A stretch of 64,000 nucleotides of DNA from an uncultured virus (IMG/VR IMGVR_UViG_3300017992_000735) (Duplodnaviria; Heunggongvirae; Uroviricota; Caudoviricetes), in IMG/VR virus record IMGVR_UViG_3300017992_000735; one strand, given 5' to 3'. The position numbers and the translations under genes were made by a program. This document shows positions 1-64,000 of this stretch, piece by piece; positions within the stretch are counted from its first letter, which is position 1, and each line of letters starts with the position of its first letter. Below the pieces are notes generated by a model that did not search any database, had not been told where the DNA came from, and saw nothing but the letters and a program-made list of their open reading frames with translations.

Positions 1-683
1 CTGGTCTCCATATTACATCGAGGACAATAGAGCTTAACGAACGACTTGGTAGTGGATAAGTTTACATTCACTGCATTGAACTCCTTTCTCACGAGCAGTG
101 TGTTCTGTTTTTCTTCTGCAACTGGGGCAGTAGATTTTCATTCCCAACACTCCCTACCTTGTAGTGTAGCAGGAACAAACACGTTGTGCTTCCTGCACCA
201 TAACTTAACTCTATCCTGGTTGGTGACTTTCCATTCGGAGTGCCTACAGTCATCACAGAGTTTTTTCTGTTCTCTTTTGTTTTGGTGGGCAGTTAGTTCT
301 ACCACAGCCATGTTCTTTAATCCATTCTAAATCCTTCTTGTCACGGACTCGGATTAGGCCCCGGCAATGAGGGCAGTTCATTGTTTTTTCTTCTGGCATC
401 CACAGCCTTCTTTTTCGATCTCCTCGGCTCGTTTAGTGGTCATTGCCAGAACCGGTTGCCCACATCTGGGACAAGCGACCAATTCGGGATTTCCTTCAAC
501 TATTGTACTCATCTTAATCATTCTCACAAAGAAGATCCAGCATTTCTTGCTGCTCCTCTATAGTGGCCATTAGTTCTGCGATAGTGCGCGCAGTGTCCAA
601 CAAATAGAGTTCGATTATAAGTGACCGCTGCTCCTTTTCTTTTGGATCTAACTTGTCAATTAGTTGAGCTAAATCTGACTTCA

Positions 684-821
684 TTGTGAATCAATTATAA
701 CATGACATTTGAGTTTGTCAAGAGGCCGAACCTTAAAATTTTCAGAACCCACCAAATTGCCTCTTGACAACTGGAGTATTTTGTGTTATAATGTTTATGC
801 AATAAAATGAAAGGAGTAGAC
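684..821. promoter_or_regulatory. Divergent pair of repeated sigma70-type phage promoters (class I cassette)
   Basis: Plus strand: TTGACA 764-769, 17 nt, TATAAT 787-792, then AATGAAAGGAG RBS. Minus strand: TTGACA 721-716 and TATAAT 699-694, preceded by AAAATTTTAAGGTTCGGCCTC. Confidence 0.85.
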
Positions 822-824
822 AAT

Positions 825-953
825 ATGTGTGAGTGCATAGCAGGGCGAGAGTTTGTCAGTCAAGTAGTTACAGCAGAAGGTATTTGGACATTTTATCGTT
901 GTGTAGAGTGTGGCGCTCTCATCGAAGAGTGGGAACCTACAGAGGAACAGTAG
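825..953 (+). CDS. Small Cys-containing hypothetical protein (42 aa)
   Basis: ATG after AAGGAG RBS, directly downstream of the promoter; contains CxC and CxxC. Translated by hand. Confidence 0.55.
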   Translation: MCECIAGREFVSQVVTAEGIWTFYRCVECGALIEEWEPTEEQ

Positions 954-955
954 TC

Positions 956-1171
956 GTGGCAACTCTAATCCGAGTATTCGAAAACGGCAAGTGTATCGGC
1001 CGCTGCGACGCCTCCTGCTACAACGCCAAACACGAAAAATGTGTCTGCTGTTGTGGTGGGAGAAACCACGGCAAGGGCCTAGACGCTGCAATTGAAAATA
1101 CGAGAGAAATGCTGGACGAGCTGGTCGGGGCGGAAATCGGCCAGGAAGTCCTGCAGATGAGATTGTTTTGA
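956..1171 (+). CDS. Cys-rich hypothetical phage protein
   Basis: C-terminal part of ORF 833..1171 (CDASCYNAKHEKCVCCCGGRNHG); GTG start follows the previous stop. Confidence 0.6.
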   Translation: MATLIRVFENGKCIGRCDASCYNAKHEKCVCCCGGRNHGKGLDAAIENTREMLDELVGAEIGQEVLQMRLF

Positions 1172-1184
1172 AAGGAGGTTACGC

Positions 1185-1553
1185 ATGCCTAGGAAAGCAA
1201 GATTCAAAGGCGGTCCAGTCTGGCTAAATTCTGGAGGTAGCGGCCCTGATGACTACCTACTGAAACCAATCGAGGGCGGTCGTTGGACATATGTCATTTT
1301 CCGCTTTGGCCGGAATTTTCGCTGGTCTCAAGACGGTAGGATTGAGAACCTGAAGGAGGCGCAGGCGAACGGAGCTGCTGATAAGGAAGTCATGGATCAT
1401 ATTTTCCCAATCAAGCAGATTTGTGTACCTGACAACGCTGCTCGATACCGTAGAATGAAGGAACGCGGGAGTGTTCCTACAATGAATGCTACTGAGTTTT
1501 GGGAGCGATACAAAGACAAGCTCGTGGTGCAGTATTGGAGGTCAGGATGGTAG
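1185..1553 (+). CDS. Hypothetical protein
   Basis: Strong AAGGAGG RBS; 122 aa ORF. Confidence 0.65.
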   Translation: MPRKARFKGGPVWLNSGGSGPDDYLLKPIEGGRWTYVIFRFGRNFRWSQDGRIENLKEAQANGAADKEVMDHIFPIKQICVPDNAARYRRMKERGSVPTMNATEFWERYKDKLVVQYWRSGW

Positions 1554-1693
1554 TGGAAATTTTCTCAAAGAAAGCATTTGAGCAAACTCTCCCCACCCAC
1601 CGACTGACAGATGAGAGGCTTGTGGGTTCCTTTAGAAACTCCGGAACCCCCAACTGACTATCAGATGTCTCTGATATATGAGGAGGATTGAAA

Positions 1694-1963
1694 ATGGGCA
1701 AAACATTCAACGTCTCAAGATCAGTTGAGAGCAGAGTCATAGGCCGCCCCACTCAGCAGGCTGGCTATCTATTAGACCAACTAGATGCTAGAGGCCGGCA
1801 AGGTCCTTGTGAGAATTGTGTTTTCTATAGAGGTCAGCCAGGACTCTATTGCCTCCGGTATGGAGACTGTTTTCCAGAGACTAAAGTCTTGTGGCGGGAA
1901 CGGGTTGAGGGTGTTACTTATGGTCATCAAGATACTCGGTGTATTCTAGAGAAAGGAGGGTAG
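1694..1963 (+). CDS. Hypothetical protein with CxxC
   Basis: GGAGGA RBS; CENCVFY motif. Confidence 0.55.
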   Translation: MGKTFNVSRSVESRVIGRPTQQAGYLLDQLDARGRQGPCENCVFYRGQPGLYCLRYGDCFPETKVLWRERVEGVTYGHQDTRCILEKGG

Positions 1964-2094
1964 TATGACGGAGTTAGAAATTGTTATGAGGTATACTGGT
2001 TGGGCAAAACAGGTAGCCCAGGCAGCAATTTCTCAGTGGAAGAAACATGACCCTACTTGGTCTGCTAACTACATACTGGAATATATGAGGAGTG

Positions 2095-2168
2095 AAAATT
2101 TTAAGGCTCGACCTCTTGACGTTTGAGTTGTTTTGTATTATAATGTAAGTACAACAATGAAAGGAGGT
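2095..2168 (+). promoter_or_regulatory. Class I promoter cassette upstream of the helicase
   Basis: AAAATTTTAAGGCTCGACCTC, TTGACG 2116-2121, 17 nt, TATAAT 2139-2144, CAATGAAAGGAGG. Confidence 0.85.
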
Positions 2169-2169
2169 C

Positions 2170-4674
2170 TTGAGAATGGAAGTTCCTAATTGCCCCAATT
2201 GCGGGGCCGAAATGGTTGAGCGGTCTGGAAAGTACGGAGACTTTTGGGGTTGTCCCAAATACCCCAAGTGTCGTGGAACCAGACCTCGGAATGACAAACC
2301 AACTTTTGGGAAGAAGGAAGTCAAGGAGTTCACTCCTTCCAAGTACCAGGAGGCGATTTTCGAGTTTGTCAAGTCTGGCAAAGGTAACGCCGTAGTTGAG
2401 GCTGTAGCAGGTTCGGGCAAGACAACGACTATCATCGAGGCTCTCAAATTCACTCCGGAGGATGCTCGAGTGGCTTTTGTCGCGTTCAACCGAGCCATTG
2501 CGCTCGAACTGGCAGACCGAGCTCCTCAGCATGTCCAGGTCCGGACACTTCACTCCTTAGGATTGAAAAACTACACTGATTGGTTGGGAGCTAAACCTCA
2601 GGTGGACTCCAAAAAGGTCCGGAACATCTTGGAGAGCCTTCTGACAGACGATGACTGGGAGATGGCTTCGCCCCTGAGTAAAGCAGTCAGCTTGGCCAAG
2701 GCGACACTGACGGATCCCAATGACCCAATCGCCCTCGAGTCAATGTGTGATAGATACGGCATTGAACTCAACGGGTATGGAATGAAAATGTTTCGGCTTA
2801 TTCCTGAGGTTTTGGAAAGGTGCAAACGGATGACGGGGGTGGTAGATTTTGATGACATGCCATGGCTTCCGGTGGTGCTCGACATCCCCTGTCAGAAGTT
2901 TGATTATTTGTTCGTGGACGAGTGTCTCCCCTATCACATGCCTGTTCTTCTCTCGGATGGGACCTCGATGCCTATTGGAAAAATTGTAGAGGATGAGTTG
3001 CCTTTAGAAGTTCTATCCTACGATACAACTACGAAACAGCAAAAACCTTGTAGGGTAACAGGTTGGCATAAAGTGCCCAATCGAAAGCCTTTGGTCAAAG
3101 TTTCGGTTAGAGAGCTAAAAGGAAGTAAACATGGCCCACGTAGTTTCGTTGTGTGTACCGTTGACCATAAAATCTGGGCAGACGGAAAATGGATAGATGC
3201 CGAAAAATTACTGCCAGGAATGATAGTACAAGTGGAAACCTCAGCACAACGTACCCAAAGGTACAAAATTGCAGGAGAAGGTCAACGCAGGTTAAGTGAG
3301 AAAATGAGGGAGTCAAACAGTTTAGGAAAGACAGGATCATATTGCCCCCCAAAAGGCGCTCCATGGCCAGGAGAGAGAGGAGGAAACGGTGCTAGGTTGC
3401 CCTTTCCTCAGCAGATCCTCCTTGAAGCATTAGGAGACGGGTGGACCCCCGAGTTTTGCATTCCAACAGGAATTAAAAGATTTGGCTCCTACAAGGTTGG
3501 ATTTGTTCATTCTCGACCCCTTCCTGTTCACTACAAAATTGATATAGCCAATCCAGAGTTGAAGATTGCAGTTGAAGTTGATGGGCCGGCGCACGAGAAG
3601 ATGCAAGAAACTGATGAAAAGAAAGACAACTTTCTTCGAGAGATTGGGTGGAAAGTGGTTCGTGTAACAAACATGGAGGCAGTTAAGTGCACAGAAAGAA
3701 TTGTATCGGAGATACATACACTTTCTGATTGTCCTACAGACTACTATGTTTATAAAGTCGAGCCAATCAATATAAAGGGTTACTACGTGTACGACATATC
3801 AGTTGAGGATTGTCATAACTTCTATGCAAATGGCATTTTGGTTCACAACTGTCAGGATCTCAACAAGGCCCAGATTGAGCTGGCTCTAAGGTCAGTCGCC
3901 GAGGGCGGTCGAGTGATAGCTGTGGGTGATAGAAACCAGTCAATTTATGGGTTCCGCGGGGCCGACATTGAAGCGATCCCAAGAGTCATCAAAACCTTGA
4001 ATGCCAAAACGCTCCCACTGAGCATCTCCTACAGGTGTCCAAGGGCGGTTGTTGAGCTGGCCCAGACTCTTGTACCAGAGATCGAGGCGGCAGAGAAGGC
4101 CAGAGAAGGAGTTGTGGACTTTGCTGCAATGAGGCAGGCACTGGGCGATATGGAGACAGGGGATATGGTCCTTTGTCGGACGAACGCTCCTTTGGTGGAG
4201 GTGGCCTATTCGCTCATCCGGTCAGGACAAAAAGCCGTTATGAGGGGTAGGGATATTGGGAAGGGTCTTATTCACATCGTCAAGAAAATGAAAGCTAGTT
4301 CAATACATGATTTCTGGACGAAACTCCGAGCGTATGAGGCCAGGGAAACGGGCAAGCTCCTTCGCCTTGAGAAGCTCAATCAGTTACAATCGTTGCAAGA
4401 CAAGTTAGACACAATCGTAGCCATCGGAGAGGACGTTGAGACAGTGGATGAGCTGGTTCACAAGATTGAGGGGCTTTTTTCCGACGAGATTGAGGGAGTG
4501 GTTTGTTCGTCAGTGCACCGGGCAAAAGGCCTCGAAGCAGACCGAGTTTTTATCATCCGTAGAGACCTGATGCCCCATCCCATGGCACAGTCGCCGTGGG
4601 AGCTGGTGCAAGAAAAGAATCTGGAATACGTAGCAATAACCAGATCAAAGAATGAGCTAATATTCGTGGAGTAA
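2170..4674 (+). CDS. UvrD/Rep-like SF1 helicase with N-terminal topoisomerase-type C4 zinc finger; contains an intein
   Basis: CPNCG..FWGCPKYPKC zinc finger; Walker A AVAGSGKT; VGDRNQSIYGFRGAD; SVHRAKGLE; YVAITRSK. Confidence 0.92.
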   Translation: MRMEVPNCPNCGAEMVERSGKYGDFWGCPKYPKCRGTRPRNDKPTFGKKEVKEFTPSKYQEAIFEFVKSGKGNAVVEAVAGSGKTTTIIEALKFTPEDARVAFVAFNRAIALELADRAPQHVQVRTLHSLGLKNYTDWLGAKPQVDSKKVRNILESLLTDDDWEMASPLSKAVSLAKATLTDPNDPIALESMCDRYGIELNGYGMKMFRLIPEVLERCKRMTGVVDFDDMPWLPVVLDIPCQKFDYLFVDECLPYHMPVLLSDGTSMPIGKIVEDELPLEVLSYDTTTKQQKPCRVTGWHKVPNRKPLVKVSVRELKGSKHGPRSFVVCTVDHKIWADGKWIDAEKLLPGMIVQVETSAQRTQRYKIAGEGQRRLSEKMRESNSLGKTGSYCPPKGAPWPGERGGNGARLPFPQQILLEALGDGWTPEFCIPTGIKRFGSYKVGFVHSRPLPVHYKIDIANPELKIAVEVDGPAHEKMQETDEKKDNFLREIGWKVVRVTNMEAVKCTERIVSEIHTLSDCPTDYYVYKVEPINIKGYYVYDISVEDCHNFYANGILVHNCQDLNKAQIELALRSVAEGGRVIAVGDRNQSIYGFRGADIEAIPRVIKTLNAKTLPLSISYRCPRAVVELAQTLVPEIEAAEKAREGVVDFAAMRQALGDMETGDMVLCRTNAPLVEVAYSLIRSGQKAVMRGRDIGKGLIHIVKKMKASSIHDFWTKLRAYEARETGKLLRLEKLNQLQSLQDKLDTIVAIGEDVETVDELVHKIEGLFSDEIEGVVCSSVHRAKGLEADRVFIIRRDLMPHPMAQSPWELVQEKNLEYVAITRSKNELIFVE
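2923..3849 (+). mobile_element. Intein (309 aa) with Vsr/DUF559-like endonuclease, inserted in Walker B (DE|CQD)
   Basis: Starts CLPYHMPV, ends HNFYANGILVHN, +1 residue is Cys; block B CTVDHKIW; internal DIANPELKIAVEVDGPAH..KDNFLREIGWKVVRV. Confidence 0.92.
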
Positions 4675-4690
4675 AAGAAAGGAGAGAGCA

Positions 4691-4984
4691 ATGGAAACCG
4701 TGAGACTCAAAAACGGAACAGAGGAAGACAAGCCATCAGTTGTGATGACGATGATGAGCCTAGAGCATGTCATGGATGAAAGGCCGCTGGCACTATATGA
4801 TCTCGCGATGATGTGCCGTGACCGCAACTATGAGCCTTTCGGATCGAATGGCAGCTACCTCAAAGACCTAAACTTGGTTGACCAGGATGGCTCAATTCAT
4901 AACTCCATCCGTAATATTGTCTTATCTGCCATAAGTGGCGATGGTTTGGACATAGTTTTGAGAAATCCAGTTGCCAAGGTGTAA
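4691..4984 (+). CDS. Hypothetical protein
   Basis: AAGGAG RBS; 97 aa. Confidence 0.65.
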   Translation: METVRLKNGTEEDKPSVVMTMMSLEHVMDERPLALYDLAMMCRDRNYEPFGSNGSYLKDLNLVDQDGSIHNSIRNIVLSAISGDGLDIVLRNPVAKV

Positions 4985-5237
4985 CTGGAAGGAGGAAAAA
5001 TGAAAACTGTCTACAACCGCAAAACGAAAAATGGGAAAGTTCACCAAGTGAAGGAGGAGGAAAAATGAGAATCCTATTGCCCTTACTGTATGACTCGCAC
5101 AACACAGTACCAAACGACGATCTCATTATAGAGCTTGTGGCTGATCGCATCCAACTTGAGTTGGGAGATCGAGAGATTCAGGTATCCAAATTTGAGTTCC
5201 TACAGGTAAGCAAGTTGTTAGAGGAGGAGAGTAATCA

Positions 5238-5426
5238 ATGAAAGCGAGCAGGGGCGATACATGTTGTGTTTGTGAAGGACCTGCGGTGGAGAAATCTTTT
5301 GACGGCACTGGTTGGTGTCAGATTCATCTCTCAGATTGGAATGCATTTCTTCGATGGGAACGTGTGAACTACAATAGCTTGGATGAAACCTTCTCAGCGT
5401 GGTTGGAGCAAGTTAAATCATGCTAA
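5238..5426 (+). CDS. Small Zn-finger-like hypothetical protein
   Basis: GGAGGAG RBS; CCVC...WCQIH. Confidence 0.55.
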   Translation: MKASRGDTCCVCEGPAVEKSFDGTGWCQIHLSDWNAFLRWERVNYNSLDETFSAWLEQVKSC

Positions 5427-6250
5427 TGAAAATCCTTGTACTTCTGGTTATGATCCTGTGGTTGGTAGCCAGTCTTCCTCAAACGAGATTTATCTGGGTC
5501 CCCGACTACAGCCAGAGGAACTTCGACTGGGTCGCTGCCAACCTAAGGGCGGTTATCATTGACTTCCTTCCGCTAGTGGTGGTGTTTGTTGAAAGCCAAC
5601 TTCTCAGCAAACACACCGACCGAGCAAGGCGTTCTTTCAACCGCAGGGATGATAAAGAGGAACTTGACTTTGACATTTGGAAGCAATCCTACCCAACCAT
5701 AGAGAAAACAGTCGCCAAACAGATGCCTAGACTTTTTATCGCATCGACTCTAGTGATCTCTGTTAGCTATTGGGCTTACTACACTGAGTTTGGTCGGGAC
5801 TTGGCTCTATATGAGATTCCTTATGTGGGGGGAGTTGTCAAGTTTCTGGTGCTGGTTGTCTATCTGACCATTAGTGCACTCTTCACCTACGGTTGGGGTA
5901 AGTTGATGAGTGCGTTTGAGGTAGACACAGTCTTGGAGGATTTCGGGAAGTGGCTGGCTAAAACCTTTAGCAAACCTAAATCTAAGGGTAGTCAAACATT
6001 GGCAAAGGTTTCATCTGAAGATAAACCTAAACCAAAGGTTTCAGTAAGGGTTATAGTCAAAAGGCGTAGGGAAACTATATTTAAACTTCTACTTGAAAAC
6101 GTTGAGCAAGACTCAGAACAACTCGCTAAAAGGTTTGGAGTTTCCTCCCAAACTATTAGAAATGACTACAAAGCTTTAGAGAAAGAGAACAAAATTTTAT
6201 ATGAGCGAGGTAAGGTTACAATAAAGGAAGAGCCCAAAGGAGATTTCTAA
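5420..6250 (+). CDS. Membrane protein with C-terminal DeoR-type HTH
   Basis: About four hydrophobic segments; LAKRFGVSSQTIRNDYKALE helix-turn-helix. Confidence 0.7.
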   Translation: MLMKILVLLVMILWLVASLPQTRFIWVPDYSQRNFDWVAANLRAVIIDFLPLVVVFVESQLLSKHTDRARRSFNRRDDKEELDFDIWKQSYPTIEKTVAKQMPRLFIASTLVISVSYWAYYTEFGRDLALYEIPYVGGVVKFLVLVVYLTISALFTYGWGKLMSAFEVDTVLEDFGKWLAKTFSKPKSKGSQTLAKVSSEDKPKPKVSVRVIVKRRRETIFKLLLENVEQDSEQLAKRFGVSSQTIRNDYKALEKENKILYERGKVTIKEEPKGDF

Positions 6251-6505
6251 ATGGGAATAAAACCACCTGATGTAACACACCCGTTTCCCACCCCGTCAAT
6301 GATAAAACGAGGTGGGAACCTACACGTCCAAACACAAGAAGACGGTTGGCTAGTTTGGCAACCCGGGCATGAAGCACACCTAGTAAAGAAGGAAAAGCTC
6401 TTCTACACTTGTGACTGCACTGGGTTCCAAATGAGAGGCGTCTGTTCTCATATTGCGGCAGTGAGGATCAAACAAGGCGAGCTAAACAGGGAAGCGCTAT
6501 TCTAA
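6251..6505 (+). CDS. SWIM zinc-finger protein
   Basis: CDC..F....CSHIAAV (CxCxnCxH pattern). Confidence 0.8.
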   Translation: MGIKPPDVTHPFPTPSMIKRGGNLHVQTQEDGWLVWQPGHEAHLVKKEKLFYTCDCTGFQMRGVCSHIAAVRIKQGELNREALF

Positions 6506-6527
6506 TTCCTCCCCCTGAGGTGGGGTC

Positions 6528-6628
6528 TCAGTTTGTATCAATCAAAGTTTGCAACCACAACTGCTCCGCCAGTGTTTTGGCGCACGGTTCGCAATTTGGA
6601 TTAGCGCCGTCAATTCTTGTCTGGTCAT
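6528..6628 (-). pseudogene. Frameshifted paralog of the small ORF at 7934-8086
   Basis: MTRQELTALIQIANRAPK continues as TLAEQLWLQTLI only if one A is added to the A4 run (6575-6578); resembles EQELMALVQLLNRTPMSQAELMWAQSLL. Confidence 0.5.
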
Positions 6629-6645
6629 TTTTTGTCAAATCCTTT

Positions 6646-7956
6646 CTAGGATGGTGTCAATCCAGTGGTATGGAAAAAGTCTATGCAAGCCACGCGAGTA
6701 CCGGAGGCACTCGCGGATGTTCTCTTATAGGAAATCCCAATTCTGGAGGCTGCCGAACCCCAATTGTCCAAATCGCCGATATTGCTACCAAGAAATGTCA
6801 AGCGATTATATGGGGCATCGCCAAATCCGTAATAGACATAGATAACATTGGGTGCACCCGCTGTAATACGGATAGCAACCGGACCGCACGGGATGGTGCT
6901 CAACAATGTGCTAGAAGTGATACCCCCGCCATTTTCCTGATACCTTCGCTTTATATCCATTGTGGTCTGGCCATCTGTATGACTGACAATCAATTCCCCA
7001 AAATCATTTTCGTTGGCATCACTGCCAGCATCTATGCGGATAGCTACATCTGAACCCCAAACGCTTGCGACTCGCATGTAAACTTCCCAATCGCCACCGG
7101 ACGGATCACCAATGCTCCGATAGCGATAAAAGAAGTCATTTTGAACACTATCGGTCAGCAACACACAGCTCTCAGGAATTGCCGAAAAGTCTAGGCCATC
7201 TGGTGTACCATCAAAAACAGCTCCGCCAGCCCACCCAGTAGTTAGCCACTCAAAATCACTCCCGTCAAAATCCTCTTGTGGATCAATTAGGAAATTATGC
7301 GCCCTTTTGAATAGCCCCGCCTCATCCTTCTCAGCATACACATCCCCCGCCACATAGACGGCCCCCCACCCATGCGTGGCATCCCCCAAGTCCACATCAT
7401 TGTCTGTATTTGGGTACAGCTTGCCATCTACCAAGTGGATTTGGTCAGCGGCGGCCACCTCAAAATCCATCCTGCCGCCCGTTGGATCACTGATGCTAGT
7501 TTCCTGGGCAGCATCTAATTGTAGACAGTCTGCAACGCCCCCAAGCCACAAAGGGCCTTTCCAGACCTGTATTTTCCCAGAGGCATAAACAGTAAACAGA
7601 TCGGCGCCAGTAGAGTCCTGTGTAAAAAGATAGCTGTCTTGCTGGTCACACAATTTCCACCCCACAGAGCTGTTCCCGGCCACTGCGTCGTCAGCCAGGT
7701 AGAATATGGCCGTATCATCATTGCTTCCACCCACAAATTGCAACTGCGGACTATCCCCCGCACCGTCATCTAGGACGACATTGACTGTCGAAGTAAGTGC
7801 GCTCGCATCCAGCGTTGCAACATCAGACCCGCCAGCCTCAAAATCTATCTGGTCATCGGTAGGTGCTGATAGCGTGGTATCACCGTCGGTATCCAGAATC
7901 ACGGCATCGGCGTTGCCGTCAACATCCACTGCATCAACTGTTATCTTGCTTGACAT
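6646..7956 (-). CDS. Tail fibre / receptor-binding protein
   Basis: Last large gene of the tail module; D/G/T-rich repeats (LDTDGDTTLSAPTDDQIDF, PNTDNDVDLG). Confidence 0.65.
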   Translation of the reverse strand: MSSKITVDAVDVDGNADAVILDTDGDTTLSAPTDDQIDFEAGGSDVATLDASALTSTVNVVLDDGAGDSPQLQFVGGSNDDTAIFYLADDAVAGNSSVGWKLCDQQDSYLFTQDSTGADLFTVYASGKIQVWKGPLWLGGVADCLQLDAAQETSISDPTGGRMDFEVAAADQIHLVDGKLYPNTDNDVDLGDATHGWGAVYVAGDVYAEKDEAGLFKRAHNFLIDPQEDFDGSDFEWLTTGWAGGAVFDGTPDGLDFSAIPESCVLLTDSVQNDFFYRYRSIGDPSGGDWEVYMRVASVWGSDVAIRIDAGSDANENDFGELIVSHTDGQTTMDIKRRYQENGGGITSSTLLSTIPCGPVAIRITAGAPNVIYVYYGFGDAPYNRLTFLGSNIGDLDNWGSAASRIGISYKRTSASASGTRVACIDFFHTTGLTPS

Positions 7957-8086
7957 TTGTATCCTCCTTTGCTGCGGCTGCCCGCAGCTTGTTGAGTAGG
8001 CTCTGCGCCCACATGAGTTCCGCCTGCGACATTGGCGTCCTGTTGAGTAGCTGCACTAGTGCCATGAGTTCTTGTTCGTTTAGGAT
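7934..8086 (-). CDS. Small fibre-associated protein (possible ATC start; alternative ATG at 8065)
   Basis: Fills the gap between two fibre genes; AAGGAG lies 8 nt before ATC; paralog remnant at 6528-6628. Confidence 0.5.
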   Translation of the reverse strand: MLNEQELMALVQLLNRTPMSQAELMWAQSLLNKLRAAAAKEDTNVKQDNS

Positions 8087-8105
8087 GTGGGTTTCTCCTT
8101 ATAGG

Positions 8106-9554
8106 TTAAACCCACATTAGCCACAGTGCAACCTTGAACGTGTCCGCTCCCGCTGTTCTTTGTACCCAAACACTGCCATCGGCGTTTACTGACAACGCCA
8201 CGGTATCTACACCATCGTCATAGATATTATAGCTTTCTCCGGGTTCTAACCAGCACTGGTGCTGCTCCTTCCCCGCTCCTGTGTTCTCGGTAGCAATCGA
8301 GTTCGCCCACATTACCTCCGTTACGTCCTCAGACCCGTTGGTAATGACACCTGTGGCAATATTATCAACGGCGCTGTAGTCCCAGTGCATAGCGCCGCTA
8401 CAGAGCCTATAAGAATAGAACCTTACCGACCCATACTGAGTAAGTTGTGCCTCATTTCCATCGTCATCCATATAGAACAGTTCGGTATCGGCGCTAACAT
8501 CTTTGGCATAGAGTCGACCTTCGTTGGCTGCATTGGTTGGAGCAGTCGCCTCAGACAACGCCAGAGTCCCGTCCTGGTCGGCAACAGAAGTTCCTAGGCC
8601 AATGCGATTGGGGATTATCTCATCGCCGCCCTCGGCTGCGGAGCTGTGGTCGTGGACAGCATCGGACCATATGTTATCCCAATCTAACTGACCACCTTGG
8701 CCTGCCGCGGCAGTATGGGCGTGGTCTCCCAAAGTAACTGTTACATTTCCGCCTGCCCCACCATCTGCGATGCTAATACCGGTCCCCTGAGTGAGGATTC
8801 TCTCTTGAGTTAGAGTAGCGTCGGCCGCCAGAGTCACGTATTGGGCATCAGTGGGAGCCCCTCCCCCACCTCCACCCGCTCCTTCCCAACAGTGCCCAAC
8901 GAGAAACGCGTCCACAGTACCAGAAGAACCCGCAGCATTCGCAGTGAGAGCAACCCCGAAAACTCCTTGGTCGAACGTTGCAGTGGGTGTAGCAAACCCT
9001 CTTGCAGCACTAGTCTTGAGAAACTGCCCGCGAGTGACGTTCCCATCCACATAGACAGGAGCTCGGCCTAGGACTGCAACCTGGACGAGTGACCCAGAGG
9101 CTCCGCCGACCAAAACAACCCCAGCTACATCTATATCTCCCGAGGAGGTAGTGGTGGTGACGGAATTGTCCTTAGTGGAATCGAAGACCACTACCTCGCC
9201 TAACGACAACGTTCCTGTGGCATTGTTCGTGTACTCAGCCCGGAGGCAATCAGATCCCAAGTTCCAGTTAGAAGTTGACCAAATCACAGAACCGCCGGGT
9301 TTGAAAACCTCCCACCGCATTGAGCGAGGGTCGTAGAGCACATCCACGTAGTCCCCAACTGCGATTGAAAATAGTTTCTTCCAGCCGCATTGCTGGTTGG
9401 TTCCGCCCGAGATTTGACAAACGATATACCCGTCATCTGCATCGGCAACACTAGTGACCAAGCATCCTGGGTACCAAACCAACTGAGTTAGCCATTGGTG
9501 GAGAGAGTCTATTAAACTATCTACTGCATTTCGCACACTGACTTCATCAGACAT
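8106..9554 (-). CDS. Tail fibre/spike-like structural protein with DUF2190-like segment
   Basis: Tail-end position; GEVVVF..VAGVV..VQVAVLG..GQFL..GVAL module; GAPTDAQYVTLA fibre motif. Confidence 0.6.
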   Translation of the reverse strand: MSDEVSVRNAVDSLIDSLHQWLTQLVWYPGCLVTSVADADDGYIVCQISGGTNQQCGWKKLFSIAVGDYVDVLYDPRSMRWEVFKPGGSVIWSTSNWNLGSDCLRAEYTNNATGTLSLGEVVVFDSTKDNSVTTTTSSGDIDVAGVVLVGGASGSLVQVAVLGRAPVYVDGNVTRGQFLKTSAARGFATPTATFDQGVFGVALTANAAGSSGTVDAFLVGHCWEGAGGGGGGAPTDAQYVTLAADATLTQERILTQGTGISIADGGAGGNVTVTLGDHAHTAAAGQGGQLDWDNIWSDAVHDHSSAAEGGDEIIPNRIGLGTSVADQDGTLALSEATAPTNAANEGRLYAKDVSADTELFYMDDDGNEAQLTQYGSVRFYSYRLCSGAMHWDYSAVDNIATGVITNGSEDVTEVMWANSIATENTGAGKEQHQCWLEPGESYNIYDDGVDTVALSVNADGSVWVQRTAGADTFKVALWLMWV

Positions 9555-10624
9555 TATAAACTCGTATCTGCTGCTTCTTCTAAGACGAAAGTTGAGTTTC
9601 CAATCCGCTCTTTCTGATTGTAGTTCACTGCGATCTTATGAATGAAAAAATCTTTCTGGCTCCAGCTAATTCCATCCTCAGCACTGGAATAGGTGATTTG
9701 GATCCGATCCATTAGCTCGAACATAACTCCTGCCAACCCAGCGCGGTTGACTCGTACGGTGTAATCCCTGTTCTCCCACTGGTACCGTCTCTTGGCCCAG
9801 AGGTCAAGCTGCGCTTGAGTGTTGCAACGTAACCGAGTGAGTTCTAGTTTCTCCCCATACGCCTCGGGTTCAGTGACCGCAGGGTTTGTGGGATAGGACG
9901 ATGTCAGAATTGTCCCACTGTCTGTTAAAGCTTTGAGAATGACTTGGTTGACTCGAGCATCTGTTCGGGGGATAATCTCTAAAGGCTCAGTGAAAAAATC
10001 ATCGTCCCACACCATTGTAACAGCCGGCAAGACCGCATCGAAGGCTGGGTGGGGGATGTAGTGAAATTGATCTTCTTTGTCACAGTAGCAGATGTAAAAC
10101 TCATTCTCTGCCAACTGCCGAATCCGCTCCCAAATAATTCCCTCGTGAAGAGCCAGAACAGTTAAGTCGGCGGAGTTTGTCTGGTCAATATCTGAGATGT
10201 CGAGCCAGCCGTTGGGAGCAGGAGTAGACGGACCCATGTTGGTGTGGTCGTCTATAATGTGATCTACGACCTTCCCAGAGGTCAAGTTGGTCATCTGATG
10301 CTCATTAGCAGGAGCTGCTTGTTCCGTGAAGTAAATACCTTGGACCCGACCTCGTTTCAAGTAAGCATCAGAGGTATTGGCGATGAAAGTAGTCTCAGAC
10401 CGGTCGTGATAGCGGCGGATGTTCTGGGGCAGGGCATAGCCCACAAACCGCCGGTAAAAATTAAAGTCCCAGGCCCCATCCGCCTTTAGCCGCACAAAGA
10501 CCTGGACCTTCTCGTTCTCGTCTATGGCATCTCCGTCATTGAAAATAGTGCCCCGAATCTGCCACCCACCCCGGTCTATATCTCCGTTTAGTTGTTGAAT
10601 TTCTACAGTTTTGTAAGTTCTCAT
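9554..10624 (-). CDS. Baseplate hub / Tal-like tail protein
   Basis: Position after the distal-tail genes; size and C-terminal ELMDRIQI..FFIHKI pattern. Confidence 0.55.
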   Translation of the reverse strand: MRTYKTVEIQQLNGDIDRGGWQIRGTIFNDGDAIDENEKVQVFVRLKADGAWDFNFYRRFVGYALPQNIRRYHDRSETTFIANTSDAYLKRGRVQGIYFTEQAAPANEHQMTNLTSGKVVDHIIDDHTNMGPSTPAPNGWLDISDIDQTNSADLTVLALHEGIIWERIRQLAENEFYICYCDKEDQFHYIPHPAFDAVLPAVTMVWDDDFFTEPLEIIPRTDARVNQVILKALTDSGTILTSSYPTNPAVTEPEAYGEKLELTRLRCNTQAQLDLWAKRRYQWENRDYTVRVNRAGLAGVMFELMDRIQITYSSAEDGISWSQKDFFIHKIAVNYNQKERIGNSTFVLEEAADTSL

Positions 10625-12159
10625 GTGGTGATTTCTACGTTAGCTATACCAGCAGTAACATCCAATGTCCCAGTAATATCGGTCCAGGTAGTTCCTTGGT
10701 TGGGGGAGTGTTGGATTAACTGCGCTCCCGCATCGGTTCGAGCAATGACAATCTCATTGGGATCTTCATCCAAAACAGCGATAGCCGAGAGGTCATAAGG
10801 AAGTGCAGCATCTAAAGTTGACCAGCTTGCTACATCGTCCGTTTCAACCAAGTCGTCGTTTCCATCCAAAGCTAGGTATACATGGTTATCATCGTTTGGG
10901 TCTATGGCAATAGGCTGGGCTCGGCTGGTTCCCCAAGAACCGGGGTCAATTCCGGTTGTAGTAGCTCCACCATCTGTAGACAACTCTGTTTGTTCGTTAT
11001 TTCCAAAATACCCAGAGATAACTACCCGCTCACCGGTATACTCTGTTGCTTTGACATTGATCGAGTCCCCTGCTCCTGGGTCAAAGGCTTTGGTCCCCAC
11101 ATGGTCATCTACAAGTGGGAGGTCTGCTGTGACCATAATAGGGTTGTTTGAGGAGTCATAAATCCCTAGGTACAAAATGTCTCCATCCCCGTCTACATCC
11201 ATAGATTGTGGTGGAAGATCTGAGCCAGCACCGATTGGGGACAGGGTGTAAGTGGGGCCGTTTCGGAAAATATTGTCGCCACCACCCATATACCAAGTAA
11301 CAGAGTCCCACTTTATTCCCCCACAGCCTGCAGATTCACTAAGAGCAGATACAGCAGTTGACCAACTCCCTCCAGATCGGGTGTAAAGCTGCGCAGTGGA
11401 TCCTTTGTCAACTCCAATCCAAAGGTTCCCGTCTGACCCTCCTGACAACTCCGCAGCTCCCGTTGTCAGCACCCCAGGTGGGTCTAGGTCTTCGGTCCAG
11501 CTTCCTACATACCTCCAGATCTCATCTTGAGTATAGCTAACTGCGTAGAGGGCTCCGCTGTGTGTGTAGAAAGCTGAGTATCCCAGGCTAGAAACTGTTG
11601 GTTCATCTTGCCAAGCCCCCGCTCCCACAACTCGTTTTATGAGAGTTCCTTCGCCACCAATAACTGTTGACCAATATGTATAAGTTCCAAATTTGATAAT
11701 ATCATACGAAGATATACTATTCGACCCACCTACAGTGTATGAGGTATGGACATCGTGAGACCAACTTCCCCCCAACGTTCTTCTGGAGAAGTGAGCTTCT
11801 TGGATTAAGTGTCCAATCAGTTTTCCACACACAATATATAAATAGCTTCCGTACGCATTGGCGCTGCGTATTGTGTACGCAGCATCTACAGTTGAAACAT
11901 CTAGATCCTTAGTCCAGCTCGTTCCGTTTGTGGTGTAGTACAGATCGTTGATGGATGCCCCCCAGATTCGGCCGTTCCAAATGAAAACGCGTTCTAGGTC
12001 AGAAGCTCCTGCGGGATTCCTTTTTGTCCAAGTAGCATCACCCGTCCGCTCATACAGCCCACGGTCACCATCGGAAGTGCCTCCCTGACACCAGAGTTTA
12101 CCACCGTAGATGAAAAATTGTTTTGCTCTATGTGGCCCAGAATCATTAGCCCACGCCAT
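10621..12159 (-). CDS. Beta-propeller virion protein
   Basis: Asp-box-like repeats (TTNGTSW, STDGGATT, SPNQGTTW). Confidence 0.6.
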   Translation of the reverse strand: MAWANDSGPHRAKQFFIYGGKLWCQGGTSDGDRGLYERTGDATWTKRNPAGASDLERVFIWNGRIWGASINDLYYTTNGTSWTKDLDVSTVDAAYTIRSANAYGSYLYIVCGKLIGHLIQEAHFSRRTLGGSWSHDVHTSYTVGGSNSISSYDIIKFGTYTYWSTVIGGEGTLIKRVVGAGAWQDEPTVSSLGYSAFYTHSGALYAVSYTQDEIWRYVGSWTEDLDPPGVLTTGAAELSGGSDGNLWIGVDKGSTAQLYTRSGGSWSTAVSALSESAGCGGIKWDSVTWYMGGGDNIFRNGPTYTLSPIGAGSDLPPQSMDVDGDGDILYLGIYDSSNNPIMVTADLPLVDDHVGTKAFDPGAGDSINVKATEYTGERVVISGYFGNNEQTELSTDGGATTTGIDPGSWGTSRAQPIAIDPNDDNHVYLALDGNDDLVETDDVASWSTLDAALPYDLSAIAVLDEDPNEIVIARTDAGAQLIQHSPNQGTTWTDITGTLDVTAGIANVEITT

Positions 12160-12185
12160 AAAAGTATCCTCTCATATTGACAACT

Positions 12186-13019
12186 CTATGCAAAACGTAC
12201 TTGCCAGTTATACCAAGTTGTCCCGTAATCATCTGTCCAATAAACCCACACCCGAGTAGCCGACCCGGCTAGCACATAGACCTCATCCTCGTAAGCTGGG
12301 TTAAATGCAATACAGTACCAATCCAAATCGCTTACAGCGGGAGCAGGGGAATCTCCTGCATCGTTCTCAGGAGTAGACATGGTAAACTGAGTCCAACTAG
12401 TTCCTTCATCAGTACTCCTAGCCACCCCCGCCTGAGTCGCGATCCAAAGAGTCTTAACGTAATCATATTTAGTAGCAGGATCTATTTTCATATCCCGCAC
12501 ATTTAGCCAGTTTCCTGTCAAACCGGTGTTCTTCGACTCCCAAGTACCTCCAGAGCAGCTACTATACTCCATATAAAAAACACCAGCGGATTTGTGGCCA
12601 ATGAAAATGTCTGTAACCAAAGATGTATTAACTACGACCTGCGCATAGGCACTGCCTTGGAGCCCAGTTCCATCTGTAACTGTTAGGGTGACAGTGTAAG
12701 TCCCTGCTGAAGTGTACTGGTGGGTTCCGTTGGATGCGTTGGATGACCCGCCGTCGCCAAAGGACCAAGAGTAGCTGGTTACTGTTCCGTCTGGGTCGTA
12801 CGAGCTTCTCCCATCGTAGGTCACAGAGTCGTTCACACAGATGACTGTAGGAGTCAAGCTAATAACCGCAACTGGCTCTTTGACTACTCCCGTTACGTTT
12901 CCAGCAGTACAACAAAAGAACCTCGGGCTCACTACGGGTCCGAGGATTACTTCCATCTCTCCTGCGAGTTTGGTGGCAATTAGCCTTGTTTTTTGGAGGT
13001 CACTGAGTGAGGTTCCCAT
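12186..13019 (-). CDS. PKD-domain virion protein
   Basis: SYDPDGTVTSYSWSFGDG..HQYTSAGTYTVTLTVTD PKD signature, followed by Asp-box repeats. Confidence 0.8.
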   Translation of the reverse strand: MGTSLSDLQKTRLIATKLAGEMEVILGPVVSPRFFCCTAGNVTGVVKEPVAVISLTPTVICVNDSVTYDGRSSYDPDGTVTSYSWSFGDGGSSNASNGTHQYTSAGTYTVTLTVTDGTGLQGSAYAQVVVNTSLVTDIFIGHKSAGVFYMEYSSCSGGTWESKNTGLTGNWLNVRDMKIDPATKYDYVKTLWIATQAGVARSTDEGTSWTQFTMSTPENDAGDSPAPAVSDLDWYCIAFNPAYEDEVYVLAGSATRVWVYWTDDYGTTWYNWQVRFA

Positions 13020-13225
13020 ATCTGTGAAATCTGTTTAAATTTTTCCAGTCCTTCTGGCTGCTTGATTTTTACAGTTGTGCTAAAGTTTCTTTAGTAATTG
13101 TGTAAAAATCCCCTTTAATATCTTTCAGTGTATAAAGAAAAACACTCAAAACTCCCCTATAATTCGGGGGGTGTCATTTTATACACACATTGGAAGCTTA
13201 ACTAGTCTGCGCCCGTCTGCTAGAG

Positions 13226-13570
13226 TTAGACGTTAACATTCCAAAACTCGACCCTAACGTTGGTAAATCTCATTGAGGAGTTTCCAGAAGGGTCAGCCAC
13301 TCGGTACTCAACTCGACCCATAGTAGGGCTTGTGATTCTCTGGATAGCACCATTCACCAGAGTGTCAAAGGAAGTTAAGACGGACTGTTGGTATTGCGTC
13401 CACGATTGGAGTTGAGTCAAATCGCAAGAAGATCTCTCCCAGACGACCTTGCCGACCTCATTCCAAATCCCAGCACCGTCAGTTCGAGTACCGATTTGGT
13501 TATATTCGATAGGAGTGACAGATTCCGGCTGGGCGATTGTACTCGATCCGTTTATAGCAAATGTAGCCAT
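13226..13570 (-). CDS. Putative distal tail protein
   Basis: 114 aa gene immediately after the tape measure gene. Confidence 0.5.
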   Translation of the reverse strand: MATFAINGSSTIAQPESVTPIEYNQIGTRTDGAGIWNEVGKVVWERSSCDLTQLQSWTQYQQSVLTSFDTLVNGAIQRITSPTMGRVEYRVADPSGNSSMRFTNVRVEFWNVNV

Positions 13571-16152
13571 TAGTCAGGCCTCCTCGAAATCCCTTCCTCT
13601 ATTGCTTCTGTTACTCCGATGATTAACATATTAGCGGCCTCAGGGGATAGGGCGCTCCCAGTGACATTGATACTTCCAGATACATCCACAGATACCCGAC
13701 CTCCTCCAACAGCACCACCGGTCAAAGGAGTCACTCGGACGTGCTCTGCCACTCCCCCTTCGCCCACAACTAGGGTGGTAGGTCTTGAAAATACTGCGTC
13801 TAAGCCATGTTGAGCAAACTCAATCTCACCTCGGCCCGTAGGAGAACGCCCTGTTCTTTCCTCCTGGCGACGCCGAGCAGCAGATACACTCCAAGGATCC
13901 GCATCGGCTATCTCCTCCAAAGCCTCTGCCGTTTCTTTGGCCTCCTTCTTCAGCAAACCTAAGCTCTCTCTACGCCGCTGATCTGCGTCTATTCCAAGTT
14001 GGACTTGATCCACATAATCTCCATAAGCTTCTCGCCATAGGTTCATTATGGTGTTGGCTGTTTCTGTATTCATATCTTTCTCAGACATCAGAGATTCGCC
14101 CACCGCCTGGAGTTTTTCATCACGGCTTTGGAGGAGGTCGTTCATCCGCTCTTGGTAGTTTTGCTGTTCTGTAGCTCGAGCTTCTGCTGCATTCTCAGCA
14201 ATGGTAGAAAGTGTCTCTTGGAGTTGGGTTTGGATGTCAGACATCCGCTCCTGGAATTGGGATTCCCGATCCGCCATCTCACGCCGGAAGTCCTGCTCTC
14301 GCTCCTGGCGTTGTGTCTCTCGGTCCTCTTGCATATCAGACCGAGCATCTTCTTGCTCCCGAGCCCGGACATCCTTTTCGTGGGCGTACCGAAGCCTCAA
14401 CTCCCTTAGGGCGAGAGTGTCACCTTCAGCAATTAAGCGCTCCTCCTCAAACTGGAACTCCCACTCGGCATCAATAACCTCCTGATGCTGGTCGCGGATG
14501 AGCCGTTTCCACTGCCTGTTAAAGTCCTCTTGTTCGTCAACTTTCTCTCGGTTGTACTCCTCCCGGATCCGAGTTAAATCTTTTTGATAATCTGAGATTG
14601 CGTCGGCTTCACTCTTTTGGGCTTTCTCGATTGCTTTTTCATGCTGCTTTTGGTACTTCTTATCGATATCGGCCAGCTTTTTGCTGTGATCTTGGTTTAA
14701 CTTCTCGACGCGCTTTTGGTGATCTTTGATAATATCTTCGATCTTCTTGGCGCCTTTGAGGGCCGCTTTCTCAGCCTTCTCATCTAGACCAGGAGGAGCC
14801 TTTTCCGTCGGTTCTTCTTCAGGAGCTTCCTTTGGAGCTTTTGCTGTTGGTTCTAACCCCCACATCTTACGGACAGTCTGTATTCGACTCCTCTTAAACG
14901 CCTCCTCTAGTGTGCGTTTCCGCTCAGCAAATCCCCTGATTCCCTCCCCTCGTCGGATCCGATCAATTAAATCTGCTAACATCAAAACATCAATAATTAA
15001 CTGATCGATCTGAGACAAGACTGCGTTTGTAATAACAAAACCCAACTGTTGGAAGCTAGTAATAAGAGCAGTCGGTTTGGCGGATATGTTATCAAGGTAG
15101 TCAGAAGTTAGCCCAATCTTCATTGCAATCAATCCCCATGCCTCTACCAGACCCTGAGTGACTGGGTTGAGTTTTATTACAAAATCGAGTATAGCTGCGA
15201 CCTCATCTCTACTCTCGACTAAGAAACTCACAAAGTCGGCAACCCTAGAAGCTAGATCCCACATATTTGATAATAGTGTCGCCACAAGCTCACCTAGTTT
15301 AACTGCAGTGGCGATGATCTCTTCTTTATTTTCCTTGACCCAGCCTACTACCCCCTTAAGTGCGTCTTCTAGTTCAGCAAATACTGGTTTCCCAAACTCA
15401 AGCAGCACCTCACTCCAGAGCCCGCGCAAGAACCCCATCTGACCAGCAAATGTTCCCAACTGATCTTGAACAAGGCCCCAACCCATACCATACTCCTCTA
15501 GGAGCTGGTTTAGGGCTGCCATTTTTTCTTCCATGGTGCCTTGCATCTTGGTAATCTCAGCCAGCTTTTTCTTTGGGAGCTCGAACCTCATAGCCAGAGA
15601 GGTATAGCTACCAGACAAAAACTCACGCAAGGCGAACGCAGCCCCTATCATACCCTGAATTGGATCTGCTGCTGCCAACCCCTGCTGGGCTCGAATCATA
15701 TCGAGGAAGGCATCCTTGCTTCCCTCGGCGTAAGGTAGGAACTGCTTAGCAGCCAAGGCCATATCTACGACGCTCTGCCCGGTTTTGGATGCCTCTTCTC
15801 TCATCGCCTCCAGGAATTCTTGAGCCTTGACTTCGCTGCCCAGAAGGCGGTTGAACGTTAGTGTAACCCCTTGCATCCCGCTAGCTAAGCCAACGGCTTG
15901 CTGAGTTATTCCGAGGAGTGTAGCTCCCACCTGTTTCAAAACTCCGAGAAACATCTGGACGCCCTTAAAAGCGAAAGCGATCTTAATCGCCTCACCTACA
16001 GATAGGAAGGATTTCTCAGTCCCTTCTGCATCTTTGCTGATCTCTTCCATCCGCTTTTTTGCCACGTCTCGGGCACGTTGTGCTTCTTCTATTAACTTGT
16101 CTGTTCTTGCGATCAATTCGACGAATAACGTCTCTACAGGTTCACCTGGCAT
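13570..16152 (-). CDS. Tape measure protein
   Basis: 860 aa helical/coiled-coil protein after tube and chaperones; FNRLLGS..AQEFL; C-terminal PTTLVVGEGGVAEHV motif. Confidence 0.85.
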   Translation of the reverse strand: MPGEPVETLFVELIARTDKLIEEAQRARDVAKKRMEEISKDAEGTEKSFLSVGEAIKIAFAFKGVQMFLGVLKQVGATLLGITQQAVGLASGMQGVTLTFNRLLGSEVKAQEFLEAMREEASKTGQSVVDMALAAKQFLPYAEGSKDAFLDMIRAQQGLAAADPIQGMIGAAFALREFLSGSYTSLAMRFELPKKKLAEITKMQGTMEEKMAALNQLLEEYGMGWGLVQDQLGTFAGQMGFLRGLWSEVLLEFGKPVFAELEDALKGVVGWVKENKEEIIATAVKLGELVATLLSNMWDLASRVADFVSFLVESRDEVAAILDFVIKLNPVTQGLVEAWGLIAMKIGLTSDYLDNISAKPTALITSFQQLGFVITNAVLSQIDQLIIDVLMLADLIDRIRRGEGIRGFAERKRTLEEAFKRSRIQTVRKMWGLEPTAKAPKEAPEEEPTEKAPPGLDEKAEKAALKGAKKIEDIIKDHQKRVEKLNQDHSKKLADIDKKYQKQHEKAIEKAQKSEADAISDYQKDLTRIREEYNREKVDEQEDFNRQWKRLIRDQHQEVIDAEWEFQFEEERLIAEGDTLALRELRLRYAHEKDVRAREQEDARSDMQEDRETQRQEREQDFRREMADRESQFQERMSDIQTQLQETLSTIAENAAEARATEQQNYQERMNDLLQSRDEKLQAVGESLMSEKDMNTETANTIMNLWREAYGDYVDQVQLGIDADQRRRESLGLLKKEAKETAEALEEIADADPWSVSAARRRQEERTGRSPTGRGEIEFAQHGLDAVFSRPTTLVVGEGGVAEHVRVTPLTGGAVGGGRVSVDVSGSINVTGSALSPEAANMLIIGVTEAIEEGISRRPD

Positions 16153-16520
16153 TATTTAAGAAACCATAATTTTATACCCTGCTTTGGTTCGACCAAATTA
16201 AGTTTAATCGCTGCGTCCATAAGTCGATCAAGATGATTGACTTTTAGGATCTCTGGGAGTACTTCGAGCACATAATGAAAATCCAACTCCCCAGCCTCAG
16301 ACGTTGGGATCCCTAACGCATAGGCCATAAATGCCACTACACTTTCTGTGTTCTCTTCCACTACTTCAGTGAGGGCTTTTGATAATAGAGTTAGTTTAAC
16401 TTGAGGATTTTTTTCCTTCTGGAAAGCTAGAATGTAAGGAGCCAACTGATCTAAGTGCCTCGCCACCACACAGATAGCCTTTAAGCCGTTCCGGAGGTTC
16501 ATTGGTTCAACCATCTGCAC
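16152..16520 (-). CDS. Putative tail assembly chaperone
   Basis: Located between tail tube and tape measure genes. Confidence 0.5.
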   Translation of the reverse strand: MQMVEPMNLRNGLKAICVVARHLDQLAPYILAFQKEKNPQVKLTLLSKALTEVVEENTESVVAFMAYALGIPTSEAGELDFHYVLEVLPEILKVNHLDRLMDAAIKLNLVEPKQGIKLWFLK

Positions 16521-17145
16521 CCCCAGTCACAACATTTCCAGTTGGCTTTAGGTTGTTAGGAATATTAGCTCCACCCTGAGTCGTTCGTTGCCAAGGGAGT
16601 TTTTGATAATCCTTGTACTGGCCTTTCTTGTCGTAGGCGACCTCAGATAAACCGTACTCAAATTCCTCCCTTTCATGCCTCGATAACTGAACTTCCTGCA
16701 AGTAGCACCAAGCCACCTCGGGAACTAGATTCAAGATTGTTTCTTGGGCCCAGGAGTAGGCTTCGGCTAGTTGGTGGACGATTGAGGCTAGGCCACGGTT
16801 GGGGTAGTCAGCATTTGTTTTAGCGACTTTGGGTTGGATGGTCATCCAAGGGAGAGTGGCTAAAGGCTCGTTTAGGGCGACAAGTTTGATAAAAGCCTCA
16901 GCAAACTCAACCGGATCCTGGCCCTCAGTCCAATCCTCAGAGAACCCCGTTGCATGGGAAAACCATTCCAGGTAGCAATCTACAGTGTCATAAAGCCCGA
17001 TGTCCATCCACTCCTTGAGCTTCCCCATAGTTGCTTCCAGGGCATAATACCCCCTCAACCTTTGGCGGGGAACTACAAAGAACTCCCCACCAAAGGCGAT
17101 GGTTTCTGTCTTGTTTTCGAGCTCCAATGCTTTCAAGAAGTCCAC
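16507..17145 (-). CDS. Putative tail assembly chaperone
   Basis: Located between tube and tape measure; HQLAEAYSWAQETILNL resembles chaperone C-termini. Confidence 0.55.
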   Translation of the reverse strand: MDFLKALELENKTETIAFGGEFFVVPRQRLRGYYALEATMGKLKEWMDIGLYDTVDCYLEWFSHATGFSEDWTEGQDPVEFAEAFIKLVALNEPLATLPWMTIQPKVAKTNADYPNRGLASIVHQLAEAYSWAQETILNLVPEVAWCYLQEVQLSRHEREEFEYGLSEVAYDKKGQYKDYQKLPWQRTTQGGANIPNNLKPTGNVVTGGADG

Positions 17146-17155
17146 TGAGCTCCTC

Positions 17156-17788
17156 CTAACTTAGTTCACTGGGATCTAGCCTGACAACTGTTGCAAACGC
17201 CTGAGCATCCGGCTTTGTGTCATCTGCATAGAACCTGACAGTGAACCCGGTCAACGTCCATGGCTGACCCCAAACCGTTGCTAACTCCCAAGCATCTACA
17301 ACCTGACACCTGTGTCCTGTTACTGAGAAGCAGTCTCCCGTGGAGTCGTCATAAACACGACTCCAGAAGCACATGTAATAGGTATCGTTGTCAATCTCAC
17401 CGAGACCGAACTTACTTGTACCTTCGGAGGTGTTATTGGTGACTCCGCTACCCTTCATAAAGATACTAAGGTGCTCGAAGGGTAGAAGACTCTTGAGGGT
17501 GAACGTGCATTCCAGGTAGTTCCGCTTCTGGGTGACTGACTTAACACCAATCGTATCACATTGGATGTCATTCATCGTCACGTTGTCACGGAACCGGAAA
17601 TCCTCGTAGCACCCAATCTGATAGGCGGGGTCTGCTGCGGTTCCCGCAATACCCCAGTAGAACCCGTCGGAGTCGGGGTTGTTCTGTGGAACTCCCCCAA
17701 TCCAAAACTCGGGACCGCCCTCCAAGAAAAGATCTTCTGACGAGGTGGTTGTGCCTGTAGGCTCACAATAACTTGAGTTTAGCGGCAT
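17156..17788 (-). CDS. Major tail (tube) protein
   Basis: 210 aa acidic beta-rich protein between tail terminator and chaperones. Confidence 0.75.
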   Translation of the reverse strand: MPLNSSYCEPTGTTTSSEDLFLEGGPEFWIGGVPQNNPDSDGFYWGIAGTAADPAYQIGCYEDFRFRDNVTMNDIQCDTIGVKSVTQKRNYLECTFTLKSLLPFEHLSIFMKGSGVTNNTSEGTSKFGLGEIDNDTYYMCFWSRVYDDSTGDCFSVTGHRCQVVDAWELATVWGQPWTLTGFTVRFYADDTKPDAQAFATVVRLDPSELS

Positions 17789-17813
17789 TTTTGTTTACCT
17801 CCTATTGAAAATG

Positions 17814-17855
17814 AAAAAGCGCGCTAACACATATACTAGCTGCGTCAACGCGCTT
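17814..17855 (-). terminator. Terminator-like hairpin upstream of the tail tube gene
   Basis: AAGCGCGTTGACGCA pairs with TGTGTTAGCGCGCTT, running into a T tract. Confidence 0.6.
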
Positions 17856-17898
17856 CCGTTTATCTAAAATATGGCCTAACAGGCTTTTGAAAGAATTT

Positions 17899-18150
17899 TT
17901 AAAAATTTCTCAATGCAAACACTGGGTAGGTGACAGCTTTCTTACCCCCTCCCCCACCACATCCCCCACAGCTCCCCCTTTGGATTTTTACTTTTTGTAG
18001 GAGCCCGTGGATGTCTCTTTCATCAAGCTCCTCCCCAATTATTAGGCAGGGAGCATTGTGGTAGAACCTATAGATATTACCCGTCTCGGGTCCTTCGTAG
18101 ATGACAGAACCGCCTTTCGAGATGCCTCGTATGTAGCATAGCTTTTTCAA
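17899..18150 (-). CDS. Small structural-region protein with CGGC motif
   Basis: GPETGNIYRF..DERDIHGLL..RGSCGGCG; resembles the UGA-containing ORF 48222-48452. Confidence 0.65.
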   Translation of the reverse strand: MKKLCYIRGISKGGSVIYEGPETGNIYRFYHNAPCLIIGEELDERDIHGLLQKVKIQRGSCGGCGGGGGKKAVTYPVFALRNF

Positions 18151-18593
18151 ACCTCTTTCAACCTCATCTCACAAAGGACTTCTCCCCGCCAACCACCTGG
18201 AGGAGGCTCTGGAACAGGAGAATTTTGTCCCGTTATGTTGACTGCTGTCTCAGCCACAAAGTTCCCAGATGACTCAACCTTCTCTCCAAATAGCGCTGCT
18301 GTACAAAGGTTCATAATCTGATTACACTGGTCTGACGAGAAGTTGTACACTCCACCAGACGATGTAGGTTGAGTTAGTACCAAGGTTGAAAATGTCACTG
18401 TCCAGTTTTTTAAGTGACAGTTTCCTGTACTGTTGGGGGTGAGGAGATTAAGAGCCACTCGCACACAAGGATAGGCCCAGTCCGTTCCTGGCCACTCATC
18501 TTCTCGGATCTCATCTCCTACCACTGCAACTAAGTCGGTATCAGCTTTTAACACAGTAATTACTGCGCTCTGGACGTCGGAGCCATTGAGCAT
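18147..18593 (-). CDS. Tail terminator / completion protein
   Basis: VITVLKAD..LVAVVG..YPCV; located upstream of the tube gene. Confidence 0.7.
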   Translation of the reverse strand: MLNGSDVQSAVITVLKADTDLVAVVGDEIREDEWPGTDWAYPCVRVALNLLTPNSTGNCHLKNWTVTFSTLVLTQPTSSGGVYNFSSDQCNQIMNLCTAALFGEKVESSGNFVAETAVNITGQNSPVPEPPPGGWRGEVLCEMRLKEV

Positions 18594-18613
18594 ACAAAAC
18601 CTCTTTTAGTAAT

Positions 18614-18862
18614 TCAAGGTTCAACATCGAAACTATCAGGATCAAAGCCATCAGACAACCCCTCTGGGAGTTTAGTGGGTTCAATATTGAAAATAAATCT
18701 AAACATAAGACCTAAAAGCGCTGACCAGGGGATGAGGTGCTGAGTCCCTTTCTTGTTCTGATTGTGAGAGTAGCAATCCTTGCAGTAAACTAGGATCCCT
18801 CTCTCGTCATATCTAAATAAGAGAGTGTTGTATGGACTTCTCCGGCATCTAACGTCTTTCAT
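18614..18862 (-). CDS. Small Zn-ribbon-like protein (Com-like)
   Basis: VRC....LLFR..ILVYCKDC. Confidence 0.45.
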   Translation of the reverse strand: MKDVRCRRSPYNTLLFRYDERGILVYCKDCYSHNQNKKGTQHLIPWSALLGLMFRFIFNIEPTKLPEGLSDGFDPDSFDVEP

Positions 18863-19350
18863 CCTCTTCTAATCTCCCGTATAATTGAGTTTAAGATAAT
18901 ATCTTTTACCTCAAGCCCTTCTAGTTTCAGTGCAGTACTCATAAATGGAAATGCTTCTGTCCCAAACCTGGATATTTTCAACTGGACTGCTCGTGCTACT
19001 GCATATAAGGCATCTTTAGGAGGTGTTCCTGGTTTTACCTTTAACCACTCGACAATGTTCTTAAACTTAGGCCATCTCTGCGGAGGAGTTTTCTCATGCA
19101 AATAAATTGCTTGGTGTGTTCCAGGACCAATTCTAACACTATATGTTACTCCAGAAGATCGGACTCGCCCAACTGTAATAGACCGAACTGTCGCTCCAGT
19201 GGCTGTTCCCCTAGGTCTGAAAATCTCGAATACTCGCTTCGCTCGAGAAGCTACTCGAACTCCAGCAGTATGGAGACCCTTTCTCATCCCAGCATCAACT
19301 AAAGCTGGAAGGTCGTCAATTTTTCCTTCGCTCCATACACGTCCAGACAT
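18859..19350 (-). CDS. HK97 gp10-like tail completion protein
   Basis: TGATVRSI..AIYLHE..GTEAFPFMSTA pattern. Confidence 0.75.
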   Translation of the reverse strand: MSGRVWSEGKIDDLPALVDAGMRKGLHTAGVRVASRAKRVFEIFRPRGTATGATVRSITVGRVRSSGVTYSVRIGPGTHQAIYLHEKTPPQRWPKFKNIVEWLKVKPGTPPKDALYAVARAVQLKISRFGTEAFPFMSTALKLEGLEVKDIILNSIIREIRRG

Positions 19351-19534
19351 AAACCCTCATAGCATCTAGGTAAGCTTTATACAACTCTGGTGGCCACAAA
19401 TACCAAAACCCCAAAGCGATTGGAGAAGTCTCCAGTGTGCTAGCGATAATATTAAGAACTTCGAGAGCTTCTTCGTGGCCCCGGCAGAATTCGAGCTCTT
19501 GGGTTAAGCCACGGACAGTGGAAACTAAACTCAT
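19316..19534 (-). CDS. Hypothetical protein
   Basis: Tightly packed ORF in the late operon. Confidence 0.5.
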   Translation of the reverse strand: MSLVSTVRGLTQELEFCRGHEEALEVLNIIASTLETSPIALGFWYLWPPELYKAYLDAMRVYVWTCMERRKN

Positions 19535-19543
19535 CTGTTCTAA

Positions 19544-20032
19544 CTACAACCTTCTGAGTTTGGGACTGCTGAAGTATGTTTGGATATCCAGTGGGTTGAG
19601 TCCATGTACTCGTTCATTCATAGCAGATTCTACCCACTCCTTAACTTTGCTTCGGTCTTTGTTTGAGCCAGTCCACTGGCCCATTGTACCTGGCCCAAGT
19701 ACCTGACCCAGATACTTTACTTGCTGTTTGCGCGATTTACCTTTCCCGGTATATGACACCTTCTTATACACTCCCCCTCGGATCTTACCTTTGGGAGTAT
19801 CAATCTCTGCTCGTTCATCCCCCCATCTATCCTTCTTCCAAGTTACATTCTGACGAGTGTATGTCTTTTTACCTGCCTGTTTGCGTTGGGCGGCTACTCC
19901 ACCACCCTTCCGAGGGGCTGAGCCTCCTCGTTTACCTTTTCTCCCCTTGTGGCCCCAGTTACCAGACCCAGGACCACCTCTCTCGATAAAATCGATCGTT
20001 TCTGTAACTTCTTTGAAAATATCCCAACTCAT
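19544..20032 (-). CDS. Basic protein with GGPGSGxWGHKGRKG motif (possible internal virion protein)
   Basis: Shares a 22-aa motif with ORF 62232..63011. Confidence 0.65.
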   Translation of the reverse strand: MSWDIFKEVTETIDFIERGGPGSGNWGHKGRKGKRGGSAPRKGGGVAAQRKQAGKKTYTRQNVTWKKDRWGDERAEIDTPKGKIRGGVYKKVSYTGKGKSRKQQVKYLGQVLGPGTMGQWTGSNKDRSKVKEWVESAMNERVHGLNPLDIQTYFSSPKLRRL

Positions 20033-20397
20033 TGTACTATCCTCCTATCCATCCTTTCTAGTCCCACAGACAAGTGGCTCCGTGGGTCGCTAGGGAGTAA
20101 ACTATCTACTTGTACTCCTGTAACTCGAAAGTCGTAATCAGCCCAGGCACCAGTCTCGGGAGTTATTATATCCCTTTCAGTGATGTTTCTATCACTTGGC
20201 TGAACGACCATTGAGAACACCTTCCCAGTTTGGACTCCTTGAGCTCTTAGATCAGCGCTGGGCCTAACTGCTGAGATCCTTGCCTCAACGTGTTCTGCAA
20301 TGGTTGATAATGTGTATTGTCGTCCGCCGGAAGCTGTATCTGCTGAGGCGTCTTCTCTTTTGATAGTGACTAGGATGTTTTGGCCTTGGAGAGACAC
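20029..20397 (-). CDS. Head closure / head-tail joining protein
   Basis: 122 aa; VTIKR..GG....ARI..ITERDII..FRVTGV pattern; position. Confidence 0.7.
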   Translation of the reverse strand: MSLQGQNILVTIKREDASADTASGGRQYTLSTIAEHVEARISAVRPSADLRAQGVQTGKVFSMVVQPSDRNITERDIITPETGAWADYDFRVTGVQVDSLLPSDPRSHLSVGLERMDRRIVQ

Positions 20398-20699
20398 TAT
20401 TGTACCTCAAACATACTAAATTCTCTGAAAATCCTTTCTTTGAATGCTGGATGACATATAAACATCATCTTAAACTTGATAGGATCCATGTAAGAGTACA
20501 TTGCTGGCTCTTTGATCTTTATAACCTTGGTTTTCTTAAATGGTTGCCAAGGAAATGAAAATAATCGTTCCCATAGAGTTCTGGGAACCTCTTCTTCCTT
20601 TTCAGCAAGAGAGTTAGTATCCCACTTGATATCTATAAAACCAAGGTTAACTGCTCGGCCTTTGTAACCTAAGTCAAAGCTTTTGTATTGTTGAGTCAT
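20397..20699 (-). CDS. Hypothetical protein
   Basis: ORF overlaps both neighbours; RTLWERLFSFPWQPF motif. Confidence 0.6.
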   Translation of the reverse strand: MTQQYKSFDLGYKGRAVNLGFIDIKWDTNSLAEKEEEVPRTLWERLFSFPWQPFKKTKVIKIKEPAMYSYMDPIKFKMMFICHPAFKERIFREFSMFEVQ

Positions 20700-21388
20700 G
20701 GGTAACCTCTTCCAGTAATCCCCAGGAATCTCTTTTTCTTTATCATGTTTAGAAGGTTTAGGGCCTGCACCACTCTAGGATCTGAGCTAATACTGTTCAT
20801 CCAGGTAGCAGTTTCTCCATAGCTCTCCGAGTAATCCATACTCGACCAGGACTTGATAAACTTCTCACCCTCAGCAGTTAAGCTAGTAATTTGAGGGAGT
20901 AGATACTTCGCAATCTGGCAAACAGCCATTCGAAGCACAGATCCAAGTTTAGTGCCTGTAAACGCTCCTGAAGCAAACCCCGCCGTGTACGTTACCCTTA
21001 CTCTAGCAGGACACTCGCACCCACACCACCTCCCCCTAGCCGTGCAGCAGGGAAATGCGCTACAGGCTACGGCCAAGATAATTCCTTGTTCTGCGTCGAG
21101 AGTAACTGCGCATTCTTCATCGTCTTGCCATTCACAATCACAGTCTAAAAAATGTAAAGAGGTCACAGTGTCTATGGATATTATACGTCTTTTCTTTAAT
21201 TGTAGTTCCTTCTGGAACGGCCAAGGGTACTCCTCAGTCTGAGCCGTGGGAGTTAGAGGAGTCATCAGGTACTCCTCAGCCAACCACTCCCCAATGTCAA
21301 GAGCTAACTGAACCTGAGTAGATGTGTATGAACCTGTCGAATCTCCACAATAGTCAGAGAAATCCGAGGTGGTGACGATATCTGACAT
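20696..21388 (-). CDS. Head-tail adaptor (Cys-rich)
   Basis: VRVTYTAGF and KSWSSMDYSESY adaptor motifs. Confidence 0.75.
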   Translation of the reverse strand: MSDIVTTSDFSDYCGDSTGSYTSTQVQLALDIGEWLAEEYLMTPLTPTAQTEEYPWPFQKELQLKKRRIISIDTVTSLHFLDCDCEWQDDEECAVTLDAEQGIILAVACSAFPCCTARGRWCGCECPARVRVTYTAGFASGAFTGTKLGSVLRMAVCQIAKYLLPQITSLTAEGEKFIKSWSSMDYSESYGETATWMNSISSDPRVVQALNLLNMIKKKRFLGITGRGYP

Positions 21389-21600
21389 TAGACCTCATTG
21401 GATTGGGCCTCTCGTGCCTCCCTCATCTTTTTCATTTTCAACTCAGCGTACTTGTTTAAATCTTCTTCTGTAAAATCAAAGTTCTCAGCCAGGATCTCTA
21501 AAGTCATAACTTCCCGTGTGGTCATTTCTACGGCCAGAGCTTCTTTGACTACTTCAAGTATCCAAGTTCCTTGGGCTGCTTCCTTTAATTTTCCCATCAC
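21388..21600 (-). CDS. Hypothetical protein (near-leaderless, from class II promoter)
   Basis: Starts 4 nt after the TAAAAT box. Confidence 0.55.
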   Translation of the reverse strand: MMGKLKEAAQGTWILEVVKEALAVEMTTREVMTLEILAENFDFTEEDLNKYAELKMKKMREAREAQSNEV

Positions 21601-21604
21601 TCAT

Positions 21605-21635
21605 ATTTTAACACAGAAAGGGCGAAAATCAAAAT
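21605..21635 (-). promoter_or_regulatory. Class II (putative late) promoter
   Basis: ATTTTGATT, 16 nt containing CCCT and TGT, TAAAAT; same pattern at 48991 and 61960. Confidence 0.65.
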
Positions 21636-21653
21636 GTTTCGCCTCGAGTTCTG

Positions 21654-21725
21654 AAAATTTTAAGGTTCCACCTCTTGACAAAAACTGAATTCTGTGTTAT
21701 AATGTAATCACAACAATGAAAGGAG
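21654..21725 (+). promoter_or_regulatory. Class I promoter cassette, antisense within the late operon
   Basis: TTGACA 21675-21680, 17 nt, TATAAT 21698-21703, CAATGAAAGGAG; 40 nt identical to the copy near 53150-53188. Confidence 0.85.
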
Positions 21726-21733
21726 CGCAGATC

Positions 21734-21898
21734 ATGAATAGAATAGCGATATGTGATTTTTGTGGGAGTAAAATAACAATAGTCATCAGGATGTCAGCCA
21801 ATCGGTTCGATGACATGTACGTAGTATGTAAAACCTGCGGTAAGAAGGCAGATATTAACATTGAATATGACAACGAAAGAACCTCAGAGTTTGACTAG
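21734..21898 (+). CDS. Small zinc-ribbon protein
   Basis: CDFCG...CKTCG; has its own promoter and RBS. Confidence 0.65.
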   Translation: MNRIAICDFCGSKITIVIRMSANRFDDMYVVCKTCGKKADINIEYDNERTSEFD

Positions 21899-21976
21899 CT
21901 AAGCATAACTCCATTGAGTAGGTTGCACCTTAGAGTGTGGACACCTTTGGGGAAGAGCAAAGTCCTCTAGCGAAAG

Positions 21977-23032
21977 CTAGGGGCTTTGCCATTTTTCCAC
22001 CCAATCCCTCACCAGAACCTCAAAGTCGTAACTCCTAGCACATTCCTGAGCAGTGTGCGCCATATTCATTAGTTTGGCTTGATCCATTAGGAGCGAATTA
22101 ACTTTCGACACAAAGTTCCAGTCGTGCTCAGAAGTCCCAACTTCTCCTGGAATCAAATAACCCGTTTCTCCATCTACCACTCGCTCGTGTAGAGCAGCCA
22201 CGTCGGAACAAACCAAAACAGATCCTGCTGCTGCTGCCTCTAATGCCGATATACAACACGTCTCCTTAAAGGCGGTGGGGTACAAAAACAGTTCAGATTT
22301 AAGCTGCCACTCTCTCAACTCCTCTGCTCCAACGTGGACATGGTTGACAATGTTGTGCCCGGTCTTTTCTAAAAATTCAGCTTGAGCGTACTGAGCAGCG
22401 CACATATTCTGGTTCTCCTCGGGTTTCGCTCCCCAGCCGTAGTAACTTGAAAATAAGTGTAAAGAAGCCTCTGGCTGGAGGACTTGGATTTTGGGCCAGA
22501 TGTCGAGGATATGAGACAAGCCACGTTCAGGAGTACTGGTATGGATGCACATGCCTCGAACTTTGTCAATTTTCTTCTCAAACTCCTCTAACTTGATTCC
22601 GTTGGCTGTAACCATGCAGTATTCATCTGGAATATTCTCCTCAGTGGCAATTTTGTCTTTTTGCCACTGAGACACAAACATCACCAAATCAACCAACCCA
22701 TTTCTAACATCATCTCCTAGTCCAACACTTTCCGTGTCAGCCAGGATAATGACCTTGAGTCCCTTAGGGCGCTCTTTGAAAATCTCCCTCATCCGGAAAC
22801 TGACGAAGACATCTCGGTCCTCCTGGGGGTTGAAACGAGAGATGTTAGACCAGAAAACTTCACTGGATGTAGTTTCAATGGGAGAGCGGTTATAGAGCCT
22901 CACTTGGTGGCCCTGTCTGGCTAGTTCCCTTGCTGACTGGACGATAAACCCCTCAGTTCCACCTAAGCCTTTTTGTTCTAGGTCGGAGTCAGTAAATGGG
23001 GGGTTGTTGCTATAATGCAGATCAACCTTCAC
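21977..23032 (-). CDS. Glycosyltransferase, GT4 family
   Basis: GLGGTE; ETCCISALEAAAAG (Ex7E). Confidence 0.88.
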   Translation of the reverse strand: MKVDLHYSNNPPFTDSDLEQKGLGGTEGFIVQSARELARQGHQVRLYNRSPIETTSSEVFWSNISRFNPQEDRDVFVSFRMREIFKERPKGLKVIILADTESVGLGDDVRNGLVDLVMFVSQWQKDKIATEENIPDEYCMVTANGIKLEEFEKKIDKVRGMCIHTSTPERGLSHILDIWPKIQVLQPEASLHLFSSYYGWGAKPEENQNMCAAQYAQAEFLEKTGHNIVNHVHVGAEELREWQLKSELFLYPTAFKETCCISALEAAAAGSVLVCSDVAALHERVVDGETGYLIPGEVGTSEHDWNFVSKVNSLLMDQAKLMNMAHTAQECARSYDFEVLVRDWVEKWQSP

Positions 23033-23229
23033 TTTAACCTCCTCAGGACTTTATTCTGTAGCTTCTCAATCTTCTTTATTCGCTGCTGCTTTAGCTTTTG
23101 CAGTTTGGCCTTGTGCTTCTCTGTTACTTTGATATGAGCTTCTCTGTACCAATCATGCAGTCGTTCCTGCTCTTCTTTTGATAATCCCGACTGCTCAATT
23201 AGTTTGTAAATTTCCTTCGCTTCTTTCAT
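23029..23229 (-). CDS. Small basic coiled-coil hypothetical protein
   Basis: GGAGGAG RBS; overlaps both neighbours. Confidence 0.55.
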   Translation of the reverse strand: MKEAKEIYKLIEQSGLSKEEQERLHDWYREAHIKVTEKHKAKLQKLKQQRIKKIEKLQNKVLRRLK

Positions 23230-24073
23230 ACTCCTCCTTCCACGGCAGAGCGAATTTGTAGTCGTCGTACTTCATAAGTTGGCTCATTCTAAACCGGAAA
23301 ATCTGTTCGTTCTTCTGAGCAGTTGCTGTGTTACCGCTCCCACCAGCGTAGTGCACCAATTGTGCTTTTGGTTGATAAACTACCTTGTAGCCTAGCCTCT
23401 GAGTCAGGATGCACAACTCACAATCTTCAAAGTTTCCTGGACCGTAAATCTCATTGAATCCCCCAACTTGTTTGAAAATATTTCTCCTAACCATCAAACA
23501 AGCGCCAGTTACAATCTGGTGTTCTCTGCGAATGTTAACTCTCGGGTCATCTGGTGGCCAACCTACGCAGATATGGAATGGCTGGCCTAGAATATTCACA
23601 GCCACCCCCGCGTGCTGGATTGTTCCTGCAGGCCGTTTGGTGTCTCCCCCAGTGTCTTCTGGAAAAATGAGTTTGGCTCCTACGACCCCAACACTCCAGT
23701 CGTCAAACTCATCTACCATATGCTTCAACCAACCGTCTTCAATGATCTCGATGTCGCTATTGAGAAATAAGATTAGTGGGGCAGAACATTTCTTGCTAGC
23801 CCAGTTGTTTATTCCAGCAAACCCTCTGTTCTGGCCAGATCTCAGAACTTTGGTGTGGGGACGGGATTGGATACTGTCATAATATTTATAAAGCTCTCCT
23901 CGTCCCCGTTTGTTGGGAGTACAATCGTCTGCTATGATGAGATTATAGGGTACTCCTGCATCGAACTGGTCCAGAGTATTTAACAGGCTTTTTAAAAATT
24001 TTAGCCCACCATAAACTGCAACTATGATGTCTACAGGAGCGCCGGTTGGTTTTCTCTTTCTTTTTTTTCTCAT
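23195..24073 (-). CDS. Glycosyltransferase, GT2 family
   Basis: IIADDCT; NRGFAGINN; FLNSD; VTGACLMVRR; FEDCELC. Confidence 0.9.
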   Translation of the reverse strand: MRKKRKRKPTGAPVDIIVAVYGGLKFLKSLLNTLDQFDAGVPYNLIIADDCTPNKRGRGELYKYYDSIQSRPHTKVLRSGQNRGFAGINNWASKKCSAPLILFLNSDIEIIEDGWLKHMVDEFDDWSVGVVGAKLIFPEDTGGDTKRPAGTIQHAGVAVNILGQPFHICVGWPPDDPRVNIRREHQIVTGACLMVRRNIFKQVGGFNEIYGPGNFEDCELCILTQRLGYKVVYQPKAQLVHYAGGSGNTATAQKNEQIFRFRMSQLMKYDDYKFALPWKEEYERSEGNLQTN

Positions 24074-24146
24074 AAAATTTTAAGGTTCGACCCCTTGACA
24101 AAATGATGTTTTTGTGTTATAATGTAAGTACAAACAATGAAAGGAG
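24074..24146 (+). promoter_or_regulatory. Class I promoter cassette, antisense within the glycan cluster
   Basis: TTGACA 24095-24100, 17 nt, TATAAT 24118-24123, CAATGAAAGGAG. Confidence 0.85.
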
Positions 24147-24153
24147 AATTAGA

Positions 24154-24372
24154 ATGGCTGATAAAGAGTTATTTGATAAGATCAAAGCCTACATGATTGA
24201 AGTTATGGACGAGCATATTGACCCCCTCACAGATGAGACGAACACAGCCACATTGGTAGAAGATGCTGCTGATAAGTTCGGCCTATATGTGAAGGACAAA
24301 GAGGGCAGTATCTACCCGGAGGATTGGCTATTCGACCTTGCGTTCTACGTATACCGAGATTATTGCCCTTAG
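24154..24372 (+). CDS. Small acidic hypothetical protein
   Basis: Own promoter and RBS; stop codon overlaps the stop of the convergent GT gene. Confidence 0.7.
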   Translation: MADKELFDKIKAYMIEVMDEHIDPLTDETNTATLVEDAADKFGLYVKDKEGSIYPEDWLFDLAFYVYRDYCP

Positions 24373-25475
24373 TCAACTAAGATCTCCACACAATCCTCCC
24401 AAGTTGGGTAGTCACTAAAATCTCCCACCATTTCCGGATGATTGAAAATATGGTCGATTGCTTCGGCAGCAGCTTCCTCATCTATCCAGTATCTCCTTTG
24501 GTTGCCGAGTGGAAATATCGTGGGGGGTCCCTTAGGCGGAATTTTTATTCCTCCAGGAGCCTCACTGATGGCAGTACAATCCGTTGCCACCCAAGGAAGC
24601 CCACAAGCTGCTGCCTCCCTTAAGATTAACCCATACCCCTCCGCCTGACTAGGAAGTAGGAACACATCTGCTGCTCTGTAGTGCTCTCTTAGTAAATCTT
24701 TTGATAATCCCCCTACCCAGACAAAGCGGTTCTGTAGGTCGTAATCTCTTGCCAGAGCGTGCAGATCCCACCCCTCGTAGGGGCTCCCCTTGTGCTCTTT
24801 GCTCGGGGCTACAATGACTAGCATCGCTTCTTCTTTGAGTCTAGACACAATCTCAAAGCAGGCGGGGAGGTTCTTGCGGTCATTGTTGTCTGCAACTGTC
24901 AAAACGATTTTACTATTTGCTACGCGACTTAAAACATCCACAGGAGGTTCATTTGATTTGATCGCTATGTGCTTGAGCCAAAGTTGCCCACACTTTCCTC
25001 TAGCTAGGTTATTGTCCCCGGGAGTCCAGTAGTCTATATCTAAACCAAGAGGTAGGTAGGTAGTCTCTAATCCTGCTTTCTTACAAACTTCAACTCCAAA
25101 ACGAGAAATAACAAACCGTCTATCTAACTTCTCTGCTGCCTCCGGCCAAAGGAGGGGCCAACTTTCTATAGGAAAAACTGCTGTGTATTCCCAATCTCTA
25201 TCTTGCAGCGCGTTCTCTAGCCTAAGGTGTTTGTGAAGGTCAAAGATGAAAATAGTGTACTTAGCTTTAACTGCATCTCTTAGGTGGTTTACGTGGGCGG
25301 GGAGGGCTTGATAGATTCCAGAGATCAATGAAAATGGATAAGTGTGGTATTCTCCTTTGTAGCCGCAGTCAATAATATAGACATCATAGTCTCTCCCCAA
25401 AACCTTTCCAATCTCATGGGAGATAACTCGGTAGGAGATTGCGTCGTGGTTGGCAATGATAATACTTTCACACAC
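24369..25475 (-). CDS. Glycosyltransferase, GT4 family
   Basis: ADVFLLPSQAEGYGLILREAAACGLP. Confidence 0.9.
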   Translation of the reverse strand: MCESIIIANHDAISYRVISHEIGKVLGRDYDVYIIDCGYKGEYHTYPFSLISGIYQALPAHVNHLRDAVKAKYTIFIFDLHKHLRLENALQDRDWEYTAVFPIESWPLLWPEAAEKLDRRFVISRFGVEVCKKAGLETTYLPLGLDIDYWTPGDNNLARGKCGQLWLKHIAIKSNEPPVDVLSRVANSKIVLTVADNNDRKNLPACFEIVSRLKEEAMLVIVAPSKEHKGSPYEGWDLHALARDYDLQNRFVWVGGLSKDLLREHYRAADVFLLPSQAEGYGLILREAAACGLPWVATDCTAISEAPGGIKIPPKGPPTIFPLGNQRRYWIDEEAAAEAIDHIFNHPEMVGDFSDYPTWEDCVEILVD

Positions 25476-26325
25476 CTACTACCTCCAGGATTTGCTGTGC
25501 TCGGTGTCTATACGTATGCTTTTCTACAATCGAATTATGAGTGTAAACAGTCTCACACTCCAACGCTTCTTTGATGGTTGGGACAATTTCTTCCAAACTC
25601 TGGTAGGTAAACACTCCGGGGCAATTTCCCAAACCAGGAAGAAGATCCAATCCTAGAACATAGTTTGTAACGAGCGGAATTCCGCAAGACATGATCTCGA
25701 AGACTCGCATATTTATATCGTAGGCGATGTTTTGGCCGTAGAAGGAGCTAATGTTAAATCCAACTCGACTCTGCCGGTAAACTTTGGCCCCATCTTCCAT
25801 AATTGCGCCTTCGATCCCCGGCCAGTAGAAGTTGAACTCTTTACCCAACTTGTCTAAGATCTCTAGGCGGGTTGGATCATAACAATTTCCCACAAACGCT
25901 ACATCGTAAAGTTTGTTCTCCTTGGGATGGCTAGCCCAGACCTCGGGATCAGCAGCCAGCGGGAGCCAGGTAGAATCTATTCCCTTATCTCTTAATCTTA
26001 AAGTATCCTCATACTGAGCCTGAAAAACCCAACCACCAGCTTTGAAAATCTTTTCAGCCTGGGAATCATCATCTGGTTGCCTAACATCAGGATTGCAGTT
26101 TCTCCTTGAGTCAATAAACCAAAAAGCGCATCTGGACGCCCAACTATCCTGTACAACCAAAGGGCCGCCGCTGTCTACACACAAGTATAGGTCGACGGAA
26201 GGGTCATCTTCAGGAACTTGACCTTGAGTGATAAAAGCGTTGTGCCCCAGTTCTCTTAGCGCCTTCTCGAGGTATGTTGCTGGGTTATATCTAATGTAAG
26301 CTGCTACTGGGATCTGTATTTTCAT
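25468..26325 (-). CDS. CgeB-like (Glyco_trans_1_2) glycosyltransferase
   Basis: WLPLAADP; YDVAFVG; DINMRVFEIMSCG. Confidence 0.85.
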   Translation of the reverse strand: MKIQIPVAAYIRYNPATYLEKALRELGHNAFITQGQVPEDDPSVDLYLCVDSGGPLVVQDSWASRCAFWFIDSRRNCNPDVRQPDDDSQAEKIFKAGGWVFQAQYEDTLRLRDKGIDSTWLPLAADPEVWASHPKENKLYDVAFVGNCYDPTRLEILDKLGKEFNFYWPGIEGAIMEDGAKVYRQSRVGFNISSFYGQNIAYDINMRVFEIMSCGIPLVTNYVLGLDLLPGLGNCPGVFTYQSLEEIVPTIKEALECETVYTHNSIVEKHTYRHRAQQILEVVGV

Positions 26326-27049
26326 AATATCCTGTTTGGCACCGCCTCTTTATCAGTGCCCGGTCCTTCGCTGCTCTCTGAGTTTGTTCCGGGATAGAGA
26401 TGAAAGCATCCATAGTTTTATGTAGCAAGTGCTCGATGTAAGTATTTTTTAGTTCTGGTATGCGCTCAATTTTATATCTCAATTTCTGGACCATTCCACT
26501 TAGGTCTACATCATCGGCTACCAAAGAGAATTGCTCATCTGAAAAATATCCTCTGCTCTTAATAATTTCGTCGTGAACTCTTCTCGGTATGCAATCCCAG
26601 CCACCACCTATGAACGGAACACAGGTCTCTTGCATCCAATCTTGCCCAGCCATACCTACATCTGGGGTCATTGCCGCGTCTAAGATATTTAGCCATCCTG
26701 TCTTGTGGAACAGAATATCGTTGTTAAATAGTATCACCCTTTCACCCACAGTTAGCGGATACACTGTGTTTCGTGCTTTGGGCATAACCCCTTCCTGACC
26801 TCGGCTATCCCAGAAGTGGTATTGAAAACCTACACAATTTTGAGTAACTAAATTAGGGATTAGCTCCTGAGCTTTCTCCTGTGTGCCATCAATAGACCCA
26901 TTGTCCACAAACCAAAACTCATATTGAAAATCTGCCCCAATGTGCTCAAAGAAAGTTCGTAGAAACGGTTCTGTTAAACTATCCCACAGGTTAAAGCAGA
27001 CGACCATGATTGAATACGGAATCAACTGTATTTCTCCTTTAGCGCGCAA
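26291..27049 (-). CDS. Glycosyltransferase, GT2 family
   Basis: VDNGSIDGT; LFNNDI; DDVDLS. Confidence 0.8.
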   Translation of the reverse strand: MRAKGEIQLIPYSIMVVCFNLWDSLTEPFLRTFFEHIGADFQYEFWFVDNGSIDGTQEKAQELIPNLVTQNCVGFQYHFWDSRGQEGVMPKARNTVYPLTVGERVILFNNDILFHKTGWLNILDAAMTPDVGMAGQDWMQETCVPFIGGGWDCIPRRVHDEIIKSRGYFSDEQFSLVADDVDLSGMVQKLRYKIERIPELKNTYIEHLLHKTMDAFISIPEQTQRAAKDRALIKRRCQTGYYENTDPSSSLH

Positions 27050-28086
27050 AACTTTTTGAAAATTTTCTCAGGACTAAAGTCACTAAAATTATCCCCCAGA
27101 AAATAATCTAGGTCAAATACTCCCCAGCCCCGCATTAACTCAGTGCCGTCGTAGTTGATATGAGAATCGCTATAAGCCTCTCGTGTATGCTGATCGAAGA
27201 AGGCTATGGTTGGGACTCTTTGAGACAACGCTAAGTACATCATACCCCCAACTGCCCCCAGAAAATAGTCCATCTGTGCCATTTGACTAATCAGGGGAGC
27301 GACCGAGTTGTGAGTCCACCCCAAATCTACAAAGTTCTTCTGAGGCTCCAGTTTTACCTCTAGGTCATCCATACCCCCTAAGCGGAAAACAGTCCCCTCG
27401 AATTCTTCTTCCATAATCTCAAGGAAAGCGTTCCAATACGGCCAAGCCTTTTGGCGATCTTGCGTCCCAGCATGAGTGTGAATAGCTACAAAGGGTCGTT
27501 GGTGTTGCCCCCAGTCATAAGGGAATGACTGGAGAACACTTTCTGAAGGAGTAAAAGCCAACCAGTTTACGGCATTCGTGGGGTTGACTTTTGTCTGAAA
27601 GTGGTTCACCGCCCAATGGCCACAGAGAGTAGGGAGGGCGGGGGAGTAGGTGTGGATGTCGGTCATAAACACACCAACAGTCATGCCCCAGGCGATATCT
27701 CCCAATAGTGGTTTGAGTTCTCTAATAAGAATTTGGGCACATTCTGACCAGTTCTCTGGCCTTGGGTACCGCCGCCAGTCATCGTTTAGCCGTGCGTGGC
27801 GGTGTGCTATCATGCTGAGGTGGTAGTGGTCTTTAATGAGAATCCGCCAGGAACAAGGGAACCGCTCTACGAGGGGCTCGTAGCGGGTGGGAGTTACTAT
27901 GACAAGGCGTTTGTCGTTGATAATCGCATCTTGGAGTTCAGTAAAGTAAACAGCAGGAAACCAGGGGATGATCTCTCCCATGCAAACAAGAGGGGTTAGA
28001 ACCTTGGCCTTGCGTTCGTCTTCGTCGAACTTTTTGATAATAAGTGATTCTCGTTCCTCAATTTGTTCCATCCATAATCTCTCCAT
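27022..28086 (-). CDS. GT9 (heptosyltransferase)-like glycosyltransferase
   Basis: VAIHTHA..KAWPYW; FLGAVGGMMYLALSQRVPTIAFF. Confidence 0.65.
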   Translation of the reverse strand: MERLWMEQIEERESLIIKKFDEDERKAKVLTPLVCMGEIIPWFPAVYFTELQDAIINDKRLVIVTPTRYEPLVERFPCSWRILIKDHYHLSMIAHRHARLNDDWRRYPRPENWSECAQILIRELKPLLGDIAWGMTVGVFMTDIHTYSPALPTLCGHWAVNHFQTKVNPTNAVNWLAFTPSESVLQSFPYDWGQHQRPFVAIHTHAGTQDRQKAWPYWNAFLEIMEEEFEGTVFRLGGMDDLEVKLEPQKNFVDLGWTHNSVAPLISQMAQMDYFLGAVGGMMYLALSQRVPTIAFFDQHTREAYSDSHINYDGTELMRGWGVFDLDYFLGDNFSDFSPEKIFKKFCALKEKYS

Positions 28087-29137
28087 AGAGTTTGTTATAC
28101 TTTTGTGCCATTACTCGAGCATCAAATAGCTCCCGAACTCGTGCCTGCCCCTTCTCGCCCATATACTCTCTAAGTGGATTGTTTTCCAACAAAGCCAAAA
28201 TAGTATACGCCCACATCTTTCCATGATACTCCGCATCCCATCGGTCTTCCCAATACTGAGGAGGAACCAAATAAATAGCGTAAGGCCCGCCCAGCTCAAG
28301 GTTGGTTGCACATAGAGACCCAATCATAGGCACCCCTGCTCCCATGATCTCAGCACCAACTCGGCCAAATCCTTCAAAGAATCCCCAGGTAAGGAAGCAA
28401 CCGATGTCCATAGCTCCGTAGGCCAGATCTTTTCTCCGAATGCCTCCAGGAAGCAGGACATTCGCCCCGATCTCTTTTGCCAAGTCTTTGGCGGGCTCGT
28501 AACCGTCTTTATCCCCAAACATAATGAATTGGACCTCTGGATTGACTTCCTGAGTGTATTTTGCTATGCCGATAAACGCTCCCGGCCCCTTCCAAACAAT
28601 AAACCTACCAATCCACCCGACGACAGGTTTGTCAGGATCCAACCCCCAGTGCTCCTTTGCTGCTCGTTTATCACTGCACTGGAGCCGATCCACGTCTACA
28701 CTGTAGTAGATGAGTCTATGCCTATCCTCGGGGATATTATGGTGATAGTCGGCCTGCATCTGGCAAGGCGAAACCACCCACACTTCGTTACGGTAGTCCC
28801 AATGCACAGGTCCTCTTGTAGCAATAGTTGCCACACAAGGGATACCTTTTTCTAACCCAGCATCTATGGCTGCACAGCCAGTGTTTGCTCCTGGGTGCCC
28901 GTGGACAACGTCAACATGAAAAGATCGAAATATCTTTTTTATGTCTTCTTTCTCATTACTTACAACGATGTGAGGAACTCCCAGTGCCTCGAACTCAGCG
29001 TCTGTCCTCTCGTCGTGGTGCTTATCGGCATAGACAAACTGGATATTGCTTCTATCAGAGTATTTGATAATATCGAGAACGTGATCCGTAGGCCCGCCCA
29101 ATCCGGAGCCTTGGAGGTATTGTAGAATAGTTATCAT
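28058..29137 (-). CDS. Glycosyltransferase, GT4 family (tandem paralog)
   Basis: GLGG; EGFGRVGAEIMGAGVP; highly similar to 29134..30168. Confidence 0.88.
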   Translation of the reverse strand: MITILQYLQGSGLGGPTDHVLDIIKYSDRSNIQFVYADKHHDERTDAEFEALGVPHIVVSNEKEDIKKIFRSFHVDVVHGHPGANTGCAAIDAGLEKGIPCVATIATRGPVHWDYRNEVWVVSPCQMQADYHHNIPEDRHRLIYYSVDVDRLQCSDKRAAKEHWGLDPDKPVVGWIGRFIVWKGPGAFIGIAKYTQEVNPEVQFIMFGDKDGYEPAKDLAKEIGANVLLPGGIRRKDLAYGAMDIGCFLTWGFFEGFGRVGAEIMGAGVPMIGSLCATNLELGGPYAIYLVPPQYWEDRWDAEYHGKMWAYTILALLENNPLREYMGEKGQARVRELFDARVMAQKYNKLYGEIMDGTN

Positions 29138-30168
29138 GCTAACTCTCTGTACAGATCGTTGTACTTCTTAGCCATTATCCTCGCATCAAATAAATCTAAC
29201 GCTCGTTGTTTTCCTGCTTTAGCCATATCCAACCTAGGTTGTTCACACTCCAGTAAGGCCAAAATCGTATGAGCCCATGTTTGGCAATGATAATCTGCTT
29301 TGTGGTTGTCGTTCCAGTAGTTTGGAGATGGGAGGTAGATTGCATAGTCCCGAGCAATCTCAACATTGGTTGAACAATGTGAGCAGATCATTGGAACTTC
29401 GGCGCCAAGCATTTCCGCAGCCACTCGGCCGAACGCTTCTCCAAAGGTTGGAAATAGCCCCACATCCATTGCTCCGTAGGCTAGATCCTTTTCTCGTGTA
29501 CCCCCAGCAAACACCACCTCAGCTCCGAGTTCCTTGGCCAACTCTTTCGCGGGTTCATAGCCATCTTTATCGCCGAACATGATAAACTGGATGTTTGAGT
29601 CTACTTCCTGAACCCGCTTCGCGATCCCAATAGTAGTCCCCGGGCATTTGAAAGCGATGTACCTTCCCATCCAACCGACTACGAACTGGTTTGGGTTTAA
29701 CCCCCAGTGCTTTTTGGCTGCCCTTCTGTCTGCACACTGCAAGCGATCTATATCTACTCCATGATATATAAGTTTTGCACCGACTGGCTGTTTACTAAGC
29801 AATGATTGGCTTCCTGCCACAACAGCTACTAAACCCTCGTAATCACGGTGTATGGGTCCTGCGGTTCCTACAGTAGCAATGGCTGGAACTCCTAAACTGA
29901 GTGCTGTGTCTAAACTATCACATTTTGCATTCGCACCAGGTTGGGCGTGTACAATGTCAACAGTTTTGATAATCTCCCTTAACTCATCAAAGGAGACTTC
30001 TTTGTGATACTCAACTCCTAATTCTCTAAACTCAACTTCTGTTCTATCATCGTTGTGGTAGTTAGCAACTACAAATTGAAAATCTTTAGAGTATTTAATG
30101 AGATCTAAGGATAAGTCTGTTACACCCCCCAAACCTGAGCTTTGTGTAAAATGCAAGACTTTAGTCAT
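29134..30168 (-). CDS. Glycosyltransferase, GT4 family (tandem paralog)
   Basis: GLGG; EAFGRVAAEMLGAEVP. Confidence 0.88.
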   Translation of the reverse strand: MTKVLHFTQSSGLGGVTDLSLDLIKYSKDFQFVVANYHNDDRTEVEFRELGVEYHKEVSFDELREIIKTVDIVHAQPGANAKCDSLDTALSLGVPAIATVGTAGPIHRDYEGLVAVVAGSQSLLSKQPVGAKLIYHGVDIDRLQCADRRAAKKHWGLNPNQFVVGWMGRYIAFKCPGTTIGIAKRVQEVDSNIQFIMFGDKDGYEPAKELAKELGAEVVFAGGTREKDLAYGAMDVGLFPTFGEAFGRVAAEMLGAEVPMICSHCSTNVEIARDYAIYLPSPNYWNDNHKADYHCQTWAHTILALLECEQPRLDMAKAGKQRALDLFDARIMAKKYNDLYRELA

Positions 30169-30866
30169 GGCTTCCTGTAACCTCGAAGTAGTGTTGGAAC
30201 GTCTACAATGTTATAGCCAGGAGGTTTTTGCCATGATTCGGACAATAGTGGTATGTCCATTGGTTCGCAGTAGTGTGTATTTTCCATAATTTCCGTACAG
30301 GCTGAGTATACTCCCGAACTGACAGGTTTATTAAGCTTTACACTGGGCAGCACCCAGTCATGAAACACAATAACTCCACCCTTCCGTAGCATTGGGTAGT
30401 AATCCAGTATATCTTGCTTCACACATTCGTAGGAGTGTCCTCCATCTACAAATACTAAATCCAACCCCTCCTGCTCCCCCCGCACTCGCTTAGCAGCTTC
30501 ATGTGAGGGCATACTGACATGCGCAACTCGATCTTGTATTCTAGAGTAGACTCTATCAAAAGGAACGAATTGCGGAGCGGGGTCAATTGTGTACCCTCGA
30601 AAGTTGTCACCGAACGTTCGCTTCATGGCGGAATACATGAGCAAAGCAGACCCGCCCTCCCATGTACCAATATCTACAAATACCTTAGGAGTTGGAAGAG
30701 CGTTTAACATTTTGCAAACCACATACCAAAGACGGAAGCGATCTTGTACTGCCATTAGCACTTTGACACCTTGGTGTGTGGGATCATCTTCCATAAACGC
30801 ATTCAGTAGTTGCTGAGGAAGCTCTGGGTTAGTCTCAAACGGTGGCCCGTATCTTTCAGATAACAT
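30165..30866 (-). CDS. Class I SAM methyltransferase (Methyltransf_24-like)
   Basis: VDIGTWEGGS; DLVFVDGGHSYE; GGVIVFHD. Confidence 0.88.
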   Translation of the reverse strand: MLSERYGPPFETNPELPQQLLNAFMEDDPTHQGVKVLMAVQDRFRLWYVVCKMLNALPTPKVFVDIGTWEGGSALLMYSAMKRTFGDNFRGYTIDPAPQFVPFDRVYSRIQDRVAHVSMPSHEAAKRVRGEQEGLDLVFVDGGHSYECVKQDILDYYPMLRKGGVIVFHDWVLPSVKLNKPVSSGVYSACTEIMENTHYCEPMDIPLLSESWQKPPGYNIVDVPTLLRGYRKP

Positions 30867-31720
30867 TATCCCTGCACCAGTCCCTTCCGCACGTACCTGC
30901 TACCCAAGTCTACGGCTACAACCACGACTAGTATCACAATGATAATCGTGAGGGTTTCCTGTTTCCTAAATAGCCGGGTTGTTTCGATTAACTTCAATCC
31001 AAGACCGCCAGCACCCACCATGCCCATAATAGCAGCGTCTCGTATGTTGGATTCTAGGTAGTACAGAATGCGACTTATAAACAGCGGGAGGACAAGGGGC
31101 AGCATTCCGTAAAACAGCACCTGCACTTCGTTTGCCCCATCTACTCTCATTGCTTCCAAGATCTCTTTTGCGTGTGTGGACATTGTCTCGATTGTTTCCG
31201 AGAAATGTTTTGTTAAGGCTCCTGAGCAGTGGAGAGACATAGCCAAAACCCCCGCCAGGGGTCCTAACCCTGTCGCGCACACGAAAAGAAGCGCCCACAC
31301 TAGAACGGGAACAGATCGTAGAATATCGGCGACAAGCCTAACTGTGTAATAGCATGGAGGAGATACTGTAGTTTCTTTGGCAGCCAAAAAAGACAAAGGT
31401 AGGGCCACCATAGTTGCTAAAGTAATCCCAGACACCGCCATTTGTACTGTCTCCAACAGAGGAAGCCACAACTCTGGCAGGATGCTCCATTCTGGGGGAA
31501 ACATCCCTAACGCATAATCTACAGCAAATGGAAGTCCACTAACAACTTTGGGTAAATCTACAACAGTTTCTGAGACACTTACTAGAAAAATCGCTAGCAG
31601 AACTACAAGATATGCGTTAGTCCCTTTCAGGAATTTCCATGCCCGCTGCACTCCGGATACCATCAAACTCCTCATCTGAGCACCTGGCCAGCCCACTCCA
31701 CCCAAACTTCCACGCTTCAA
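30866..31720 (-). CDS. phnE: Phosphonate/phosphite ABC transporter permease (start uncertain)
   Basis: LETVQMA; LRSVPVLVWALLF..GLGPLAGVLA; ESNIRDAAIMGMVGAGGLG. Confidence 0.88.
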   Translation of the reverse strand: MKRGSLGGVGWPGAQMRSLMVSGVQRAWKFLKGTNAYLVVLLAIFLVSVSETVVDLPKVVSGLPFAVDYALGMFPPEWSILPELWLPLLETVQMAVSGITLATMVALPLSFLAAKETTVSPPCYYTVRLVADILRSVPVLVWALLFVCATGLGPLAGVLAMSLHCSGALTKHFSETIETMSTHAKEILEAMRVDGANEVQVLFYGMLPLVLPLFISRILYYLESNIRDAAIMGMVGAGGLGLKLIETTRLFRKQETLTIIIVILVVVVAVDLGSRYVRKGLVQG

Positions 31721-32459
31721 TCATCTCGCCAGGAATGTTGACTAAGCACTCTGTTACCTGCTCTTTCAACTCCGGATCCATGGATTTCACTGCAGCGATA
31801 GGTGGATTGGGAATGGGATCAGATACCCAAATGATAGTCATCTCATCTTTTCCGATAACTCCCAACTCCTCAGCTATTCCAACGCGCGCTTTGGTCGAAG
31901 CAGCAGCATCAACTGTTCCGTTCTTGACCGCGTTGAAAGCCGCATCATAGCTACCAGAGAAGATAGTATCTTTGGGAGTAATGTTATTCTTCTCCAAGTA
32001 TTTGCGAGGCATAAGATGTCCAGAGGTTGAGGCAGGGTCTAGATAAGATAGTGTTTTATCTTCTAGCTGCTCGACATATGTAATACCGCTATCAGTGCGA
32101 ACAAAGATAACGCTATAGTAGACATCACTGCCAGACTTAGCGTCAACAGCATAGACAATAGCCTCAATCTCAGCGCCCGAATCCACACCTAGCACATAGC
32201 TGTACGCCCCCAACCTGCCTAACTCAGCATGCCCATACTTCATTGCCTCAATCGTAGCAGTATAGTCGGAGACCGTTTTAATCTCAAACGGTCTGTCTAG
32301 GCACTCAGTCATATACTCTGCAAACGGCGCGTAAATCACTTTGCAGGTGTCAGCATCCTCCAGTGGAATAACCGCCATAGTCACAGCACCGGTTTCTTGC
32401 CCCACACAGCCAACAAGAACAACAACCAACAGTAGTAACACGCTTAATCTTTTAAGCAT
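31617..32459 (-). CDS. phnD: Phosphonate/phosphite ABC transporter substrate-binding lipoprotein
   Basis: Lipobox LVGC; DYTATIEAM; DPASTSGHLMP; SDPIPNPP. Confidence 0.88.
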   Translation of the reverse strand: MLKRLSVLLLLVVVLVGCVGQETGAVTMAVIPLEDADTCKVIYAPFAEYMTECLDRPFEIKTVSDYTATIEAMKYGHAELGRLGAYSYVLGVDSGAEIEAIVYAVDAKSGSDVYYSVIFVRTDSGITYVEQLEDKTLSYLDPASTSGHLMPRKYLEKNNITPKDTIFSGSYDAAFNAVKNGTVDAAASTKARVGIAEELGVIGKDEMTIIWVSDPIPNPPIAAVKSMDPELKEQVTECLVNIPGEMIEAWKFGWSGLARCSDEEFDGIRSAAGMEIPERD

Positions 32460-32874
32460 CTTTATCTCCTTTTCTTATTGTTTCTCTTATTTGTGACGTG
32501 GATACATTAGGTGTAGCTTCTAGTATTCCGAACTCGATCCCCCTCTCTATTAGATGCTCAAAGCACTTTACTGTCCCACAACTTGAATCGTACCACGTGG
32601 ATCCAATGATAATTTTGTCCACCCCATACTCTTGTAAAGTCTCGAAGGTCGGAATACCAGAGTGAGGAACAACACGGTCGACACACTTAAGCGATCCAAT
32701 TATCTCAGCTCGCTGTTCCCAAGGTATAGTAGGAACGTGTTTAAACTTCAGCATCCACTCGTCTGTGTTTACTCCCACGATCAAGAAATCGCCTTCGAGT
32801 TTGGCTCTCTCTAGCAACCGCAAATGACCAACGTGAAAAAGATCCCAACAACCGTTCGTGTAAACCACTATCAC
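32452..32874 (-). CDS. Stand-alone cytidylyltransferase (TagD/GCT-like)
   Basis: GCWDLFHVGH; VGVNTD; VSTSQI. Confidence 0.88.
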   Translation of the reverse strand: MIVVYTNGCWDLFHVGHLRLLERAKLEGDFLIVGVNTDEWMLKFKHVPTIPWEQRAEIIGSLKCVDRVVPHSGIPTFETLQEYGVDKIIIGSTWYDSSCGTVKCFEHLIERGIEFGILEATPNVSTSQIRETIRKGDKDA

Positions 32875-33224
32875 CAGAGTAACCCGCCCTCATCTTTTAG
32901 ACGACCTCGTAACCCCTTCCAGAGCCATTGGAGCACGTTGTTGGATCTGTCCTCCCTGTACTTCCAAAGCATAACAGCGGTAAACGCAGTGGTAAAAATA
33001 CCAAACGCCCAGAAGCACTGGTCTTTGGTGTCGGCAATGTTAAGGTTGTGAGCAAACATAATCCAATATTCAATATGGGTATGCAAAATAGCCTTAGTAG
33101 AAACATCTTGACAGGACCTGCGTCTACGAACTTTAGTACCCAGCCATACGTATTTCATGCGTATGAAGGTAGTGTAGGCAATCAGAACCCACCAGATAGT
33201 ATCTACAATTTGTGTTTTTGTCAT
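32871..33224 (-). CDS. Small three-TM membrane protein (PQ-loop/SemiSWEET-like)
   Basis: Three hydrophobic segments; KVRRRRSCQDVS resembles the PQ-loop KSxxDVS segment. Confidence 0.5.
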   Translation of the reverse strand: MTKTQIVDTIWWVLIAYTTFIRMKYVWLGTKVRRRRSCQDVSTKAILHTHIEYWIMFAHNLNIADTKDQCFWAFGIFTTAFTAVMLWKYREDRSNNVLQWLWKGLRGRLKDEGGLLW

Positions 33225-33613
33225 TGGGCTCTCCTAATCTTTTCTTTGATTTCTGTGCTAGATTTTAACGGATGGGGGTATCGCGGTACAACTATAACTC
33301 TACCGCTGAACTCTGGATACTGTCTTACCTCGTGGTCTGTAGACTCAAATAATATATCTGGTTTGATCTCGAGCAAATTGTCGAGGGGTATGTACTTTTT
33401 CTGAGCTACAGCCATGTCTACACATTGCAGAGCACTAACCAATCTAAGTCGATCTTGAAATGGCATGGTGGGCCTCGGTTTCTTTTCCATCGCTGCCTCA
33501 TCAGTTAATACCCCAACTACAAGTTTATCACAAAAAGATCTACAATTCTCCAGATGGAGTAAGTGGCCAATATGTAAAATATCTGCGACAACATAAGCAT
33601 AACCTACTTGCAT
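33221..33613 (-). CDS. Stand-alone cytidylyltransferase (resembles PEP-mutase-associated CyTase domains)
   Basis: ADILHIGH; VGVLTDEAAMEKKPRP; VAQKKYIPLDNL..KPD; SSTEIK. Confidence 0.85.
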   Translation of the reverse strand: MQVGYAYVVADILHIGHLLHLENCRSFCDKLVVGVLTDEAAMEKKPRPTMPFQDRLRLVSALQCVDMAVAQKKYIPLDNLLEIKPDILFESTDHEVRQYPEFSGRVIVVPRYPHPLKSSTEIKEKIRRAQ

Positions 33614-34806
33614 GTAATATCCTCCAGTTGTGCTTTTGCTACTTTAACCTCAGGGGAGTTTGGATTGAAAATATTTTCGCGTTCCTTGGGGTCTGCTGTC
33701 AGGTCGTACAACTCTTCCCCCCACCGCTTCGTGTGAATGTACTTCCACTCTGATGTCCGAACAGAAACCTTTTCTGAAAATATATATGGGCTATCGTACT
33801 CAGGATTACTCTGTTTCCAAATGTAGGATATAATTTTAGGATATGATGCTTGTGAGATCGCGTATGGTGAATGATAATCCGCAGGATCTGATTCTTTGTG
33901 GCCAGCGAGATCTAAAACAATGTTGTAGATCTTCTTTAGCTCTACTTGGCAATCTATCTGCTGAGGGGCTAAGTCAGGGGCCCAAACAATTAGTGGAACA
34001 TGAAGGAGTTCATCATAGAAAACACAGGTATGCTCAAATAAGTAGCGATCTCCCATCCACCTATCACACATTGCCTCCCCATGATCTCCGTAGAATATAA
34101 ATGCAGTGTCCTCTAAGTATCCTTTTTCTTCTAGCCAGGCCCATAGAAGGTTAAGGTTATGATCTTGATAGTGCACCCCCTCATCGTACCTATCTTTGGC
34201 CTCCTGGCATTCCTCTTCCCCCCATATAACTGAGCCAGTGTAGTACTGATCTGGTCTAGTTTCTAACCTTCGGGATTTGGCATAAACCTCAAACTCTTTG
34301 GGCACATTGAAAGGAACATGGTTATCCCTTGTTCCCACCCACAAAAAGAAAGGCTCTTGGGGTTCGAATGTATCGAAAAGTTTATTCAGGAGCCTGCCGC
34401 CCCAACCCTCGATAGGCGGATCTCTGAATAATGTATACTCATAAAAGTGGTCAAACCCCCTTGATAATCCAGACCGATCTGTTACCCAACTTCCGTCCAT
34501 GTAAGACCATGTTGAGTATCCCATCCCTTTGAGAGTTTCAGCTAGCAGCGGTTGGTTGGGCAAAGGAGTTACTGTTCCATCTAATTTTGTATTTTCCATA
34601 AGCGCACCATGCTCATAAGGATACTTGCCAGTGCAAACAGAATAGTGTGATGGTAGTGACCAATAAGAATGAGAGATTGCTTGATTGAAAATCCAGCCCT
34701 GCTTAGCTATTAAGTCAAGGAAAGGAGTTGTCTTTCTCTCATACCCATATATCGAACAGTGATCGTATCTCAGACCATCCCATGCCACTAATATGATATT
34801 TCTCAT
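33604..34806 (-). CDS. Sulfatase/alkaline-phosphatase-superfamily protein
   Basis: WDGLRYDH; WSLPSHYSVCTG; GDHGE; LHVPLIVW; ELYDLTADPKE. Confidence 0.85.
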   Translation of the reverse strand: MRNIILVAWDGLRYDHCSIYGYERKTTPFLDLIAKQGWIFNQAISHSYWSLPSHYSVCTGKYPYEHGALMENTKLDGTVTPLPNQPLLAETLKGMGYSTWSYMDGSWVTDRSGLSRGFDHFYEYTLFRDPPIEGWGGRLLNKLFDTFEPQEPFFLWVGTRDNHVPFNVPKEFEVYAKSRRLETRPDQYYTGSVIWGEEECQEAKDRYDEGVHYQDHNLNLLWAWLEEKGYLEDTAFIFYGDHGEAMCDRWMGDRYLFEHTCVFYDELLHVPLIVWAPDLAPQQIDCQVELKKIYNIVLDLAGHKESDPADYHSPYAISQASYPKIISYIWKQSNPEYDSPYIFSEKVSVRTSEWKYIHTKRWGEELYDLTADPKERENIFNPNSPEVKVAKAQLEDITCK

Positions 34807-35990
34807 ATACCTAACCCGTCTAGAAGATGTAGACTATCCCAAACTGGACCGTTAGCTCGGTGGTCTGGGTGATAGATATTATTCTGCTCTCTGGGATCTT
34901 GTGTTAGGTCGTAAAATTCGTCCCCGCGCAGGCTCCGAATGTACTTCCACTCCGGCGTCCGAACCGAAACTTTGGGCGAGAATAGTTTTGGGTTATCATA
35001 TAAAGCATCCACCATCCAATAGTCTTGCATTATAAGATTAGGAAAATCTACCGAAGACACGGCGTAGGGATCTAATCCAACCGACCTTTCAGATAACCCG
35101 GTCTCGTGTGCTACCATATTAAAAACATACCGGAGTTCGATTTGGTCATAGTTTACTTTCGATTTAATTCCCTCTCCCCATACTACTAAGGGAACTCTTA
35201 GAACCTCATCGTATAGCATACACGTATGATGGTACAAACCGTGCTCACCGAAATACTCTCCATGATCTCCGTATAGAATGAAAATAGTATCCTCTGCGTA
35301 ATCCTCTGCACTAAGCCACTCTACCAATCTCTTTAGTTGGTAATCCATGTAGACCATAGCTTCGTCGTACCTATCTCGAAGCTGACCAAACTCCTTCTCC
35401 CCCCAGGGTAATCTTTCGGTGAAGTATAGATTTACATTTGTGTGAAGAGAGCGATCCGACGCCCATTGAAAAAACTGTTCTGGCACGTGGTAAGGGTCAT
35501 GCGCGTCTAACCAATGGGAGAAGAAGAAAAAGGGCTTTTCAGGTCTGAAAGTGTCAATCACCTTGTCTACAACTCGGCCCCCACGGCCTTCAGGCGATTG
35601 TTGAAAAAGACGGTAGTCGTAGAAATGGTCAAATCCCCTTATATCAGTAGCGGGGTCTATCCATGAGTTATCAGAATAGCACCAAGTTGAGTAGCCCACC
35701 TCTTGCAGCATTTGTGGGAGAAGCTTATTCCGCCTCCAGTCTGTAAATGTTTGGGCGCGGTGGGGACCTCCTGCGGTACGCATTGTCGCGCCGTGCTGCC
35801 AAGGATATTTTCCAGTAAAAACAGTGTATGCCACAGGCAGTGACCAAAAGGACTGGCTAATAGCTTGGTCATATACCAGCTTTGGCTCGATCGAATCTAA
35901 GAATGGTGTAGTTTCCCGATCATACCCATAAAGAGAACAATGATCTCGTCTCGCACAATCCCACGCTAGTAAAACTATATTTTTAGTCAT
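34803..35990 (-). CDS. Sulfatase/alkaline-phosphatase-superfamily protein (paralog)
   Basis: WDCARRDH; WSLPVAYTVFTG; GDHGEYFGEHG; YDLTQDPRE. Confidence 0.85.
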   Translation of the reverse strand: MTKNIVLLAWDCARRDHCSLYGYDRETTPFLDSIEPKLVYDQAISQSFWSLPVAYTVFTGKYPWQHGATMRTAGGPHRAQTFTDWRRNKLLPQMLQEVGYSTWCYSDNSWIDPATDIRGFDHFYDYRLFQQSPEGRGGRVVDKVIDTFRPEKPFFFFSHWLDAHDPYHVPEQFFQWASDRSLHTNVNLYFTERLPWGEKEFGQLRDRYDEAMVYMDYQLKRLVEWLSAEDYAEDTIFILYGDHGEYFGEHGLYHHTCMLYDEVLRVPLVVWGEGIKSKVNYDQIELRYVFNMVAHETGLSERSVGLDPYAVSSVDFPNLIMQDYWMVDALYDNPKLFSPKVSVRTPEWKYIRSLRGDEFYDLTQDPREQNNIYHPDHRANGPVWDSLHLLDGLGI

Positions 35991-36429
35991 CTTTCCACTC
36001 GTAGACATTGCAGATTGGTCTAGCCGGTACACCGGCGGCAAACGTGTCGGCAGGTACGTCTCTTGTTACGACTGCCCCCGCGCCTATAACCGAGTTGTCT
36101 CCGATTGTAACTCCACCAATGATAATCACGCCCGTGCCGATAAAAACATTTCTACCGATGAATATATCTTTTGTTTTGGTTGTTTTCCGGTGATCTGGGT
36201 GTATGGGGTGGTAGGCAGTTGTGATATGTACCCCCATACCTACTTTAATATCTCTGCCGATATGTACGTGACTGCCTGGAGGGATATTGAAAAAGCAATC
36301 GTTAAAGTCTGTCCAAGTGACCCCCTCTTCTAGATCAAGGCCGGATGGCTGGTTTAGTATCTGAGGGCTAACTTCTCGGCCCTGTTGCCTTACGACTAAC
36401 TGACCATCTCCCCACCTACTGCTACCCAT
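35983..36429 (-). CDS. Left-handed beta-helix O-acetyltransferase
   Basis: Hexapeptide repeats IGRNVFIG..IGDNSVIGAGAVVTRDVP; AGVPAR. Confidence 0.9.
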   Translation of the reverse strand: MGSSRWGDGQLVVRQQGREVSPQILNQPSGLDLEEGVTWTDFNDCFFNIPPGSHVHIGRDIKVGMGVHITTAYHPIHPDHRKTTKTKDIFIGRNVFIGTGVIIIGGVTIGDNSVIGAGAVVTRDVPADTFAAGVPARPICNVYEWKDD

Positions 36430-37885
36430 CTGTCACCTCGTGCTTTAAGAACTCCTGTCTAAACGACTCCCACAATATAGGCAAGAACTCTCTCCAGGGA
36501 GTGTTGGTTGGATAAATCCTTCTAATCATAAAAGTCTTGATGATTTGATACACAACAGTGTAGAGCTTATTTACCCAATGAGTATGCCTTACCCTAATTA
36601 GCCGCCGGATAGCGGGCCAAGCCCTCGGGATGACGACAGCAATCATACCGAGAAGGGCGATATTGCTATGGACATCCTTCTCCTGTTCTGAAAAACTATT
36701 AAGAGGGCTCCTGCCCATATAGAACTTTGGAATAGCGTTAAAGTCTCCGTCATATAAGCCTCGTTCGATCACACTATTACCTAGGTCAGTTCCAGGATAT
36801 GGGTGGAACACTGGGAACTCCGCATAGTCGGCGCCCGCCTTAATATTAAACTTCACGGAATAGACGTCGTCCGCGATTGTAGCATCAGGCAACCCAACTA
36901 TGGTGTTTGAAAACGTCATGATCCCATACTTCTTACACAAGGCGAACGCATCAAGTATCTGCTGATCTGACATATTGCGCCTTAGTTGGTCATTTCTGAT
37001 TGACTCTCTGCCGTGCTCAATGCTCATTGAGATTGTAGTACAGCCAGCTTCTTTCAGAACCTTGATAATATCTTCAGTTAAGAGGTCTGCGCGGGTCAAA
37101 ATGTAAAATGGCAACCCAATCTCAATTGGATATCTGTCTCCAAACGCAACCAGCCAGTCATCCAAGGAAAATGCGAAAACATCGTCATAGAATTTGACAA
37201 CGGCTAGTGGGTAATTCTTTTTGACATACTTCAACAAATCTAAGATATAATCTACTGAGTGTCTTCTAACCAGCTTGCCTTTGCCGGAGTATAATTTCTT
37301 CCAAGCATGGTTAAAGCAATAGGAGCAGTTGTAAGGACACCCCCTACCAGTTATAAAACTCTTGAGGTTGTTTCCCCCCATAGTTGTCCAGCTGTCCGGG
37401 GGCCCATAGAATATTGAGACATCCGGAACTGGAAGAGTGTCTAAATCGCGAACAAGAGGTCTGGGAGGGCTGTACCCATCTTTGGTCCTAAGATTCGGAA
37501 TATCGTGTATTACTGACCCATTCTCAACTGCTAGGAGGAAATCACCAAAAGCTCCCTCTCCTTCCCCCACACAAACAGCATCGAGCGAGTCGTGCCCAAG
37601 AGCATCAGGGAAGAACGTCGGGTGGGGTCCCCCCATAATTGTCCATATTTCGGGATGCAGCTCGGATACAACTTTGTTGAACTGATGATAATATTTATGC
37701 TCACCTGTGCAGGAGGAGTAGGCCACCATGTCAGGCTCCCACTGGTTGATAACGTCCAAAACGTGTTGGCTTGCGATGACTGCTAAGCGAGTTTCCCAAC
37801 CTAAGGTTTTCGCAACGGCAGAAAGATACTGCACGCCAATGGGAGCAATAAAACCCAGGTCATGCGCGACAAAAAGAACTCTCAC
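36422..37885 (-). CDS. Cobalamin-dependent (class B) radical SAM enzyme
   Basis: MGGPHPT; VCVGEGE; GRGCPYNCSYC (CxxxCxxC); PYPGT. Confidence 0.92.
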   Translation of the reverse strand: MRVLFVAHDLGFIAPIGVQYLSAVAKTLGWETRLAVIASQHVLDVINQWEPDMVAYSSCTGEHKYYHQFNKVVSELHPEIWTIMGGPHPTFFPDALGHDSLDAVCVGEGEGAFGDFLLAVENGSVIHDIPNLRTKDGYSPPRPLVRDLDTLPVPDVSIFYGPPDSWTTMGGNNLKSFITGRGCPYNCSYCFNHAWKKLYSGKGKLVRRHSVDYILDLLKYVKKNYPLAVVKFYDDVFAFSLDDWLVAFGDRYPIEIGLPFYILTRADLLTEDIIKVLKEAGCTTISMSIEHGRESIRNDQLRRNMSDQQILDAFALCKKYGIMTFSNTIVGLPDATIADDVYSVKFNIKAGADYAEFPVFHPYPGTDLGNSVIERGLYDGDFNAIPKFYMGRSPLNSFSEQEKDVHSNIALLGMIAVVIPRAWPAIRRLIRVRHTHWVNKLYTVVYQIIKTFMIRRIYPTNTPWREFLPILWESFRQEFLKHEVTDG

Positions 37886-39408
37886 CTCCAGTGTCTCCAG
37901 GGCGCCGCTTCGGGATACGGAAATCCCTCTTCTAAACGCCTATAGTATGTATCCTTTGCGTCCCTAAATTCTTGACTGTTAAATGTTTCATCCCAACCTA
38001 TAAGAAGATGGTATACATTGGCATCTGGACAATACGACATCTTATTGTGTTTCTTTGCAACTTCCGCATATTCTATGTCTATCCAGTTACATGGGTAGAA
38101 AGGACTCACTAACCACCCAGCCATATACAAGTCACAAAACTTAGCAGAAACCATACACAAACCGTTTGCTCCGACATTGGGTACGTTCATCTCGGGCGCC
38201 TTTAAGTCATTTAGAAACATTAGCCCATCCCGCTCAGGGAGGTACCTATCGTAGCATATCATTGCATGGGTAAACCATTTTGGTTTGAACTCCATATCAT
38301 CCGCAGTGGCTAAGCCTAAGATATTCTCACCAGGCCAGGTCTGTCTTACTAGTCCCCAAGCCGTGTTAATTGCGTCTGAGAAACTTTTGCTCTCCTCATA
38401 GAACACGACACTAACCCTAGATTTGTGGGGCAGGGATTCTACATACTGTGAGAGCTCCTCATATTCTGGACGGGACTGACCTACGATCATGATAATATGG
38501 CAATCCGATGTATCTAGGACATTCTGTACAGTTCTCTTGGCATGAGCTAATCTTCCGTGTGTGGCGCAAAACATTATTGCCTTAGCGTCAGCGTGCTTAT
38601 CGATATTTGCTTTAATGGGTGAGTTGACATTCTTAGCACTCTTTTTGGGAGCGTCTTTCACTGCAGCAGGAGGTGTTGAAACCACGCTCTTTTTCTCTTT
38701 ACTAGCCTTTTTGGTGGGCGGTTTCACAGATTTGTAGTATCTCCATGGTGCTTCTGGAATACCGTTGTACGAAAACATCAACTTGTTTCTCTTTTCAAAC
38801 ACAGTGTGGTCAATGTCAAAATCGTCAGTGTGTATGTTACTACTGTGGTCTAGCATTTGGTGAACAGCCAGCGCAGCAGGACATTTGTAGAACAAACCGA
38901 GCCTCAACGCTACCCTGGTTATCTCAAAATCCAAATACCAATGAAGATACTCAGGGCACAGAAGCCACCCATTTTGGTGGATGTCACAATACTCAGCGGT
39001 GAGCCCAGCAAACCCGGCTACGTTACAATTGGTACGCCCATCATTCCCCGCCAAAACAGCCACACCGGGCTGACCGGCGTCATTATACCCCTTTGCAAAC
39101 CCCTCATACCAACCGGCATTCAATCTCATGTCGTCCGGCAGGGGAAACGCAAGGATATTTTTGCTCGGATTGCGGGTTCTTAGAATGCCGTATAACTCGT
39201 TAGTAACCTCAACAGATTGCCGCCAATTTCCCAGCCTCAGTAAGAACTGTTGAGGGTGCTTTCTTTGGATTTCTTGTAATCCTTTGAAAATACTTTTGTC
39301 TCCGTTAACTCCTATTGCGAGGTTGCATTCTGTTTTTAGTACTTCTTCTGCTATTTTTATCGCGCTGTTCAACCGTATAGTCGAAACAATTACCCAACTT
39401 TCTAGCAT
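37882..39408 (-). CDS. Two-domain GT-A-like glycosyltransferase with Lys-rich linker
   Basis: Two similar halves (PDDM / ADDM; NGWL / AGWL; YLDFE / WIDIE) joined by KPPTKKASKEKK. Confidence 0.6.
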   Translation of the reverse strand: MLESWVIVSTIRLNSAIKIAEEVLKTECNLAIGVNGDKSIFKGLQEIQRKHPQQFLLRLGNWRQSVEVTNELYGILRTRNPSKNILAFPLPDDMRLNAGWYEGFAKGYNDAGQPGVAVLAGNDGRTNCNVAGFAGLTAEYCDIHQNGWLLCPEYLHWYLDFEITRVALRLGLFYKCPAALAVHQMLDHSSNIHTDDFDIDHTVFEKRNKLMFSYNGIPEAPWRYYKSVKPPTKKASKEKKSVVSTPPAAVKDAPKKSAKNVNSPIKANIDKHADAKAIMFCATHGRLAHAKRTVQNVLDTSDCHIIMIVGQSRPEYEELSQYVESLPHKSRVSVVFYEESKSFSDAINTAWGLVRQTWPGENILGLATADDMEFKPKWFTHAMICYDRYLPERDGLMFLNDLKAPEMNVPNVGANGLCMVSAKFCDLYMAGWLVSPFYPCNWIDIEYAEVAKKHNKMSYCPDANVYHLLIGWDETFNSQEFRDAKDTYYRRLEEGFPYPEAAPWRHWR

Positions 39409-40328
39409 TAAAATGGTCCTTCACCAGGGATACACTCTCCAGGAAGACCTTTTGTTCCATAGAAATCCTCTTCCAATTTCCAGGAAGTAGGAGAAGGACA
39501 ATCAGCAAATCCTTTTCTTCTCACACCTAAATACTCCTCTGCTACCCAGGCGGCGATTTCAGCAGATATACCACAAGCAATCCAATCCGGCTCCCAAATC
39601 TCAATGTATCCAGTTCTCTTAAGAGAGTTAAGAATAAGTTCCTTACCATAAAGAGACCTCAGAGATGAGACATCCACAATCTCTGCCACATGATTTTCGT
39701 GTATTGCTAGGGGGGTTGTGTAAGACATCCCAACTATAGTTTTTGTAGCTCCTGAACGAACGACCTTAACTCCAGGAAACTCTGTGTAATACCCATCTGG
39801 AACTTCATCCTCCAGATCATAGAGTCTACGGTGCTCAATAAAAATAACTGGATCCTGCTCCTCAAATATCGCGTGCAGGAGCATGCCTTTTGCATCGTAA
39901 GCATTGCTGGGAGCAATTACTTTTAGTCCAGGAATGTGGGCAAACGTTGAGAGAAGAGATTGAGAATGTTGAGAGCCCTGCCCCCAGCCTTTTCCGATAA
40001 TAGCTCGGATCACTATTGGCACATGCTGTTTGCCACCCGAACTGTGGTGGATTTTAGCGGCCATGTTGACTAGCTGGTTCATTCCAACCAGCATAAAATC
40101 CACGCGTGCGTGTACAATTACGGGTCGCATGTCCATTAGAGCGGCTCCAATTGCAAACCCAGTGAATCCTTCTTCACAGAGTGGCATATCATAAGCCCTT
40201 GGAAGATCTTTGGTAGTCTCAAACACTCCTTTGGGATCATCAACCCCCTCACCCATAACAAAAACTGTTGGGTTAACTTCTTGTGCAATCTTCAGCGCCT
40301 CGTGAATTGCTTCTTTGTACGTTTTCAT
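39408..40328 (-). CDS. TPP-dependent dehydrogenase E1 beta-like subunit
   Basis: MGEGVDDPKG; DMPLCE; GSQHSQS; DAKGML; IEHR. Confidence 0.9.
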   Translation of the reverse strand: MKTYKEAIHEALKIAQEVNPTVFVMGEGVDDPKGVFETTKDLPRAYDMPLCEEGFTGFAIGAALMDMRPVIVHARVDFMLVGMNQLVNMAAKIHHSSGGKQHVPIVIRAIIGKGWGQGSQHSQSLLSTFAHIPGLKVIAPSNAYDAKGMLLHAIFEEQDPVIFIEHRRLYDLEDEVPDGYYTEFPGVKVVRSGATKTIVGMSYTTPLAIHENHVAEIVDVSSLRSLYGKELILNSLKRTGYIEIWEPDWIACGISAEIAAWVAEEYLGVRRKGFADCPSPTSWKLEEDFYGTKGLPGECIPGEGPF

Positions 40329-41200
40329 ACGAAACAGCTCTCTGGGAACTCCGAAACCCTAGCAAACTCAAAGGCATCTTTAACTTCTTCGTTCACCGTA
40401 GTATCTTTTACTCCCCGCAACAAATCCAATTCTTGATCCAATCGAATAGCTACATCGTCCCTATATCCTAAATGAAAATCCTCCCCCGGTCCTACATGCT
40501 CCATCCACCTACAAACTTTGCAGTGAAGAAGCGCTGGATGATTATCTCGAACCGACCGGACTAAGAATTCTATCTTCTCTTTTACCTTAAACGGATCGTT
40601 GCCTTTCACAAATCCATATACTGCACCAAAACTCTCAACCTTATGCTTGACAGACCCGCAGAACCTGCTCTCAGTAGGAGAGTGTGTGGCATACCCATTG
40701 TCTTCCAGCACAAATAGAACAGGAAGCTTTTTCAATGCCGCAAAGTTTAAAGACTCCCAAAAAACCCCTTCATCGAGAGCCCCATCTCCAAAGGGAGCGA
40801 CCGCGATTTGTCCTGTTCCTTTCATTTTGAAGGCCCAGGCGGCACCGACAGCTACTGGAATGTTGGAGGCGACGATTGATGAGGAAAGACTGACCCCAAC
40901 TTCCGTATCTACGACGTGCATTGAACCACCCATGCCGCCTGAGCAGCCAGTTTTTTTGCTGTACAGCTCAGCGGCCAAGGCTCGTATATCTCCGCCCTTG
41001 GCCAGGTACCAATGATGATTTCTATGAGAAGGAAATACCCAGTCTGTTTGTTTAAGGTAAGAACAGACACCGACAGCTACTGCCTCTTGCCCGTTGCAGA
41101 GGTGGATCGGACAACGCATCAGCAGCTCAGACATATAGCGGTTTGAGACTTCCTCCTCAAACCGCCTTATACGCAACATATCTTTAATAAGAGGATCCAT
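40325..41200 (-). CDS. TPP-dependent dehydrogenase E1 alpha-like subunit
   Basis: HLCNGQEAVAVG; GGSMH; GDGALDEG...EDN TPP-binding motif. Confidence 0.9.
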   Translation of the reverse strand: MDPLIKDMLRIRRFEEEVSNRYMSELLMRCPIHLCNGQEAVAVGVCSYLKQTDWVFPSHRNHHWYLAKGGDIRALAAELYSKKTGCSGGMGGSMHVVDTEVGVSLSSSIVASNIPVAVGAAWAFKMKGTGQIAVAPFGDGALDEGVFWESLNFAALKKLPVLFVLEDNGYATHSPTESRFCGSVKHKVESFGAVYGFVKGNDPFKVKEKIEFLVRSVRDNHPALLHCKVCRWMEHVGPGEDFHLGYRDDVAIRLDQELDLLRGVKDTTVNEEVKDAFEFARVSEFPESCFV

Positions 41201-42140
41201 AGCCCTTCTTTCTCATCCACTTGACATTGATGGTTCTTGGGTCATTTTGACTCGTTTTGCTTTCGTGGATGGCCTCTAAGATTTCCATAATAGCGTCTTC
41301 AACGGTATACTGAGGTTTCCATTGAAAATACTCTTCCGCCCTATCCCCACGAACTTGGTAGGATCTGTTGTCTCTGCACTCTTCGATCAAGTTGATCTCG
41401 GCCCCGGTGCAATCACTAACCAGTTGAGCAATTTCTCCTGTGGTCATGCTAACAGCTGAGACATTGAAAATATTGGCTTCTGGATGTACTATCAGCCCAG
41501 GCCACTCAACAAGTGTACAATAGAAATTGACCATGTCTTGAATGTGAAGAAGAGAGCGGTACTGTTGCCCGCCCCAAAGCTCTATCTGACCGTCTTCTGC
41601 TGCCTGTCCTGTAAACCCGTTAACCATGAGATCAAACCGCATCCGAGGAGAGTATCCCATCAGAGTTGCTGGCCTTACAACAACCACATCTGGAATCTCG
41701 GGCTCTACAACCCGCTCCGCCCAAACTTTGGAGGCGGAGTACCTCGTTAGTGGTTTCAATGGACTATTTTCTGTAGCTTTCTCTTCACATATACCGTAGA
41801 CAGAGGATGAACTAGCGTAAATTAGCCGCTGGCAGCCACAGCCTCTGACGACGTTGAGTGTTCCACCTACATTGGTTGTCCAAGTTAGATCAGCATCTAG
41901 CTCTGAGCAGGGGTCATTACTGATAGCTGCTAAGTGGACTATGCAATCTGCATCTCTGAGAGCTTTGGTAAACCCCTCAGTCGGCTCCCGAATGTCAACT
42001 TGGATGTTTTCAATACTGCCCTCTGGCCACTCATCGAACAGTAACCAATCAGCTACTACGACATCGTGGCCACGCTTGACTAATGTAGGAACCAAAACAT
42101 GCCCCACATACCCTGCCCCACCAACAACCAGAACTCTCAT
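41184..42140 (-). CDS. NAD-dependent nucleotide-sugar epimerase/dehydratase
   Basis: GGAGYVG; HLAAISND; ASSSSVYG; YSASK. Confidence 0.92.
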   Translation of the reverse strand: MRVLVVGGAGYVGHVLVPTLVKRGHDVVVADWLLFDEWPEGSIENIQVDIREPTEGFTKALRDADCIVHLAAISNDPCSELDADLTWTTNVGGTLNVVRGCGCQRLIYASSSSVYGICEEKATENSPLKPLTRYSASKVWAERVVEPEIPDVVVVRPATLMGYSPRMRFDLMVNGFTGQAAEDGQIELWGGQQYRSLLHIQDMVNFYCTLVEWPGLIVHPEANIFNVSAVSMTTGEIAQLVSDCTGAEINLIEECRDNRSYQVRGDRAEEYFQWKPQYTVEDAIMEILEAIHESKTSQNDPRTINVKWMRKKGYGSSY

Positions 42141-43576
42141 GCCAGTAATCCTTTGATAAACTTCTTAAATTCAATTGGGTCAACCGGCTTGTTTCCAAAT
42201 ATTGACACCTTCATTGCCCCATAGGCGTTGCCTAGGAGCCCAACTACAGTCAGCGGAAGTCCTAAAGCGACCAAAGGAGCAGTGATTGATAAAAACGCAT
42301 CCCCTGCTCCTACTGTGTCTACAACAGAGGATGCCACTGGAGGAAAATACTCAACGAATCCTCCTCCTTGGTAGGTGACAGATCCCTCGTGCCCGAGAGT
42401 AACTGCTAAAATATTTGCCACGTCTAGGTTGGCTGCTAAATCCCCAATAGCTCCTTTCTTATCGCCGCAAGCCAATCTAAGCTCTTTCTCATCAATAACA
42501 GCATAGTCTACATCATACCATTTGGTAACTAGGTTATAACCATAGTTGGCTGAATTGGTTTGAACGTTGACTGCCAAGAAGGGAGATTCTCCGATAATGT
42601 AACCAATTAGATCTTTTGTAAACAGCCCATGACCATAATCGCAAACTATAACAGCATCTACAGAACCAAGAAGTGCACCAACGGAGTTTTCTAAGTCTCT
42701 GCGAATGGTCTCTGGGTAGTCTTCATCGAGATGTATCTCTTCTGCGACCTTGCTACTTGTCCCCTTTTCTATCAGCCGCCGTTTGCGGATGGTTGGGTGC
42801 GAGCATAGGTGTGTGGTGATTCCCTGTAAGGCAAGGTTATCGCCGCAAGTAACCAAAGAAACATTTTCACAAAACTGAGCTAAATTACGTGCAACTACTG
42901 CTGCCCCTCCTGCGTACGTGTCCTCACTTAGATGCTGCATCGGAACCATAACATCTTTTGAGGAGCGATTTAATGCCCTACAGAGCACATACTCATCTCG
43001 AATGTATTCTCCAACAACCAAAACCTTGAGATCTCTAAGTTCTGTAAAATAATTTTCAATGTCGCGATAACTAACGAGATTCTTTACTTTGGCAATAAGT
43101 CTCTCAAGGTCTGGGCCAAGAGATGTTTGGTTGATTACTTTCGAAGATGAAAAGTCACCTATCATCCTCAGAAGGGCAACTCGTCCCCCGTAACCTTCTA
43201 CAAACTCTTTTTCTTTGATAATATGGTTGGAAGGGCAATCTAAAACTTCCTCTCCTTTACAATAGACGTCTGGCCGAATCGCTTCCAAAACATCCATAGC
43301 ATCTGGGGATTCATTTACGGCGACTAAATCTACATACCTAATCGCCTCTACGACAGAAGCTCTCGTTTGTTGGTTGAAAACCGGGCGGCTGGGACCCTTT
43401 CGTACAAACTCATCTGGTGTTAAAGTAACAACCAGTATATCGCCGCAGCTTTTTGCTTCTTTTAGGTGCTGAATATGCCCCGCATGTACTACATCGAAAA
43501 CACCGTGACAAAGGACAATTTTCTTGCCCTGCCGTTTCTCTTCCGCGCACGTGTGATATAGGTCTAGTAGTTCCAT
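42137..43576 (-). CDS. Bifunctional nucleotidyltransferase / PfkB kinase (HldE/RfaE-like, transferase domain N-terminal)
   Basis: HGVFDVVHAGH; KGPSRP; DYGHG; DTVGAGDAF. Confidence 0.88.
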   Translation of the reverse strand: MELLDLYHTCAEEKRQGKKIVLCHGVFDVVHAGHIQHLKEAKSCGDILVVTLTPDEFVRKGPSRPVFNQQTRASVVEAIRYVDLVAVNESPDAMDVLEAIRPDVYCKGEEVLDCPSNHIIKEKEFVEGYGGRVALLRMIGDFSSSKVINQTSLGPDLERLIAKVKNLVSYRDIENYFTELRDLKVLVVGEYIRDEYVLCRALNRSSKDVMVPMQHLSEDTYAGGAAVVARNLAQFCENVSLVTCGDNLALQGITTHLCSHPTIRKRRLIEKGTSSKVAEEIHLDEDYPETIRRDLENSVGALLGSVDAVIVCDYGHGLFTKDLIGYIIGESPFLAVNVQTNSANYGYNLVTKWYDVDYAVIDEKELRLACGDKKGAIGDLAANLDVANILAVTLGHEGSVTYQGGGFVEYFPPVASSVVDTVGAGDAFLSITAPLVALGLPLTVVGLLGNAYGAMKVSIFGNKPVDPIEFKKFIKGLLA

Positions 43577-43577
43577 A

Positions 43578-44252
43578 TTAGTCTATAATTGATACATCAA
43601 GGTTAAACTTGCCACAAAGGTACAACTTGTTCCTGTGAACCTCTAACGGACCTAGCACGCCTTCGCGTGACTGGTGCTTGTGGTGGAACACTTTCAACCC
43701 AAAAGTAGGTTTTTCAACCCATCCCTTCTCCCTCATTCGAATTTGCCAGTCAACGTCTTCGCAAGTGCCGGGCCAGTAGCTCTCATCAAACTCTCCTACC
43801 TCTTCCCAAACCCCCCTCGAAAACATCCACAGACTTCCTTCGATAAAGGGAATTCCAGCCCAAACCATGTGCTGCATACCAGTACACCCACAGTTGGGAT
43901 TCTCCTTTAGAGTAACCAGCATGGGAGTCAAAACGGGGCCCTGGATGACCATATCATTGTTTATCAAGCAGATGTAGTCGCCCCTTGAGTGGCGAATTCC
44001 AAAGTTCCACCCACCAGGCACCCCCAAATTCTCCTCAGATTGGAGAATTTGAAAATCCTTGAGCCAGACATGATTCCAGCCCTCAGAGACTCTCTGTAGT
44101 TCTTCCCAAGTCTCTCCGCCATCTGGGGATCCGTTATCGAGGATTATCAACTCACTCGGGTAATCCAACCATGAGAAGAAGGAGTCGAGGAAAGCGGAGG
44201 TTAGATACCACTTGCCATAGCAAAGGACGACAACGCTGACGAGTTCTTCCAT
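43578..44252 (-). CDS. Glycosyltransferase, GT2 family
   Basis: LDNGSPD; NLGVPGGWN; LINND; EDVDW. Confidence 0.9.
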   Translation of the reverse strand: MEELVSVVVLCYGKWYLTSAFLDSFFSWLDYPSELIILDNGSPDGGETWEELQRVSEGWNHVWLKDFQILQSEENLGVPGGWNFGIRHSRGDYICLINNDMVIQGPVLTPMLVTLKENPNCGCTGMQHMVWAGIPFIEGSLWMFSRGVWEEVGEFDESYWPGTCEDVDWQIRMREKGWVEKPTFGLKVFHHKHQSREGVLGPLEVHRNKLYLCGKFNLDVSIID

Positions 44253-44440
44253 TACTTTCTCGACCGAGATGTGGTGGCGTAATTGAGGAAGTAGCCTATG
44301 CCCGTACCAGCAAATGCAGAAAGCAGCTCGGGAATGTCTTGACCAGTTACCGCCAGGTAGATAACTGCCCCAACCAGACTCACTGTAATTATACCCGGAA
44401 TCACCACCTCTTTGAGCAGTTCTTTCAAATTGCCACTCAT
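44252..44440 (-). CDS. Putative holin (two TM segments)
   Basis: 62 aa, two hydrophobic helices, basic C-terminus, directly after the hydrolase gene. Confidence 0.55.
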   Translation of the reverse strand: MSGNLKELLKEVVIPGIITVSLVGAVIYLAVTGQDIPELLSAFAGTGIGYFLNYATTSRSRK

Positions 44441-44451
44441 GTTTTCCTCCT

Positions 44452-45963
44452 CTATATCATGTCTGCAAGTTGTTCCGCTAGCTCATCGTACTCGGATAGA
44501 ATCGTTTCGATCTGAGTCAGTTCCAGTCGCATATTGGCGATAATCTGACCAATCGTTCCTGGGGTTGGGGGTACTGGGGGTTCCCCGCCTTGGTAGATCT
44601 TCTCTTCCCACAACGCATCCACATGGTCATGGTTCGTCATTCCAATCATACGAATGCCCACAAGCTCATCTGATGGGAGGTTGGGATCCCGAATCCACGC
44701 CCGATGAGGGCCCGTCCAAGGATCTTGATAATAGTCGGTGTAGGCCCCTGTCCCCATACCACTCCCACCTGCACCGTTCTGATCCAACCCACCCACATCT
44801 GCTCGATCTTCTCTGTCTGTTGTATACTGAGGATCCAACTCAGGTGCATCTGTCCACCAGAAAGCTCGGTGAGATTTTGTTAAATCTAGCGTCTCTTGAG
44901 GATTGACGACAGGGTTACCGCTGATGTCTTTTACCGTTGAGACAAAACTAGCATGCCCAGTTTTAACCCACAACGTAGTAATTTGATAATAGTGGTCACC
45001 ATCTTGCAACCCAGAGGGAGGAGAAATCGCTACCCCGTACTTAGCCATCTCCTCCGCAGCTGCTGCTCCAGTAAGAGCGTTTCCATCTAAGTCGTAAACT
45101 GTTAACATATCGCCTCCATTGGGTGGCCCAGGAGCATCCATCTCCATTATTGGGCCGTATATTTCTGGCCGGTTATCATGTCTAAACGTCCCCCACTGGC
45201 CCGGCCAGGGATACCAGATGAAGGGGAGAACCGCCATGACCCGTGAATCTTGACAACAAAGTTCGTGATACTCCCTCAATCCTTGCAGGTATGTCTCATC
45301 TGTCACTCCATAGTCTTTTGCTGTTTGACCCATCCAACCCTCATCAGGGCCAGCTCCATTTATAGCACTCGTGATTCCACACTCAGTGACATAAACATCT
45401 ACATTAGGTTTCCCAGCTTCTTCTAGCCACTGCAACCAGTAGGGCCATCGGGCGCAGTGCCAACCTTGCATTCCATCTGACCAGTAGTGTGGGAACCAAT
45501 ACTCATTAATGAAAATACAATCTAGTTCCTCTACGCTTTCGGGAAAGTATTCGTCAAGTCGTGGCCCATCTTGAGTGAAATTCCCTTCAGCAAACCGAAA
45601 TGCCCCTACTTTGACTCCATGAGACCGCATCACCCGGATAAACTCAGCCTGACGAGCGTCAAACTCAGGGAAAGATTGATAATCTCCTTGCCAAAGTGGC
45701 TCGTTCCAGTAAGTTGTTATATCTGGGGGATTCTCTGAGACTTTATTCCAAATCTGTCCCGCCCACCACTCAGGATCTGTTGTCCTCCAGTCTCTGTCTC
45801 CCTCGTGCATCCAATAAAGGACAGTCGTATCTGGAGAAGCTTCTCTAACCTGAGCGATATGTTGGCTCTCGGCGTCCATTAGGAGGACTGCCTTAGGTTT
45901 GTACCGCTCGATTAAATCTAATCCCGCTCCAGGAGTTTGTATGAAGAACCCGAATTTGTTCAT
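44452..45963 (-). CDS. Clan GH-A-like glycoside hydrolase, putative endolysin
   Basis: WNEP acid/base motif and VYVTECG nucleophile motif; Pro-rich linkers; next to a holin-like gene. Confidence 0.55.
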   Translation of the reverse strand: MNKFGFFIQTPGAGLDLIERYKPKAVLLMDAESQHIAQVREASPDTTVLYWMHEGDRDWRTTDPEWWAGQIWNKVSENPPDITTYWNEPLWQGDYQSFPEFDARQAEFIRVMRSHGVKVGAFRFAEGNFTQDGPRLDEYFPESVEELDCIFINEYWFPHYWSDGMQGWHCARWPYWLQWLEEAGKPNVDVYVTECGITSAINGAGPDEGWMGQTAKDYGVTDETYLQGLREYHELCCQDSRVMAVLPFIWYPWPGQWGTFRHDNRPEIYGPIMEMDAPGPPNGGDMLTVYDLDGNALTGAAAAEEMAKYGVAISPPSGLQDGDHYYQITTLWVKTGHASFVSTVKDISGNPVVNPQETLDLTKSHRAFWWTDAPELDPQYTTDREDRADVGGLDQNGAGGSGMGTGAYTDYYQDPWTGPHRAWIRDPNLPSDELVGIRMIGMTNHDHVDALWEEKIYQGGEPPVPPTPGTIGQIIANMRLELTQIETILSEYDELAEQLADMI

Positions 45964-46280
45964 AACTCTGCCAACTGCTCCCAAGCATCAGAATACTCCT
46001 CAAATATGTTGTCTAGTACCTCATCCCAAGACTTCTCATCATAAGGAGTACTAACAGCTTCTTCCACCAACTTTGGGAGGATTCTGGATGAGGTTAACAT
46101 CTCATCCTCCTCCCTATCACACCCACACGGCACAGATCCCCAACCACAACCACAAACTGGACAGTAAGCATTTTGCCCGCACTCGCACGTTATCATCTCA
46201 CATGGCTCTGGTTTGGGTTGGTTCCACTGAGTAGGTATCAACTCAGGATGGCAGCATATAGGAATTTTGTTATTCATATT
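45960..46280 (-). CDS. Cys-rich hypothetical protein (start uncertain)
   Basis: CECG..CPVCGCG..CGC. Confidence 0.5.
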   Translation of the reverse strand, partial: NMNNKIPICCHPELIPTQWNQPKPEPCEMITCECGQNAYCPVCGCGWGSVPCGCDREEDEMLTSSRILPKLVEEAVSTPYDEKSWDEVLDNIFEEYSDAWEQLAEL

Positions 46281-46800
46281 TTCTCTTGCCCAAGAACTTA
46301 TAGGAGAAAATAGCTCCCCCATCTTGGTGCTGCTCTGGGTAAAGGTCTACATGCCAACCTCGGGATTGAAAATCCTCTGGTTGTGGTCCCCACTTGTGAA
46401 CCTGGTAAGGATTAGGAGTTCCGTCTGGGTTGGTTGGTCCTCTTTCCAACATCCCTAACGGCGCCCAGCAAATCACAAGTTTCTTGGCAACTCTTTCTGC
46501 ATCGTCAAGAATTTTTAGTCCTCTTTCTTGCTCAAGGTGCTCAATAATGTCAACTGCAAGAACAGCGTCTACTGAGTTGTCTGGAGAAATTTTTAAAAAT
46601 TCTAAGGCATCTTTGCAGACAGGAATCCAGCCCGTAACAGGCCGCCTTTCCCAAGCTAACCTTAACTGTTCTTTCCACAAATCAACTCCAATATGCTTAA
46701 CTACCCCGGGAAGCCCTGCGGTGTGCCATAAGTCTCCACAACCGAGGTCTATAATGCTTTCAATGTTATCTGGCCAAATCGCCTCAATTAGACCCCTCAC
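46270..46800 (-). CDS. Class I SAM methyltransferase
   Basis: IDLGCGD; DAVLAVDIIEHL. Confidence 0.85.
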   Translation of the reverse strand: MRGLIEAIWPDNIESIIDLGCGDLWHTAGLPGVVKHIGVDLWKEQLRLAWERRPVTGWIPVCKDALEFLKISPDNSVDAVLAVDIIEHLEQERGLKILDDAERVAKKLVICWAPLGMLERGPTNPDGTPNPYQVHKWGPQPEDFQSRGWHVDLYPEQHQDGGAIFSYKFLGKRKYE

Positions 46801-47876
46801 AAAACACCCTCCACCTTGAATTCTGCAAGAGCCTCTTTCGTGATAGGATCTGCGTCTCCCCAATCAAACCCAACCCGTGCTAAGGCTGCTGGGTTTGATA
46901 ATCCTAGCCTGTGTTTTCCTATCACTACCCAATATGTATTCGACTCATCACTCACAAGGCGCGATCCACGTTCTTTGTGGTAGTGTCTAGGATCTGTCCA
47001 ATCAGCACAATCTATGGCTGCATGTTCGGCGTATTCAGCGTATTTTCCGATCTTATGTTTTTGGTCAATCTTGCCAATATTACAGTTTAGTTCTTCCCGC
47101 ATCTGTTGTTCCGGAGCATAACGAGCGTGCCACATATGGTACCCAATTAGTTTTTTGACTCGGAGAAACTTGTGGCGCTTCTCAACCGCAGTCATTGCTA
47201 GGTCACAGTCCTCCCCGCCATGCCCAATTAACTCCTCCCAAAATCCCCCACAATCCCAAAAAATATTTTTAGGATAAGCAATGTTACCCGAAAAACAACC
47301 CATCGCAGCAGCTAGCCCAACAGGAGTAGCGGGCCAGAGCTCAGGTTCTACCTCATCCGGAAAATCATTGTACCGAGGATCTTTTCTGCCTTTCAACGAG
47401 GCGTCAGGAGGCATGGGGAGTTTGGGGTAGTTCATTGACTCCAAGCGGAACCAGAAGTCTTTGTCATTCTTAAGGTTTTCAATCCCATACTCCATTCTCA
47501 GGAGGAAATGGTACAACCCGACGATAATACAGTCAGGATGCTGCGTGTGAAGGTCAGCGTACGTGCCGAGGATATGAGATGGCATTAGGTTGTCTGAGTC
47601 AATGAATAAGGCGAGAGAATAATCGGGGTTGGAGTTCGCTACACCGAAGTTGCGCGCCCGGGGTGCGCGGAAGCCTTGATGGGGCCCCGCACTCAGGTAC
47701 TTAAGAGGAATTCCATTTTCATCAGTTTTACCTCGCAACCACTCGAAAGTGCCGTCAGTTGAGCCGTCGTCTACAACGATAATCTCAAACTCTCGGTACT
47801 CTTGCATCCCCAGCGCTGCGAGGCAAAGTTCTAGGTTTTCTTTTCTATTGTAGGTTGGAACTACGACGGAGATCAC
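46797..47876 (-). CDS. Glycosyltransferase, GT2 family
   Basis: SVVVPTYNR; VDDGSTDGT; FIDSD; GGEDCDL. Confidence 0.92.
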   Translation of the reverse strand: MISVVVPTYNRKENLELCLAALGMQEYREFEIIVVDDGSTDGTFEWLRGKTDENGIPLKYLSAGPHQGFRAPRARNFGVANSNPDYSLALFIDSDNLMPSHILGTYADLHTQHPDCIIVGLYHFLLRMEYGIENLKNDKDFWFRLESMNYPKLPMPPDASLKGRKDPRYNDFPDEVEPELWPATPVGLAAAMGCFSGNIAYPKNIFWDCGGFWEELIGHGGEDCDLAMTAVEKRHKFLRVKKLIGYHMWHARYAPEQQMREELNCNIGKIDQKHKIGKYAEYAEHAAIDCADWTDPRHYHKERGSRLVSDESNTYWVVIGKHRLGLSNPAALARVGFDWGDADPITKEALAEFKVEGVL

Positions 47877-47898
47877 AGCCCCTCTCCTTCCCTCAGAA

Positions 47899-48234
47899 CT
47901 AGGTCTCGCCTGTTTGCAACTCCATGTACACACTTAGACCTTGGTTTCCTGCTGAAGCATTCACACGAAAAAGATTTGTATTATTTACAAGGCAATCCAG
48001 CTCATCTCCAGGACCAAGAGGATAATATGATTGCCGACTCTGGTCCCAAACGGCGATCCATTGACCAGCAGTATTCTGTGTCCACGCCTTAAGGACCACT
48101 CTCTTTGTTGGATACCCAGTAGGCACTCCGTTTACTTGTGGGCCATTGGGATCAATAGGCTCCGGATCTCCAGTTGTGATATTTCCGTGCCCCCATATCT
48201 TGATTCGATTAGTTGTGATTGCTAGTTTTGCCAT
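47899..48234 (-). CDS. Small beta-rich protein, possible capsid decoration
   Basis: Late-operon position; VVLKA..N....LGPGDE pattern. Confidence 0.45.
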   Translation of the reverse strand: MAKLAITTNRIKIWGHGNITTGDPEPIDPNGPQVNGVPTGYPTKRVVLKAWTQNTAGQWIAVWDQSRQSYYPLGPGDELDCLVNNTNLFRVNASAGNQGLSVYMELQTGET

Positions 48235-48452
48235 TCTACCTCACCAGATTCAACTTCTTCTTGTGTCCCGTAGAGCCGAACTCGGTCCGAATTATCCCCT
48301 CAGCCTTTCCGTTTCTTTGTCAACCCGAGCATCTGCTCAGCATCTACATCCCAGACATCCGCCCAAGGATTGAAAATGTAAAGCGTGTATGTGACGGGGC
48401 CGTACTCCTGCCTCCCGCTCCCCCAAAGGTATGCGATGTCAATTTTCCTCAT
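48222..48452 (-). CDS. Small late protein with in-frame UGA at codon 51 (candidate selenoprotein, 76 aa)
   Basis: Translated by hand: MRKIDIAYLWGSGRQEYGPVTYTLYIFNPWADVWDVDAEQMLGLTKKRKG*GDNSDRVRLYGTQEEVESGEVEWQN; overlaps both neighbours only if UGA is read through. Confidence 0.6.
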
Positions 48453-48678
48453 CTTTCTTTTTTACTGCCTTACCATTAAGCCTTCGCAAAACTTCTAGAA
48501 TTTCCCCCTGAGTTTGGGAGATACCGGCCATCTGATCCAGATACCGCTCCAACAGCGGGGCGAACCGCTCTATAATAATAACAACCACTTTATAGAAGAT
48601 ATATGCGTAGACTACACTGATAACAACAGCGCCCGATTGATAAACAAACAGTGCAGTCAACGGACTTAATTCTGTCAA
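48439..48678 (-). CDS. Small membrane protein (BhlA/holin-like)
   Basis: TTG start after GGGAG; one long TM segment then a helical region ending RLNGK. Confidence 0.5.
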   Translation of the reverse strand: MTELSPLTALFVYQSGAVVISVVYAYIFYKVVVIIIERFAPLLERYLDQMAGISQTQGEILEVLRRLNGKAVKKKDEEN

Positions 48679-48679
48679 C

Positions 48680-48901
48680 CTAGTCTCCCGCCATCCTAGC
48701 CAAGTCAGGGAACCGCTGCTCAAACTCATGGGATTTGTCTTTGACAGTCCACCCTGCCCCAACAAAGCGAATGATAGGAGTAGAAATAATTTTAGGACAA
48801 AGCCGGTGACACTTGGGACAGGGAGCAGTTGGAGAGGGGTTAAACAACTCCTCATAACTATCGAATAGACCATGCTCTTGGCAACGGTATTGGTAAACCA
48901 A
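48680..48901 (-). CDS. FmdB-family zinc-ribbon protein
   Basis: YQYRC..HG..CPKC..IIS.P.IRFVGAGW. Confidence 0.8.
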   Translation of the reverse strand: MVYQYRCQEHGLFDSYEELFNPSPTAPCPKCHRLCPKIISTPIIRFVGAGWTVKDKSHEFEQRFPDLARMAGD

Positions 48902-48913
48902 TGAAAATCTCCT

Positions 48914-48982
48914 TAAAAGGGATGGGATTGAGACTGAAAATGAAGTGGAGCTGAAAGGAGGGTTGTCTCAAATCCCATCCCT
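48914..48982 (-). promoter_or_regulatory. Leader hairpin / attenuator-like structure
   Basis: AGGGATGGGATT(T)GAGAC pairs with GTCTCAATCCCATCCCT; followed by TTT and the RBS. Confidence 0.6.
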
Positions 48983-48990
48983 CACACTCA

Positions 48991-49021
48991 ATTATATCAC
49001 AGATAGGGAGATAATCAAAAT
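48991..49021 (-). promoter_or_regulatory. Class II (putative late) promoter
   Basis: ATTTTGATT, 16 nt, TATAAT with extended -10 TG. Confidence 0.7.
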
Positions 49022-49024
49022 AAG

Positions 49025-49050
49025 AGCCCCGACCATTGCTGGTCGGGGCT
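49025..49050 (-). terminator. Intrinsic terminator ending the minus-strand early operon
   Basis: AGCCCCGACCA-4 nt-TGGTCGGGGCT, followed by CTTATTTT. Confidence 0.75.
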
Positions 49051-49088
49051 GTTGTGCGCCTTGTCGCCCCGTCGTGCTGCCGGTGGGG

Positions 49089-49304
49089 TTACTGCCAAGA
49101 TTCAAGGATCTTGGCATCCTTGATGCGAGCAAAAAGCCCGCATTTTAGGCATCGCGCTTCGTAGGAACCGTCATCATAAGTCAAGCTTCTCAAGAAACGA
49201 TGCCCGTCTCGCCGTGTAGCCGTCATATCGAGAGTATTCCTGTCCACTTCTTCTGTCGTTCCCATACATTGCTGTGCCATTTTTATTATCCTTTCAGAGT
49301 CCAC
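49089..49304 (-). CDS. Hypothetical protein (start uncertain)
   Basis: 71 aa, ARCLKCG. Confidence 0.5.
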   Translation of the reverse strand: MDSERIIKMAQQCMGTTEEVDRNTLDMTATRRDGHRFLRSLTYDDGSYEARCLKCGLFARIKDAKILESWQ

Positions 49305-49328
49305 TGGTGCAGGGGATCGCCCAGTGGT

Positions 49329-49665
49329 GAGCCTGAGATCCGCTCAGGCGTCGGGCAACCATTCTATTGGGGCGGAAAGTTGACCAGAGAAATACCGGGG
49401 AAAAAATATACAATATCCAACATTTCCCCTCTCTGATGACAATTCACCTCAATCGGCAGAACGTTGGTGAATTGGCGAATCGCCCAGTAGCGGCTGCCAG
49501 TGCCATGCACTAACAAGCCGGCTACACCCCCGATAGACACATCCCGGTCAGGACCTTTATCAGACCCTTTCTCCAATTTCAATTGAATCTGTTCTAATCC
49601 CATTGGACTCATAAACATTTTTTCCCTCTCCCTTCTTGAGAGCCTGAGAACCGCTCAGGCGTCGG
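49329..49665 (-). repeat. Two copies of a 26-nt intergenic hairpin repeat (49329-49354, 49640-49665)
   Basis: CCGACGCCTGAGCGG(A/T)TCTCAGGCTC, 25 of 26 nt identical. Confidence 0.85.
49364..49618 (-). CDS. Hypothetical protein
   Basis: GGGAGAGGG RBS; flanked by the hairpin repeats. Confidence 0.55.
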   Translation of the reverse strand: MFMSPMGLEQIQLKLEKGSDKGPDRDVSIGGVAGLLVHGTGSRYWAIRQFTNVLPIEVNCHQRGEMLDIVYFFPGISLVNFPPQ

Positions 49666-50019
49666 TACCAACAACTAACTGGTATTGTCTACAAAATATC
49701 CTCTTCGCACGATGTCTGGAACTGGGTAGGTACCAGAAGGCCTGGTCTTGGCTAACCACTTAGCGTAACATTCGTTGCACAAGTACTTCCCAACATCCGG
49801 CCGCCAGCGACCATCTGGATTCCCACATTCTCGGCAGTTCGACATTTTTAGCCCCCTCTCTCGATCAAGAATGATAACCGACCCCAACGATACCGATGAA
49901 TCTTATCTGCCCACAACCTTTGGCCAGGCTGCTTGCAGGCAATCATCCACCCATTGCGGTAAAGCCGATGGTTACCATGGTATGACGTGATTTTCCAGTT
50001 TCTCAGTTTGATCTCCATC

Positions 50020-51383
50020 TTAATCTCCTCTCGTGTCCTCAATGTAGTCTTTCAAATCTTTGCAATCACTATGTAGGTAGTCATCATAGAACTCCTTGGC
50101 GATTGCTACGGGAACATCTTCCTTACCCCAGTACTGCTCCACGAACTCGTCAAACGACAAGTGTGGGGCGACGGGGCAACAAACTTTCTTACCAGTCCAC
50201 TTTCCCCCGCAGACAGCACAGATCATATCCCCCGTCCACCTGTCTCTTGTCCACAAAGATTCTTGCTTGCCATTAGTTGTCCTCAGCATCTTCCTCCTCC
50301 TGTTTAACTGCTATAGCCATGGACTTGAGAAACGATCCACAAATACCACTAAGATGCCAACCACGAAGATCTACCTCACCTCCGTACTGAGCGAGAATTT
50401 CCGCTTTGGCACAAGCCAGACAATGAGCTTTAATTTCTTTTCGCTCCCAACCATCTTTTGTCTTGCGTTCAGCTAGGTAGAAATCCCCGCCGGTGTTGAA
50501 AACAGCCCATTTCTCGTACGATAACCTACCTTTCATTTTCATCCTCCTCTATACTGATGAATACACACCAGGGCTTGTCTGGACTTTTGACTTCATTTGA
50601 CAATCTTATACAGTAAGGATCCATATGGCTCTTGTACTTATCAACGAGATACATAATCCGCCTCCAAGAAGAAGGAGTAACCTGCATATACCTGCGGAAT
50701 CCAGCACCTGCCCTACTTCTATGAACTTCTGCAATCAATCCACCCAGCTCGTACACATAAAGATAAATTAGCATTGTAATTCTCCTTTCAGTTGATTGAA
50801 ACCTTCTTCTGTTAGCTCTCCCTCAGCAACCAACCCCCGGCGCTCCAAAGCCTTGACGCTGGCCCCGTGCGCCTTCTCTCCTTGACTGAGTGCAATCAGT
50901 GCCTTCTTCATCCCCTCAGACAAGTCAACTTTTGGTTCTATGGAGATTGATAACCCATCTTCAGGAACCACAACTTTCTTACCCTCGGGAACAAAGATCC
51001 GAGAATCTTCAGGAGCACAGGGCCACTCACACTTGGGGCAGATCAAAGTCTGGGGTCGGAGTGGGTCTGGTTTGAGTTTACTCTTTGGCCACTCTTTAAA
51101 ACAGTAGGTACATTTATACATCACTGGGTACTCTTTTGTAGATCCCCCAACCAATGCGCTCTATCTGTCCCCTGTCGCAAGCACGAGTCATTTCCACGTG
51201 AACTCGTTTAGGAGCTATGTAGCTCTCCCACCAGTCGTCAGGATCATACGCACGCCGCTCAACCAGCAGAGAGTGAACATCTTGCGAGGTGAATACTCCA
51301 TCCTCTGCTGCATTAGCTGCGTCTCGAACTGCTTGGGTAACTCCGAGTATGCAAGGATCTCCATAACCTGGTGCGTTATACAT
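50020..51383 (-). other. Run of overlapping small hypothetical early genes (51114..51383, 50768..~51124, 50526..50774, 50273..50542, 50020..50289)
   Basis: Tightly overlapping ORFs, several with RBSs and CxxC pairs. Confidence 0.6.
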
Positions 51384-51459
51384 TTTACCCTCCTTTTATT
51401 ATTCCGGCGGCCAAACAACTCACTTTATAGGAATTCTACAGTGTAGCCTCACAGCCACT

Positions 51460-51619
51460 GCCGACTCTCCCTCCCCCGCCGACGTGTGCTCGTCACGGCT
51501 TGGGAAAGTCTGATTGTTTGGCCGCTCTTTGCTACACCCAACAGAAGGCGAATGCCAATTCACCAGCCTTATTATTTTGGCTCCCAGGTTCCGGGTGTTG
51601 GGTGCACCAAAAAGCGGCC
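51460..51619 (-). ncRNA. Candidate structured RNA (four-way junction on a 24-bp stem, plus a following hairpin)
   Basis: GGCCGCTTTTTGGTGCACCCAACA pairs with TGTTGGGTGTAGCAAAGAGCGGCC, enclosing three hairpins. Confidence 0.5.
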
Positions 51620-51640
51620 GAGCAGAAACTTTGTCTGCTT

Positions 51641-53128
51641 TCACTGCGCTTCCTTCCTGAGGACTTTGTTGTATTCCTTGGCAATTTTTCCATTGTCTGC
51701 AACCATCAGCTCTGCGCACAACTGGAAAGCCCAATTCTCAAACGCCCTCGTACAATCCTGTGCACTCGATTCTTGATGCCCATACTCATGGACAAATGTT
51801 CTCAAAACTGCTAGTAGGTCTGAATCTCTCAAATGGTCATGCCTCAACCAGCAAGTTTGATCTTCATAGAACCCATTGCGGGTTTCGGCATGTGAACCTT
51901 TAGGGACAAACACTTTAACGAAAATCGGCCAACCCATGTGATCTCGGACTTTTTCCAGAAACCTTTTTCTCCTATTGGCTTTTGTGTCGAGTGTCTTGCG
52001 TTCCCTATAAGGATCTGGAATATCAGCAACGTCTTCGTCATACCTAATATTCCCGTCTACAAAAACTCGTTGGTATACTGGGTTATCTACTCGAACTACA
52101 GTGTATCCTCTCCTTCTCGCCTCTGCGGCTACAATATCATTTGACCACAGAACTGTCTTTCGAGACCCTCCTGTCTCCTTTCTTAGGGCTGAGACCCACC
52201 GCTTTGGGTCTTCTGGATCAAGGCGCTGAACTCGACCTTCCAATTTGCGTCGGTCATCGAGGATAACTACTTCCCTGATGATCTGCCGGATCTTGCTGAA
52301 GGTCTTGAGCTCTGACAACTCTCTGGTAATCTCGGGAATGAGATCATTGTCATCCACAATATTTCGGTCTCGGTTGAGAGGAATATCAAGGTTATAGGAG
52401 AACACAGCGTCAATCTCCCTAACAAAGATCCCCTTAACGAACAGCCGAGCGCCTTGCCAACTCTTTGGTTCAAAGATTGCCTTTGTCGAGGGACTTCGAG
52501 TCTTTTTTGTTTTTCGACCACCGCTACTCGTTACCCGAGCTGTTCGCTTCCGAAGTTTTTTGTAATCTGGGAAGTAATCCTTGGCATACTGGAGGTATTC
52601 ATCAGCAGCAGTGTTCCACTCAATGAAAATCCTTGTCCCGGGGTGCGTACTTCGGTGCTTGTAGACGTTTAAGGCCAGGACCTCATATTTGTCCTTGATA
52701 ATGACCGGCTCGATGGCCCAGTCACGAGAGGTCATATAAAGCCCAATGCCCTCTCTAACTGCCACCAGAAAAGCCATCAATTGCCCCTCACCCTTCTGTC
52801 CACGGTAATGGGTACCCCGCTTACCCGAGATCCCTAGGAATAAAATGTCCTCCAGGTCAACTCCTCGGCCTTCATCCCAGATTCTCCAATACTGCTGGCC
52901 GTTGACTTTGTAGTCCTTCCAGATCTCCATGTACTCTGAGAGGTGGCCGCCATTTTGATCTGCTTGGTAGTCAGCCTCATCCATGATATTTTGCATGCAC
53001 TCACGAACCATCTCCCACGGACCCCACTTGGAAGCTTCGTCATTGAGGTACTCAAGGCTGATGTTAGTCAAAATCTGGCGGTCAAACCTGTACTTCTTGC
53101 CATTGACTTTCAGAAACTCGGCCATCAT
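51641..53128 (-). CDS. GHKL-type ATPase with C-terminal HExxH metallopeptidase-like motif
   Basis: RECMQNIMD; DEGRG; GISGK..GQKGEG; GTRI; VHEYGH. Confidence 0.75.
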   Translation of the reverse strand: MMAEFLKVNGKKYRFDRQILTNISLEYLNDEASKWGPWEMVRECMQNIMDEADYQADQNGGHLSEYMEIWKDYKVNGQQYWRIWDEGRGVDLEDILFLGISGKRGTHYRGQKGEGQLMAFLVAVREGIGLYMTSRDWAIEPVIIKDKYEVLALNVYKHRSTHPGTRIFIEWNTAADEYLQYAKDYFPDYKKLRKRTARVTSSGGRKTKKTRSPSTKAIFEPKSWQGARLFVKGIFVREIDAVFSYNLDIPLNRDRNIVDDNDLIPEITRELSELKTFSKIRQIIREVVILDDRRKLEGRVQRLDPEDPKRWVSALRKETGGSRKTVLWSNDIVAAEARRRGYTVVRVDNPVYQRVFVDGNIRYDEDVADIPDPYRERKTLDTKANRRKRFLEKVRDHMGWPIFVKVFVPKGSHAETRNGFYEDQTCWLRHDHLRDSDLLAVLRTFVHEYGHQESSAQDCTRAFENWAFQLCAELMVADNGKIAKEYNKVLRKEAQ

Positions 53129-53131
53129 GCA

Positions 53132-53243
53132 GCTCCTTTCATTGTATTTGATTACATTATAACACAGAATTCAGTTTTTGTCAAGAGGCAACTGAAAATT
53201 TTAAGGTTCGACCTCTTGACAAATGTAGATTCTATGTTATAAT
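53132..53243. promoter_or_regulatory. Divergent pair of class I promoters
   Basis: Minus: TTGACA 53184-53179, 17 nt, TATAAT 53161-53156, RBS. Plus: AAAATTTTAAGGTTCGACCTC, TTGACA 53216-53221, TATAAT 53238-53243. Confidence 0.85.
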
Positions 53244-53249
53244 TGTATT

Positions 53250-53590
53250 GTGTTAGGATCTGGTAGTGTATGGGTCAGAACTGGAGGCTAGACCTCTGTG
53301 AGATTGCAACCTCCCATAATTGTTTGAGCGTCTCCAGCCTACCTAACTAACACACCCAAGCAGAGGGCAAGGCCTTAGGCCCCACCCGCTTGGCCCGAGG
53401 TGGCCAGCCTCTTAATTCACTGGGGGTGCAATCGGGCAAAGAGAAAATGGCGAACCTCTGCCAACACCGTCCAGCCTGTGGCCGCGACCTTCTAGGGAAA
53501 GCACTCGAAGCGCTGGGGGAGTGCCGCTTGACTGACGGGTCAGGGTCGTGGAGACCCACGCCTTAGCGGAAGGGGGCGCGGTGGGCAGGC
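53250..53590 (+). ncRNA. Candidate multi-domain structured ncRNA
   Basis: No convincing ORF after a strong promoter; stems GTGTTAG/CTAACAC, GCAGAGG/CCTCTGC, CGCGACCTT/AGGGTCGTG, GCACTC/GAGTGC. Confidence 0.5.
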
Positions 53591-53593
53591 AAC

Positions 53594-53671
53594 GTCAGAA
53601 TGTCGGAACGGTAGACGAGCACGAGAGTGTGCCTGAATACGGGCGTGCAGGTTCGAATCCTGCTTCTGGCG
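53594..53671 (+). ncRNA. tRNA-like element (type II, Leu-like D arm) with the anticodon arm reduced to a GAGA tetraloop
   Basis: Acceptor GTCAGAA/TTCTGGC; D arm TCG-GAACGGTAGA-CGA; GCAC-GAGA-GTGT; variable arm GCCTG-AATA-CGGGC; T arm GCAGG-TTCGAAT-CCTGC. Confidence 0.8.
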
Positions 53672-53810
53672 TTTAGTAGGTTACAATGTCAAAACAACGA
53701 GTTCGAAGAAGCACACAGAACGAATCTGGAAGGGGAGATCGGCTTAGGAAGCGCCAAAAAGTTGAAAAAGTGAGGCGTACTGGCCGGAGGAATAAAAGCC
53801 AATCCTAGCT

Positions 53811-54227
53811 ATGCAGACTTTTTTACCTTACCCGAGTTTCATCGAATCAGCCAGGTGCCTTGATAATAAGAGACTTGGCAACCAGAGAAGGGAAGTACTA
53901 TCCATCCTAACTGCTCTCACTGACCCAACTGTGGGTTGGCAGAATCATCCTGCAGTGAAGATGTGGAGGGGGTATGGTAGCGCGCTCATAGACTATGGAC
54001 TTACCATCTGCATTTGGTGGAAGATCCGGGGATACAAGGATACCTGTTACTCAAAGATACTCAAGTCAATAGGAAAGTTTCCCGACCAGTTGTACAATCC
54101 ACCTTGGCTTGGAGATGAAGATTTTCACTCCAGCCACCGCGCTGCTCTGCTGGCTAAGGACCCCGAGTGGTACGGGCAGTTTGGGTGGAGTGAGGAGCCC
54201 AAGATTGAGTATATTTGGCCGGTATAA
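53811..54227 (+). CDS. MSMEG_6728-family / pyrimidine-dimer DNA glycosylase-like protein
   Basis: MQTFLP..SA..LD.KRLG.QR.E; HPAVKMWRG; PPWLG..FHSSHR..LL.K; YIWPV. Confidence 0.85.
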   Translation: MQTFLPYPSFIESARCLDNKRLGNQRREVLSILTALTDPTVGWQNHPAVKMWRGYGSALIDYGLTICIWWKIRGYKDTCYSKILKSIGKFPDQLYNPPWLGDEDFHSSHRAALLAKDPEWYGQFGWSEEPKIEYIWPV

Positions 54228-54258
54228 GAATTTTTAAAAATTTTTTGAGGAGATTAGC

Positions 54259-54450
54259 ATGGCTATTAGTCTAGAACAACGAGAAGAGATCATCAAGTTT
54301 ATAAACTACTACTCAAAACGATGCCCTCACTGTGAAAGCACTCAGTTCACAAGCGACAACCATGGCAATCATCGCTGCCTTGACTGCGGAGAAGACTTCA
54401 CTGATGAGACAGCCCTCCCGTCCCGAGCAGGAGTAGAGAATCAGACGTGA
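54259..54450 (+). CDS. Small zinc-ribbon protein
   Basis: CPHCES...CLDCG; GAGGAG RBS. Confidence 0.6.
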   Translation: MAISLEQREEIIKFINYYSKRCPHCESTQFTSDNHGNHRCLDCGEDFTDETALPSRAGVENQT

Positions 54451-54931
54451 GGTGCTCAGTCTGTGATGAACCGCTAACTGTTCGAACCAGGAGTGGAATT
54501 TATTATATGCGTGTTAACCCTAACTGCCCAAGGTACAAAAAGAAGATATGGATCTCAAAAGCCCAATCCAAATAGCTAATGGACTCTATCAGTTTTATAG
54601 GCAGAACGGAATGAGTGAGGGAGACAGTAAAGAGCGGCTGACTTCTTTATTAGCTCTCGATCCTCAAAACTATTCTGTTCAGCTAATCTCGTTCATACTA
54701 GAGGAGGTCGAAAATGAAAATAGCAGAGGTTAGCATTTACAACGATCCCTGTGGACCTACGCCTCAGTGGATTATCGAGTCTATCATCCGGCGGAAGAAG
54801 AAGAAAGCCAAGAACCGCCGGTTGAGGAAGATAGCCAAAACAACCCAAACCACCAAGAATAATCGGCGGCATAAATTGAGAGGATACCAAGGTACCAGAA
54901 AACCGAACTCCTCGAAGAGCTGGAGGAAATA

Positions 54932-55144
54932 ATGAGCTGGGCACTATCTGTTACTGGTACTGTCATCGCTAACATTGGCTTTTGGTTATATGGAAACAAA
55001 CATAAGTGGGCTCCAGTAATCTCAATGCTAGCCACAGCAGTATGGATACTATACAACATACTCAATAACCAATGGCCTCTACTACTACCTTGCGCTGTAA
55101 ATCTAATTATTCAAATTCGTAATCTGTATCTCTGGAGGAAGTGA
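54932..55144 (+). CDS. Small PnuC-like membrane protein
   Basis: Three hydrophobic segments; GGAGGA RBS. Confidence 0.55.
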   Translation: MSWALSVTGTVIANIGFWLYGNKHKWAPVISMLATAVWILYNILNNQWPLLLPCAVNLIIQIRNLYLWRK

Positions 55145-55428
55145 TGGCCGGAAAGCCAAGGACCCGATGGGAAGAAGAAAAGGCCCGCGCCAAAATGTAC
55201 TAAACCTATTCGAAAGTCCAAGAGGAGAAGGAAGAGATGACCTGTCCAAAGTGTATGAGCTGGGCGGACTGGGGTTGGGTGCGGATTCAAAAAATAACGA
55301 GAATGGAGGTGATTTAAATGGGAAAGAAACCAGGACAAAGCCAAAAGGTGGTTCTAAGCCGGCAGGTGGCGGGAAGGGAGGAGGCAAAGGAGGATCCCAG
55401 GGAGGGAGGAAATAGAAAGGAGAAAACA

Positions 55429-56065
55429 ATGAGAACCTTATCTGACGGGAGCCCCAGTACATTGGGAACTTACCGTGATTACGCGGAAGCTCTCGGAATT
55501 GACAAAGCTGTAGCATTCTTTGACCAAAGGATCGCCAAGAGTCCTGAGGGTAGAGATGAGGAAATACTCAAGGATGTAACCCAAATGCTCTACTTAATCA
55601 TGAGCATGGCAGAATGAAAACCTCAGAACTGATCTACCAACTAGAGGAGATCCGGAGCATACACGGGGATTTGCTTGTTTGTGTACAAGGTACCAAGCAT
55701 AACTTGCTCTACTCTCCAAAACTGGTCTGTTTCCTGCCTAAATATGAGCTGCTGACTATTATTACAGACCAGTTAGAGGAGAACCCTTGGATTGAAGTTG
55801 AGGAGCCAGATTGGGATATGGAGATGCGGAAACCTTAGAAAGGAGGCCCCCGATGAGTGTAGAAACTTACATAGACACTGCCGATGAGCTGAGCAGAAGA
55901 ATACTTCTACTTATTCCCAAACACCCAGAAATACTAACAATGGAATCACCCTGGGATCTATTTAAAATCAAAGAATTCTCCTGCAAAGATCTGGCCCCCA
56001 CCATGTTCCAGGCGGGCTGGGCGTTAGCTAAAGCGAAAAAAGACTACTCAAACGATCAGGATTGA
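55429..56065 (+). other. Three small hypothetical genes (55429..55617, 55614..55838, 55853..56065)
   Basis: AAGGAG RBSs and an ATGA overlap. Confidence 0.55.
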
Positions 56066-56193
56066 CAAGGTAGCGAAGGTGTGATAGAGTAAAGGTGTCA
56101 GCGTAAACGACATCTAAATAATTAGCAAACAAATCCCACCACCTTACAACGGATGTCGTTGTGCTGACAAAGGCTGGTGGGGTTTGTTGTTTT
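56062..56193 (+). promoter_or_regulatory. Promoter and structured leader of the methyltransferase
   Basis: TTGACA, 17 nt, TAGAGT; terminator-like hairpin whose loop region is complementary to the 5' leader. Confidence 0.6.
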
Positions 56194-56208
56194 ATAGGGG
56201 GATTGAAA

Positions 56209-57072
56209 ATGTCTAAGTATGAGATGCCATACTTGTGGGAGGATGATTGGGACAACCAGATATTTAAAACAGCCAAAGAACGCTTTGGGATCTGGCCCCT
56301 GACTGTTTGGCCTTGTGACCATCAAGATCCTTTATATAGGAGATTGAAAAAAGAGATAGGAGACACAGGACAGGCAAGAAGAGGATGTCTATCGAAACCC
56401 GATCCTCAAAGCAAAAGTTGGTATCGCGGTAAACACACAGAAAGTATATTTAACCCACAACTATGCGTCTGGATCCTTAATTGTTTTGCTCCTCAATCAG
56501 GGATATGCTTTGACCCTTTCGCAGGTGGCGGAACTAGAGCCGTACTAGCTGCAAAACACGGACTCAAGTATACAGGCATTGAATTACGCCATGAAGAAGC
56601 GGAAAGAGTAAAAAACTTAACAGAAGGGCTAAACATTATAGAAGGTGATGCGAGAGATTGTCTAGAGCTTGTTGGCCACAACTTTGGAGATTTCTTAATA
56701 ACTTGCCCACCTTACTGGAACCTGGAGCAGTACAAAGGGGGACTTCAGGATCTATCCATGCTGGAGACATACGATGAATTCTTGGCCGCCCTTCGCCAAG
56801 TCATAACTGGTTGCTTTGGAGTAATGAACCCAGGATCTCTATCATGCTGGGTTGTGGGGCTTCATAGAAATACAGACGGTGAACTACTGGCAATGAACCA
56901 TGATATAGCCAGACTCCACAAAGAGGTGGGGTTTAAACTGAGAGAAGAGATTGTGGTCAACCACATTGGAACTCAGGCAACTATGCGAGTCGGAAACTTT
57001 GAAAAAGGTAACAGGTGGTTAATAAGAACCCATGAATATGTACTGGTATTTGAGAAGCCAGAGGAAGATTGA
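56209..57072 (+). CDS. DNA amino-methyltransferase (N6A/N4C)
   Basis: FDPFAGGG motif I precedes TCPPYW motif IV; HEYVLVF. Confidence 0.85.
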   Translation: MSKYEMPYLWEDDWDNQIFKTAKERFGIWPLTVWPCDHQDPLYRRLKKEIGDTGQARRGCLSKPDPQSKSWYRGKHTESIFNPQLCVWILNCFAPQSGICFDPFAGGGTRAVLAAKHGLKYTGIELRHEEAERVKNLTEGLNIIEGDARDCLELVGHNFGDFLITCPPYWNLEQYKGGLQDLSMLETYDEFLAALRQVITGCFGVMNPGSLSCWVVGLHRNTDGELLAMNHDIARLHKEVGFKLREEIVVNHIGTQATMRVGNFEKGNRWLIRTHEYVLVFEKPEED

Positions 57073-57986
57073 GAATGAAAAACGAAGAAACCGATTATGT
57101 AGTATGTCCAATCTGTGGTGAGCAAATGTCCAGAATCACTTGGAAACATCTAAAGTTTAGGCACCAAATGACAATGAGTGCCTTCAAACTGCAGTTTCCA
57201 CATGCACGAACAGTTAGTAAACATTCCAGCAGGAAATCTGGATCTGCTATATCACGTGCCCGCAGAACCGGAGTAAAAAGAAACCAAAAGTTCTGTAAGG
57301 ACTGCGGGGAGCCGTGCCAGGGAGAAAGATGCAAAACCTGCTATGAAGTATATCAAAATTCTCCCGAGTACTCGAAACACGCTAAGTATATACGATCCAA
57401 GCGTCCCAACAAGTATAAACCAAAGGACTACATCTGCCCAGATTGTGAAGGAGAGAAACTATCCCCAACAAGTCCTCGATGCAGAAGTTGTGCAGCTAAA
57501 AGAAGGAATGAAGAAAGATACAAAGATCCAGAGTTCAGAGAGAAACTGAGCGGGATACATAAGAAAGTGTTCGAGGAGCAGCCCGAGAAAGTACAAAAGT
57601 TACGGGCGGGTCATAGAAAATTTATCCAGGACCCAGAAAGAAAAGAAAAATTTTACGAGTCCAGAGAAGTCGTATCAGGAGAAGAGCACCACTGGTACAG
57701 AGATGGTTCCTGTCTAGACAGCGAGTATGGTGGGGAATTCGATGAGAGATTGAAATTTCAGATCCGTCAGAGAGATCAAACCTGCCAGATGTGCGGAAAG
57801 ACTGAGGAAGAGAACGGAGAAGCATTATCCGTTCACCACATAGATGGAGACAAAGAAAATAATGACCCCCAAAACTTGATAGCATTGTGTAGAAACTGTC
57901 ACTCCAAGACGACATGCCTCCCGGATCAATGGGAACTAGCATTATCTCTATACATGGAAGATAAAGTAGAAGGGGAGATTCATTAA
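57069..57986 (+). CDS. Free-standing HNH endonuclease with N-terminal zinc fingers
   Basis: RD..CQMCG..LSVHHIDGDKENNDPQNLIALCRNCH; several CxxC pairs. Confidence 0.9.
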   Translation: MRMKNEETDYVVCPICGEQMSRITWKHLKFRHQMTMSAFKLQFPHARTVSKHSSRKSGSAISRARRTGVKRNQKFCKDCGEPCQGERCKTCYEVYQNSPEYSKHAKYIRSKRPNKYKPKDYICPDCEGEKLSPTSPRCRSCAAKRRNEERYKDPEFREKLSGIHKKVFEEQPEKVQKLRAGHRKFIQDPERKEKFYESREVVSGEEHHWYRDGSCLDSEYGGEFDERLKFQIRQRDQTCQMCGKTEEENGEALSVHHIDGDKENNDPQNLIALCRNCHSKTTCLPDQWELALSLYMEDKVEGEIH

Positions 57987-58000
57987 CTGAATCTCCCCTT
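57970..58000. terminator. Hairpin between the convergent HNH and capsid genes (possible bidirectional terminator)
   Basis: AAGGGGAGATTCA-TTAAC-TGAATCTCCCCTT, perfect 13-bp stem. Confidence 0.7.
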
Positions 58001-58041
58001 GATATTGCGACACGTCCTAAAGACGATTAGAATCTTAACCT

Positions 58042-59639
58042 CTAGGTGAATGAAGTGCCCCCGACGATGCTGCAGCCGGTGCCAAGGTGACCTGCAAAGC
58101 TTGCCGTGTAGGCGGCTTGCGCACACATATGCTTTCTAAATATCTTTGTTATCATAAAGGTGTTTAACCCTCTATTTCTTACTGTTACCAGTAAGCTCGG
58201 ACTATGTCTTCGCTCATTTCTGAACGCCCCGCGCTCGTGGGAGAATTATTGCCATACCTCTCGGTTCAGGCGCACTCCTAGTCTCTACACCCACCAAAAA
58301 GTTTCCCTTCTGGCTTGGCTCGGCGTTGTCCCAGTGGGAGTTTCGCCGAATTCACGGAGTTAAGTGACAAAGCGTTTATCACTAGTGCAGTCACCGCGTA
58401 GATTTCAAAGGCAAAAGCTGTACAGCCTCTTGGCAGATCTACATAACTTAATGGTGTTTGTGTACTCTTATACACAATAGGTTCTCCATTATGATAAACT
58501 CTTAATGGATACACCGTCGAGCTAAATATATCTGCCCCCGTCGTCGTGGCAGTGAACCGGAAGTCCGGAACCAGGATCAACTCTCCTACGAACGTCTGGA
58601 TTCTCGGAGCTAGCGTGAAGCCAGCCACGATGCCTCCGCGGTCCTGGTTGATCTGGATCATTTGGACGGGCTGTGTCCCTCCGGTGGCGCCCAAGCTCAG
58701 GTAGCCGATAGCGATGGCTCGGAGAGCTTTGGGGTGACCGAAGATGTGGGTGGGTCTTGCACACCCAGCAGCGAGGAAGTTGTCGAACTCTTCCTCGTCA
58801 TAGGTCCCGGTCGGGTTGCTGTTGGTCCGCGCACCGTTTGCAGATGTGACTTGGGTCTCGATCCCGTCGAAAGCGTTCGCAACTGTAGCGATTGCTCCCT
58901 TGACCAGGGCGAGGTCCCACTTGTTCAGCACAGTCACTTCCTGGAGTTTCATCATCTTCTCTTTGACTCCGATCACTGTTTCGATTCCAGAGTCTAGAGA
59001 AAGTCGGCTGATCCCCAATCCCTGCGCGCGTGCGACTGCTATCGAGTGACGTAAGTCCTCGTAGGTGATAGACTCATAACTGCCGATGTACTTGCGGGCA
59101 ATTGTAGTCGTCTCACCCTCATGCGTGGTCTCGTCCGGACAAGCTCCTTTAGTGAAGAAGCCATGGGACGCCTCCCCCGTGGTGTCGAAGCTCAGGCTGG
59201 TCATCTCTCGCCAGCTATCTGAGTTGTAATCGGTCACCACTTCAGGCAACGTCTTCCAGACTGTGATCTCCTCACACATGTCCAAAACCTCAGTCGGATC
59301 TAGAGGCTGAGGATACTGGTTAGAGAAGTCTGCGGGCTGCGTATAGGGCTGAGGCAGGATATTTGGGTCGGTTTGGGTCTTCTCAACCATTCCCTTGATG
59401 ACTTCCACAGCGGGATCGCCTTCCGGCTCCGGCTGGTTCAGGTTCTCATAAACAGACTGAGCAACCTGCTGCATCTCGGTCATGGTCAAGTCCTCGCCGC
59501 CCTTAGCCTCTCGCACCTGTAACACGGCCCTAGCAACAATGTCCTCGATGTTCGGACCTTCGGCAGGTTCACGACGACCTGCGATGTCGGCGGCACTCTT
59601 GGTCACGATATCGGTAATCGTAGGAACCAAGAGTTCCAC
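58042..59639 (-). CDS. Major capsid protein, spliced: exon 1 59639-58378, exon 2 58135-58042 (451 aa)
   Basis: Follows the protease gene; AFDGIETQV and PTHIFGHP capsid-like motifs; splicing restores ...TALVIKHMCAQAAYTASFAGHLGTGCSIVGGTSFT. Confidence 0.85.
58136..58377 (-). mobile_element. Group I intron (242 nt, no internal ORF)
   Basis: P GAATTCGGCGAAAC, Q ACGCCGAGCCAAG, R GTGTAGAGACTA, S AAGACATAGTCC; P1 AGTGAT/GTCACT with U.G pair; P10 GCTTT/AAAGC; terminal G. Confidence 0.92.
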
Positions 59640-59676
59640 GTTGCACCTCCTTATTTAGTTTTTAAAGTGTTTCCAC

Positions 59677-61818
59677 CTAGTATATTACACCAGGTGGTGT
59701 GGTCATCCGTGCGATCTCTTTGGCAGAGTAGCTTTCCTTCGGTTCTGGAGCAGGACCACTCGAGCGGTACATAGATTTCCTGATTGGCGCCGCCTCAGCT
59801 ACCGGTTTGCTGATTTGGTTTCTCAGATCCTCCAGTTCCGCCTTCAAGGTTGCATTCTCTTGCACTAGCGGCCTTGTGCCCTCATTTACTGCAGCTACAA
59901 TAACCTCCCGGATGTCGCCCATTGAAGGTGGGGTCTCTTGGATGACTGATTGCTGCATCCAATTCCCCAAATCTCCGAGCGCTTCCTGACAGGCTTGTAA
60001 CTTGCCCCTCCGGTCTAGCTCCTCGCTCCCGAGCACACTTTTGACCTTTATATTGAAAACATCTAGAGGTGTGGTGGCAGGTGGCTCTACTCCTTCAGCC
60101 TTAACACGTTCCTCAGGCTCGGCTTCCGAACCGCCGACTTCTGCCATAGATGTAATCTCCGATTTAATTGCTTCTGCGATCTGATTTAACGCGTCTTGTG
60201 CCACTGACAAATCACCTTCAGTAACTGCGTTGTAGACGCCTTCTGCGAACCTTGTCATGTTATCATCAAAATCTGCTGCCATAACTTCTCCTCCAGTGGC
60301 TGGAGTTTCTTCTAAAATCGAAATAGCTGGGTTCTCAGGAAGTGGTTGCATTTCCGTGCTTGTACCGACAACTGCTTCTGGGGTGTACTGAGCGTCTTTG
60401 TACCAAGTTTCCATATCCTCGTTCAGTGAAGTAACCATCCCGCCCAGCTCACTCAGACGCCGTTGCATATCCTCGAAAGCCTTTAGACGAGCGTCTGAAA
60501 CCTTGCGGCCTGCTTTCTCAACTGCCTCAGATTGTTCCTCAGCCTCCTCAACCACAGCTTCATCCAAACTAGGCGCCCCGTCCTCAGCTTCGGACTTTTT
60601 GCCTCGGAATTTCCCAGCCTTAATGGCTTGGACCACTCCCTCTTGTTTGTGTGCAGCTGCTCGGGCGGCCTTTTTATCTTTATATTTTTTGCCCTTACCA
60701 TAAGGAAACCTACCTAGGACTTTGTCCCCCTTACTTGAATAAAGGACAACCTCCCCATCCTCTTCCTTTATCATCAGCTCGATGAGTTCAGCTTTTTCAA
60801 CTCCACTCATCTTAGCACCGCACTCAGGGCAGGTGACACTCGTACAAGGAGTTCCTGCTTCGTGAGGAGCTGTGGCTCCGCACTCTGGGCAAACGCATTC
60901 AGCAGGTCCACCGTCGCCTTGCTTTGGACCACCTACTCCTTGTCCCTCTCCCCGGGCCTTTTCCACTTCGGACTTCTGTTTCTTTCGTTTCTTAAGCTCT
61001 TCCTCATTCTCTTTCTTAGCTTCTTGATCTAGTCCGGGAACCTCGGCTTCCTCCGGAGTCTCTGTCCACATTTCCTCGGCCATTGTCTCCTTGCCAGGTT
61101 CCTCCTTTTCGTACTCAAAGTCTTTATCCACCTTCTTGCGCTTTGCCTTCTCAACATCCTCACCCTTAAAGACTAGCCCCTCCTCTCCTGCCTCAGACTT
61201 GCCGACTTGACTGGAATATTGCTCTAACTTCTCAGCCCACTCATCGCCAACGATCGAAGCAGCGTCTTCTTTCTTTGTAACCATACTTTTCTCCTTCCAG
61301 GCCTCGATCTCTGTCCGCGGTAGAACAGGAACTCGAGTTAATGCAAAATGTTTGATAATCCCATCTCTATAAACACGCCGAGAGCCTTTCTCGGTAGCCT
61401 CTGACTTTTCCTCTTCCTTGGTTCTATCATAGAAGCCCATCGAAATACGGACTCTCTCATCATGCGGAACATCGTTTTTAATATCCTCCTGAACTGCGGT
61501 AAAGGCCGCCTTACCCAGTTCAGTCGGCCAGAAAGTACCTTTTGCTTTGAACTTCTCGCCATCCGGGTAAATCACAGTGGAAGGCCCAGCTATCCAATCT
61601 TCGTCAGGAATTCCCTTACCGGCGAAGTCATAATGCGAAACACAAGCATACGGCATCATATCCATTTCTTCGGCATGAGCAACAGCATTGTCGAAAAAAG
61701 CTCGGTCCACTCGCTCTTTGTGGTTGTCTTCTCCTGTATCTGAAACAGTAGCAGCCCAGTGCATGGTGCCGTCGTCGTGCAAAGAAGCTTTGGTAAAGTA
61801 GAGACTAATATCTGGCAT
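59677..61818 (-). CDS. Prohead protease / scaffold fusion
   Basis: N-terminal protease-like domain (SDTGEDNHKER, SHY, ISMGF, HFALTRVP), acidic scaffold region, internal Zn ribbon; directly upstream of the capsid gene. Confidence 0.75.
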   Translation of the reverse strand: MPDISLYFTKASLHDDGTMHWAATVSDTGEDNHKERVDRAFFDNAVAHAEEMDMMPYACVSHYDFAGKGIPDEDWIAGPSTVIYPDGEKFKAKGTFWPTELGKAAFTAVQEDIKNDVPHDERVRISMGFYDRTKEEEKSEATEKGSRRVYRDGIIKHFALTRVPVLPRTEIEAWKEKSMVTKKEDAASIVGDEWAEKLEQYSSQVGKSEAGEEGLVFKGEDVEKAKRKKVDKDFEYEKEEPGKETMAEEMWTETPEEAEVPGLDQEAKKENEEELKKRKKQKSEVEKARGEGQGVGGPKQGDGGPAECVCPECGATAPHEAGTPCTSVTCPECGAKMSGVEKAELIELMIKEEDGEVVLYSSKGDKVLGRFPYGKGKKYKDKKAARAAAHKQEGVVQAIKAGKFRGKKSEAEDGAPSLDEAVVEEAEEQSEAVEKAGRKVSDARLKAFEDMQRRLSELGGMVTSLNEDMETWYKDAQYTPEAVVGTSTEMQPLPENPAISILEETPATGGEVMAADFDDNMTRFAEGVYNAVTEGDLSVAQDALNQIAEAIKSEITSMAEVGGSEAEPEERVKAEGVEPPATTPLDVFNIKVKSVLGSEELDRRGKLQACQEALGDLGNWMQQSVIQETPPSMGDIREVIVAAVNEGTRPLVQENATLKAELEDLRNQISKPVAEAAPIRKSMYRSSGPAPEPKESYSAKEIARMTTPPGVIY

Positions 61819-61863
61819 AATTATATTCCTTATTGAGACAATATATTAAAATGTCATTAACAC

Positions 61864-61910
61864 AAAACAAAACCCAACTTTCCAGGTCTTCTGACCTTTC
61901 CAGTTGGGCT
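61864..61910 (-). terminator. Terminator-like hairpin in the leader of the protease gene
   Basis: CCCAACT..AGGTC-AGAA-GACCT..AGTTGGG followed by TTTTGTTTT. Confidence 0.55.
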
Positions 61911-61959
61911 CCAGTTGGCTTACTGCCTTGGCCTCAAGAATTATATCATTTTCCTCTTT

Positions 61960-61990
61960 ATTGTAACATAGAAGAGGGAGAAATCAAAAT
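61960..61990 (-). promoter_or_regulatory. Class II (putative late) promoter
   Basis: ATTTTGATT, 16 nt, TACAAT with extended -10 TG. Confidence 0.65.
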
Positions 61991-62241
61991 CACACCTTAT
62001 ACCCCCACCTGCCAGGATTCTGCAAAAACTCCTCAGCGTTCTCCAGAGAGCCCCCCTCCAACCACAACATATTATCCCCTAGCCCCTCCTCAGACTCCAA
62101 AACCTCAGAAGTAACCTCGCGGGATGTATTGATAATCTCAGTTACATCCTCCTCAAAAGGACCAGTTACCACAACCTGATCTGGGGCGATATCCACAGTT
62201 GCAGCATATTCACCATCTAGTCTATATACCTTCACTTCCAC
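61990..62241 (-). CDS. Small acidic hypothetical protein
   Basis: GGAGGA RBS; overlaps the end of the peptidase ORF. Confidence 0.6.
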   Translation of the reverse strand: MEVKVYRLDGEYAATVDIAPDQVVVTGPFEEDVTEIINTSREVTSEVLESEEGLGDNMLWLEGGSLENAEEFLQNPGRWGYKV

Positions 62242-63623
62242 TCCTCCGGCATTCTATCACCAAGGACAGCTCCCACCATCTCATGTGATTCCGGAAAATA
62301 ATGCTTATAGAAACCCACTTCCCTTTTATTCGAGTACCTTTTCACACATTCTATACTCTCTGCAAAGAATTCCCGCTCTGTTTTCTTTGCATAGTTCGTA
62401 GGAAACCGATCAAAAAGCCAGGCTCGGTCGTACGGATTATCTTTTGCCCGAATCACCTTGGATGACTTAGCCACTCCCTTCGTTTCACTCAGTGTGTAAT
62501 CCAGCGCATGTCCCCACTCATGCCAAACTGTGCCATAACTGGCAAACCCCTGAGGTGTGTCTAGGTTAGCAGATGTTTGCGGCCCAAAAACAATTTCATC
62601 TGTGTACACCCTGTAAAATCCAGCGCAACCCCTAGCCGAACCTCCATATACGCGATCGAATTCTTCTTGGGTTTTTGTTGTGATAAAAGTAACCTCAGTA
62701 TCGGGTTGAGGCATCCCTTGCAGACTGTATGCTATCTCAGTAGCTTGGTTCTTTGTAACACGCGAACCCACACGGTGCCCACCAGTAGCCTCCTCAAACT
62801 TACTCCTATAGTTGTCATCAGTCCAATCAACAGTACTAACCTTTCCCACAACAGCGGGCGCCTTACTGGGAGCACTTCCCCCTCTCCTGCCCTTGCGCCC
62901 TTTGTGACCCCAATGACCACTTCCAGGCCCGCCTTTCTCAACCTCTGACTTGCCTACGTAGAATTCAATCTCTTTTCCTAACCCTGCGATCTCCGACGGA
63001 GTCGCTGCCAAGTGGCACCTTCAGACGTTCGGGTGAGCTGGCGGCCCACCACACTTTTCTCCAAAAACGTTATCAAAGGTCTTCGAGTTAACCGGCTGGG
63101 GACCCATCGCCTCATTAGCCTTACAGACCTCACATGCGTCCGCTCCAATGGTCACCCATCGCTTTGTTTCAAGGCCGACTTCGTCCATCTGCTTTTCCCA
63201 AGCAGAAGACTGGGCACGAGCAATTTCAAACCGAGTGATCGAGCGGATCCTTTGCTCACTAAACTCGCTCTGCTCGAATAAATTTTTAAAAATTCCGTCT
63301 ATCAGGTCTTGTTCGGGGATCCCTTCTTGGAGACCGTTGTAGATCATAGTGCGGAGGTAGTGTTTGGTTCCTCTGTTGACGTTTCGAACCATCTCTGCTG
63401 CTCTGTCTTGAATAAATTCCAGAGCAACAGGATCTACCAGGTCAAAAGCCAACTCAATTGCTACCCCAGCCAGCTCTCCGATGTACTCTGCTGCCCCTTC
63501 TAGCCCGTCTAAGTAAGCCAGAGTTAACGCTGCAATGAGTTCGTCAGAAACGTCTATTGACCAAAACTCTTCTGAGTCGTCTAGGATCTCATCTATTCGG
63601 TCCCACAGTTCTTCGTCAGCCAC
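62232..63623 (-). CDS. MuF (SPP1 gp7-like) head morphogenesis protein, fused by UGA readthrough (63021-63023) to a zinc metallopeptidase domain (463 aa if read through)
   Basis: RIRSITRFEIARA; KRW..ACEVC; PPAHPNV*RC; in-frame continuation with HEWGH and NYAKKTEREFFAE. Confidence 0.75.
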
Positions 63624-63635
63624 TCAAAAAGTCTC

Positions 63636-64000
63636 CTACTCTCGCGGCACCGTTGTACTTGTATCAGATACATATACCTTGCCCCTGTTCAATATAATCG
63701 TCTCAGGCAACCCTTGCCCATCTAAACCTTGAATAGCATCATAACCCAACAACGCCGGGAGCCGAGCCATATCGTGTCGCGCAAACTCCGCTACATCATT
63801 TGAAATCCGAGAATATTCTGTTATATCCCTTACCAAATCCTTGTTTGTTGGGTCCTTAGCAAGACGAACAGATAACTTATTAAGTTCGGTATCTCTCAAC
63901 TTGCTAAACTGGTCGTGTAATCTATGAACTTCTGCCTCTGTAACAACTTTAGCCCCTTTACTAAGAGCCATCCTAGTGACAACTCCGCCCTCGCTTTTCG
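63636..64000 (-). CDS. C-terminal part of a head-module protein (frame open to the window edge); possibly ADP-ribosyltransferase-like
   Basis: LGYDAI...IILNR ending recalled from phage head-associated enzyme domains; no upstream stop in frame. Confidence 0.4.
   Translation of the reverse strand, partial: KSEGGVVTRMALSKGAKVVTEAEVHRLHDQFSKLRDTELNKLSVRLAKDPTNKDLVRDITEYSRISNDVAEFARHDMARLPALLGYDAIQGLDGQGLPETIILNRGKVYVSDTSTTVPRE

Follow-up and report, generated by a model that had tools for sequence, protein, structure and literature searches.

The small gene and its surroundings

The window, which is the whole stretch of 64,000 nucleotides analyzed here, contains a small gene on its minus strand that starts with the ATG at position 48452. 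Codons 1-50 of this gene (48303..48452, minus strand) translate to MRKIDIAYLWGSGRQEYGPVTYTLYIFNPWADVWDVDAEQMLGLTKKRKG, and gene callers record the gene as a 50-aa protein. Codon 51 is an in-frame TGA (48300..48302, minus strand). This TGA is a candidate selenocysteine (Sec) codon and corresponds to the first Cys of the C-x-C motif of the protein family. It is followed by a 25-codon tail, GDNSDRVRLYGTQEEVESGEVEWQN (48225..48299, minus strand), which would be translated only if the UGA is decoded. As read from the sequence, the read-through frame is closed by a TAG at 48222..48224 (minus strand). The first-pass annotation had proposed this frame from the ATG through the TGA to the TAG, and both its coordinates and its sequence were confirmed.

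The next gene downstream is an open reading frame for a protein of 111 aa (47899..48234, minus strand), which starts with the ATG at position 48234; no Pfam or PHROG family was matched by it. Between the short form of the small gene and this gene there is a gap of 65 nt, and the read-through form extends 13 nt into this gene. Thus, the start of the next gene is overlapped only by the read-through form, as had been noted earlier. A Shine-Dalgarno-like GGTGAGG of the 111-aa gene was read from the sequence at 48239..48245 (minus strand), and this element lies inside the tail.

The 461 bases compared around the small gene have an identical copy on a 108,853-bp record (G001), which possesses terminal repeats and is rated complete. 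The gene density of the window is high under translation table 11. A block of roughly 24 kb with glycosyltransferase, methyltransferase and sugar-nucleotide genes (21980-47933) has the small gene at its upstream edge and is flanked by the MuF region and by adaptor and neck genes. The description of the small gene as a late gene is plausible. The runs from which the phage was recovered are sediment, seawater, marsh and estuary metagenomes, and no RNA run was found among the listed runs containing the phage. When the epimerase that adjoins the small gene was searched in the ESM Atlas, mostly bacterial and phage clusters were obtained, with no clue to the host.

Homologues of the small protein

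A word-indexed search detected relatives of 50-51 aa only, and the first impression from this search was that these relatives refute translation beyond the TGA. Longer homologues were then found by an exhaustive HMMER search with the read-through protein as the query. The longer homologues were P0016 (91 aa), P0018 (87 aa) and P0019 (77 aa), which aligned with residues 3-73, 14-72 and 5-73 of the query, respectively. All of these alignments cross the UGA. In the profile search, the family comprised 16 members with E-values from 1e-31 to 3e-16. P0017, a protein of 2,051 aa that matched query residues 5-29 in four short segments, was taken as a repeat-type chance match and excluded from all alignments.

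Short forms: Seven members of the family are short. These are the window protein and six relatives with 62-79% identity (P0002, P0003, P0015, P0026, P0027 and P0028), which are located on contigs of different length from JGI, ENA or Logan; that of P0028 has 116 kb. All seven are called as proteins of 50-51 aa and end just after the Gly before the Cys column.

Long forms: The nine long forms have 77-104 aa. Six of them possess the sequence G-C-G-C-N, and the other three possess S-C-G-C-N, G-C-A-C-N and G-G-C-C-N, at the place where the window has G-UGA-G-D-N. Cys is found in the UGA column in eight of the nine long homologues (x-C-x-C-N), and in the ninth (G-G-C-C-N) it is shifted by one position. 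The second Cys of the family motif is Asp in the window (G-U-G-D-N); therefore, the C-x-C motif is not simply conserved.

The family core, G-P-x-x-Y...Y-x-F-x-P-W...V-x-x-x-D, is present in the window protein. All 16 members share G18, Y25, F27, P29, V33 and D37 without exception, and P19 and G50 are nearly invariant. The G-C-x-C-N motif is followed in the family by a tail of the pattern [FY]-[AG]-x-x-x-[DE]-[IV]-x-x-G...W. The window has the counterpart G-U-G-D-N...LYGTQEEVESGEVEW only if the UGA is read. The first-pass annotation had suggested a check for conservation on both sides of the UGA and for Cys at that column. This check gave nine longer homologues with Cys, and the tail matches their C-terminal profile. 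The same annotation had stated that homologues ending at this position would speak against its proposal. The close homologues do end there as called. A gene caller would place the end at this column equally if the UGA were recoded and conserved and if it were a true stop.

In a maximum-likelihood tree of the N-terminal parts, the seven short forms and the Cys form P0019 were placed on one side of a 99/99 branch, and a single clade of the seven short forms was not rejected (p-AU 0.42). The TGA is kept in the identical copies and in one variant contig, and we infer that the close relatives likewise use TGA. Since this stop would be common to proteins that have diverged to 62-79% identity, it should be old. 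A tail that went untranslated for so long should have become unrecognizable; since it is still recognizable, the tail is argued to be translated through a decoded UGA. Our analysis rests mainly on this argument, for which the tail was inspected in this phage and in one near variant.

The small phage protein family is previously undescribed, and neither Pfam nor PHROGs has a family for it: no family was matched by the window protein or by any of the nine long homologues. The ESM Atlas gave no usable match for P0018. Among the GenBank phages, tblastn found nothing for the small protein, P0018 or MuF, and blastn with positions 47000-50000 of the window also found nothing. When metagenome, viral and genome collections were scanned with a pattern from the alignment of the 50-aa forms, identical copies and spurious short hits were all that came back, and the patterns of P0028 and P0027 yielded no usable result. 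The same 108.8-kb phage was the sole hit for the downstream 111-aa gene, for the MuF gene and for the 83-aa family described below.

A distant paralogue in the same genome

The open reading frame at 17899..18150 (minus strand), in the neck and head-tail gene region, encodes a distant paralogue of 83 aa with four invariant Cys residues (C5, C35, C61 and C64). Its family has 11 members and a C-terminal Y-P-[VM]-F motif. BLASTP of the read-through protein against this ORF gave no alignment, and the profile of the 50-aa forms gave a probability of 0.4% against it. With the profile of the full-length homologues, hhalign gave a probability of 85% against the family of the ORF (E 6.2e-6, 48 columns), and the elements G-P..Y.F..P, D..D, the Cys pair and P-x-F-A were aligned in register. 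As hhalign gave 85% but BLASTP gave no alignment, the resemblance is considered to be real and distant. Thus, the kinship to this ORF that was claimed in the first-pass annotation is upheld as a distant one.

The UGA column aligns with C61, an invariant residue of the C-x-x-C pair in the family of the ORF. This result agrees with the earlier statement that the UGA falls at the Cys cluster of the paralogue. The window protein is not a member of the four-Cys family: for C5, which is outside the aligned region, there is no counterpart, and C35 is aligned with Trp. With these results, a new small family of proteins is defined, one that has a paralogue in the genome of this phage.

The tail beyond the TGA

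At least 25 open codons follow the stop in 17 of the 59 minus-strand ORFs of at least 100 aa in the window, and among those ending with TGA the number is 7 of 25. The length of the open tail, taken alone, is no more than chance.

The similarity of the tail to the homologues was analyzed with an HMM constructed only from the C-termini of the nine long homologues, with the Cys column omitted. The 25 residues of the tail alone scored 15.8 bits against this HMM. The true tail topped 2,000 shuffles, of which the best scored 10.8 bits. It also topped the 1,915 stop-to-stop peptides of at least 20 aa from the six frames of the window (E 0.0011; runner-up, 5.9 bits). The identity between the window protein and the nine long forms was 24-42% in the tail and 33-54% in the N-terminal part. 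Thus, the tail is kept about as well as the N-terminal part, which is surely translated. As an example of the alignment, RVRLYGTQEEVESGEVE-W of the window corresponds to QMRVFGSEEEVRTGQVEAHW of P0019.

A variant contig of 151 nt from another run spans positions 48185-48333 and has seven differences from the window. No difference was observed in 48255-48333, so that the TGA and the hairpin described below are unchanged. Five of the seven differences are located at 48246-48254, where they change GTT to ATC (V to I), GAA to GAG (synonymous) and TCT to GCA (S to A). The Ile is the commonest residue of that column in the long forms, and three of the five changes in the tail are on third codon positions. 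These changes are compatible with a coding constraint and too few for proof. The contigs of four further runs were compared over 47900-48900; positions from about 48334 to 48403 are covered by none of the listed contigs.

The structure of the read-through protein was predicted by AlphaFold2 with the 16-row alignment (mean pLDDT 74.9, pTM 0.61). In this model, strands 57-59 and 61-63 and helix 64-69 belong to the tail, and residues 61-70 have a pLDDT of 87. Judging from the model, the 50-aa form would be missing part of the predicted fold. Foldseek retrieved no PDB structure for the model at E ≤0.001.

Two other ways of producing the tail were rejected. A frameshift does not explain the result, because the homology carries on in the zero frame. 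Separate initiation was also rejected, since the tail contains none of the codons ATG, GTG and TTG in frame.

The hairpin downstream of the small-gene UGA

The first-pass annotation had described a hairpin after the UGA as a support for Sec decoding. This candidate SECIS-like hairpin, GGACCG-AGUU-CGG(C)UCU, does exist at 48272..48288 (minus strand), 11 nt past the UGA and with its loop at 17 nt. It is weak, with an energy of -4.0 kcal/mol, and is absent from the minimum-energy fold of 48235-48305. The fold of this region was compared with those of shuffled sequences, and 111 of 200 shuffles were as good (z +0.17).

In a published bSECIS model (PMC13188914), the apical loop has 3-9 nt, the upper stem has 4-16 bp and the spacing is 16-37 nt; a G is found at loop position 1 or 2, and the minimum free energy is -7.5 kcal/mol or lower. 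When these values are applied to the small gene, the loop AGUU, its G at the second position and its distance of 17 nt from the UGA agree with the loop, G-position and spacing criteria. The upper stem has 3 bp before the bulge and 6 bp in all, compared with the 4-16 bp of the model. The energy of -4.0 kcal/mol does not reach the -7.5 kcal/mol given there, and no hairpin that qualifies by these values was found at the small gene. The energy cut-off is reached by chance in 9 of the 59 TGA-ending ORFs of the complete phage. Under loose bSECIS-type criteria, the best hairpin at the small gene has -6.1 kcal/mol; -6.0 kcal/mol or better is found at 24.5% of 400 random TGAs.

We also considered a narrower class of hairpins, with at least 5 bp, a loop of 3-6 nt containing GU, a loop start 14-28 nt downstream of the TGA and an energy of -4 kcal/mol or lower. 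Both the UGA of the small gene and that of the MuF-like gene fit this class, which was found at 34 of 800 random TGAs and at 3 of the 59 TGA-ending ORFs of the complete phage, including the MuF-like gene. Since the class was set after both hairpins had been seen, it provides a lead and not a test. Rfam at the gathering threshold detected nothing at either UGA. The small-gene hairpin may be the SECIS of this gene.

A second in-frame TGA in a MuF-like gene

The MuF-like head-morphogenesis gene at 62232..63623 (minus strand) possesses an in-frame TGA at 63021-63023, after which 262 codons follow. The sequence around the stop, which is residue 201, is ..PPAHPNV-UGA-RCHL... Head-morphogenesis and minor-head families of PHROG match across this stop (for example, phrog_2468, residues 21-218, and phrog_4728, residues 90-380). 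In the alignment with Mu F and SPP1 gp7, the UGA corresponds to the first Cys of the invariant N-C-R-C. The first-pass annotation had counted this gene as the first UGA-for-Cys event of the phage, and its UGA also falls on an invariant Cys in this alignment. Close relatives of the MuF-like gene were searched for, and none were found.

A hairpin, GCGACUCC-GUC-GGAG(A)UCGC, is located at 62986..63005 (minus strand), and its loop starts 23 nt past the UGA. Its energy is -9.0 kcal/mol, and -13.4 kcal/mol when the lower stem is included; an energy of -12 kcal/mol or better occurs at about 4% of random TGAs. Thus, the two genes are alike in that a UGA replaces the first Cys of a C-x-C, and both hairpins have GU in the loop and one base bulged out of the stem on its 3' side. 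They differ in strength: the MuF hairpin, at -9 to -13.4 kcal/mol, is far more stable and agrees with all four of the published bSECIS criteria. Furthermore, known families (PHROGs, Mu F and SPP1 gp7) underlie the homology across the MuF stop, which is not so for the small gene.

In this phage, Cys codons make up 14% of the codons that are one mutation away from TGA. Two unrelated nonsense mutations would both fall on Cys with a probability of about 2%, before the first Cys of a conserved C-x-C is required. On the plus strand of the complete genome, 30 candidates for TGA read-through were counted, two of which are the MuF-like gene and the small gene. A PHROG scan of 18 of the 28 other candidates gave no family match across the stop.

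Selenocysteine machinery, tRNA genes and genetic code

In the complete 108,853-bp phage, no tRNA-Sec above the family cut-off and no selA, selB or selD were detected. Therefore, Sec decoding would depend on the host. The best tRNA-Sec match (22 bits) was a tRNA-like gene at 53594-53671, in which two small hairpins replace the anticodon arm. Three tRNA genes outside the window carry insertions of 35-51 nt, and ARAGORN with introns allowed assigned the anticodons CAU, AGG and UGA to them. The anticodon UCA is absent from the four tRNA-like genes of the phage. Because the phage tRNA genes have short insertions, an archaeal host was considered, in which case the SECIS would be in the 3' UTR.

TGA is the commonest stop codon: in the window it ends 25 of the 59 long ORFs of the minus strand, and in the complete record 45 of the 107 plus-strand ORFs of at least 100 aa. 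With TGA as the most frequent stop and densely packed genes under table 11, a general change of the genetic code is not the explanation.

Interpretation and rival explanations

Based on these results, we propose that a 76-residue protein of a new small phage family is the product of the small gene (48452..48222, minus strand). In this proposal, the UGA of codon 51 would be decoded, most likely as Sec, with the SelB and Sec-tRNA(Sec) of the host, and Sec would stand in for the first Cys of the C-x-C of the family. Ribosomes that lose to release factor 2 would yield the 50-aa fragment. In the MuF-like gene of the same phage, a UGA would likewise stand for the first Cys of N-C-R-C.

Judging from the comparison of sequences, we estimate the probability that the UGA of the small gene is recoded, that is, translated through, at roughly 0.7. 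The position of the UGA at the conserved Cys of the relatives, together with the protein-like sequence beyond it, points to selenocysteine as the probable residue, an identification that we hold at even odds. Sec is the most likely residue because each of the two UGAs stands in for a conserved Cys and because the MuF site is in line with the bSECIS model. Since there are two apparent Sec-for-Cys genes, the phage appears to depend on a Sec-competent host. The Sec decoding put forward in the first-pass annotation is thus supported by the homology on both sides, the Cys column and the second UGA, but the weak hairpin, the Asp in place of the second Cys of the motif and the phage without Sec machinery do not favor it. 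What was called a small phage selenoproteome consists at present of two candidate genes. We propose only tentatively the wider view that a tailed phage encodes at least two selenoproteins, the MuF-like protein and the small C-x-C protein, and that the Sec form of the small protein is fixed in a whole clade of related phages.

We consider it unlikely that the TGA is a true stop, with a functional 50-aa protein and a tail that is a decaying relic of a longer ancestor and is open by chance. All seven close forms are called as 50-51 aa, open tails of this length follow 17 of 59 ORFs, the hairpin is weak in an unremarkable local fold, and the phage is without Sec machinery; these points fit a true stop. 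In addition, the ribosome-binding site of the next gene, GGTGAGG, lies in the tail and could constrain a few of its bases. A relic, however, is hard to reconcile with a tail whose homology to the long C-termini is kept at an identity close to that of the N-terminal part, and with a stop that is common to forms diverged to 62-79% identity. The tail also belongs to the predicted fold and contains no in-frame ATG, GTG or TTG, and the stop falls on a conserved Cys, as it does in the MuF-like gene.

The comparisons that speak for translation of the tail hold just as well if the UGA is decoded as a residue other than Sec, either by low-level programmed read-through with a standard Trp- or Cys-tRNA or by a dedicated UGA-to-Cys system. 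In the former case, a minor long form would accompany a major short form, as with the A1 protein of Q-beta. A UGA-to-Cys system that uses a tRNA-Sec-like tRNA(Cys) was reportedly described by Mukai and colleagues in 2017. Decoding of this kind requires neither a strong SECIS, which fits the weak hairpin, nor the selenium pathway of the host. Against it, both UGAs replace a conserved Cys, and Trp would probably spoil the motif; no UCA anticodon is found among the four tRNA-like genes, and the MuF hairpin fits the bSECIS model. On balance, we regard decoding as a residue other than Sec as improbable. The idea that TGA is a sense codon throughout, by table 4 or 25 or by recoding of stops in late genes, could account for two in-frame TGAs in structural-region genes, but it is close to refuted: TGA is the commonest stop of the long ORFs (45 of 107 and 25 of 59), the genes are dense under table 11, no family extends across the stop in the 18 of 28 other candidates that were scanned with PHROG, and the columns at issue are Cys, not Trp or Gly. 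Sec insertion with host factors is the explanation that we prefer for the small gene.

If true, this would be a rare example of a selenoprotein from a phage. With Sec at the UGA, phages would be clients of the host Sec machinery for their own lineage-specific proteins, and gene callers would systematically truncate such genes, as all seven members of the clade are recorded as stubs of 50-51 aa. The requirement for Sec could then help to predict the host range, and the production of phages in sediments might be linked to the supply of selenium. If the reading with two selenoproteins is true, the building of the particle would need a Sec-competent host and selenium.

Comparison with known systems

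In the literature as indexed by phrase, phage selenoproteins are not mentioned, and a broader search by terms gave none as far as titles and the starts of abstracts tell. Among the papers listed, viral selenoproteins are named only in those on eukaryotic viruses. The words phage, virus and viral are absent from the accessible text of a 2026 review of the prokaryotic selenoproteome.

The arrangement of the small gene resembles that of bacterial selenoproteins with a SECIS inside the ORF, for which E. coli fdhF is the paradigm, in that the UGA stands at the Cys column of the homologues and homology is found on both sides. As in bacterial genes that follow the bSECIS model, there is a small hairpin with G then U in the loop, and the distance of 17 nt is within the range of 16-37 nt of that model. 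In contrast, the hairpin of the small gene has -4.0 kcal/mol, whereas the model gives -7.5 kcal/mol or lower. The small gene also differs from those of bacterial selenoproteins in that it is a phage gene of a tiny family, its product is not a known oxidoreductase, and no Sec machinery is linked to it.

The small gene can also be compared with that of the coat protein of phage Q-beta. In Q-beta, the UGA of the coat protein gene is read through and the protein is extended to A1; Trp is inserted at a non-conserved position, and the extension is a separate domain. In both cases, some ribosomes would pass a UGA stop of a phage gene, and an extended product would exist beside the short one. Unlike that of Q-beta, the UGA of the small gene is on a conserved Cys, and the tail is predicted to complete one small fold.

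Selenoproteins of eukaryotic viruses are known from the glutathione peroxidases (GPx) of poxviruses, which are captured host GPx genes with eukaryotic SECIS elements. The small gene would be similar to these in that a virus borrows the Sec-insertion machinery of its host. It would differ in that the family is specific to phages and the arrangement is of the bacterial style.

In-Frame UGA in the MuF-Like Gene and the Four-Cys Paralogue

The MuF-like head-morphogenesis gene (62232-63623, minus strand) possesses an in-frame TGA at 63021-63023, which corresponds to the first Cys of an invariant N-C-R-C motif. The hairpin 3′ of this UGA has a folding energy of -9 to -13.4 kcal/mol and fits the published bSECIS model for bacterial SECIS elements (PMC13188914). 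Downstream of the UGA, the frame continues for 262 further codons, in which a W-H-E-W-G-H (HExxH-like) stretch is found. As a Sec candidate, the MuF-like gene is stronger than the small minus-strand gene starting at ATG 48452, which carries its UGA at 48300-48302.

An 83-aa protein encoded at 17899-18150 (minus strand), amid neck and head-tail genes, contains four invariant Cys residues (C5, C35, C61 and C64). Its family has 11 members, and no match to the family was detected in Pfam or PHROG. This protein is a distant paralogue of the small UGA gene's protein.

Variation around the UGA of the small gene was compared among contigs from other sequencing runs. No substitution was observed over the 79 nt from 48255 to 48333, which contain the UGA and the hairpin. 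Five substitutions were clustered within 9 nt (48246-48254), immediately upstream of the ribosome-binding site of the next gene. Divergence in the rest of the compared region was approximately 1-6%.

Glycosylation Block and Group I Intron Match

A glycosylation block of approximately 24 kb (21980-47933, minus strand) is flanked by the MuF region and by the head-tail adaptor and neck genes. It encodes at least seven glycosyltransferases, together with methyltransferases, one nucleotide-sugar epimerase and three cytidylyltransferase-like genes. For a 109-kb phage, a glycosylation island of this size is very large.

A group I intron match (Rfam RF00028, 63.8 bits, E 7e-14) was detected at 58178-58506 on the minus strand. 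It is located at the 3′ end of ORF 58278..59639, for which neither Pfam nor PHROG gave a family match.

tRNA-Like Genes and Tandem Hairpin Elements

A 78-nt tRNA-like gene at 53594-53671 (plus strand) scored 31.9 bits against RF00005 and 22 bits against the tRNA-Sec model; ARAGORN made no call for it. The acceptor, D and T arms of this gene are well formed, with flanking sequence lengthening the acceptor helix to 10 bp, and the normal anticodon arm is replaced by two small hairpins, GCAC-GAGA-GUGU and GCCUG-AAUA-CGGGC.

Three tRNA genes (RF00005, 29.6-46.8 bits) were found outside the window, at 29876-30488 of G001, the complete phage record that carries a copy of the small gene (1377-1989 of its stretch L016). 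In all three, the anticodon arm is interrupted by an insertion of 35-51 nt; in one gene, a complement of the anticodon loop occurs twice within the insertion. ARAGORN draws two of the three with an 8-bp acceptor stem. In bacterial phages, short tRNA introns are unusual.

Two tandem hairpin elements of approximately 64-74 nt occupy G001 30489-30636 (L016 1990-2137). The motifs GGUUAUC and CAACAACUU/AAUAUUU are common to both elements and are also present within the tRNA insertions. Against a nematode sRNA model the elements scored 38.5 and 30 bits, which are chance-level matches. The tandem elements and the tRNA insertions may constitute a family of small structured inserts.

What the first reader, a model, noticed from the sequence alone, without database searches (positions are those of the whole stretch)
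53591..53673. tRNA-like RNA with no anticodon loop
Seen: canonical acceptor stem, Leu-type D loop (GAACGGTAGA), long variable arm and perfect T arm (GGTTCGAATCC), but the anticodon arm is a 4-bp stem capped by a GNRA tetraloop (GCAC-GAGA-GTGT). The acceptor stem can extend to 10 bp (AAC/GTT), and there is no encoded CCA. Known: SerRS and most bacterial LeuRS ignore the anticodon; RNase P and T-boxes read the elbow. Inference: a clean tetraloop cap looks selected rather than decayed. It may be a processing signal for the upstream ncRNA, a decoy for tRNA-targeting defences, or an aminoacyl donor. It is not a tRNA-Sec (no UCA anticodon).
Basis: partly seen in the sequence, partly recalled or inferred. 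Interest (0 to 1): 0.72.

Follow-up and report, generated by a model that had tools for sequence, protein, structure and literature searches.

The report
Phage tRNA-shaped RNA without anticodon
A 109-kb bacteriophage carries a gene for an RNA that has every part of a transfer RNA except the anticodon loop, so it cannot decode; it looks like a deliberately kept tRNA look-alike, in a phage that also makes other tRNA-shaped RNAs next to its Ro60 RNA-quality-control gene.

Summary
Window 53594-53671 (+) scores as tRNA (Rfam RF00005, 31.9 bits, cut-off 29). It has a 7-bp acceptor stem, D arm, long variable arm, perfect T arm and all elbow nucleotides. The anticodon arm is only a 3-4 bp stem capped by GAGA. 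ARAGORN calls nothing.

It is not an assembly error. The same letters stand in two IMG/VR records, two metagenome contigs and five sequencing runs. A diverged relative in a marsh metagenome keeps the short hairpin with loop UUAG, so GNRA is not conserved, and keeps a paired variable arm.

The body matches class II phage tRNAs with the 7-nt anticodon loop removed.

The window is a 108,853-bp phage with no normal tRNA. The phage encodes Ro60, two Y RNAs and three more tRNA-shaped RNAs whose anticodon arms are replaced. A consensus sigma-70 promoter lies 344 nt upstream, and the element sits in a 560-nt non-coding leader before denV. No Ro-binding motif is present.

Best reading (0.4): a domesticated ex-tRNA cut out by tRNA-end enzymes, punctuating the leader and leaving a non-decoding tRNA mimic. 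Rivals are a free decoy or effector, an aminoacyl donor, or a relic. This is a new variant of a known kind.

The parts
53216..53243 (+). Consensus sigma-70 promoter (TTGACA, 16 nt, TATAAT, with TG); predicted start near 53250
   Evidence: 12 of 12 hexamer matches. It belongs to a promoter module, CCTCTTGACA..TGTTATAAT, present 9 times in the phage. The same module, about 88% identical over 53192-53249, precedes the Ro60/Y RNA operon.
53156..53184 (-). Divergent twin promoter for the 495-aa gene
   Evidence: 12 of 12 matches. The two inverted promoter copies explain the weak 'MIR7504' hairpin match at 53153-53247.
53250..53593 (+). Non-coding leader upstream of the element; 53340-53593 is GC-rich (0.63 against 0.47 for the window)
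   Evidence: GC content. No Rfam family matches at E<=10. The fold is not better than shuffles (z = -0.30). Relatives cover 53347-53482 (X8) and 53385-53485 (X9, an RNA library). No difference is listed between 53375 and 53452, and their sequence diverges after 53485.
53591..53593 (+). AAC that can pair with GUU at 53671-53673, extending the acceptor helix to 10 bp
   Evidence: Read directly from the sequence; present in the MFE fold.
53594..53671 (+). tRNA-shaped RNA without an anticodon loop, 78 nt including discriminator G
   Evidence: Rfam tRNA 31.9 bits; cloverleaf MFE; ARAGORN finds nothing; homology to class II phage tRNAs.
53619..53630 (+). Stub that replaces the anticodon arm: G-CAC-GAGA-GUG-U (10-12 nt where a tRNA has 17)
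   Evidence: In the Rfam and R1 alignments this is where normal tRNAs carry 7 more nucleotides. The relative keeps the stem and has loop UUAG.
53631..53644 (+). Long variable arm (5-bp stem, 4-nt loop)
   Evidence: In the relative it is a 4-bp stem with a 4-nt loop, and a U-G pair is replaced by C-G (read by hand).
53647..53663 (+). T arm GCAGG-UUCGAAU-CCUGC
   Evidence: It is identical to the T arm of the paralogue t1 in the Ro60 operon.
53672..53810 (+). Spacer between the element and denV; no terminator-like site found
   Evidence: One search finds no terminator on + between 53408 and 54227. The relative differs at 12 listed places plus one inserted base.
53811..54227 (+). denV-like pyrimidine dimer DNA glycosylase gene, probably on the same transcript
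   Evidence: Pfam Pyr_excise, E = 1.7e-22, residues 1-79.
51641..53128 (-). Divergently transcribed 495-aa gene of unknown function; used as the synteny anchor
   Evidence: No Pfam family; PHROG 6077, unknown function; 22 homologues found.

Best explanation
The element is a domesticated former class II tRNA. Its 7-nt anticodon loop and the top of its anticodon stem have been removed. Everything that tRNA-end and elbow-reading enzymes recognise has been kept: the acceptor/T minihelix, the D/T elbow and the variable arm.

It is transcribed early from a consensus sigma-70 promoter, as part of a 560-nt non-coding leader that runs into denV.

Proposed mechanism (inferred). Host RNase P cuts at its 5' end. 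RNase Z or an equivalent enzyme cuts after the discriminator. The element therefore acts as punctuation, separating the upstream roughly 340-nt GC-rich RNA from the denV message. It is itself released as a stable 77-78-nt L-shaped RNA that can receive CCA but cannot decode.

The phage uses the same design in its Ro60 operon. There, three tRNA-shaped RNAs with replaced anticodon arms are interleaved with other RNA modules and with two Y RNAs.

Shown here: the anatomy, the descent from tRNA, the promoter, the context, and persistence of the truncation in a relative. Inferred: transcription, cleavage by RNase P and RNase Z, CCA addition, and what the released RNA does.
For: 1. The tRNA body is intact, with all elbow nucleotides.

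2. The closest sequences are real class II phage tRNAs. L140 and L157 score 48.7 and 47.7 bits. They share the letters on both sides of the anticodon loop and at the base of the variable arm. The element differs by lacking 7 nt exactly where their loop lies.

3. The truncation is not private and not an artefact.
- Identical copies occur in G001, L088 and L089.
- Five runs from four studies hold 0.94-0.96 of the sampled words.
- One diverged contig (X8 record 9, 21 substitutions and 5 gaps over 180 nt) keeps the stub. All 7 listed edits inside the element fall in the tetraloop or the variable arm and preserve pairing.

4. A perfect promoter lies 344 nt upstream, and no terminator-like site lies before denV. 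Of the 9 copies of this promoter module, most sit about 20 nt from a Shine-Dalgarno site and a start codon. Two have long non-coding leaders: this locus and the Ro60 operon (read by eye from 50 nt downstream of each).

5. The phage has no normal tRNA (ARAGORN finds 0 in 108,853 bp) but carries three more tRNA-shaped RNAs with non-anticodon arms.
- t1 scores 40.5 bits as tRNA and has the same T arm.
- t2 and t3 carry Y-type helices.
- t3 abuts Y RNA a with no spacer.

6. The t3 type is conserved upstream of Ro60 in other phages, with 16 of 27 pairs showing compensatory changes. tRNA-shaped RNAs with a replaced anticodon arm are therefore functional in this group.

7. [quoted passage not shown]
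Against: - There are no RNA ends. The only RNA-library contig (X9) covers 53385-53485 of a relative, not the element, and does not prove transcription.
- A bare processing signal needs only an acceptor/T minihelix. Retention of the D arm and of a paired variable arm suggests that something else reads the whole body.
- Pairing of AAC with GUU at the base of the acceptor stem would, if formed, hinder rather than help the end-processing enzymes.
- The upstream region does not fold better than shuffles (z = -0.30), so a structured RNA that needs releasing is not shown.
- Conservation rests on one short contig, and its 5' 30 nt were not scored. Divergence inside the visible part of the element (7 edits in 56 nt) is no lower than in the 3' flank (12 substitutions in 94 nt).
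- No homologue was found in 50 other Ro60-phage records, in the 5 closest ones, or beside 18 distant homologues of the neighbouring gene. The element is therefore lineage-specific.
Confidence: 0.4

Rival explanations
1. Free-standing tRNA mimic acting as an effector or decoy. The released L-shaped RNA binds a protein that reads the tRNA body. Candidates are the unknown partner of the tRNA-like modules of the phage's own Y RNAs, a host tRNA-modifying or tRNA-processing enzyme, or a tRNA-targeting defence nuclease. With no anticodon loop it cannot be cut or used, so it would titrate the partner.
For: - The complete body is kept, including the variable arm, which changes in a pair-preserving way in the relative.
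- The phage builds tRNA-shaped modules into Ro60-linked RNAs.
- The element shares its T arm, and a similar D arm, with t1 of that operon.
- It lies just upstream of a UV-repair gene, driven by the same promoter module as the Ro60 operon.
- From passages of PMC4201824: the tRNA-like domains of bacterial Y RNAs are modified or cut by tRNA enzymes, and the authors do not yet know their interactors.
Against: - No Ro-binding motif or Y-type helix occurs anywhere in 53250-53810.
- The element lies about 50 kb from rsr.
- No candidate binding protein was found among the ORFs scanned: 124 protein scans, a few of them repeats of one ORF, with no aaRS, RtcB, CCA enzyme or tRNA nuclease.
- It is absent from 55 other Ro60-phage records.
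- No defence system is known to me that is blocked this way (recalled).
Confidence: 0.25
2. Non-decoding aminoacyl carrier. After CCA addition the RNA is charged, most plausibly by SerRS, which reads the long variable arm, the acceptor stem and G73 rather than the anticodon. It then serves as an amino-acid donor or as a sink for the synthetase.
For: - The variable arm is long and the discriminator is G.
- The exact 25-mer of T arm, 3' acceptor strand and discriminator recurs once in 185,579 species genomes. There it forms the 3' end of what I hand-read as a split class II tRNA-Ser(UGA).
- An 842-nt contig in run X8 matches 53640-53675 with 4 differences. Its upstream letters hand-read as a normal anticodon arm with loop CUCGAGA, i.e. 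Ser CGA.
- That SerRS ignores the anticodon is recalled knowledge, not tested here.
Against: - The D arm is Leu-type and the closest bodies are tRNA-Leu and a class II tRNA with anticodon GUU. The acceptor has U2-G71 where the bacterial Ser identity set, as I recall it, has G2-C71. Identity is therefore ambiguous.
- CCA is not encoded, although the closest phage tRNAs do encode it.
- No tRNA-dependent transferase, synthetase or CCA enzyme was found in the phage.
- One 25-mer hit among roughly 10 million tRNA genes is about what chance would give.
Confidence: 0.1
3. Neutral relic. A phage tRNA gene lost its anticodon loop by a 7-nt deletion and is merely carried along in a leader, not yet eroded.
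For: - The element equals a class II tRNA body minus the loop, which a single deletion plus two substitutions could produce.
- Divergence from the relative is no lower inside the element than in the flank.
- It is lineage-specific.
- The GNRA loop is not conserved.
Against: - No stem carries a single mismatch, and every tertiary nucleotide is intact.
- The edits in the relative avoid all stems or compensate for each other.
- The phage has no working tRNA set from which a relic could come. Instead it has four tRNA-shaped RNAs, none with an anticodon loop, and two of them belong to a family with covariation support.
- It sits behind a perfect promoter.
Confidence: 0.2
4. Assembly or sequencing artefact: a real tRNA gene with a collapsed anticodon loop.
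For: None found.
Against: A diverged relative has the same short arm with different loop letters.
Confidence: 0.01

Closest known systems
Class II phage tRNAs: tRNA-Leu(UAA/UAG), and a class II-shaped tRNA with anticodon GUU and discriminator G (loci L140, L157, L162, L137, L178)
   Same: Same D arm (GGAACGGUAGAC type), same T loop, a variable-arm hairpin and a 7-bp acceptor stem. L140 and L157 also share the letters flanking the anticodon loop and discriminator G. Scores are 45-49 bits against the element's own model.
   Different: They have a 5-bp anticodon stem with a 7-nt loop and encode CCA. The element's arm is 7 nt shorter, its variable arm is 4 nt longer, and it has no CCA. ARAGORN calls them and not the element.
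D. radiodurans Yrn1, a Y RNA with a tRNA-like domain in tRNA order
   Same: By the paper's description, the arm order is D-like, then a stem-loop at the anticodon-arm position that is not a real anticodon loop, then the T arm, with the ends in the helix that stands for the acceptor stem (passages of PMC4201824).
   Different: In Yrn1 that terminal helix is the Ro-binding site, there is no variable arm, and the D arm is doubtful. The element has a plain tRNA acceptor stem, a full D arm and a variable arm, and no Ro-binding motif. I did not have the Yrn1 sequence to compare.
YrlA Y RNAs (Rfam RF02553)
   Same: A non-decoding RNA with tRNA-like D and T arms, in a genome that encodes Ro60. [quoted passage not shown]
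   Different: YrlA is circularly permuted: T arm, capped acceptor hairpin, D arm, and ends in a Ro-binding stem (consensus). The element is in normal tRNA order and scores 16.2 bits against a cut-off of 69. It has no GNCGAA(N)G motif and lies about 50 kb from rsr.
The phage's own tRNA-shaped RNAs t1-t3 and their relatives upstream of Ro60 genes (L016, L018, L020, L021, L235)
   Same: Normal tRNA order, open acceptor ends, good D and T arms, no anticodon loop and no encoded CCA. t1 has the identical T arm.
   Different: Their anticodon arm is replaced by a 50-60-nt insert. In t2, t3 and the relatives the insert is a covarying helix carrying the Y RNA motifs GGGUCGA/GGGCCGA and GGUUAUC. In the element the arm is simply capped.
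tRNA-like processing signals: mascRNA at the end of MALAT1, and t-elements of plant mitochondria (recalled from memory; no call)
   Same: They work like the proposed mechanism. A tRNA-shaped fold inside a longer transcript is cut by RNase P and RNase Z, which defines the ends of the neighbouring RNA.
   Different: Those systems are eukaryotic or organellar and unrelated in sequence. No bacterial or phage case with a complete class II body is known to me.
tRNA-like domain of tmRNA
   Same: A non-decoding RNA with an acceptor stem and a T arm.
   Different: tmRNA splits the domain around a large mRNA-like and pseudoknot part and has only a reduced D region. ARAGORN finds no tmRNA, and the element is contiguous.

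Membership tests
Canonical tRNA | 7-bp acceptor stem, D arm, T arm with a UUCRANY-type loop, and the elbow nucleotides | tested here: met
   Rfam RF00005 gives 31.9 bits against 29.
Canonical tRNA | 5-bp anticodon stem with a 7-nt loop carrying U33 and an anticodon | tested here: not met
   The arm is a 3-4-bp stem with a 4-nt loop. ARAGORN calls nothing. The Rfam alignment skips the arm with a local end.
Canonical tRNA | 3' CCA, encoded or added, and aminoacylation | not testable with these tools
   CCA is not encoded: G then UUU follow the stem. Addition and charging need experiments.
tRNA-Sec | UCA anticodon, an 8/5 (bacterial) acceptor/T arrangement, and a long D stem | tested here: not met
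   There is no anticodon, and the D stem is 3 bp. An 8-bp acceptor would be possible only if C53593 pairs with G53671.
Y RNA / YrlA (Ro60 partners) | Ro-binding helix with the GNCGAA(N)G 5'-strand motif | tested here: not met
   No match in 53250-53810. No hit of Rfam Y-type families at E<=10 apart from YrlA at 16.2 bits. The phage Y RNA model R2 hits only Ya and Yb.
Y RNA / YrlA (Ro60 partners) | Encoded next to a Ro60/TROVE gene | tested here: not met
   Ro60 is in the same phage but about 50 kb away, at G001 30653-32293; the element is at about G001 81.2 kb.
Y RNA / YrlA (Ro60 partners) | tRNA-like domain (T and D arms) | tested here: met
Y RNA / YrlA (Ro60 partners) | Physical binding to Ro60 | not testable with these tools
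   Needs co-immunoprecipitation.
tmRNA | Split tRNA-like domain, tag reading frame and pseudoknots | tested here: not met
   ARAGORN finds no tmRNA. No Rfam tmRNA match is listed at E<=10, though one lower-scoring overlapping match from the same clan as the tRNA hit was left out unnamed. The element is contiguous.
tRNA pseudogene | Loss of function with unconstrained decay (mismatched stems, lost tertiary nucleotides, no conservation) | tested here: inconclusive
   Decoding is lost. However, all 24 modelled pairs are standard and the tertiary nucleotides are intact. The single relative changes only the loop and variable arm. One relative is too few.
RNase P / RNase Z processing signal (tRNA-like punctuation) | Acceptor/T minihelix with elbow inside a longer transcript, with cleavage at its two ends | tested here: inconclusive
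   The fold and its position in a long leader behind a promoter are met. Cleavage was not observable: the runs were contigs only, and none covers the element as RNA.

The most novel reading that the evidence does not exclude
The phage deliberately makes a complete tRNA body with the anticodon cut away. This non-decoding L-shaped RNA would be matured, and perhaps charged, like a tRNA. Its job would be to occupy a tRNA-reading factor. Candidates are the still unknown partner of the tRNA-like modules of Ro60-bound Y RNAs, or a host defence or stress enzyme that attacks or senses tRNAs. It cannot be cleaved in the anticodon loop and cannot enter decoding. It would then be the free 'effector half' of a modular phage system whose other members (t2, t3) carry the same body fused to a Ro60-binding helix.
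Probability: 0.2. Interest if true: 0.8.

Novelty: new variant of a known kind. Interest (0 to 1): 0.55.

Why it matters
tRNA mimicry by non-coding RNAs is known from tmRNA, YrlA and Yrn1 Y RNAs and viral tRNA-like structures. What the mimic binds remains unknown for Y RNAs.

This phage lays the parts out separately. It has plain Y RNAs, tRNA bodies fused to a Y-type helix, a tRNA body with a long arm of another kind, and this element, which is the bare body with the anticodon arm capped off. That natural series gives a direct handle on two questions:
- Which host factor reads the tRNA-like module?
- Are such modules mainly cut-here signals for RNase P and RNase Z in polycistronic non-coding transcripts?

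It also shows that tRNA finders miss a class of tRNA-derived phage genes.

If the element turns out to be a relic, the finding is minor. The conserved tRNA-shaped Y RNA family next to phage Ro60 genes stands regardless.

Tried and rejected
- **tmRNA or two-piece tmRNA.** ARAGORN finds none and no Rfam tmRNA match is listed. Rejected.
- **YrlA.** The only match is weak (16.2 bits) and aligns the T arm alone; the topology is permuted. Rejected.
- **A Y-type helix hidden in the flanks.** No motif is present and model R2 gives no hit. GGUUAC at 53679 and AAACAAC at 53692 resemble motifs in t1's arm, but both are changed in the relative. I treat this as chance.
- **Synteny in the five closest Ro60 phages (G002-G006).** None of the 5 has the element, the 495-aa gene or denV. 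These answers had no positive control.
- **Loci of the 495-aa gene's homologues.** The metagenome scan gave 20 loci. Only the 2 identical ones carry the element. L105 has a weak hit (E = 0.1, 92 nt) that I did not follow. The IMG/VR scan with the alignment added only one 30%-identity locus.
- **Exact-word scans of IMG/VR.** The stub, the T arm with 3' acceptor strand and the upstream conserved core each found only this phage.
- **Length-window pattern (GGTAGA, 31-37 nt, GGTTCGAATCC).** ARAGORN as tRNAs and 26 not. I looked at 9 of the 26. None has the same architecture. L189 and L158 have tetraloop-capped arms, but L189 needs a roughly 45-nt D-loop insert and L158 has a poor acceptor stem.
- **R1 over 50 of the 75 Ro60-phage records.** I chose one record per distinct contig and left out short contigs and duplicates. 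The search gave 11 places: 9 normal tRNAs, 1 t3-type RNA and 1 odd 76-nt RNA.
- **GenBank phages.** No DNA match; the 495-aa protein has only hits at 26% identity or less.
- **Function of the 495-aa neighbour.** PDB profile and PHROGs searches gave nothing.
- **Runs X6-X9 as evidence of expression.** They are contigs only. The RNA-library contig covers 53385-53485 of a relative and not the element, so there is no evidence on transcript ends.
- **Earlier notes of this scan.** Nothing for this genome or sequence.
- **Papers.** I found none describing an anticodon-less phage tRNA-like RNA. Supplementary tables of PMC4201824, which list phage YrlA RNAs, were not opened and could bear on whether the t3 type is already listed.
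Full report
**What is there**

Window 53594-53671 (+) reads as a complete class II tRNA body. The anticodon arm is reduced to G-CAC-GAGA-GUG-U.

- ARAGORN finds no tRNA or tmRNA in the whole window.
- Rfam's whole-window run at gathering thresholds reports only a group I intron at 58178-58506 (-).
- With laxer filters the Rfam tRNA model matches 53594-53671 end to end. It scores 31.9 bits against a gathering score of 29 and skips the anticodon arm.
- The minimum-free-energy fold is the cloverleaf with a 10-bp terminal helix, a short hairpin, a variable-arm hairpin and a T arm. Energy is -32.4 kcal/mol, z = -2.64, and 3 of 200 shuffles do as well.
- U8, A14, A15, the GG of the D loop, A21, G26, U at the position-48 equivalent, the UUCGAAU T loop and its closing G-C are all present. 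The discriminator is G, and UUU follows rather than CCA.
- The + strand is the RNA strand, because two pairs are G-U (read directly).

**Where it lies**

The window is a bacteriophage.
- It is the reverse complement of an IMG/VR fragment (G000) and is 99.99-100% identical to a complete 108,853-bp record with terminal repeats (G001).
- Pfam scans of 124 proteins (a few ORFs entered twice) show family A DNA polymerase, clamp and clamp loader, primase, 7-deazaguanine precursor genes, a very large glycan/phosphonate cluster, an intein-bearing UvrD-like helicase, HNH endonuclease and methylases.
- They show no synthetase, RtcB, CCA-adding enzyme or tRNA nuclease.

The element sits in the 680-bp gap between a divergent 495-aa gene of unknown function and a denV-type pyrimidine-dimer glycosylase gene.
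- Two perfect sigma-70 promoters (12 of 12 positions, with TG) face outwards. The + one is at 53216-53243 and the - one at 53184-53156.
- The + promoter would start an RNA near 53250. The element begins 344 nt later and denV 140 nt after it ends.
- No terminator-like site lies between the element and denV.

The promoter belongs to a module found nine times in the phage.
- By eye from the 50 nt shown after each copy, most lie about 20 nt from a Shine-Dalgarno site and a start codon.
- Two are followed by long non-coding stretches: this locus and the Ro60 operon.

**The Ro60 operon of the same phage**

This operon lies just outside the window. G001 encodes a 546-aa Ro60 orthologue with TROVE and Ro60 vWA domains. 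Upstream, behind the same promoter module, lie in order:
- a 160-nt leader;
- t1 (L008 9876-9988), which scores 40.5 bits as tRNA and has a 54-nt insert in the anticodon arm;
- a 247-nt spacer;
- t2 (10236-10358);
- t3 (10365-10488), which has an 8-bp acceptor stem;
- two small Y RNAs at 10489-10552 and 10563-10636. They match Rfam's nematode stem-bulge (Y RNA homologue) family at 38.5 and 30 bits, and fold with z = -5.0 and -3.7.

ARAGORN with default settings finds no tRNA in the whole phage. With introns allowed it mislabels t1 and t3 as intron-bearing tRNAs.

t1 has exactly the T arm of the finding, and a similar D arm.

t2 and t3 carry the Y RNA motifs GGGUCGA/GGGCCG and GGUUAUC in place of the anticodon arm. 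The same design, as 121-130-nt tRNA-model hits, stands just upstream of Ro60 in four other phages. In a six-sequence alignment, 16 of 27 predicted pairs show compensatory changes. These include six of seven acceptor pairs and the long arm.

tRNA-shaped RNAs in normal arm order, with open acceptor ends and a replaced anticodon arm, are therefore a conserved functional class beside phage Ro60 genes. Rfam's YrlA consensus is the permuted form: T arm, capped hairpin, D arm. Passages of PMC4201824 say that D. radiodurans Yrn1 has the other orientation.

**Is the finding one of these?**

It is not, by the defining feature.
- 53250-53810 has no GNCGAA(N)G motif.
- It has no Y-type Rfam match apart from a meaningless 16-bit YrlA alignment.
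- A model built from four phage Y RNAs hits only the two known ones in the window and in G001 20-80 kb.
- The element lies about 50 kb from rsr.

**Descent**

I built a covariance model (R1) from the element. I ran it on 100 of 113 phage loci that had been picked by a length-window pattern. The best matches, at 45-49 bits, are genuine class II tRNAs.
- Several are tRNA-Leu(UAA) or tRNA-Leu(UAG).
- At the top are L140 and L157. ARAGORN calls these tRNA-Asn(GUU). They are 85 nt long with a long variable arm, discriminator G and encoded CCA.

L140 and L157 share the element's letters on both sides of the anticodon loop and at the base of the variable arm. The element lacks 7 nt exactly where their loop lies. 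The two nucleotides that would be positions 39-40 read GA instead of UC, which makes the GAGA cap. Its variable arm is 4 nt longer (the comparison is by hand from those outputs).

The 3' part looks Ser-like.
- The exact 25-mer of T arm, 3' acceptor strand and discriminator occurs once in the 185,579-species genome set. The hit is in a MAG labelled as an uncultured archaeon. There I hand-read it as the 3' end of a split class II tRNA with loop CUUGAAA.
- A contig in run X8 matches 53640-53675 with 4 differences. It continues upstream into what hand-reads as a normal arm with loop CUCGAGA.

One such genome hit is about what chance allows. I draw no host inference from it, and identity (Leu, Ser or Asn type) stays open.

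**Artefact or private deletion?**

It is neither.
- Identical sequence stands in G000, G001 and two metagenome contigs from different samples.

I laid four other runs, all as contigs, at 80% likeness.
- X7 has a near-identical strain, with 2 differences over 53650-53798.
- X8 has a 214-nt contig at depth 7.7 that covers 53586-53765 with 21 substitutions and 5 gaps.

Within the element, the listed edits in the X8 contig are:
- a T inserted after 53622;
- G53623T;
- loss of 53626;
- loss of 53634;
- G53635C;
- loss of 53639;
- C53640T.

Read by hand, the stem GCAC/GUGU stays and the loop becomes UUAG. The variable arm becomes a 4-bp stem with a 4-nt loop, in which a U-G pair is replaced by C-G. 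No edit is listed in the T arm, the 3' acceptor strand or the discriminator.

Two limits apply. Edits within about 30 nt of the ends of the aligned piece are not listed, so nine substitutions are unseen and the 5' acceptor strand and D arm are unscored. It is also a single contig. The 3' flank shows 12 listed substitutions in 94 nt, so the element is not more conserved overall. What is non-random is where its changes fall.

**Distribution**

The element is rare.
- There is no R1 hit in the five closest Ro60 phages (no positive control).
- None of 11 R1 places in 50 further Ro60-phage records is anticodon-less.
- There is none beside 18 distant homologues of the 495-aa gene.
- Word scans of IMG/VR return only this phage.
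- Closer relatives of the neighbouring gene exist (63-74% identity), but their DNA could not be fetched.

**Mechanism**

What is kept is exactly what RNase P, RNase Z, the CCA-adding enzyme, T-loop modifiers and elbow readers need. What is lost is exactly what decoding and anticodon-reading enzymes need.

The element sits inside a long non-coding leader. The sister operon interleaves tRNA-shaped units with other RNA modules, down to a zero-nucleotide junction between t3 and Y RNA a. [quoted passage not shown]

I therefore put first, at 0.4, that host tRNA-end enzymes excise the element. This would separate the upstream RNA from the denV message and release a non-decoding tRNA mimic.

Retention of the D arm and of a paired variable arm argues that the released RNA is itself read by something. 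That keeps the decoy or effector reading close behind, at 0.25. Charging is possible but unsupported (0.1). A recent relic cannot be excluded with one relative (0.2).

Transcription, cleavage, CCA addition and any binding are all inferred.

**The upstream region**

53340-53593 is GC-rich (0.63) but does not fold better than shuffles. Relatives in X8 and in an RNA library (X9) cover 53347-53485. They show no listed difference between 53375 and 53452, then diverge. This conserved core lies mostly upstream of a possible 39-codon frame (53447-53566), which speaks against coding. I did not resolve what it is.

**Verdict**

The element is a tRNA-derived, anticodon-less, tRNA-shaped phage RNA. It is a new variant among tRNA-mimic non-coding RNAs. 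It is not a member of the Y RNA, YrlA, tmRNA or tRNA-Sec families.

Noticed in passing
L008 9660-12293 (= G001 29660-32293; just outside the window's left end): A phage Ro60 operon. In order it holds a promoter module, a leader, tRNA-shaped t1, a 247-nt spacer closed by an 11-bp stem (GGGCGAUGCGG with CCGCAUCGCCC, read by eye), tRNA-shaped t2 and t3, two small Y RNAs of eukaryote/nematode type, Ro60 (TROVE and vWA) and DUF6166.
   Followed up: partly
L016 2752-2875, L018 2715-2835, L020 2749-2872, L021 399-528, L235 (G034 84290-84413), L008 10236-10488: A conserved family of tRNA-shaped Y RNAs in normal tRNA order. Acceptor ends are open, and a Y-type helix with GGGUCGA and GGUUAUC motifs stands in place of the anticodon arm, making them a circular permutation of YrlA. 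16 of 27 pairs show compensatory changes. I did not check whether the supplements of PMC4201824 already list them.
   Followed up: partly
L140 134-218, L157 134-218, L234 (G013 363198-363277), probably L200: Phage tRNAs with anticodon GUU (Asn) but a class II body: long variable arm, Leu-type D arm, discriminator G. This is an unusual architecture for tRNA-Asn and is seen in several unrelated viral contigs.
   Followed up: no
window 53377-53452 and 53447-53566: A 76-nt core of the upstream leader shows no listed difference in two diverged relatives, one from a metatranscriptome, although their sequence diverges after 53485. A possible 39-codon frame starts at 53447. No Rfam family matches.
   Followed up: partly
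window 53779-53801: A small hairpin, UGGC-loop-GCCA, whose 5' side reads GGCCGGAGG, the same letters as the 5' strand of the phage's Y RNAs. It sits 10 nt before the denV start. The Y RNA model R2 does not match it.
   Followed up: partly
window 58178-58506 (-): A group I intron (Rfam 63.8 bits) overlaps the 3' part of a 453-aa frame (58278-59639) that has no Pfam or PHROG family. The interrupted gene was not identified.
   Followed up: no
window 2170-4674 (+): A UvrD-like helicase carrying an intein with a DUF559-type endonuclease domain and an N-terminal topoisomerase zinc ribbon.
   Followed up: no
window 694-792, 2112-2144, 21671-21703, 24091-24123, 53156-53243; G001 29680-29711, 43852-43884: Nine copies of one extended promoter module (CCTCTTGACA, spacer, TGTTATAAT). 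Several are in divergent pairs. Most are followed by a stereotyped short leader ending in AAAGGAG.
   Followed up: partly
L009 878-2587 (G001 40878-42590): QueD-like, radical-SAM QueE-like and GTP cyclohydrolase I genes in a row. This suggests 7-deazaguanine modification of the phage DNA.
   Followed up: no
L189 and L158 (IMG/VR loci from the pattern scan): Other phage tRNA-like sequences that ARAGORN does not call and whose 'anticodon' stems are capped by 4-nt loops. L189 would need a roughly 45-nt insert in the D loop. L158 has an 8-bp stem with loop UAGA.
   Followed up: partly
L224 106-425 (MAG labelled uncultured archaeon): A class II tRNA, hand-read as Ser(UGA), split by an insert of about 225 nt after the anticodon loop. 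It shares an exact 25-mer with the finding. ARAGORN does not call it.
   Followed up: no

Follow-up and report, generated by a model that had tools for sequence, protein, structure and literature searches.

The window, a 64,000-nucleotide stretch of DNA from an uncultured virus of the Caudoviricetes (IMG/VR record IMGVR_UViG_3300017992_000735), carries on its minus strand a 200-residue open reading frame (ORF) of the MuF type at 63021..63623, which terminates with GGPPAHPNV followed by a TGA codon at 63021-63023. Beyond the TGA, the same frame reads AGG TGC CAC (R-C-H, 63012-63020) and then TTG (63009-63011), and continues into a second minus-strand ORF of 259 residues (62232..63011) with an HEWGH motif at 62508-62522. 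The minus-strand sequence thus agrees with the preliminary description of this DNA, which had reported a PPAHPNV-TGA end and an in-frame run through R-C-H into the downstream ORF. The MuF domain and the cargo domain, which is polymorphic among relatives, lie in one frame and are linked in one product only when the UGA is translated. The locus comprises the following features.

63024..63623, minus strand: MuF head-morphogenesis domain, N-terminal 200 codons, with a GTG start at 63621-63623, CxxC at residues 164-167 and a PPAHPNV end.
63021..63023, minus strand: in-frame TGA on the first Cys of a C-x-C knuckle, placed by the sequence and the homologue column; candidate selenocysteine codon.
62952..63020, minus strand: the 23 codons that complete the MuF domain, RCHLAATPSEIAGLGKEIEFYVG, with the second Cys at 63015-63017.
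62986..63005, minus strand: candidate bacterial SECIS hairpin of 8 bp with one bulged A and the loop GUC, 23 nt after the UGA.
63009..63020, minus strand: rival start, TTG at 63009-63011 with AGGTG at 63016-63020 ahead of it (anti-SD duplex).
62868..62951, minus strand: Gly/His/Lys-rich linker, KSEVEKGGPGSGHWGHKGRKGRRGGSAP, common to many cargo proteins.
62232..62867, minus strand: cargo, an HExxH zinc-peptidase-like domain with HEWGH at 62508-62522 and its own stop TGA at 62232-62234.
61990..62241, minus strand: 83-residue ORF from the ORF list, with a GTG start overlapping the cargo stop.

The MuF part matches head-morphogenesis and minor-head-protein families of PHROG at E-values from 4e-13 to 2e-4, including phrog_2662 (4.1e-13) and the head-morphogenesis family phrog_2468 (7.9e-13), and has 740 homologues at E<=1e-3 in a representative search. 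It has no Pfam match at E<=0.01, and Pfam PF04233 is recorded for the relative P0173, which is 70% identical to it. The four neighbouring ORFs (63636..63971, 61990..62241, 59677..61818 and 58278..59639) have no match in Pfam or PHROG. The motif of the clade is PPxHPx[TV]-C-[HR]-C, as in PPGHPGVCRCHLEFDE of P0022, and viral contigs L005-L007 read GPPAHPNV-TGC-CAC-TGT at the same place. Every element of this motif is there in the window (CEVC at residues 164-167, then PPAHPNV-[TGA]-R-C), with TGA as the first Cys, so the homologue alignment places the UGA where the preliminary description had put it, at the first Cys of CRC. Among 150 representative MuF homologues, a regular expression places 125, which have Cys (110), Asp (8), Gly (3), Glu (1) or the end of the protein (3) at this column; the other 25 mostly have Cys by eye, and P0078 is a fourth protein ending there. 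The column looks like a metal-binding knuckle. Judging from Glu in P0003 and P0175 and Asp in 8 of the 150, however, Cys chemistry is not indispensable at this position.

After the TGA, the window aligns with ...CRCHLDAIPGEVDKLGDELSFFTG, with which the Cys-type relative P0172 naturally ends, and the R-C-H codons between the TGA and the TTG match both P0172 and P0003, which is of the Glu type. The AlphaFold model of P0172 shows the part after the column as a block with a pLDDT of 91-95 that includes a strand (204-207) and a helix (209-213), and on this model the stop falls within the MuF fold, not on a domain border. A Foldseek search of the same model against the PDB gives no match at E<=0.001.

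The linker is the same in P0003-P0015 ahead of differing domains. With a profile of the window cargo and P0004-6, anthrax lethal factor chains are matched over their catalytic region at E-values of 1.2e-6 to 2.5e-5, and Pfam ATLF (PF07737) is found in three of the four profile members, the window's own member being the one without it. The cargo homologues finish at the same ...MPEEWK. The HEWGH motif and the profile match uphold the metallopeptidase that had been claimed downstream of the stop and suggest that the cargo is an HExxH peptidase with a distant likeness to the catalytic core of lethal factor. In the diverged relative L013, the cargo is instead an ADP-ribosyltransferase (PF03496, 6e-16), the 83-residue ORF of the window is replaced by other DNA and the next ORF has 114 residues. 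A third cargo type is probably a PI3/PI4-kinase-like domain, through a link between P0169 and P0007, which are presumed to lie on the same contig. In one related lineage, MuF (P0172) and cargo (P0005), presumed to share a contig, are probably encoded by two genes, and there the MuF protein ends 24 residues later. Because MuF and cargo are probably separate in this lineage, their fusion is probably not obligatory.

TGA terminates 29 of the 67 long open frames in the 77-kb record and is their commonest stop, and the cargo gene's own TGA falls where the homologues P0004-6 end. Global recoding of TGA is therefore rejected, and the earlier statement that UGA is a normal stop elsewhere in this genome stands. 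Only one TGA in the 77-kb record is flanked on both sides by at least 100 open codons. The phage genome is complete at 108.8 kb, with terminal repeats.

The identical TGA is present in the DNA of the window, G001, L015 and L013 and in contigs of runs X1, X3, X6 and X7 from four studies, of which X6 and X7 span only short parts of the stretch. The runs with the same sequence date from 2018 to 2025, and there is no RNA run among the sequencing runs listed as carrying it. Because the same TGA recurs in several assemblies and in the contigs of four runs, an assembly or sequencing error is rejected, and the codon is TGA rather than a Cys codon beyond one assembly, as the preliminary description had supposed.

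The subclade of the window MuF (59-96% identity; tree support 91/96) contains 14 protein clusters, two of which have Cys at the column, two Glu, and ten end exactly there, nine of these being known by the protein end alone and the TGA itself being read in the remaining one. P0172 and P0173 are of the Cys type, P0003 and P0175 of the Glu type, and P0016, P0167-P0171, P0174 and P0176 of the stop type. A clade of seven rows, all with the stop, has a support of 97/99. Because the stop is shared by diverged relatives, a private nonsense mutation, which the preliminary description had named as a refutation, is ruled out. Since the column is conserved, the alignment places the position of the stop far beyond chance. 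However, the closest continuous homologues, P0003 and P0175, have Glu at the column, which counts against selenocysteine.

According to the accessible part of PMC1088965, a selenoprotein candidate should have its UGA conserved in at least two different sequences. The window and L013, which have a 12% base difference (92 of 763 bases), both keep the TGA, and so do the X6 and X7 unitigs. Between the window and L013, the 52 codons after the TGA show 20 synonymous and 4 non-synonymous changes, those in the linker being nearly all synonymous, which is similar to the 50 synonymous and 8 non-synonymous changes before it. This pattern indicates that coding goes on past the TGA under purifying selection. 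A 50-nt run at 63032..62983, which takes in the hairpin, is identical in the two sequences. A tblastn search of GenBank phages with the MuF part at 1e-8 gives no match, none of 185,579 species genomes matches the subclade pattern GEKx[G/E]GPPAHP, and a search of the species genomes with P0078 finds nothing. Two Methanoculleus virus matches of P0078 are unsplit genes and were set aside.

The hairpin GCGACUCC-GUC-GGAG(A)UCGC lies at 62986-63005 as previously described, and its G,U-starting loop begins 23 nt past the UGA. The bacterial SECIS consensus specifies a loop of 3-9 nt, a stem of at least 4 bp, a G in the first two loop positions, a spacing of 16-37 nt and a minimum free energy of -7.5 kcal/mol or lower (PMC13188914). 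The window hairpin passes with the loop GUC, a stem of 4+4 bp, a spacing of 23 nt and -15.5 kcal/mol, the latter for the local fold with a small neighbouring helix included. The consensus is passed by six of seven TGA lineages, the window included, versus 28 of 104 non-redundant MuF loci that carry the Cys (Fisher p 0.003), and the test is weak because 27% of the Cys controls pass too. With criteria chosen after the data were seen (GU at loop position 1-2, G at nt 20-28), the proportions are 7/7 TGA lineages and 14/104 Cys controls. The loop G of the window hairpin is at nt 27 from the U of the UGA, and it comes earlier, at nt 22-25, in the other lineages. The folding energy of the hairpin is ordinary (z 0.18 and -0.80), and because of this and of the many Cys genes that pass the consensus, the hairpin alone is not beyond chance. 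It is identical in every DNA copy read and hence has no covarying pairs, and an Rfam search of 62700-63300 gives no match at E<=10. The SECIS proposed in the preliminary description thus conforms to the consensus but gains nothing from covariation or Rfam.

The pattern PP[AG]HPx-TGA-x-Cys has 91 matches in IMG/VR, nine of which are MuF loci from about six lineages. Five of these lineages have at least 285 open codons upstream of the TGA, whereas one locus, L129, has just 49 and looks degraded; another, L167, also reads TGA AGG TGC. The mirror pattern, with TGA on the second Cys, has no MuF among 116 matches in IMG/VR. About 5 to 6 unrelated TGA lineages are short MuF genes without cargo, in which the stop lies 7-14 codons before the end. 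The pattern of the window clade, PP[AG]HPxx-TGA-x-C, has 99 matches in IMG/VR, and the sole MuF among them is the window's twin.

A search of the complete phage genome finds no tRNA-Sec over the cut-off (best 22 bits vs 47) and no selA, selB or selD, and ARAGORN finds no tRNA in the window. The sole tRNA-like element (53594-53671) has a 4-nt loop in the place of the anticodon loop and no UCA, and was rejected as a phage suppressor tRNA.

The best single explanation of the UGA at 63021-63023, to which we give a slightly better than even chance, is that it is a selenocysteine (Sec) codon, because it lies on a conserved Cys column, is followed by sequence under coding constraint and by a consensus hairpin, and is not part of a global recoding. 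The Sec reading put forward in the preliminary description thus holds in that the TGA is real, sits on the conserved Cys and is kept in diverged relatives. It is weakened by the lack of covariation and Rfam support for the hairpin, by Glu in the closest continuous homologue, and by the SD of median strength with a TTG 9 nt past the stop. In the prototype bacterial selenoprotein gene, E. coli fdhF, a SECIS within the ORF is read by SelB. For the window, three steps are inferred: translation through the codon, insertion of Sec at it, and packaging of the product. Host SelB bound to the hairpin at 62986-63005 would help some ribosomes put Sec where relatives have the first knuckle Cys, and reading on through the last 23 MuF residues, the Gly/His-rich linker and the peptidase would yield one MuF-cargo protein of 463 residues. 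Other ribosomes would stop, giving a 200-residue MuF protein whose fold is incomplete at its C-terminal end. With the UGA read as Sec, decoding efficiency would set the ratio of truncated MuF to MuF-cargo protein, so that the number of cargo-bearing copies would depend on selenium supply and on the Sec capacity of the host. The MuF domain would carry the cargo into the head, as proposed for MuF polymorphic toxins. A tentative extension, whose chance we put somewhat below even, is that the locus encodes a virion selenoprotein whose Sec codon is a selenium-dependent gate inside the head-incorporation domain, kept across a deep MuF subclade and placed before interchangeable enzymes. If so, the Sec-decoding capacity of the host would decide how many heads carry cargo.

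A true conserved stop could instead split the gene into the 200-residue MuF protein and a cargo protein restarted at TTG 63011 by termination-reinitiation, and the N-terminus of the cargo, bearing the last MuF strand and helix, might then dock non-covalently on the truncated MuF. The stop is just 9 nt upstream of the TTG, and AGGTG, 4 nt before it, gives an anti-SD duplex of -6.2 kcal/mol, about the median for the starts of this phage; among the 64 long ORFs of the window, 41% have a first start with a duplex at least this strong, as do 17% of random positions. Gene callers report the 259-residue protein on seven contigs, stand-alone linker-plus-cargo proteins exist (P0004-6, P0007, P0012 and P0013), P0172 and P0005 are probably separate genes, and the identical 50-nt block could equally guard an SD and a start. 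Nevertheless, we regard such a restart as rather unlikely. The split would cut a confidently modelled element with the loss of both knuckle cysteines, whereas the natural split form ends 24 residues further on. A restart also leaves unexplained why the stop is at the Cys column in ten clusters and in unrelated short lineages that have no cargo to restart, and why TGA is never on the second Cys. AGG-TGC simply encodes the conserved Arg-Cys, and R-C-H persists in a spacer that a restart would leave untranslated. On the presumed contig of P0169, the downstream protein is called 13 codons further on, which suggests that there is no conserved start.

Ordinary leaky read-through, in which a normal tRNA (Trp or Cys) misreads the UGA to make a small set fraction of MuF-cargo protein with no role of selenium, explains the conserved stop, the downstream constraint and the logic of few cargo molecules per head as well as Sec does, and needs no special host. 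However, it gives no reason for a Cys-column stop in many lineages and explains neither the asymmetry between the first and second Cys (9 vs 0 loci) nor why hairpins whose loops start with G/U are enriched at a fixed distance. MuF genes that are short and lack a cargo would gain nothing from a leak so close to their end, and we consider this mechanism distinctly improbable. A decaying gene, in which a Cys codon of a MuF-cargo fusion no longer needed has mutated to a stop, would take one step (TGC to TGA) at a column where some relatives have Asp, Glu or Gly, and L129 may be such a case, but it is a highly improbable account of a stop that persists to 59% protein identity, with intact frames over at least three cargo types (the PI3/PI4-kinase-like one through the presumed P0169-P0007 link), mostly synonymous changes downstream (20 vs 4) and the same sequence in runs dated from 2018 to 2025.

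If the UGA is a Sec codon, the locus resembles bacterial selenoprotein genes in its in-frame UGA at the Cys of homologues, the coding sequence after it and a hairpin with a G/U-starting loop 16-37 nt downstream, and in that Sec (the candidate here), Cys and other states interchange in one family. Unlike in those genes, the product is a phage virion-assembly protein with a knuckle-like site, not a redox enzyme, the machinery would come from the host, and the codon would also gate a swappable cargo domain. A literature search finds no natural bacteriophage selenoprotein and no account of TGA at the MuF Cys, and a 2026 review on the selenoproteomes of prokaryotes (PMC13188914) nowhere uses the words phage, virus or viral. 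In the available portion of PMC8310308, viral selenoproteins are named from two poxviruses only, as the glutathione peroxidases of molluscum contagiosum virus and fowlpox virus. These share with the present proposal a reliance on host Sec machinery, and the fowlpox SECIS also lies within the coding region, but they are cellular redox enzymes captured by eukaryotic viruses, whereas in the window the signal is of the bacterial type and the gene encodes a structural protein of a phage.

Read-through in Q-beta is the first example cited in the same portion of PMC8310308. As in Q-beta A1, a minority of ribosomes would read the UGA that closes a structural gene, and the product would be a minor virion protein extended at its C-terminus. 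In contrast to that RNA phage, in which plain misreading occurs where a complete coat domain naturally ends, the UGA here lies inside a domain, on a Cys column, with a SECIS-type hairpin after it. MuF polymorphic toxins of temperate phages have an N-terminal MuF domain and variable C-terminal enzyme or toxin domains; metallopeptidase domains occur in 20% of 191 putative MuF toxins, and ADP-ribosyltransferase domains are also frequent (Jamet et al. 2017, PMC5576092, in its accessible part). Similarly, the MuF domain and linker here precede a peptidase, an ADP-ribosyltransferase or probably a PI3/PI4-kinase-like domain. Unlike the toxins as portrayed in that part, whose text contains neither "stop codon" nor "cysteine", the present family has a conserved UGA between the MuF core and the rest, in a genome of about 109 kb with terminal repeats. 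No immunity gene was recognised here, the 83-residue ORF after the cargo having no family match.

If the Sec reading is right, MuF, together with the other IMG/VR lineages with TGA at the Cys, would be the first selenoprotein family of bacteriophages, and the amount of injected enzyme loaded into virions would be tuned by a trace element. In that case, phage host range could be linked to the Sec trait, which is patchy among bacteria, and in phage metagenomes gene callers would systematically cut MuF genes short and divide MuF-cargo fusions in two. The site is a compact natural UGA-plus-hairpin cassette. Even if the gene is split by a true stop, a conserved split inside a folded domain would be an unusual way of attaching cargo.

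The MuF gene of the window and the frame that follows it comprise these features.

63021..63623, minus strand: MuF ORF, 200 aa, GTG start, C-terminal end GEKCGGPPAHPNV followed by TGA
63021-63023, minus strand: in-frame TGA, directly after GEKCGGPPAHPNV
62232..63011, minus strand: downstream ORF, 259 aa, starting at TTG 63009-63011, in the frame of the MuF ORF
63005..62986, minus strand: hairpin GCGACUCC-GUC-GGAG(A)UCGC, loop starting 23 nt after the UGA

As the preliminary description had it, the MuF ORF ends in TGA and its frame, otherwise unbroken, runs through AGG TGC CAC (R-C-H) and the TTG into the downstream ORF. The upstream ORF was also correctly recognised as MuF: it matches PHROG head-morphogenesis and minor-head families (E 4e-13 to 2e-4), with alignments that extend beyond the stop once the TGA is read through, and PF04233 is present in a relative 70% identical to it. 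Pfam-A gave no match to the window MuF protein at E<=0.01. The downstream ORF consists of 20 residues finishing the MuF domain, a linker KSEVEKGGPGSGHWGHKGRKGRRGGSAP and a HEWGH domain. A profile of this protein and three homologues matched the lethal factor catalytic region in the PDB (E 1.2e-6 to 2.5e-5), and Pfam ATLF was found in three of the four members, the window's own protein being the exception. Judged by this profile similarity, the HEWGH domain is a distant relative of the lethal factor peptidase core, in agreement with the metallopeptidase-type assignment made earlier. The most likely mechanism, which we favour with modest confidence, is selenocysteine (Sec) insertion at 63021-63023: Sec would be put in at the UGA to give a MuF-linker-peptidase protein, and truncated MuF would be made alongside it.

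A search of the 200-aa part against 1.84 billion representative proteins gave 740 homologues at E<=1e-3, the best 150 of which were inspected. The motif of the window's clade is PPxHPx[TV]-C-[HR]-C (e.g. PPGHPGVCRCHLEFDEQEL), and three viral contigs read GPPAHPNV-TGC-CAC-TGT; the TGA therefore stands at the first Cys of C-x-C. This part of the earlier claim stood, the window column lying one residue later than in the classical PPxHPxCRC. The proposed Cys/TGA pairing across homologues was also found: among the best 150 of the 740, a regular expression placed the column in 125, with Cys in 110, Asp in 8, Gly in 3, Glu in 1 and the protein end in 3. By eye, most of the 25 unplaced homologues have Cys, and a fourth protein, P0078, ends at the column. 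P0003, at 61% identity the nearest homologue with a continuous frame, is a MuF-linker-HExxH fusion with Glu at the column (PPAHPNV-E-RCHL). In four homologues (P0035, P0065, P0103 and P0162), a long insertion breaks the knuckle directly behind PPxHPN and ends ...VVKN immediately ahead of CRC; from their sequences, these insertions look like inteins exactly before the first Cys, the column of the TGA.

The TGA is not an assembly error, because it recurs in several assemblies and in contigs of four runs. The codon and its surroundings are identical between the window and its twin records; contigs from runs X1 (sediment, 2018) and X3 (seawater, 2021), both of which may be sources of this DNA, span the whole 1.5 kb with 0 differences; and short unitigs from marsh runs X6 and X7 (2025, other studies) include both the TGA and the hairpin, where no change was reported. 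Directly past the hairpin, the X7 sequence branches, giving two or more linker variants that differ from the window's. The JGI contig L013 retains the TGA despite 92 differences in 763 bases compared, and its cargo, the enzyme domain encoded after the TGA, is an ADP-ribosyltransferase (PF03496, 6e-16) in place of the peptidase. Codon changes between the two are 50 synonymous and 8 non-synonymous ahead of the TGA, and 20 and 4 beyond it. The latter ratio shows that the downstream frame is translated. Around this unit, the window's gene upstream of MuF (63636-63998, minus strand) has an unrelated counterpart in L013, but both share the gene that follows the cargo cassette, beginning MPDISLYFTKASL. 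The window's 83-aa ORF 61990..62241 is missing from L013, which carries a different 114-aa ORF (239-583, minus strand) between its cargo and the next shared gene, so that cargo and following ORF were exchanged together. The MuF-cargo unit is located between mosaic breakpoints.

The TGA and hairpin fall within a 50-nt identical run (63032..62983), the second longest in the window-L013 comparison after one of 64 nt elsewhere. As 82 of the 253 codons differ, the chance that all 12 pre-specified codons stay unchanged is about 0.01. The run is equally expected from protection of a Shine-Dalgarno (SD) sequence and start, as in a conserved split with the cargo restarted at TTG 63011, a reading that we consider unlikely. 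AGGTG does precede this TTG, and its duplex with the anti-SD has -6.2 kcal/mol, a strength that 41% of first starts among the 64 long ORFs of the window, and 17% of random positions, equal or surpass. However, AGG-TGC is simply the conserved Arg-Cys, the locus L167 likewise reading TGA AGG TGC; the three codons ahead of TTG keep R-C-H, as in P0003 and the Cys-bearing relative P0172; and restart leaves the short cargo-less MuF genes uncovered.

Those genes belong to TGA-at-Cys loci elsewhere. The pattern PP[AG]HPx-TGA-x-Cys occurs 91 times in IMG/VR; a MuF profile made with 125 of the representatives identifies 9 of these, in about 6 lineages, as MuF genes. Five lineages have at least 285 open codons upstream of the TGA and 7 to 74 downstream; the locus L129, with just 49 upstream, could be a degraded gene. 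Moving the TGA of the pattern to the second Cys gave 116 IMG/VR matches and no MuF gene, although merely tolerated nonsense mutations would be expected to affect both cysteines alike. When two residues precede the TGA, as in the window clade, the pattern gave 99 matches there, the sole MuF being the window's twin.

The hairpin sequence and its 23-nt loop distance proposed earlier agree with sequence and folding. The bacterial SECIS (bSECIS) consensus, as given in the available part of a 2026 prokaryotic selenoproteome review, has a loop of 3-9 nt, a stem of at least 4 bp, a G at loop position 1 or 2 that is mostly followed by G or U, a UGA-to-hairpin distance of 16-37 nt and MFE <=-7.5 kcal/mol (PMC13188914). 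Six of the seven TGA lineages, the window (spacing 23 nt, loop GUC) among them, agree with it, L164 failing by energy, against 28 of 104 non-redundant Cys-bearing MuF loci among the matches listed (one-sided Fisher p 0.003); these controls came from at least 119 matches, 116 of them confirmed MuF. Criteria set after viewing the data (loop starting with GU, its G at nt 20-28 counted from the U of UGA) select 7/7 TGA lineages and 14/104 Cys loci among the matches listed. The loop G of the window lies at nt 27, that of the six others at nt 22, 22, 22, 25, 23 and 22. Yet folding energies are alike in the TGA and Cys sets (-13.9 vs -13.2 kcal/mol), the stability of the window region is ordinary (z 0.18 and -0.80), and Rfam gave no match to it. 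Hence the bSECIS claim holds as a SECIS-compatible hairpin, enriched as a class; taken alone, the hairpin proves little. Plain leaky read-through would account for the cargo logic, but it is improbable, leaving unaccounted for the Cys column, the asymmetry between first and second Cys and the positioned loops.

The MuF subclade closest to the window has 14 clusters, window and P0003 included; a word-indexed search, queried with the 200-aa MuF part, returned 12 proteins at E<=1e-10. Ten clusters end exactly at the column, the codon itself being read in window-like sequences only: the window, P0166 (96%), P0167 (82%), P0168 (80%), P0169 (80%), P0170 (77%), P0171 (70%), P0016 (61%), P0174 (60%) and P0176 (59%). 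Their last residue can be V, L, F, I, H or Y. Contig ends are ruled out as the cause, since ten proteins end at one column. A private nonsense mutation is excluded by this recurrence down to 59% identity, and decay of the gene is very improbable, because the stop is conserved. Two clusters are Cys-type (P0172 and P0173, ...HPNYCRCHLDAIPGEVDKLG..FFTG then protein end) and two Glu-type (P0003 and P0175). A maximum-likelihood tree supports the subclade at 91/96 and a seven-row all-stop clade at 97/99; all eight outgroup rows have Cys, and the tree leaves the subclade's base unresolved. The MuF of P0172 ends 24 residues past the column. P0172 and P0005, a cargo protein standing alone, share the length of their longest listed contig (26,002 bases) and are probably neighbours, in which case MuF and cargo are separate genes in the Cys-type lineage. 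Likewise, P0169 and the PI3/PI4-kinase-like P0007 (3,606 bases each) are probably neighbours. P0172 was modelled with AlphaFold on an alignment of 38 natural MuF proteins: the mean pLDDT is 88, the blocks beyond residue 190 reach 91-95, and residues 204-207 form a strand and 209-213 a helix. In this model the stop would lie inside the fold, and the 200-aa product would be without the strand, the helix and both knuckle cysteines. Foldseek with the model found no solved relative at E<=0.001.

The window belongs to an IMG/VR record of 77,326 bases; one twin record of 108,853 bases, rated 100% complete, carries direct terminal repeats, and a second, a JGI contig, has 108,832 bases. TGA is an ordinary stop here, as described before: it terminates 29 of 67 open frames of at least 150 codons in the phage record, and the cargo gene's own TGA coincides with the ends of homologues P0004-6. 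The TGA at 63021-63023 is the sole one in the record with at least 100 open codons on either side. The complete phage genome contains no tRNA-Sec above cut-off (22 bits vs 47), and selA, selB and selD were not found in it. The subclade-specific pattern (GEKx[G/E]GPPAHP) has zero matches in species genomes, the MuF part has none among GenBank phages at 1e-8, and no RNA run among the sequencing runs searched holds the stretch.

A full-text search of a limited literature collection found no natural bacteriophage selenoprotein. In the available part of a 2021 viral recoding review, poxvirus glutathione peroxidases are the only ones named (PMC8310308), and that of the 2026 review lacks the words phage, virus and viral (PMC13188914). 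The available text of a MuF polymorphic toxin paper describes metallopeptidase and ADP-ribosyltransferase cargoes and lacks 'stop codon' and 'cysteine' (PMC5576092). If the Sec reading is true, this is Sec recoding of the bacterial type, set in the gene for a phage virion protein, where it would gate the polymorphic cargo that follows.

The linker GGPGSGH(W/F/H)GH.GR.G..GGS (window 62868-62951) recurs in P0008, P0010 and P0011, sometimes in 2-3 copies per protein, between unrelated phage-protein domains (ADP-ribosyltransferases, others), and this Gly/His element may serve for processing or as a flexible joint. A tRNA-like element (window 53594-53671, plus strand) scores 31.9 bits with the Rfam tRNA model in E-value mode and 22 bits, below cut-off, with the tRNA-Sec model; acceptor, D and T arms are present, as is an extra arm, but the anticodon-arm position holds only a 4-bp stem with a 4-nt loop, and ARAGORN called no tRNA there. 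A Group I intron (window 58178-58506, minus strand; RF00028, 63.8 bits, E 7e-14) overlaps the 3' end of the 453-aa ORF 58278..59639, which it probably interrupts, the true end lying beyond the intron. Outside the window, a lone TAG at G000:C1 ~11576 (plus strand) of the phage record, on the strand of the MuF gene and about 2.3 kb upstream, is flanked by 510 and 466 in-frame open codons, and could mark two adjoining genes in one frame by chance or another interrupted gene.
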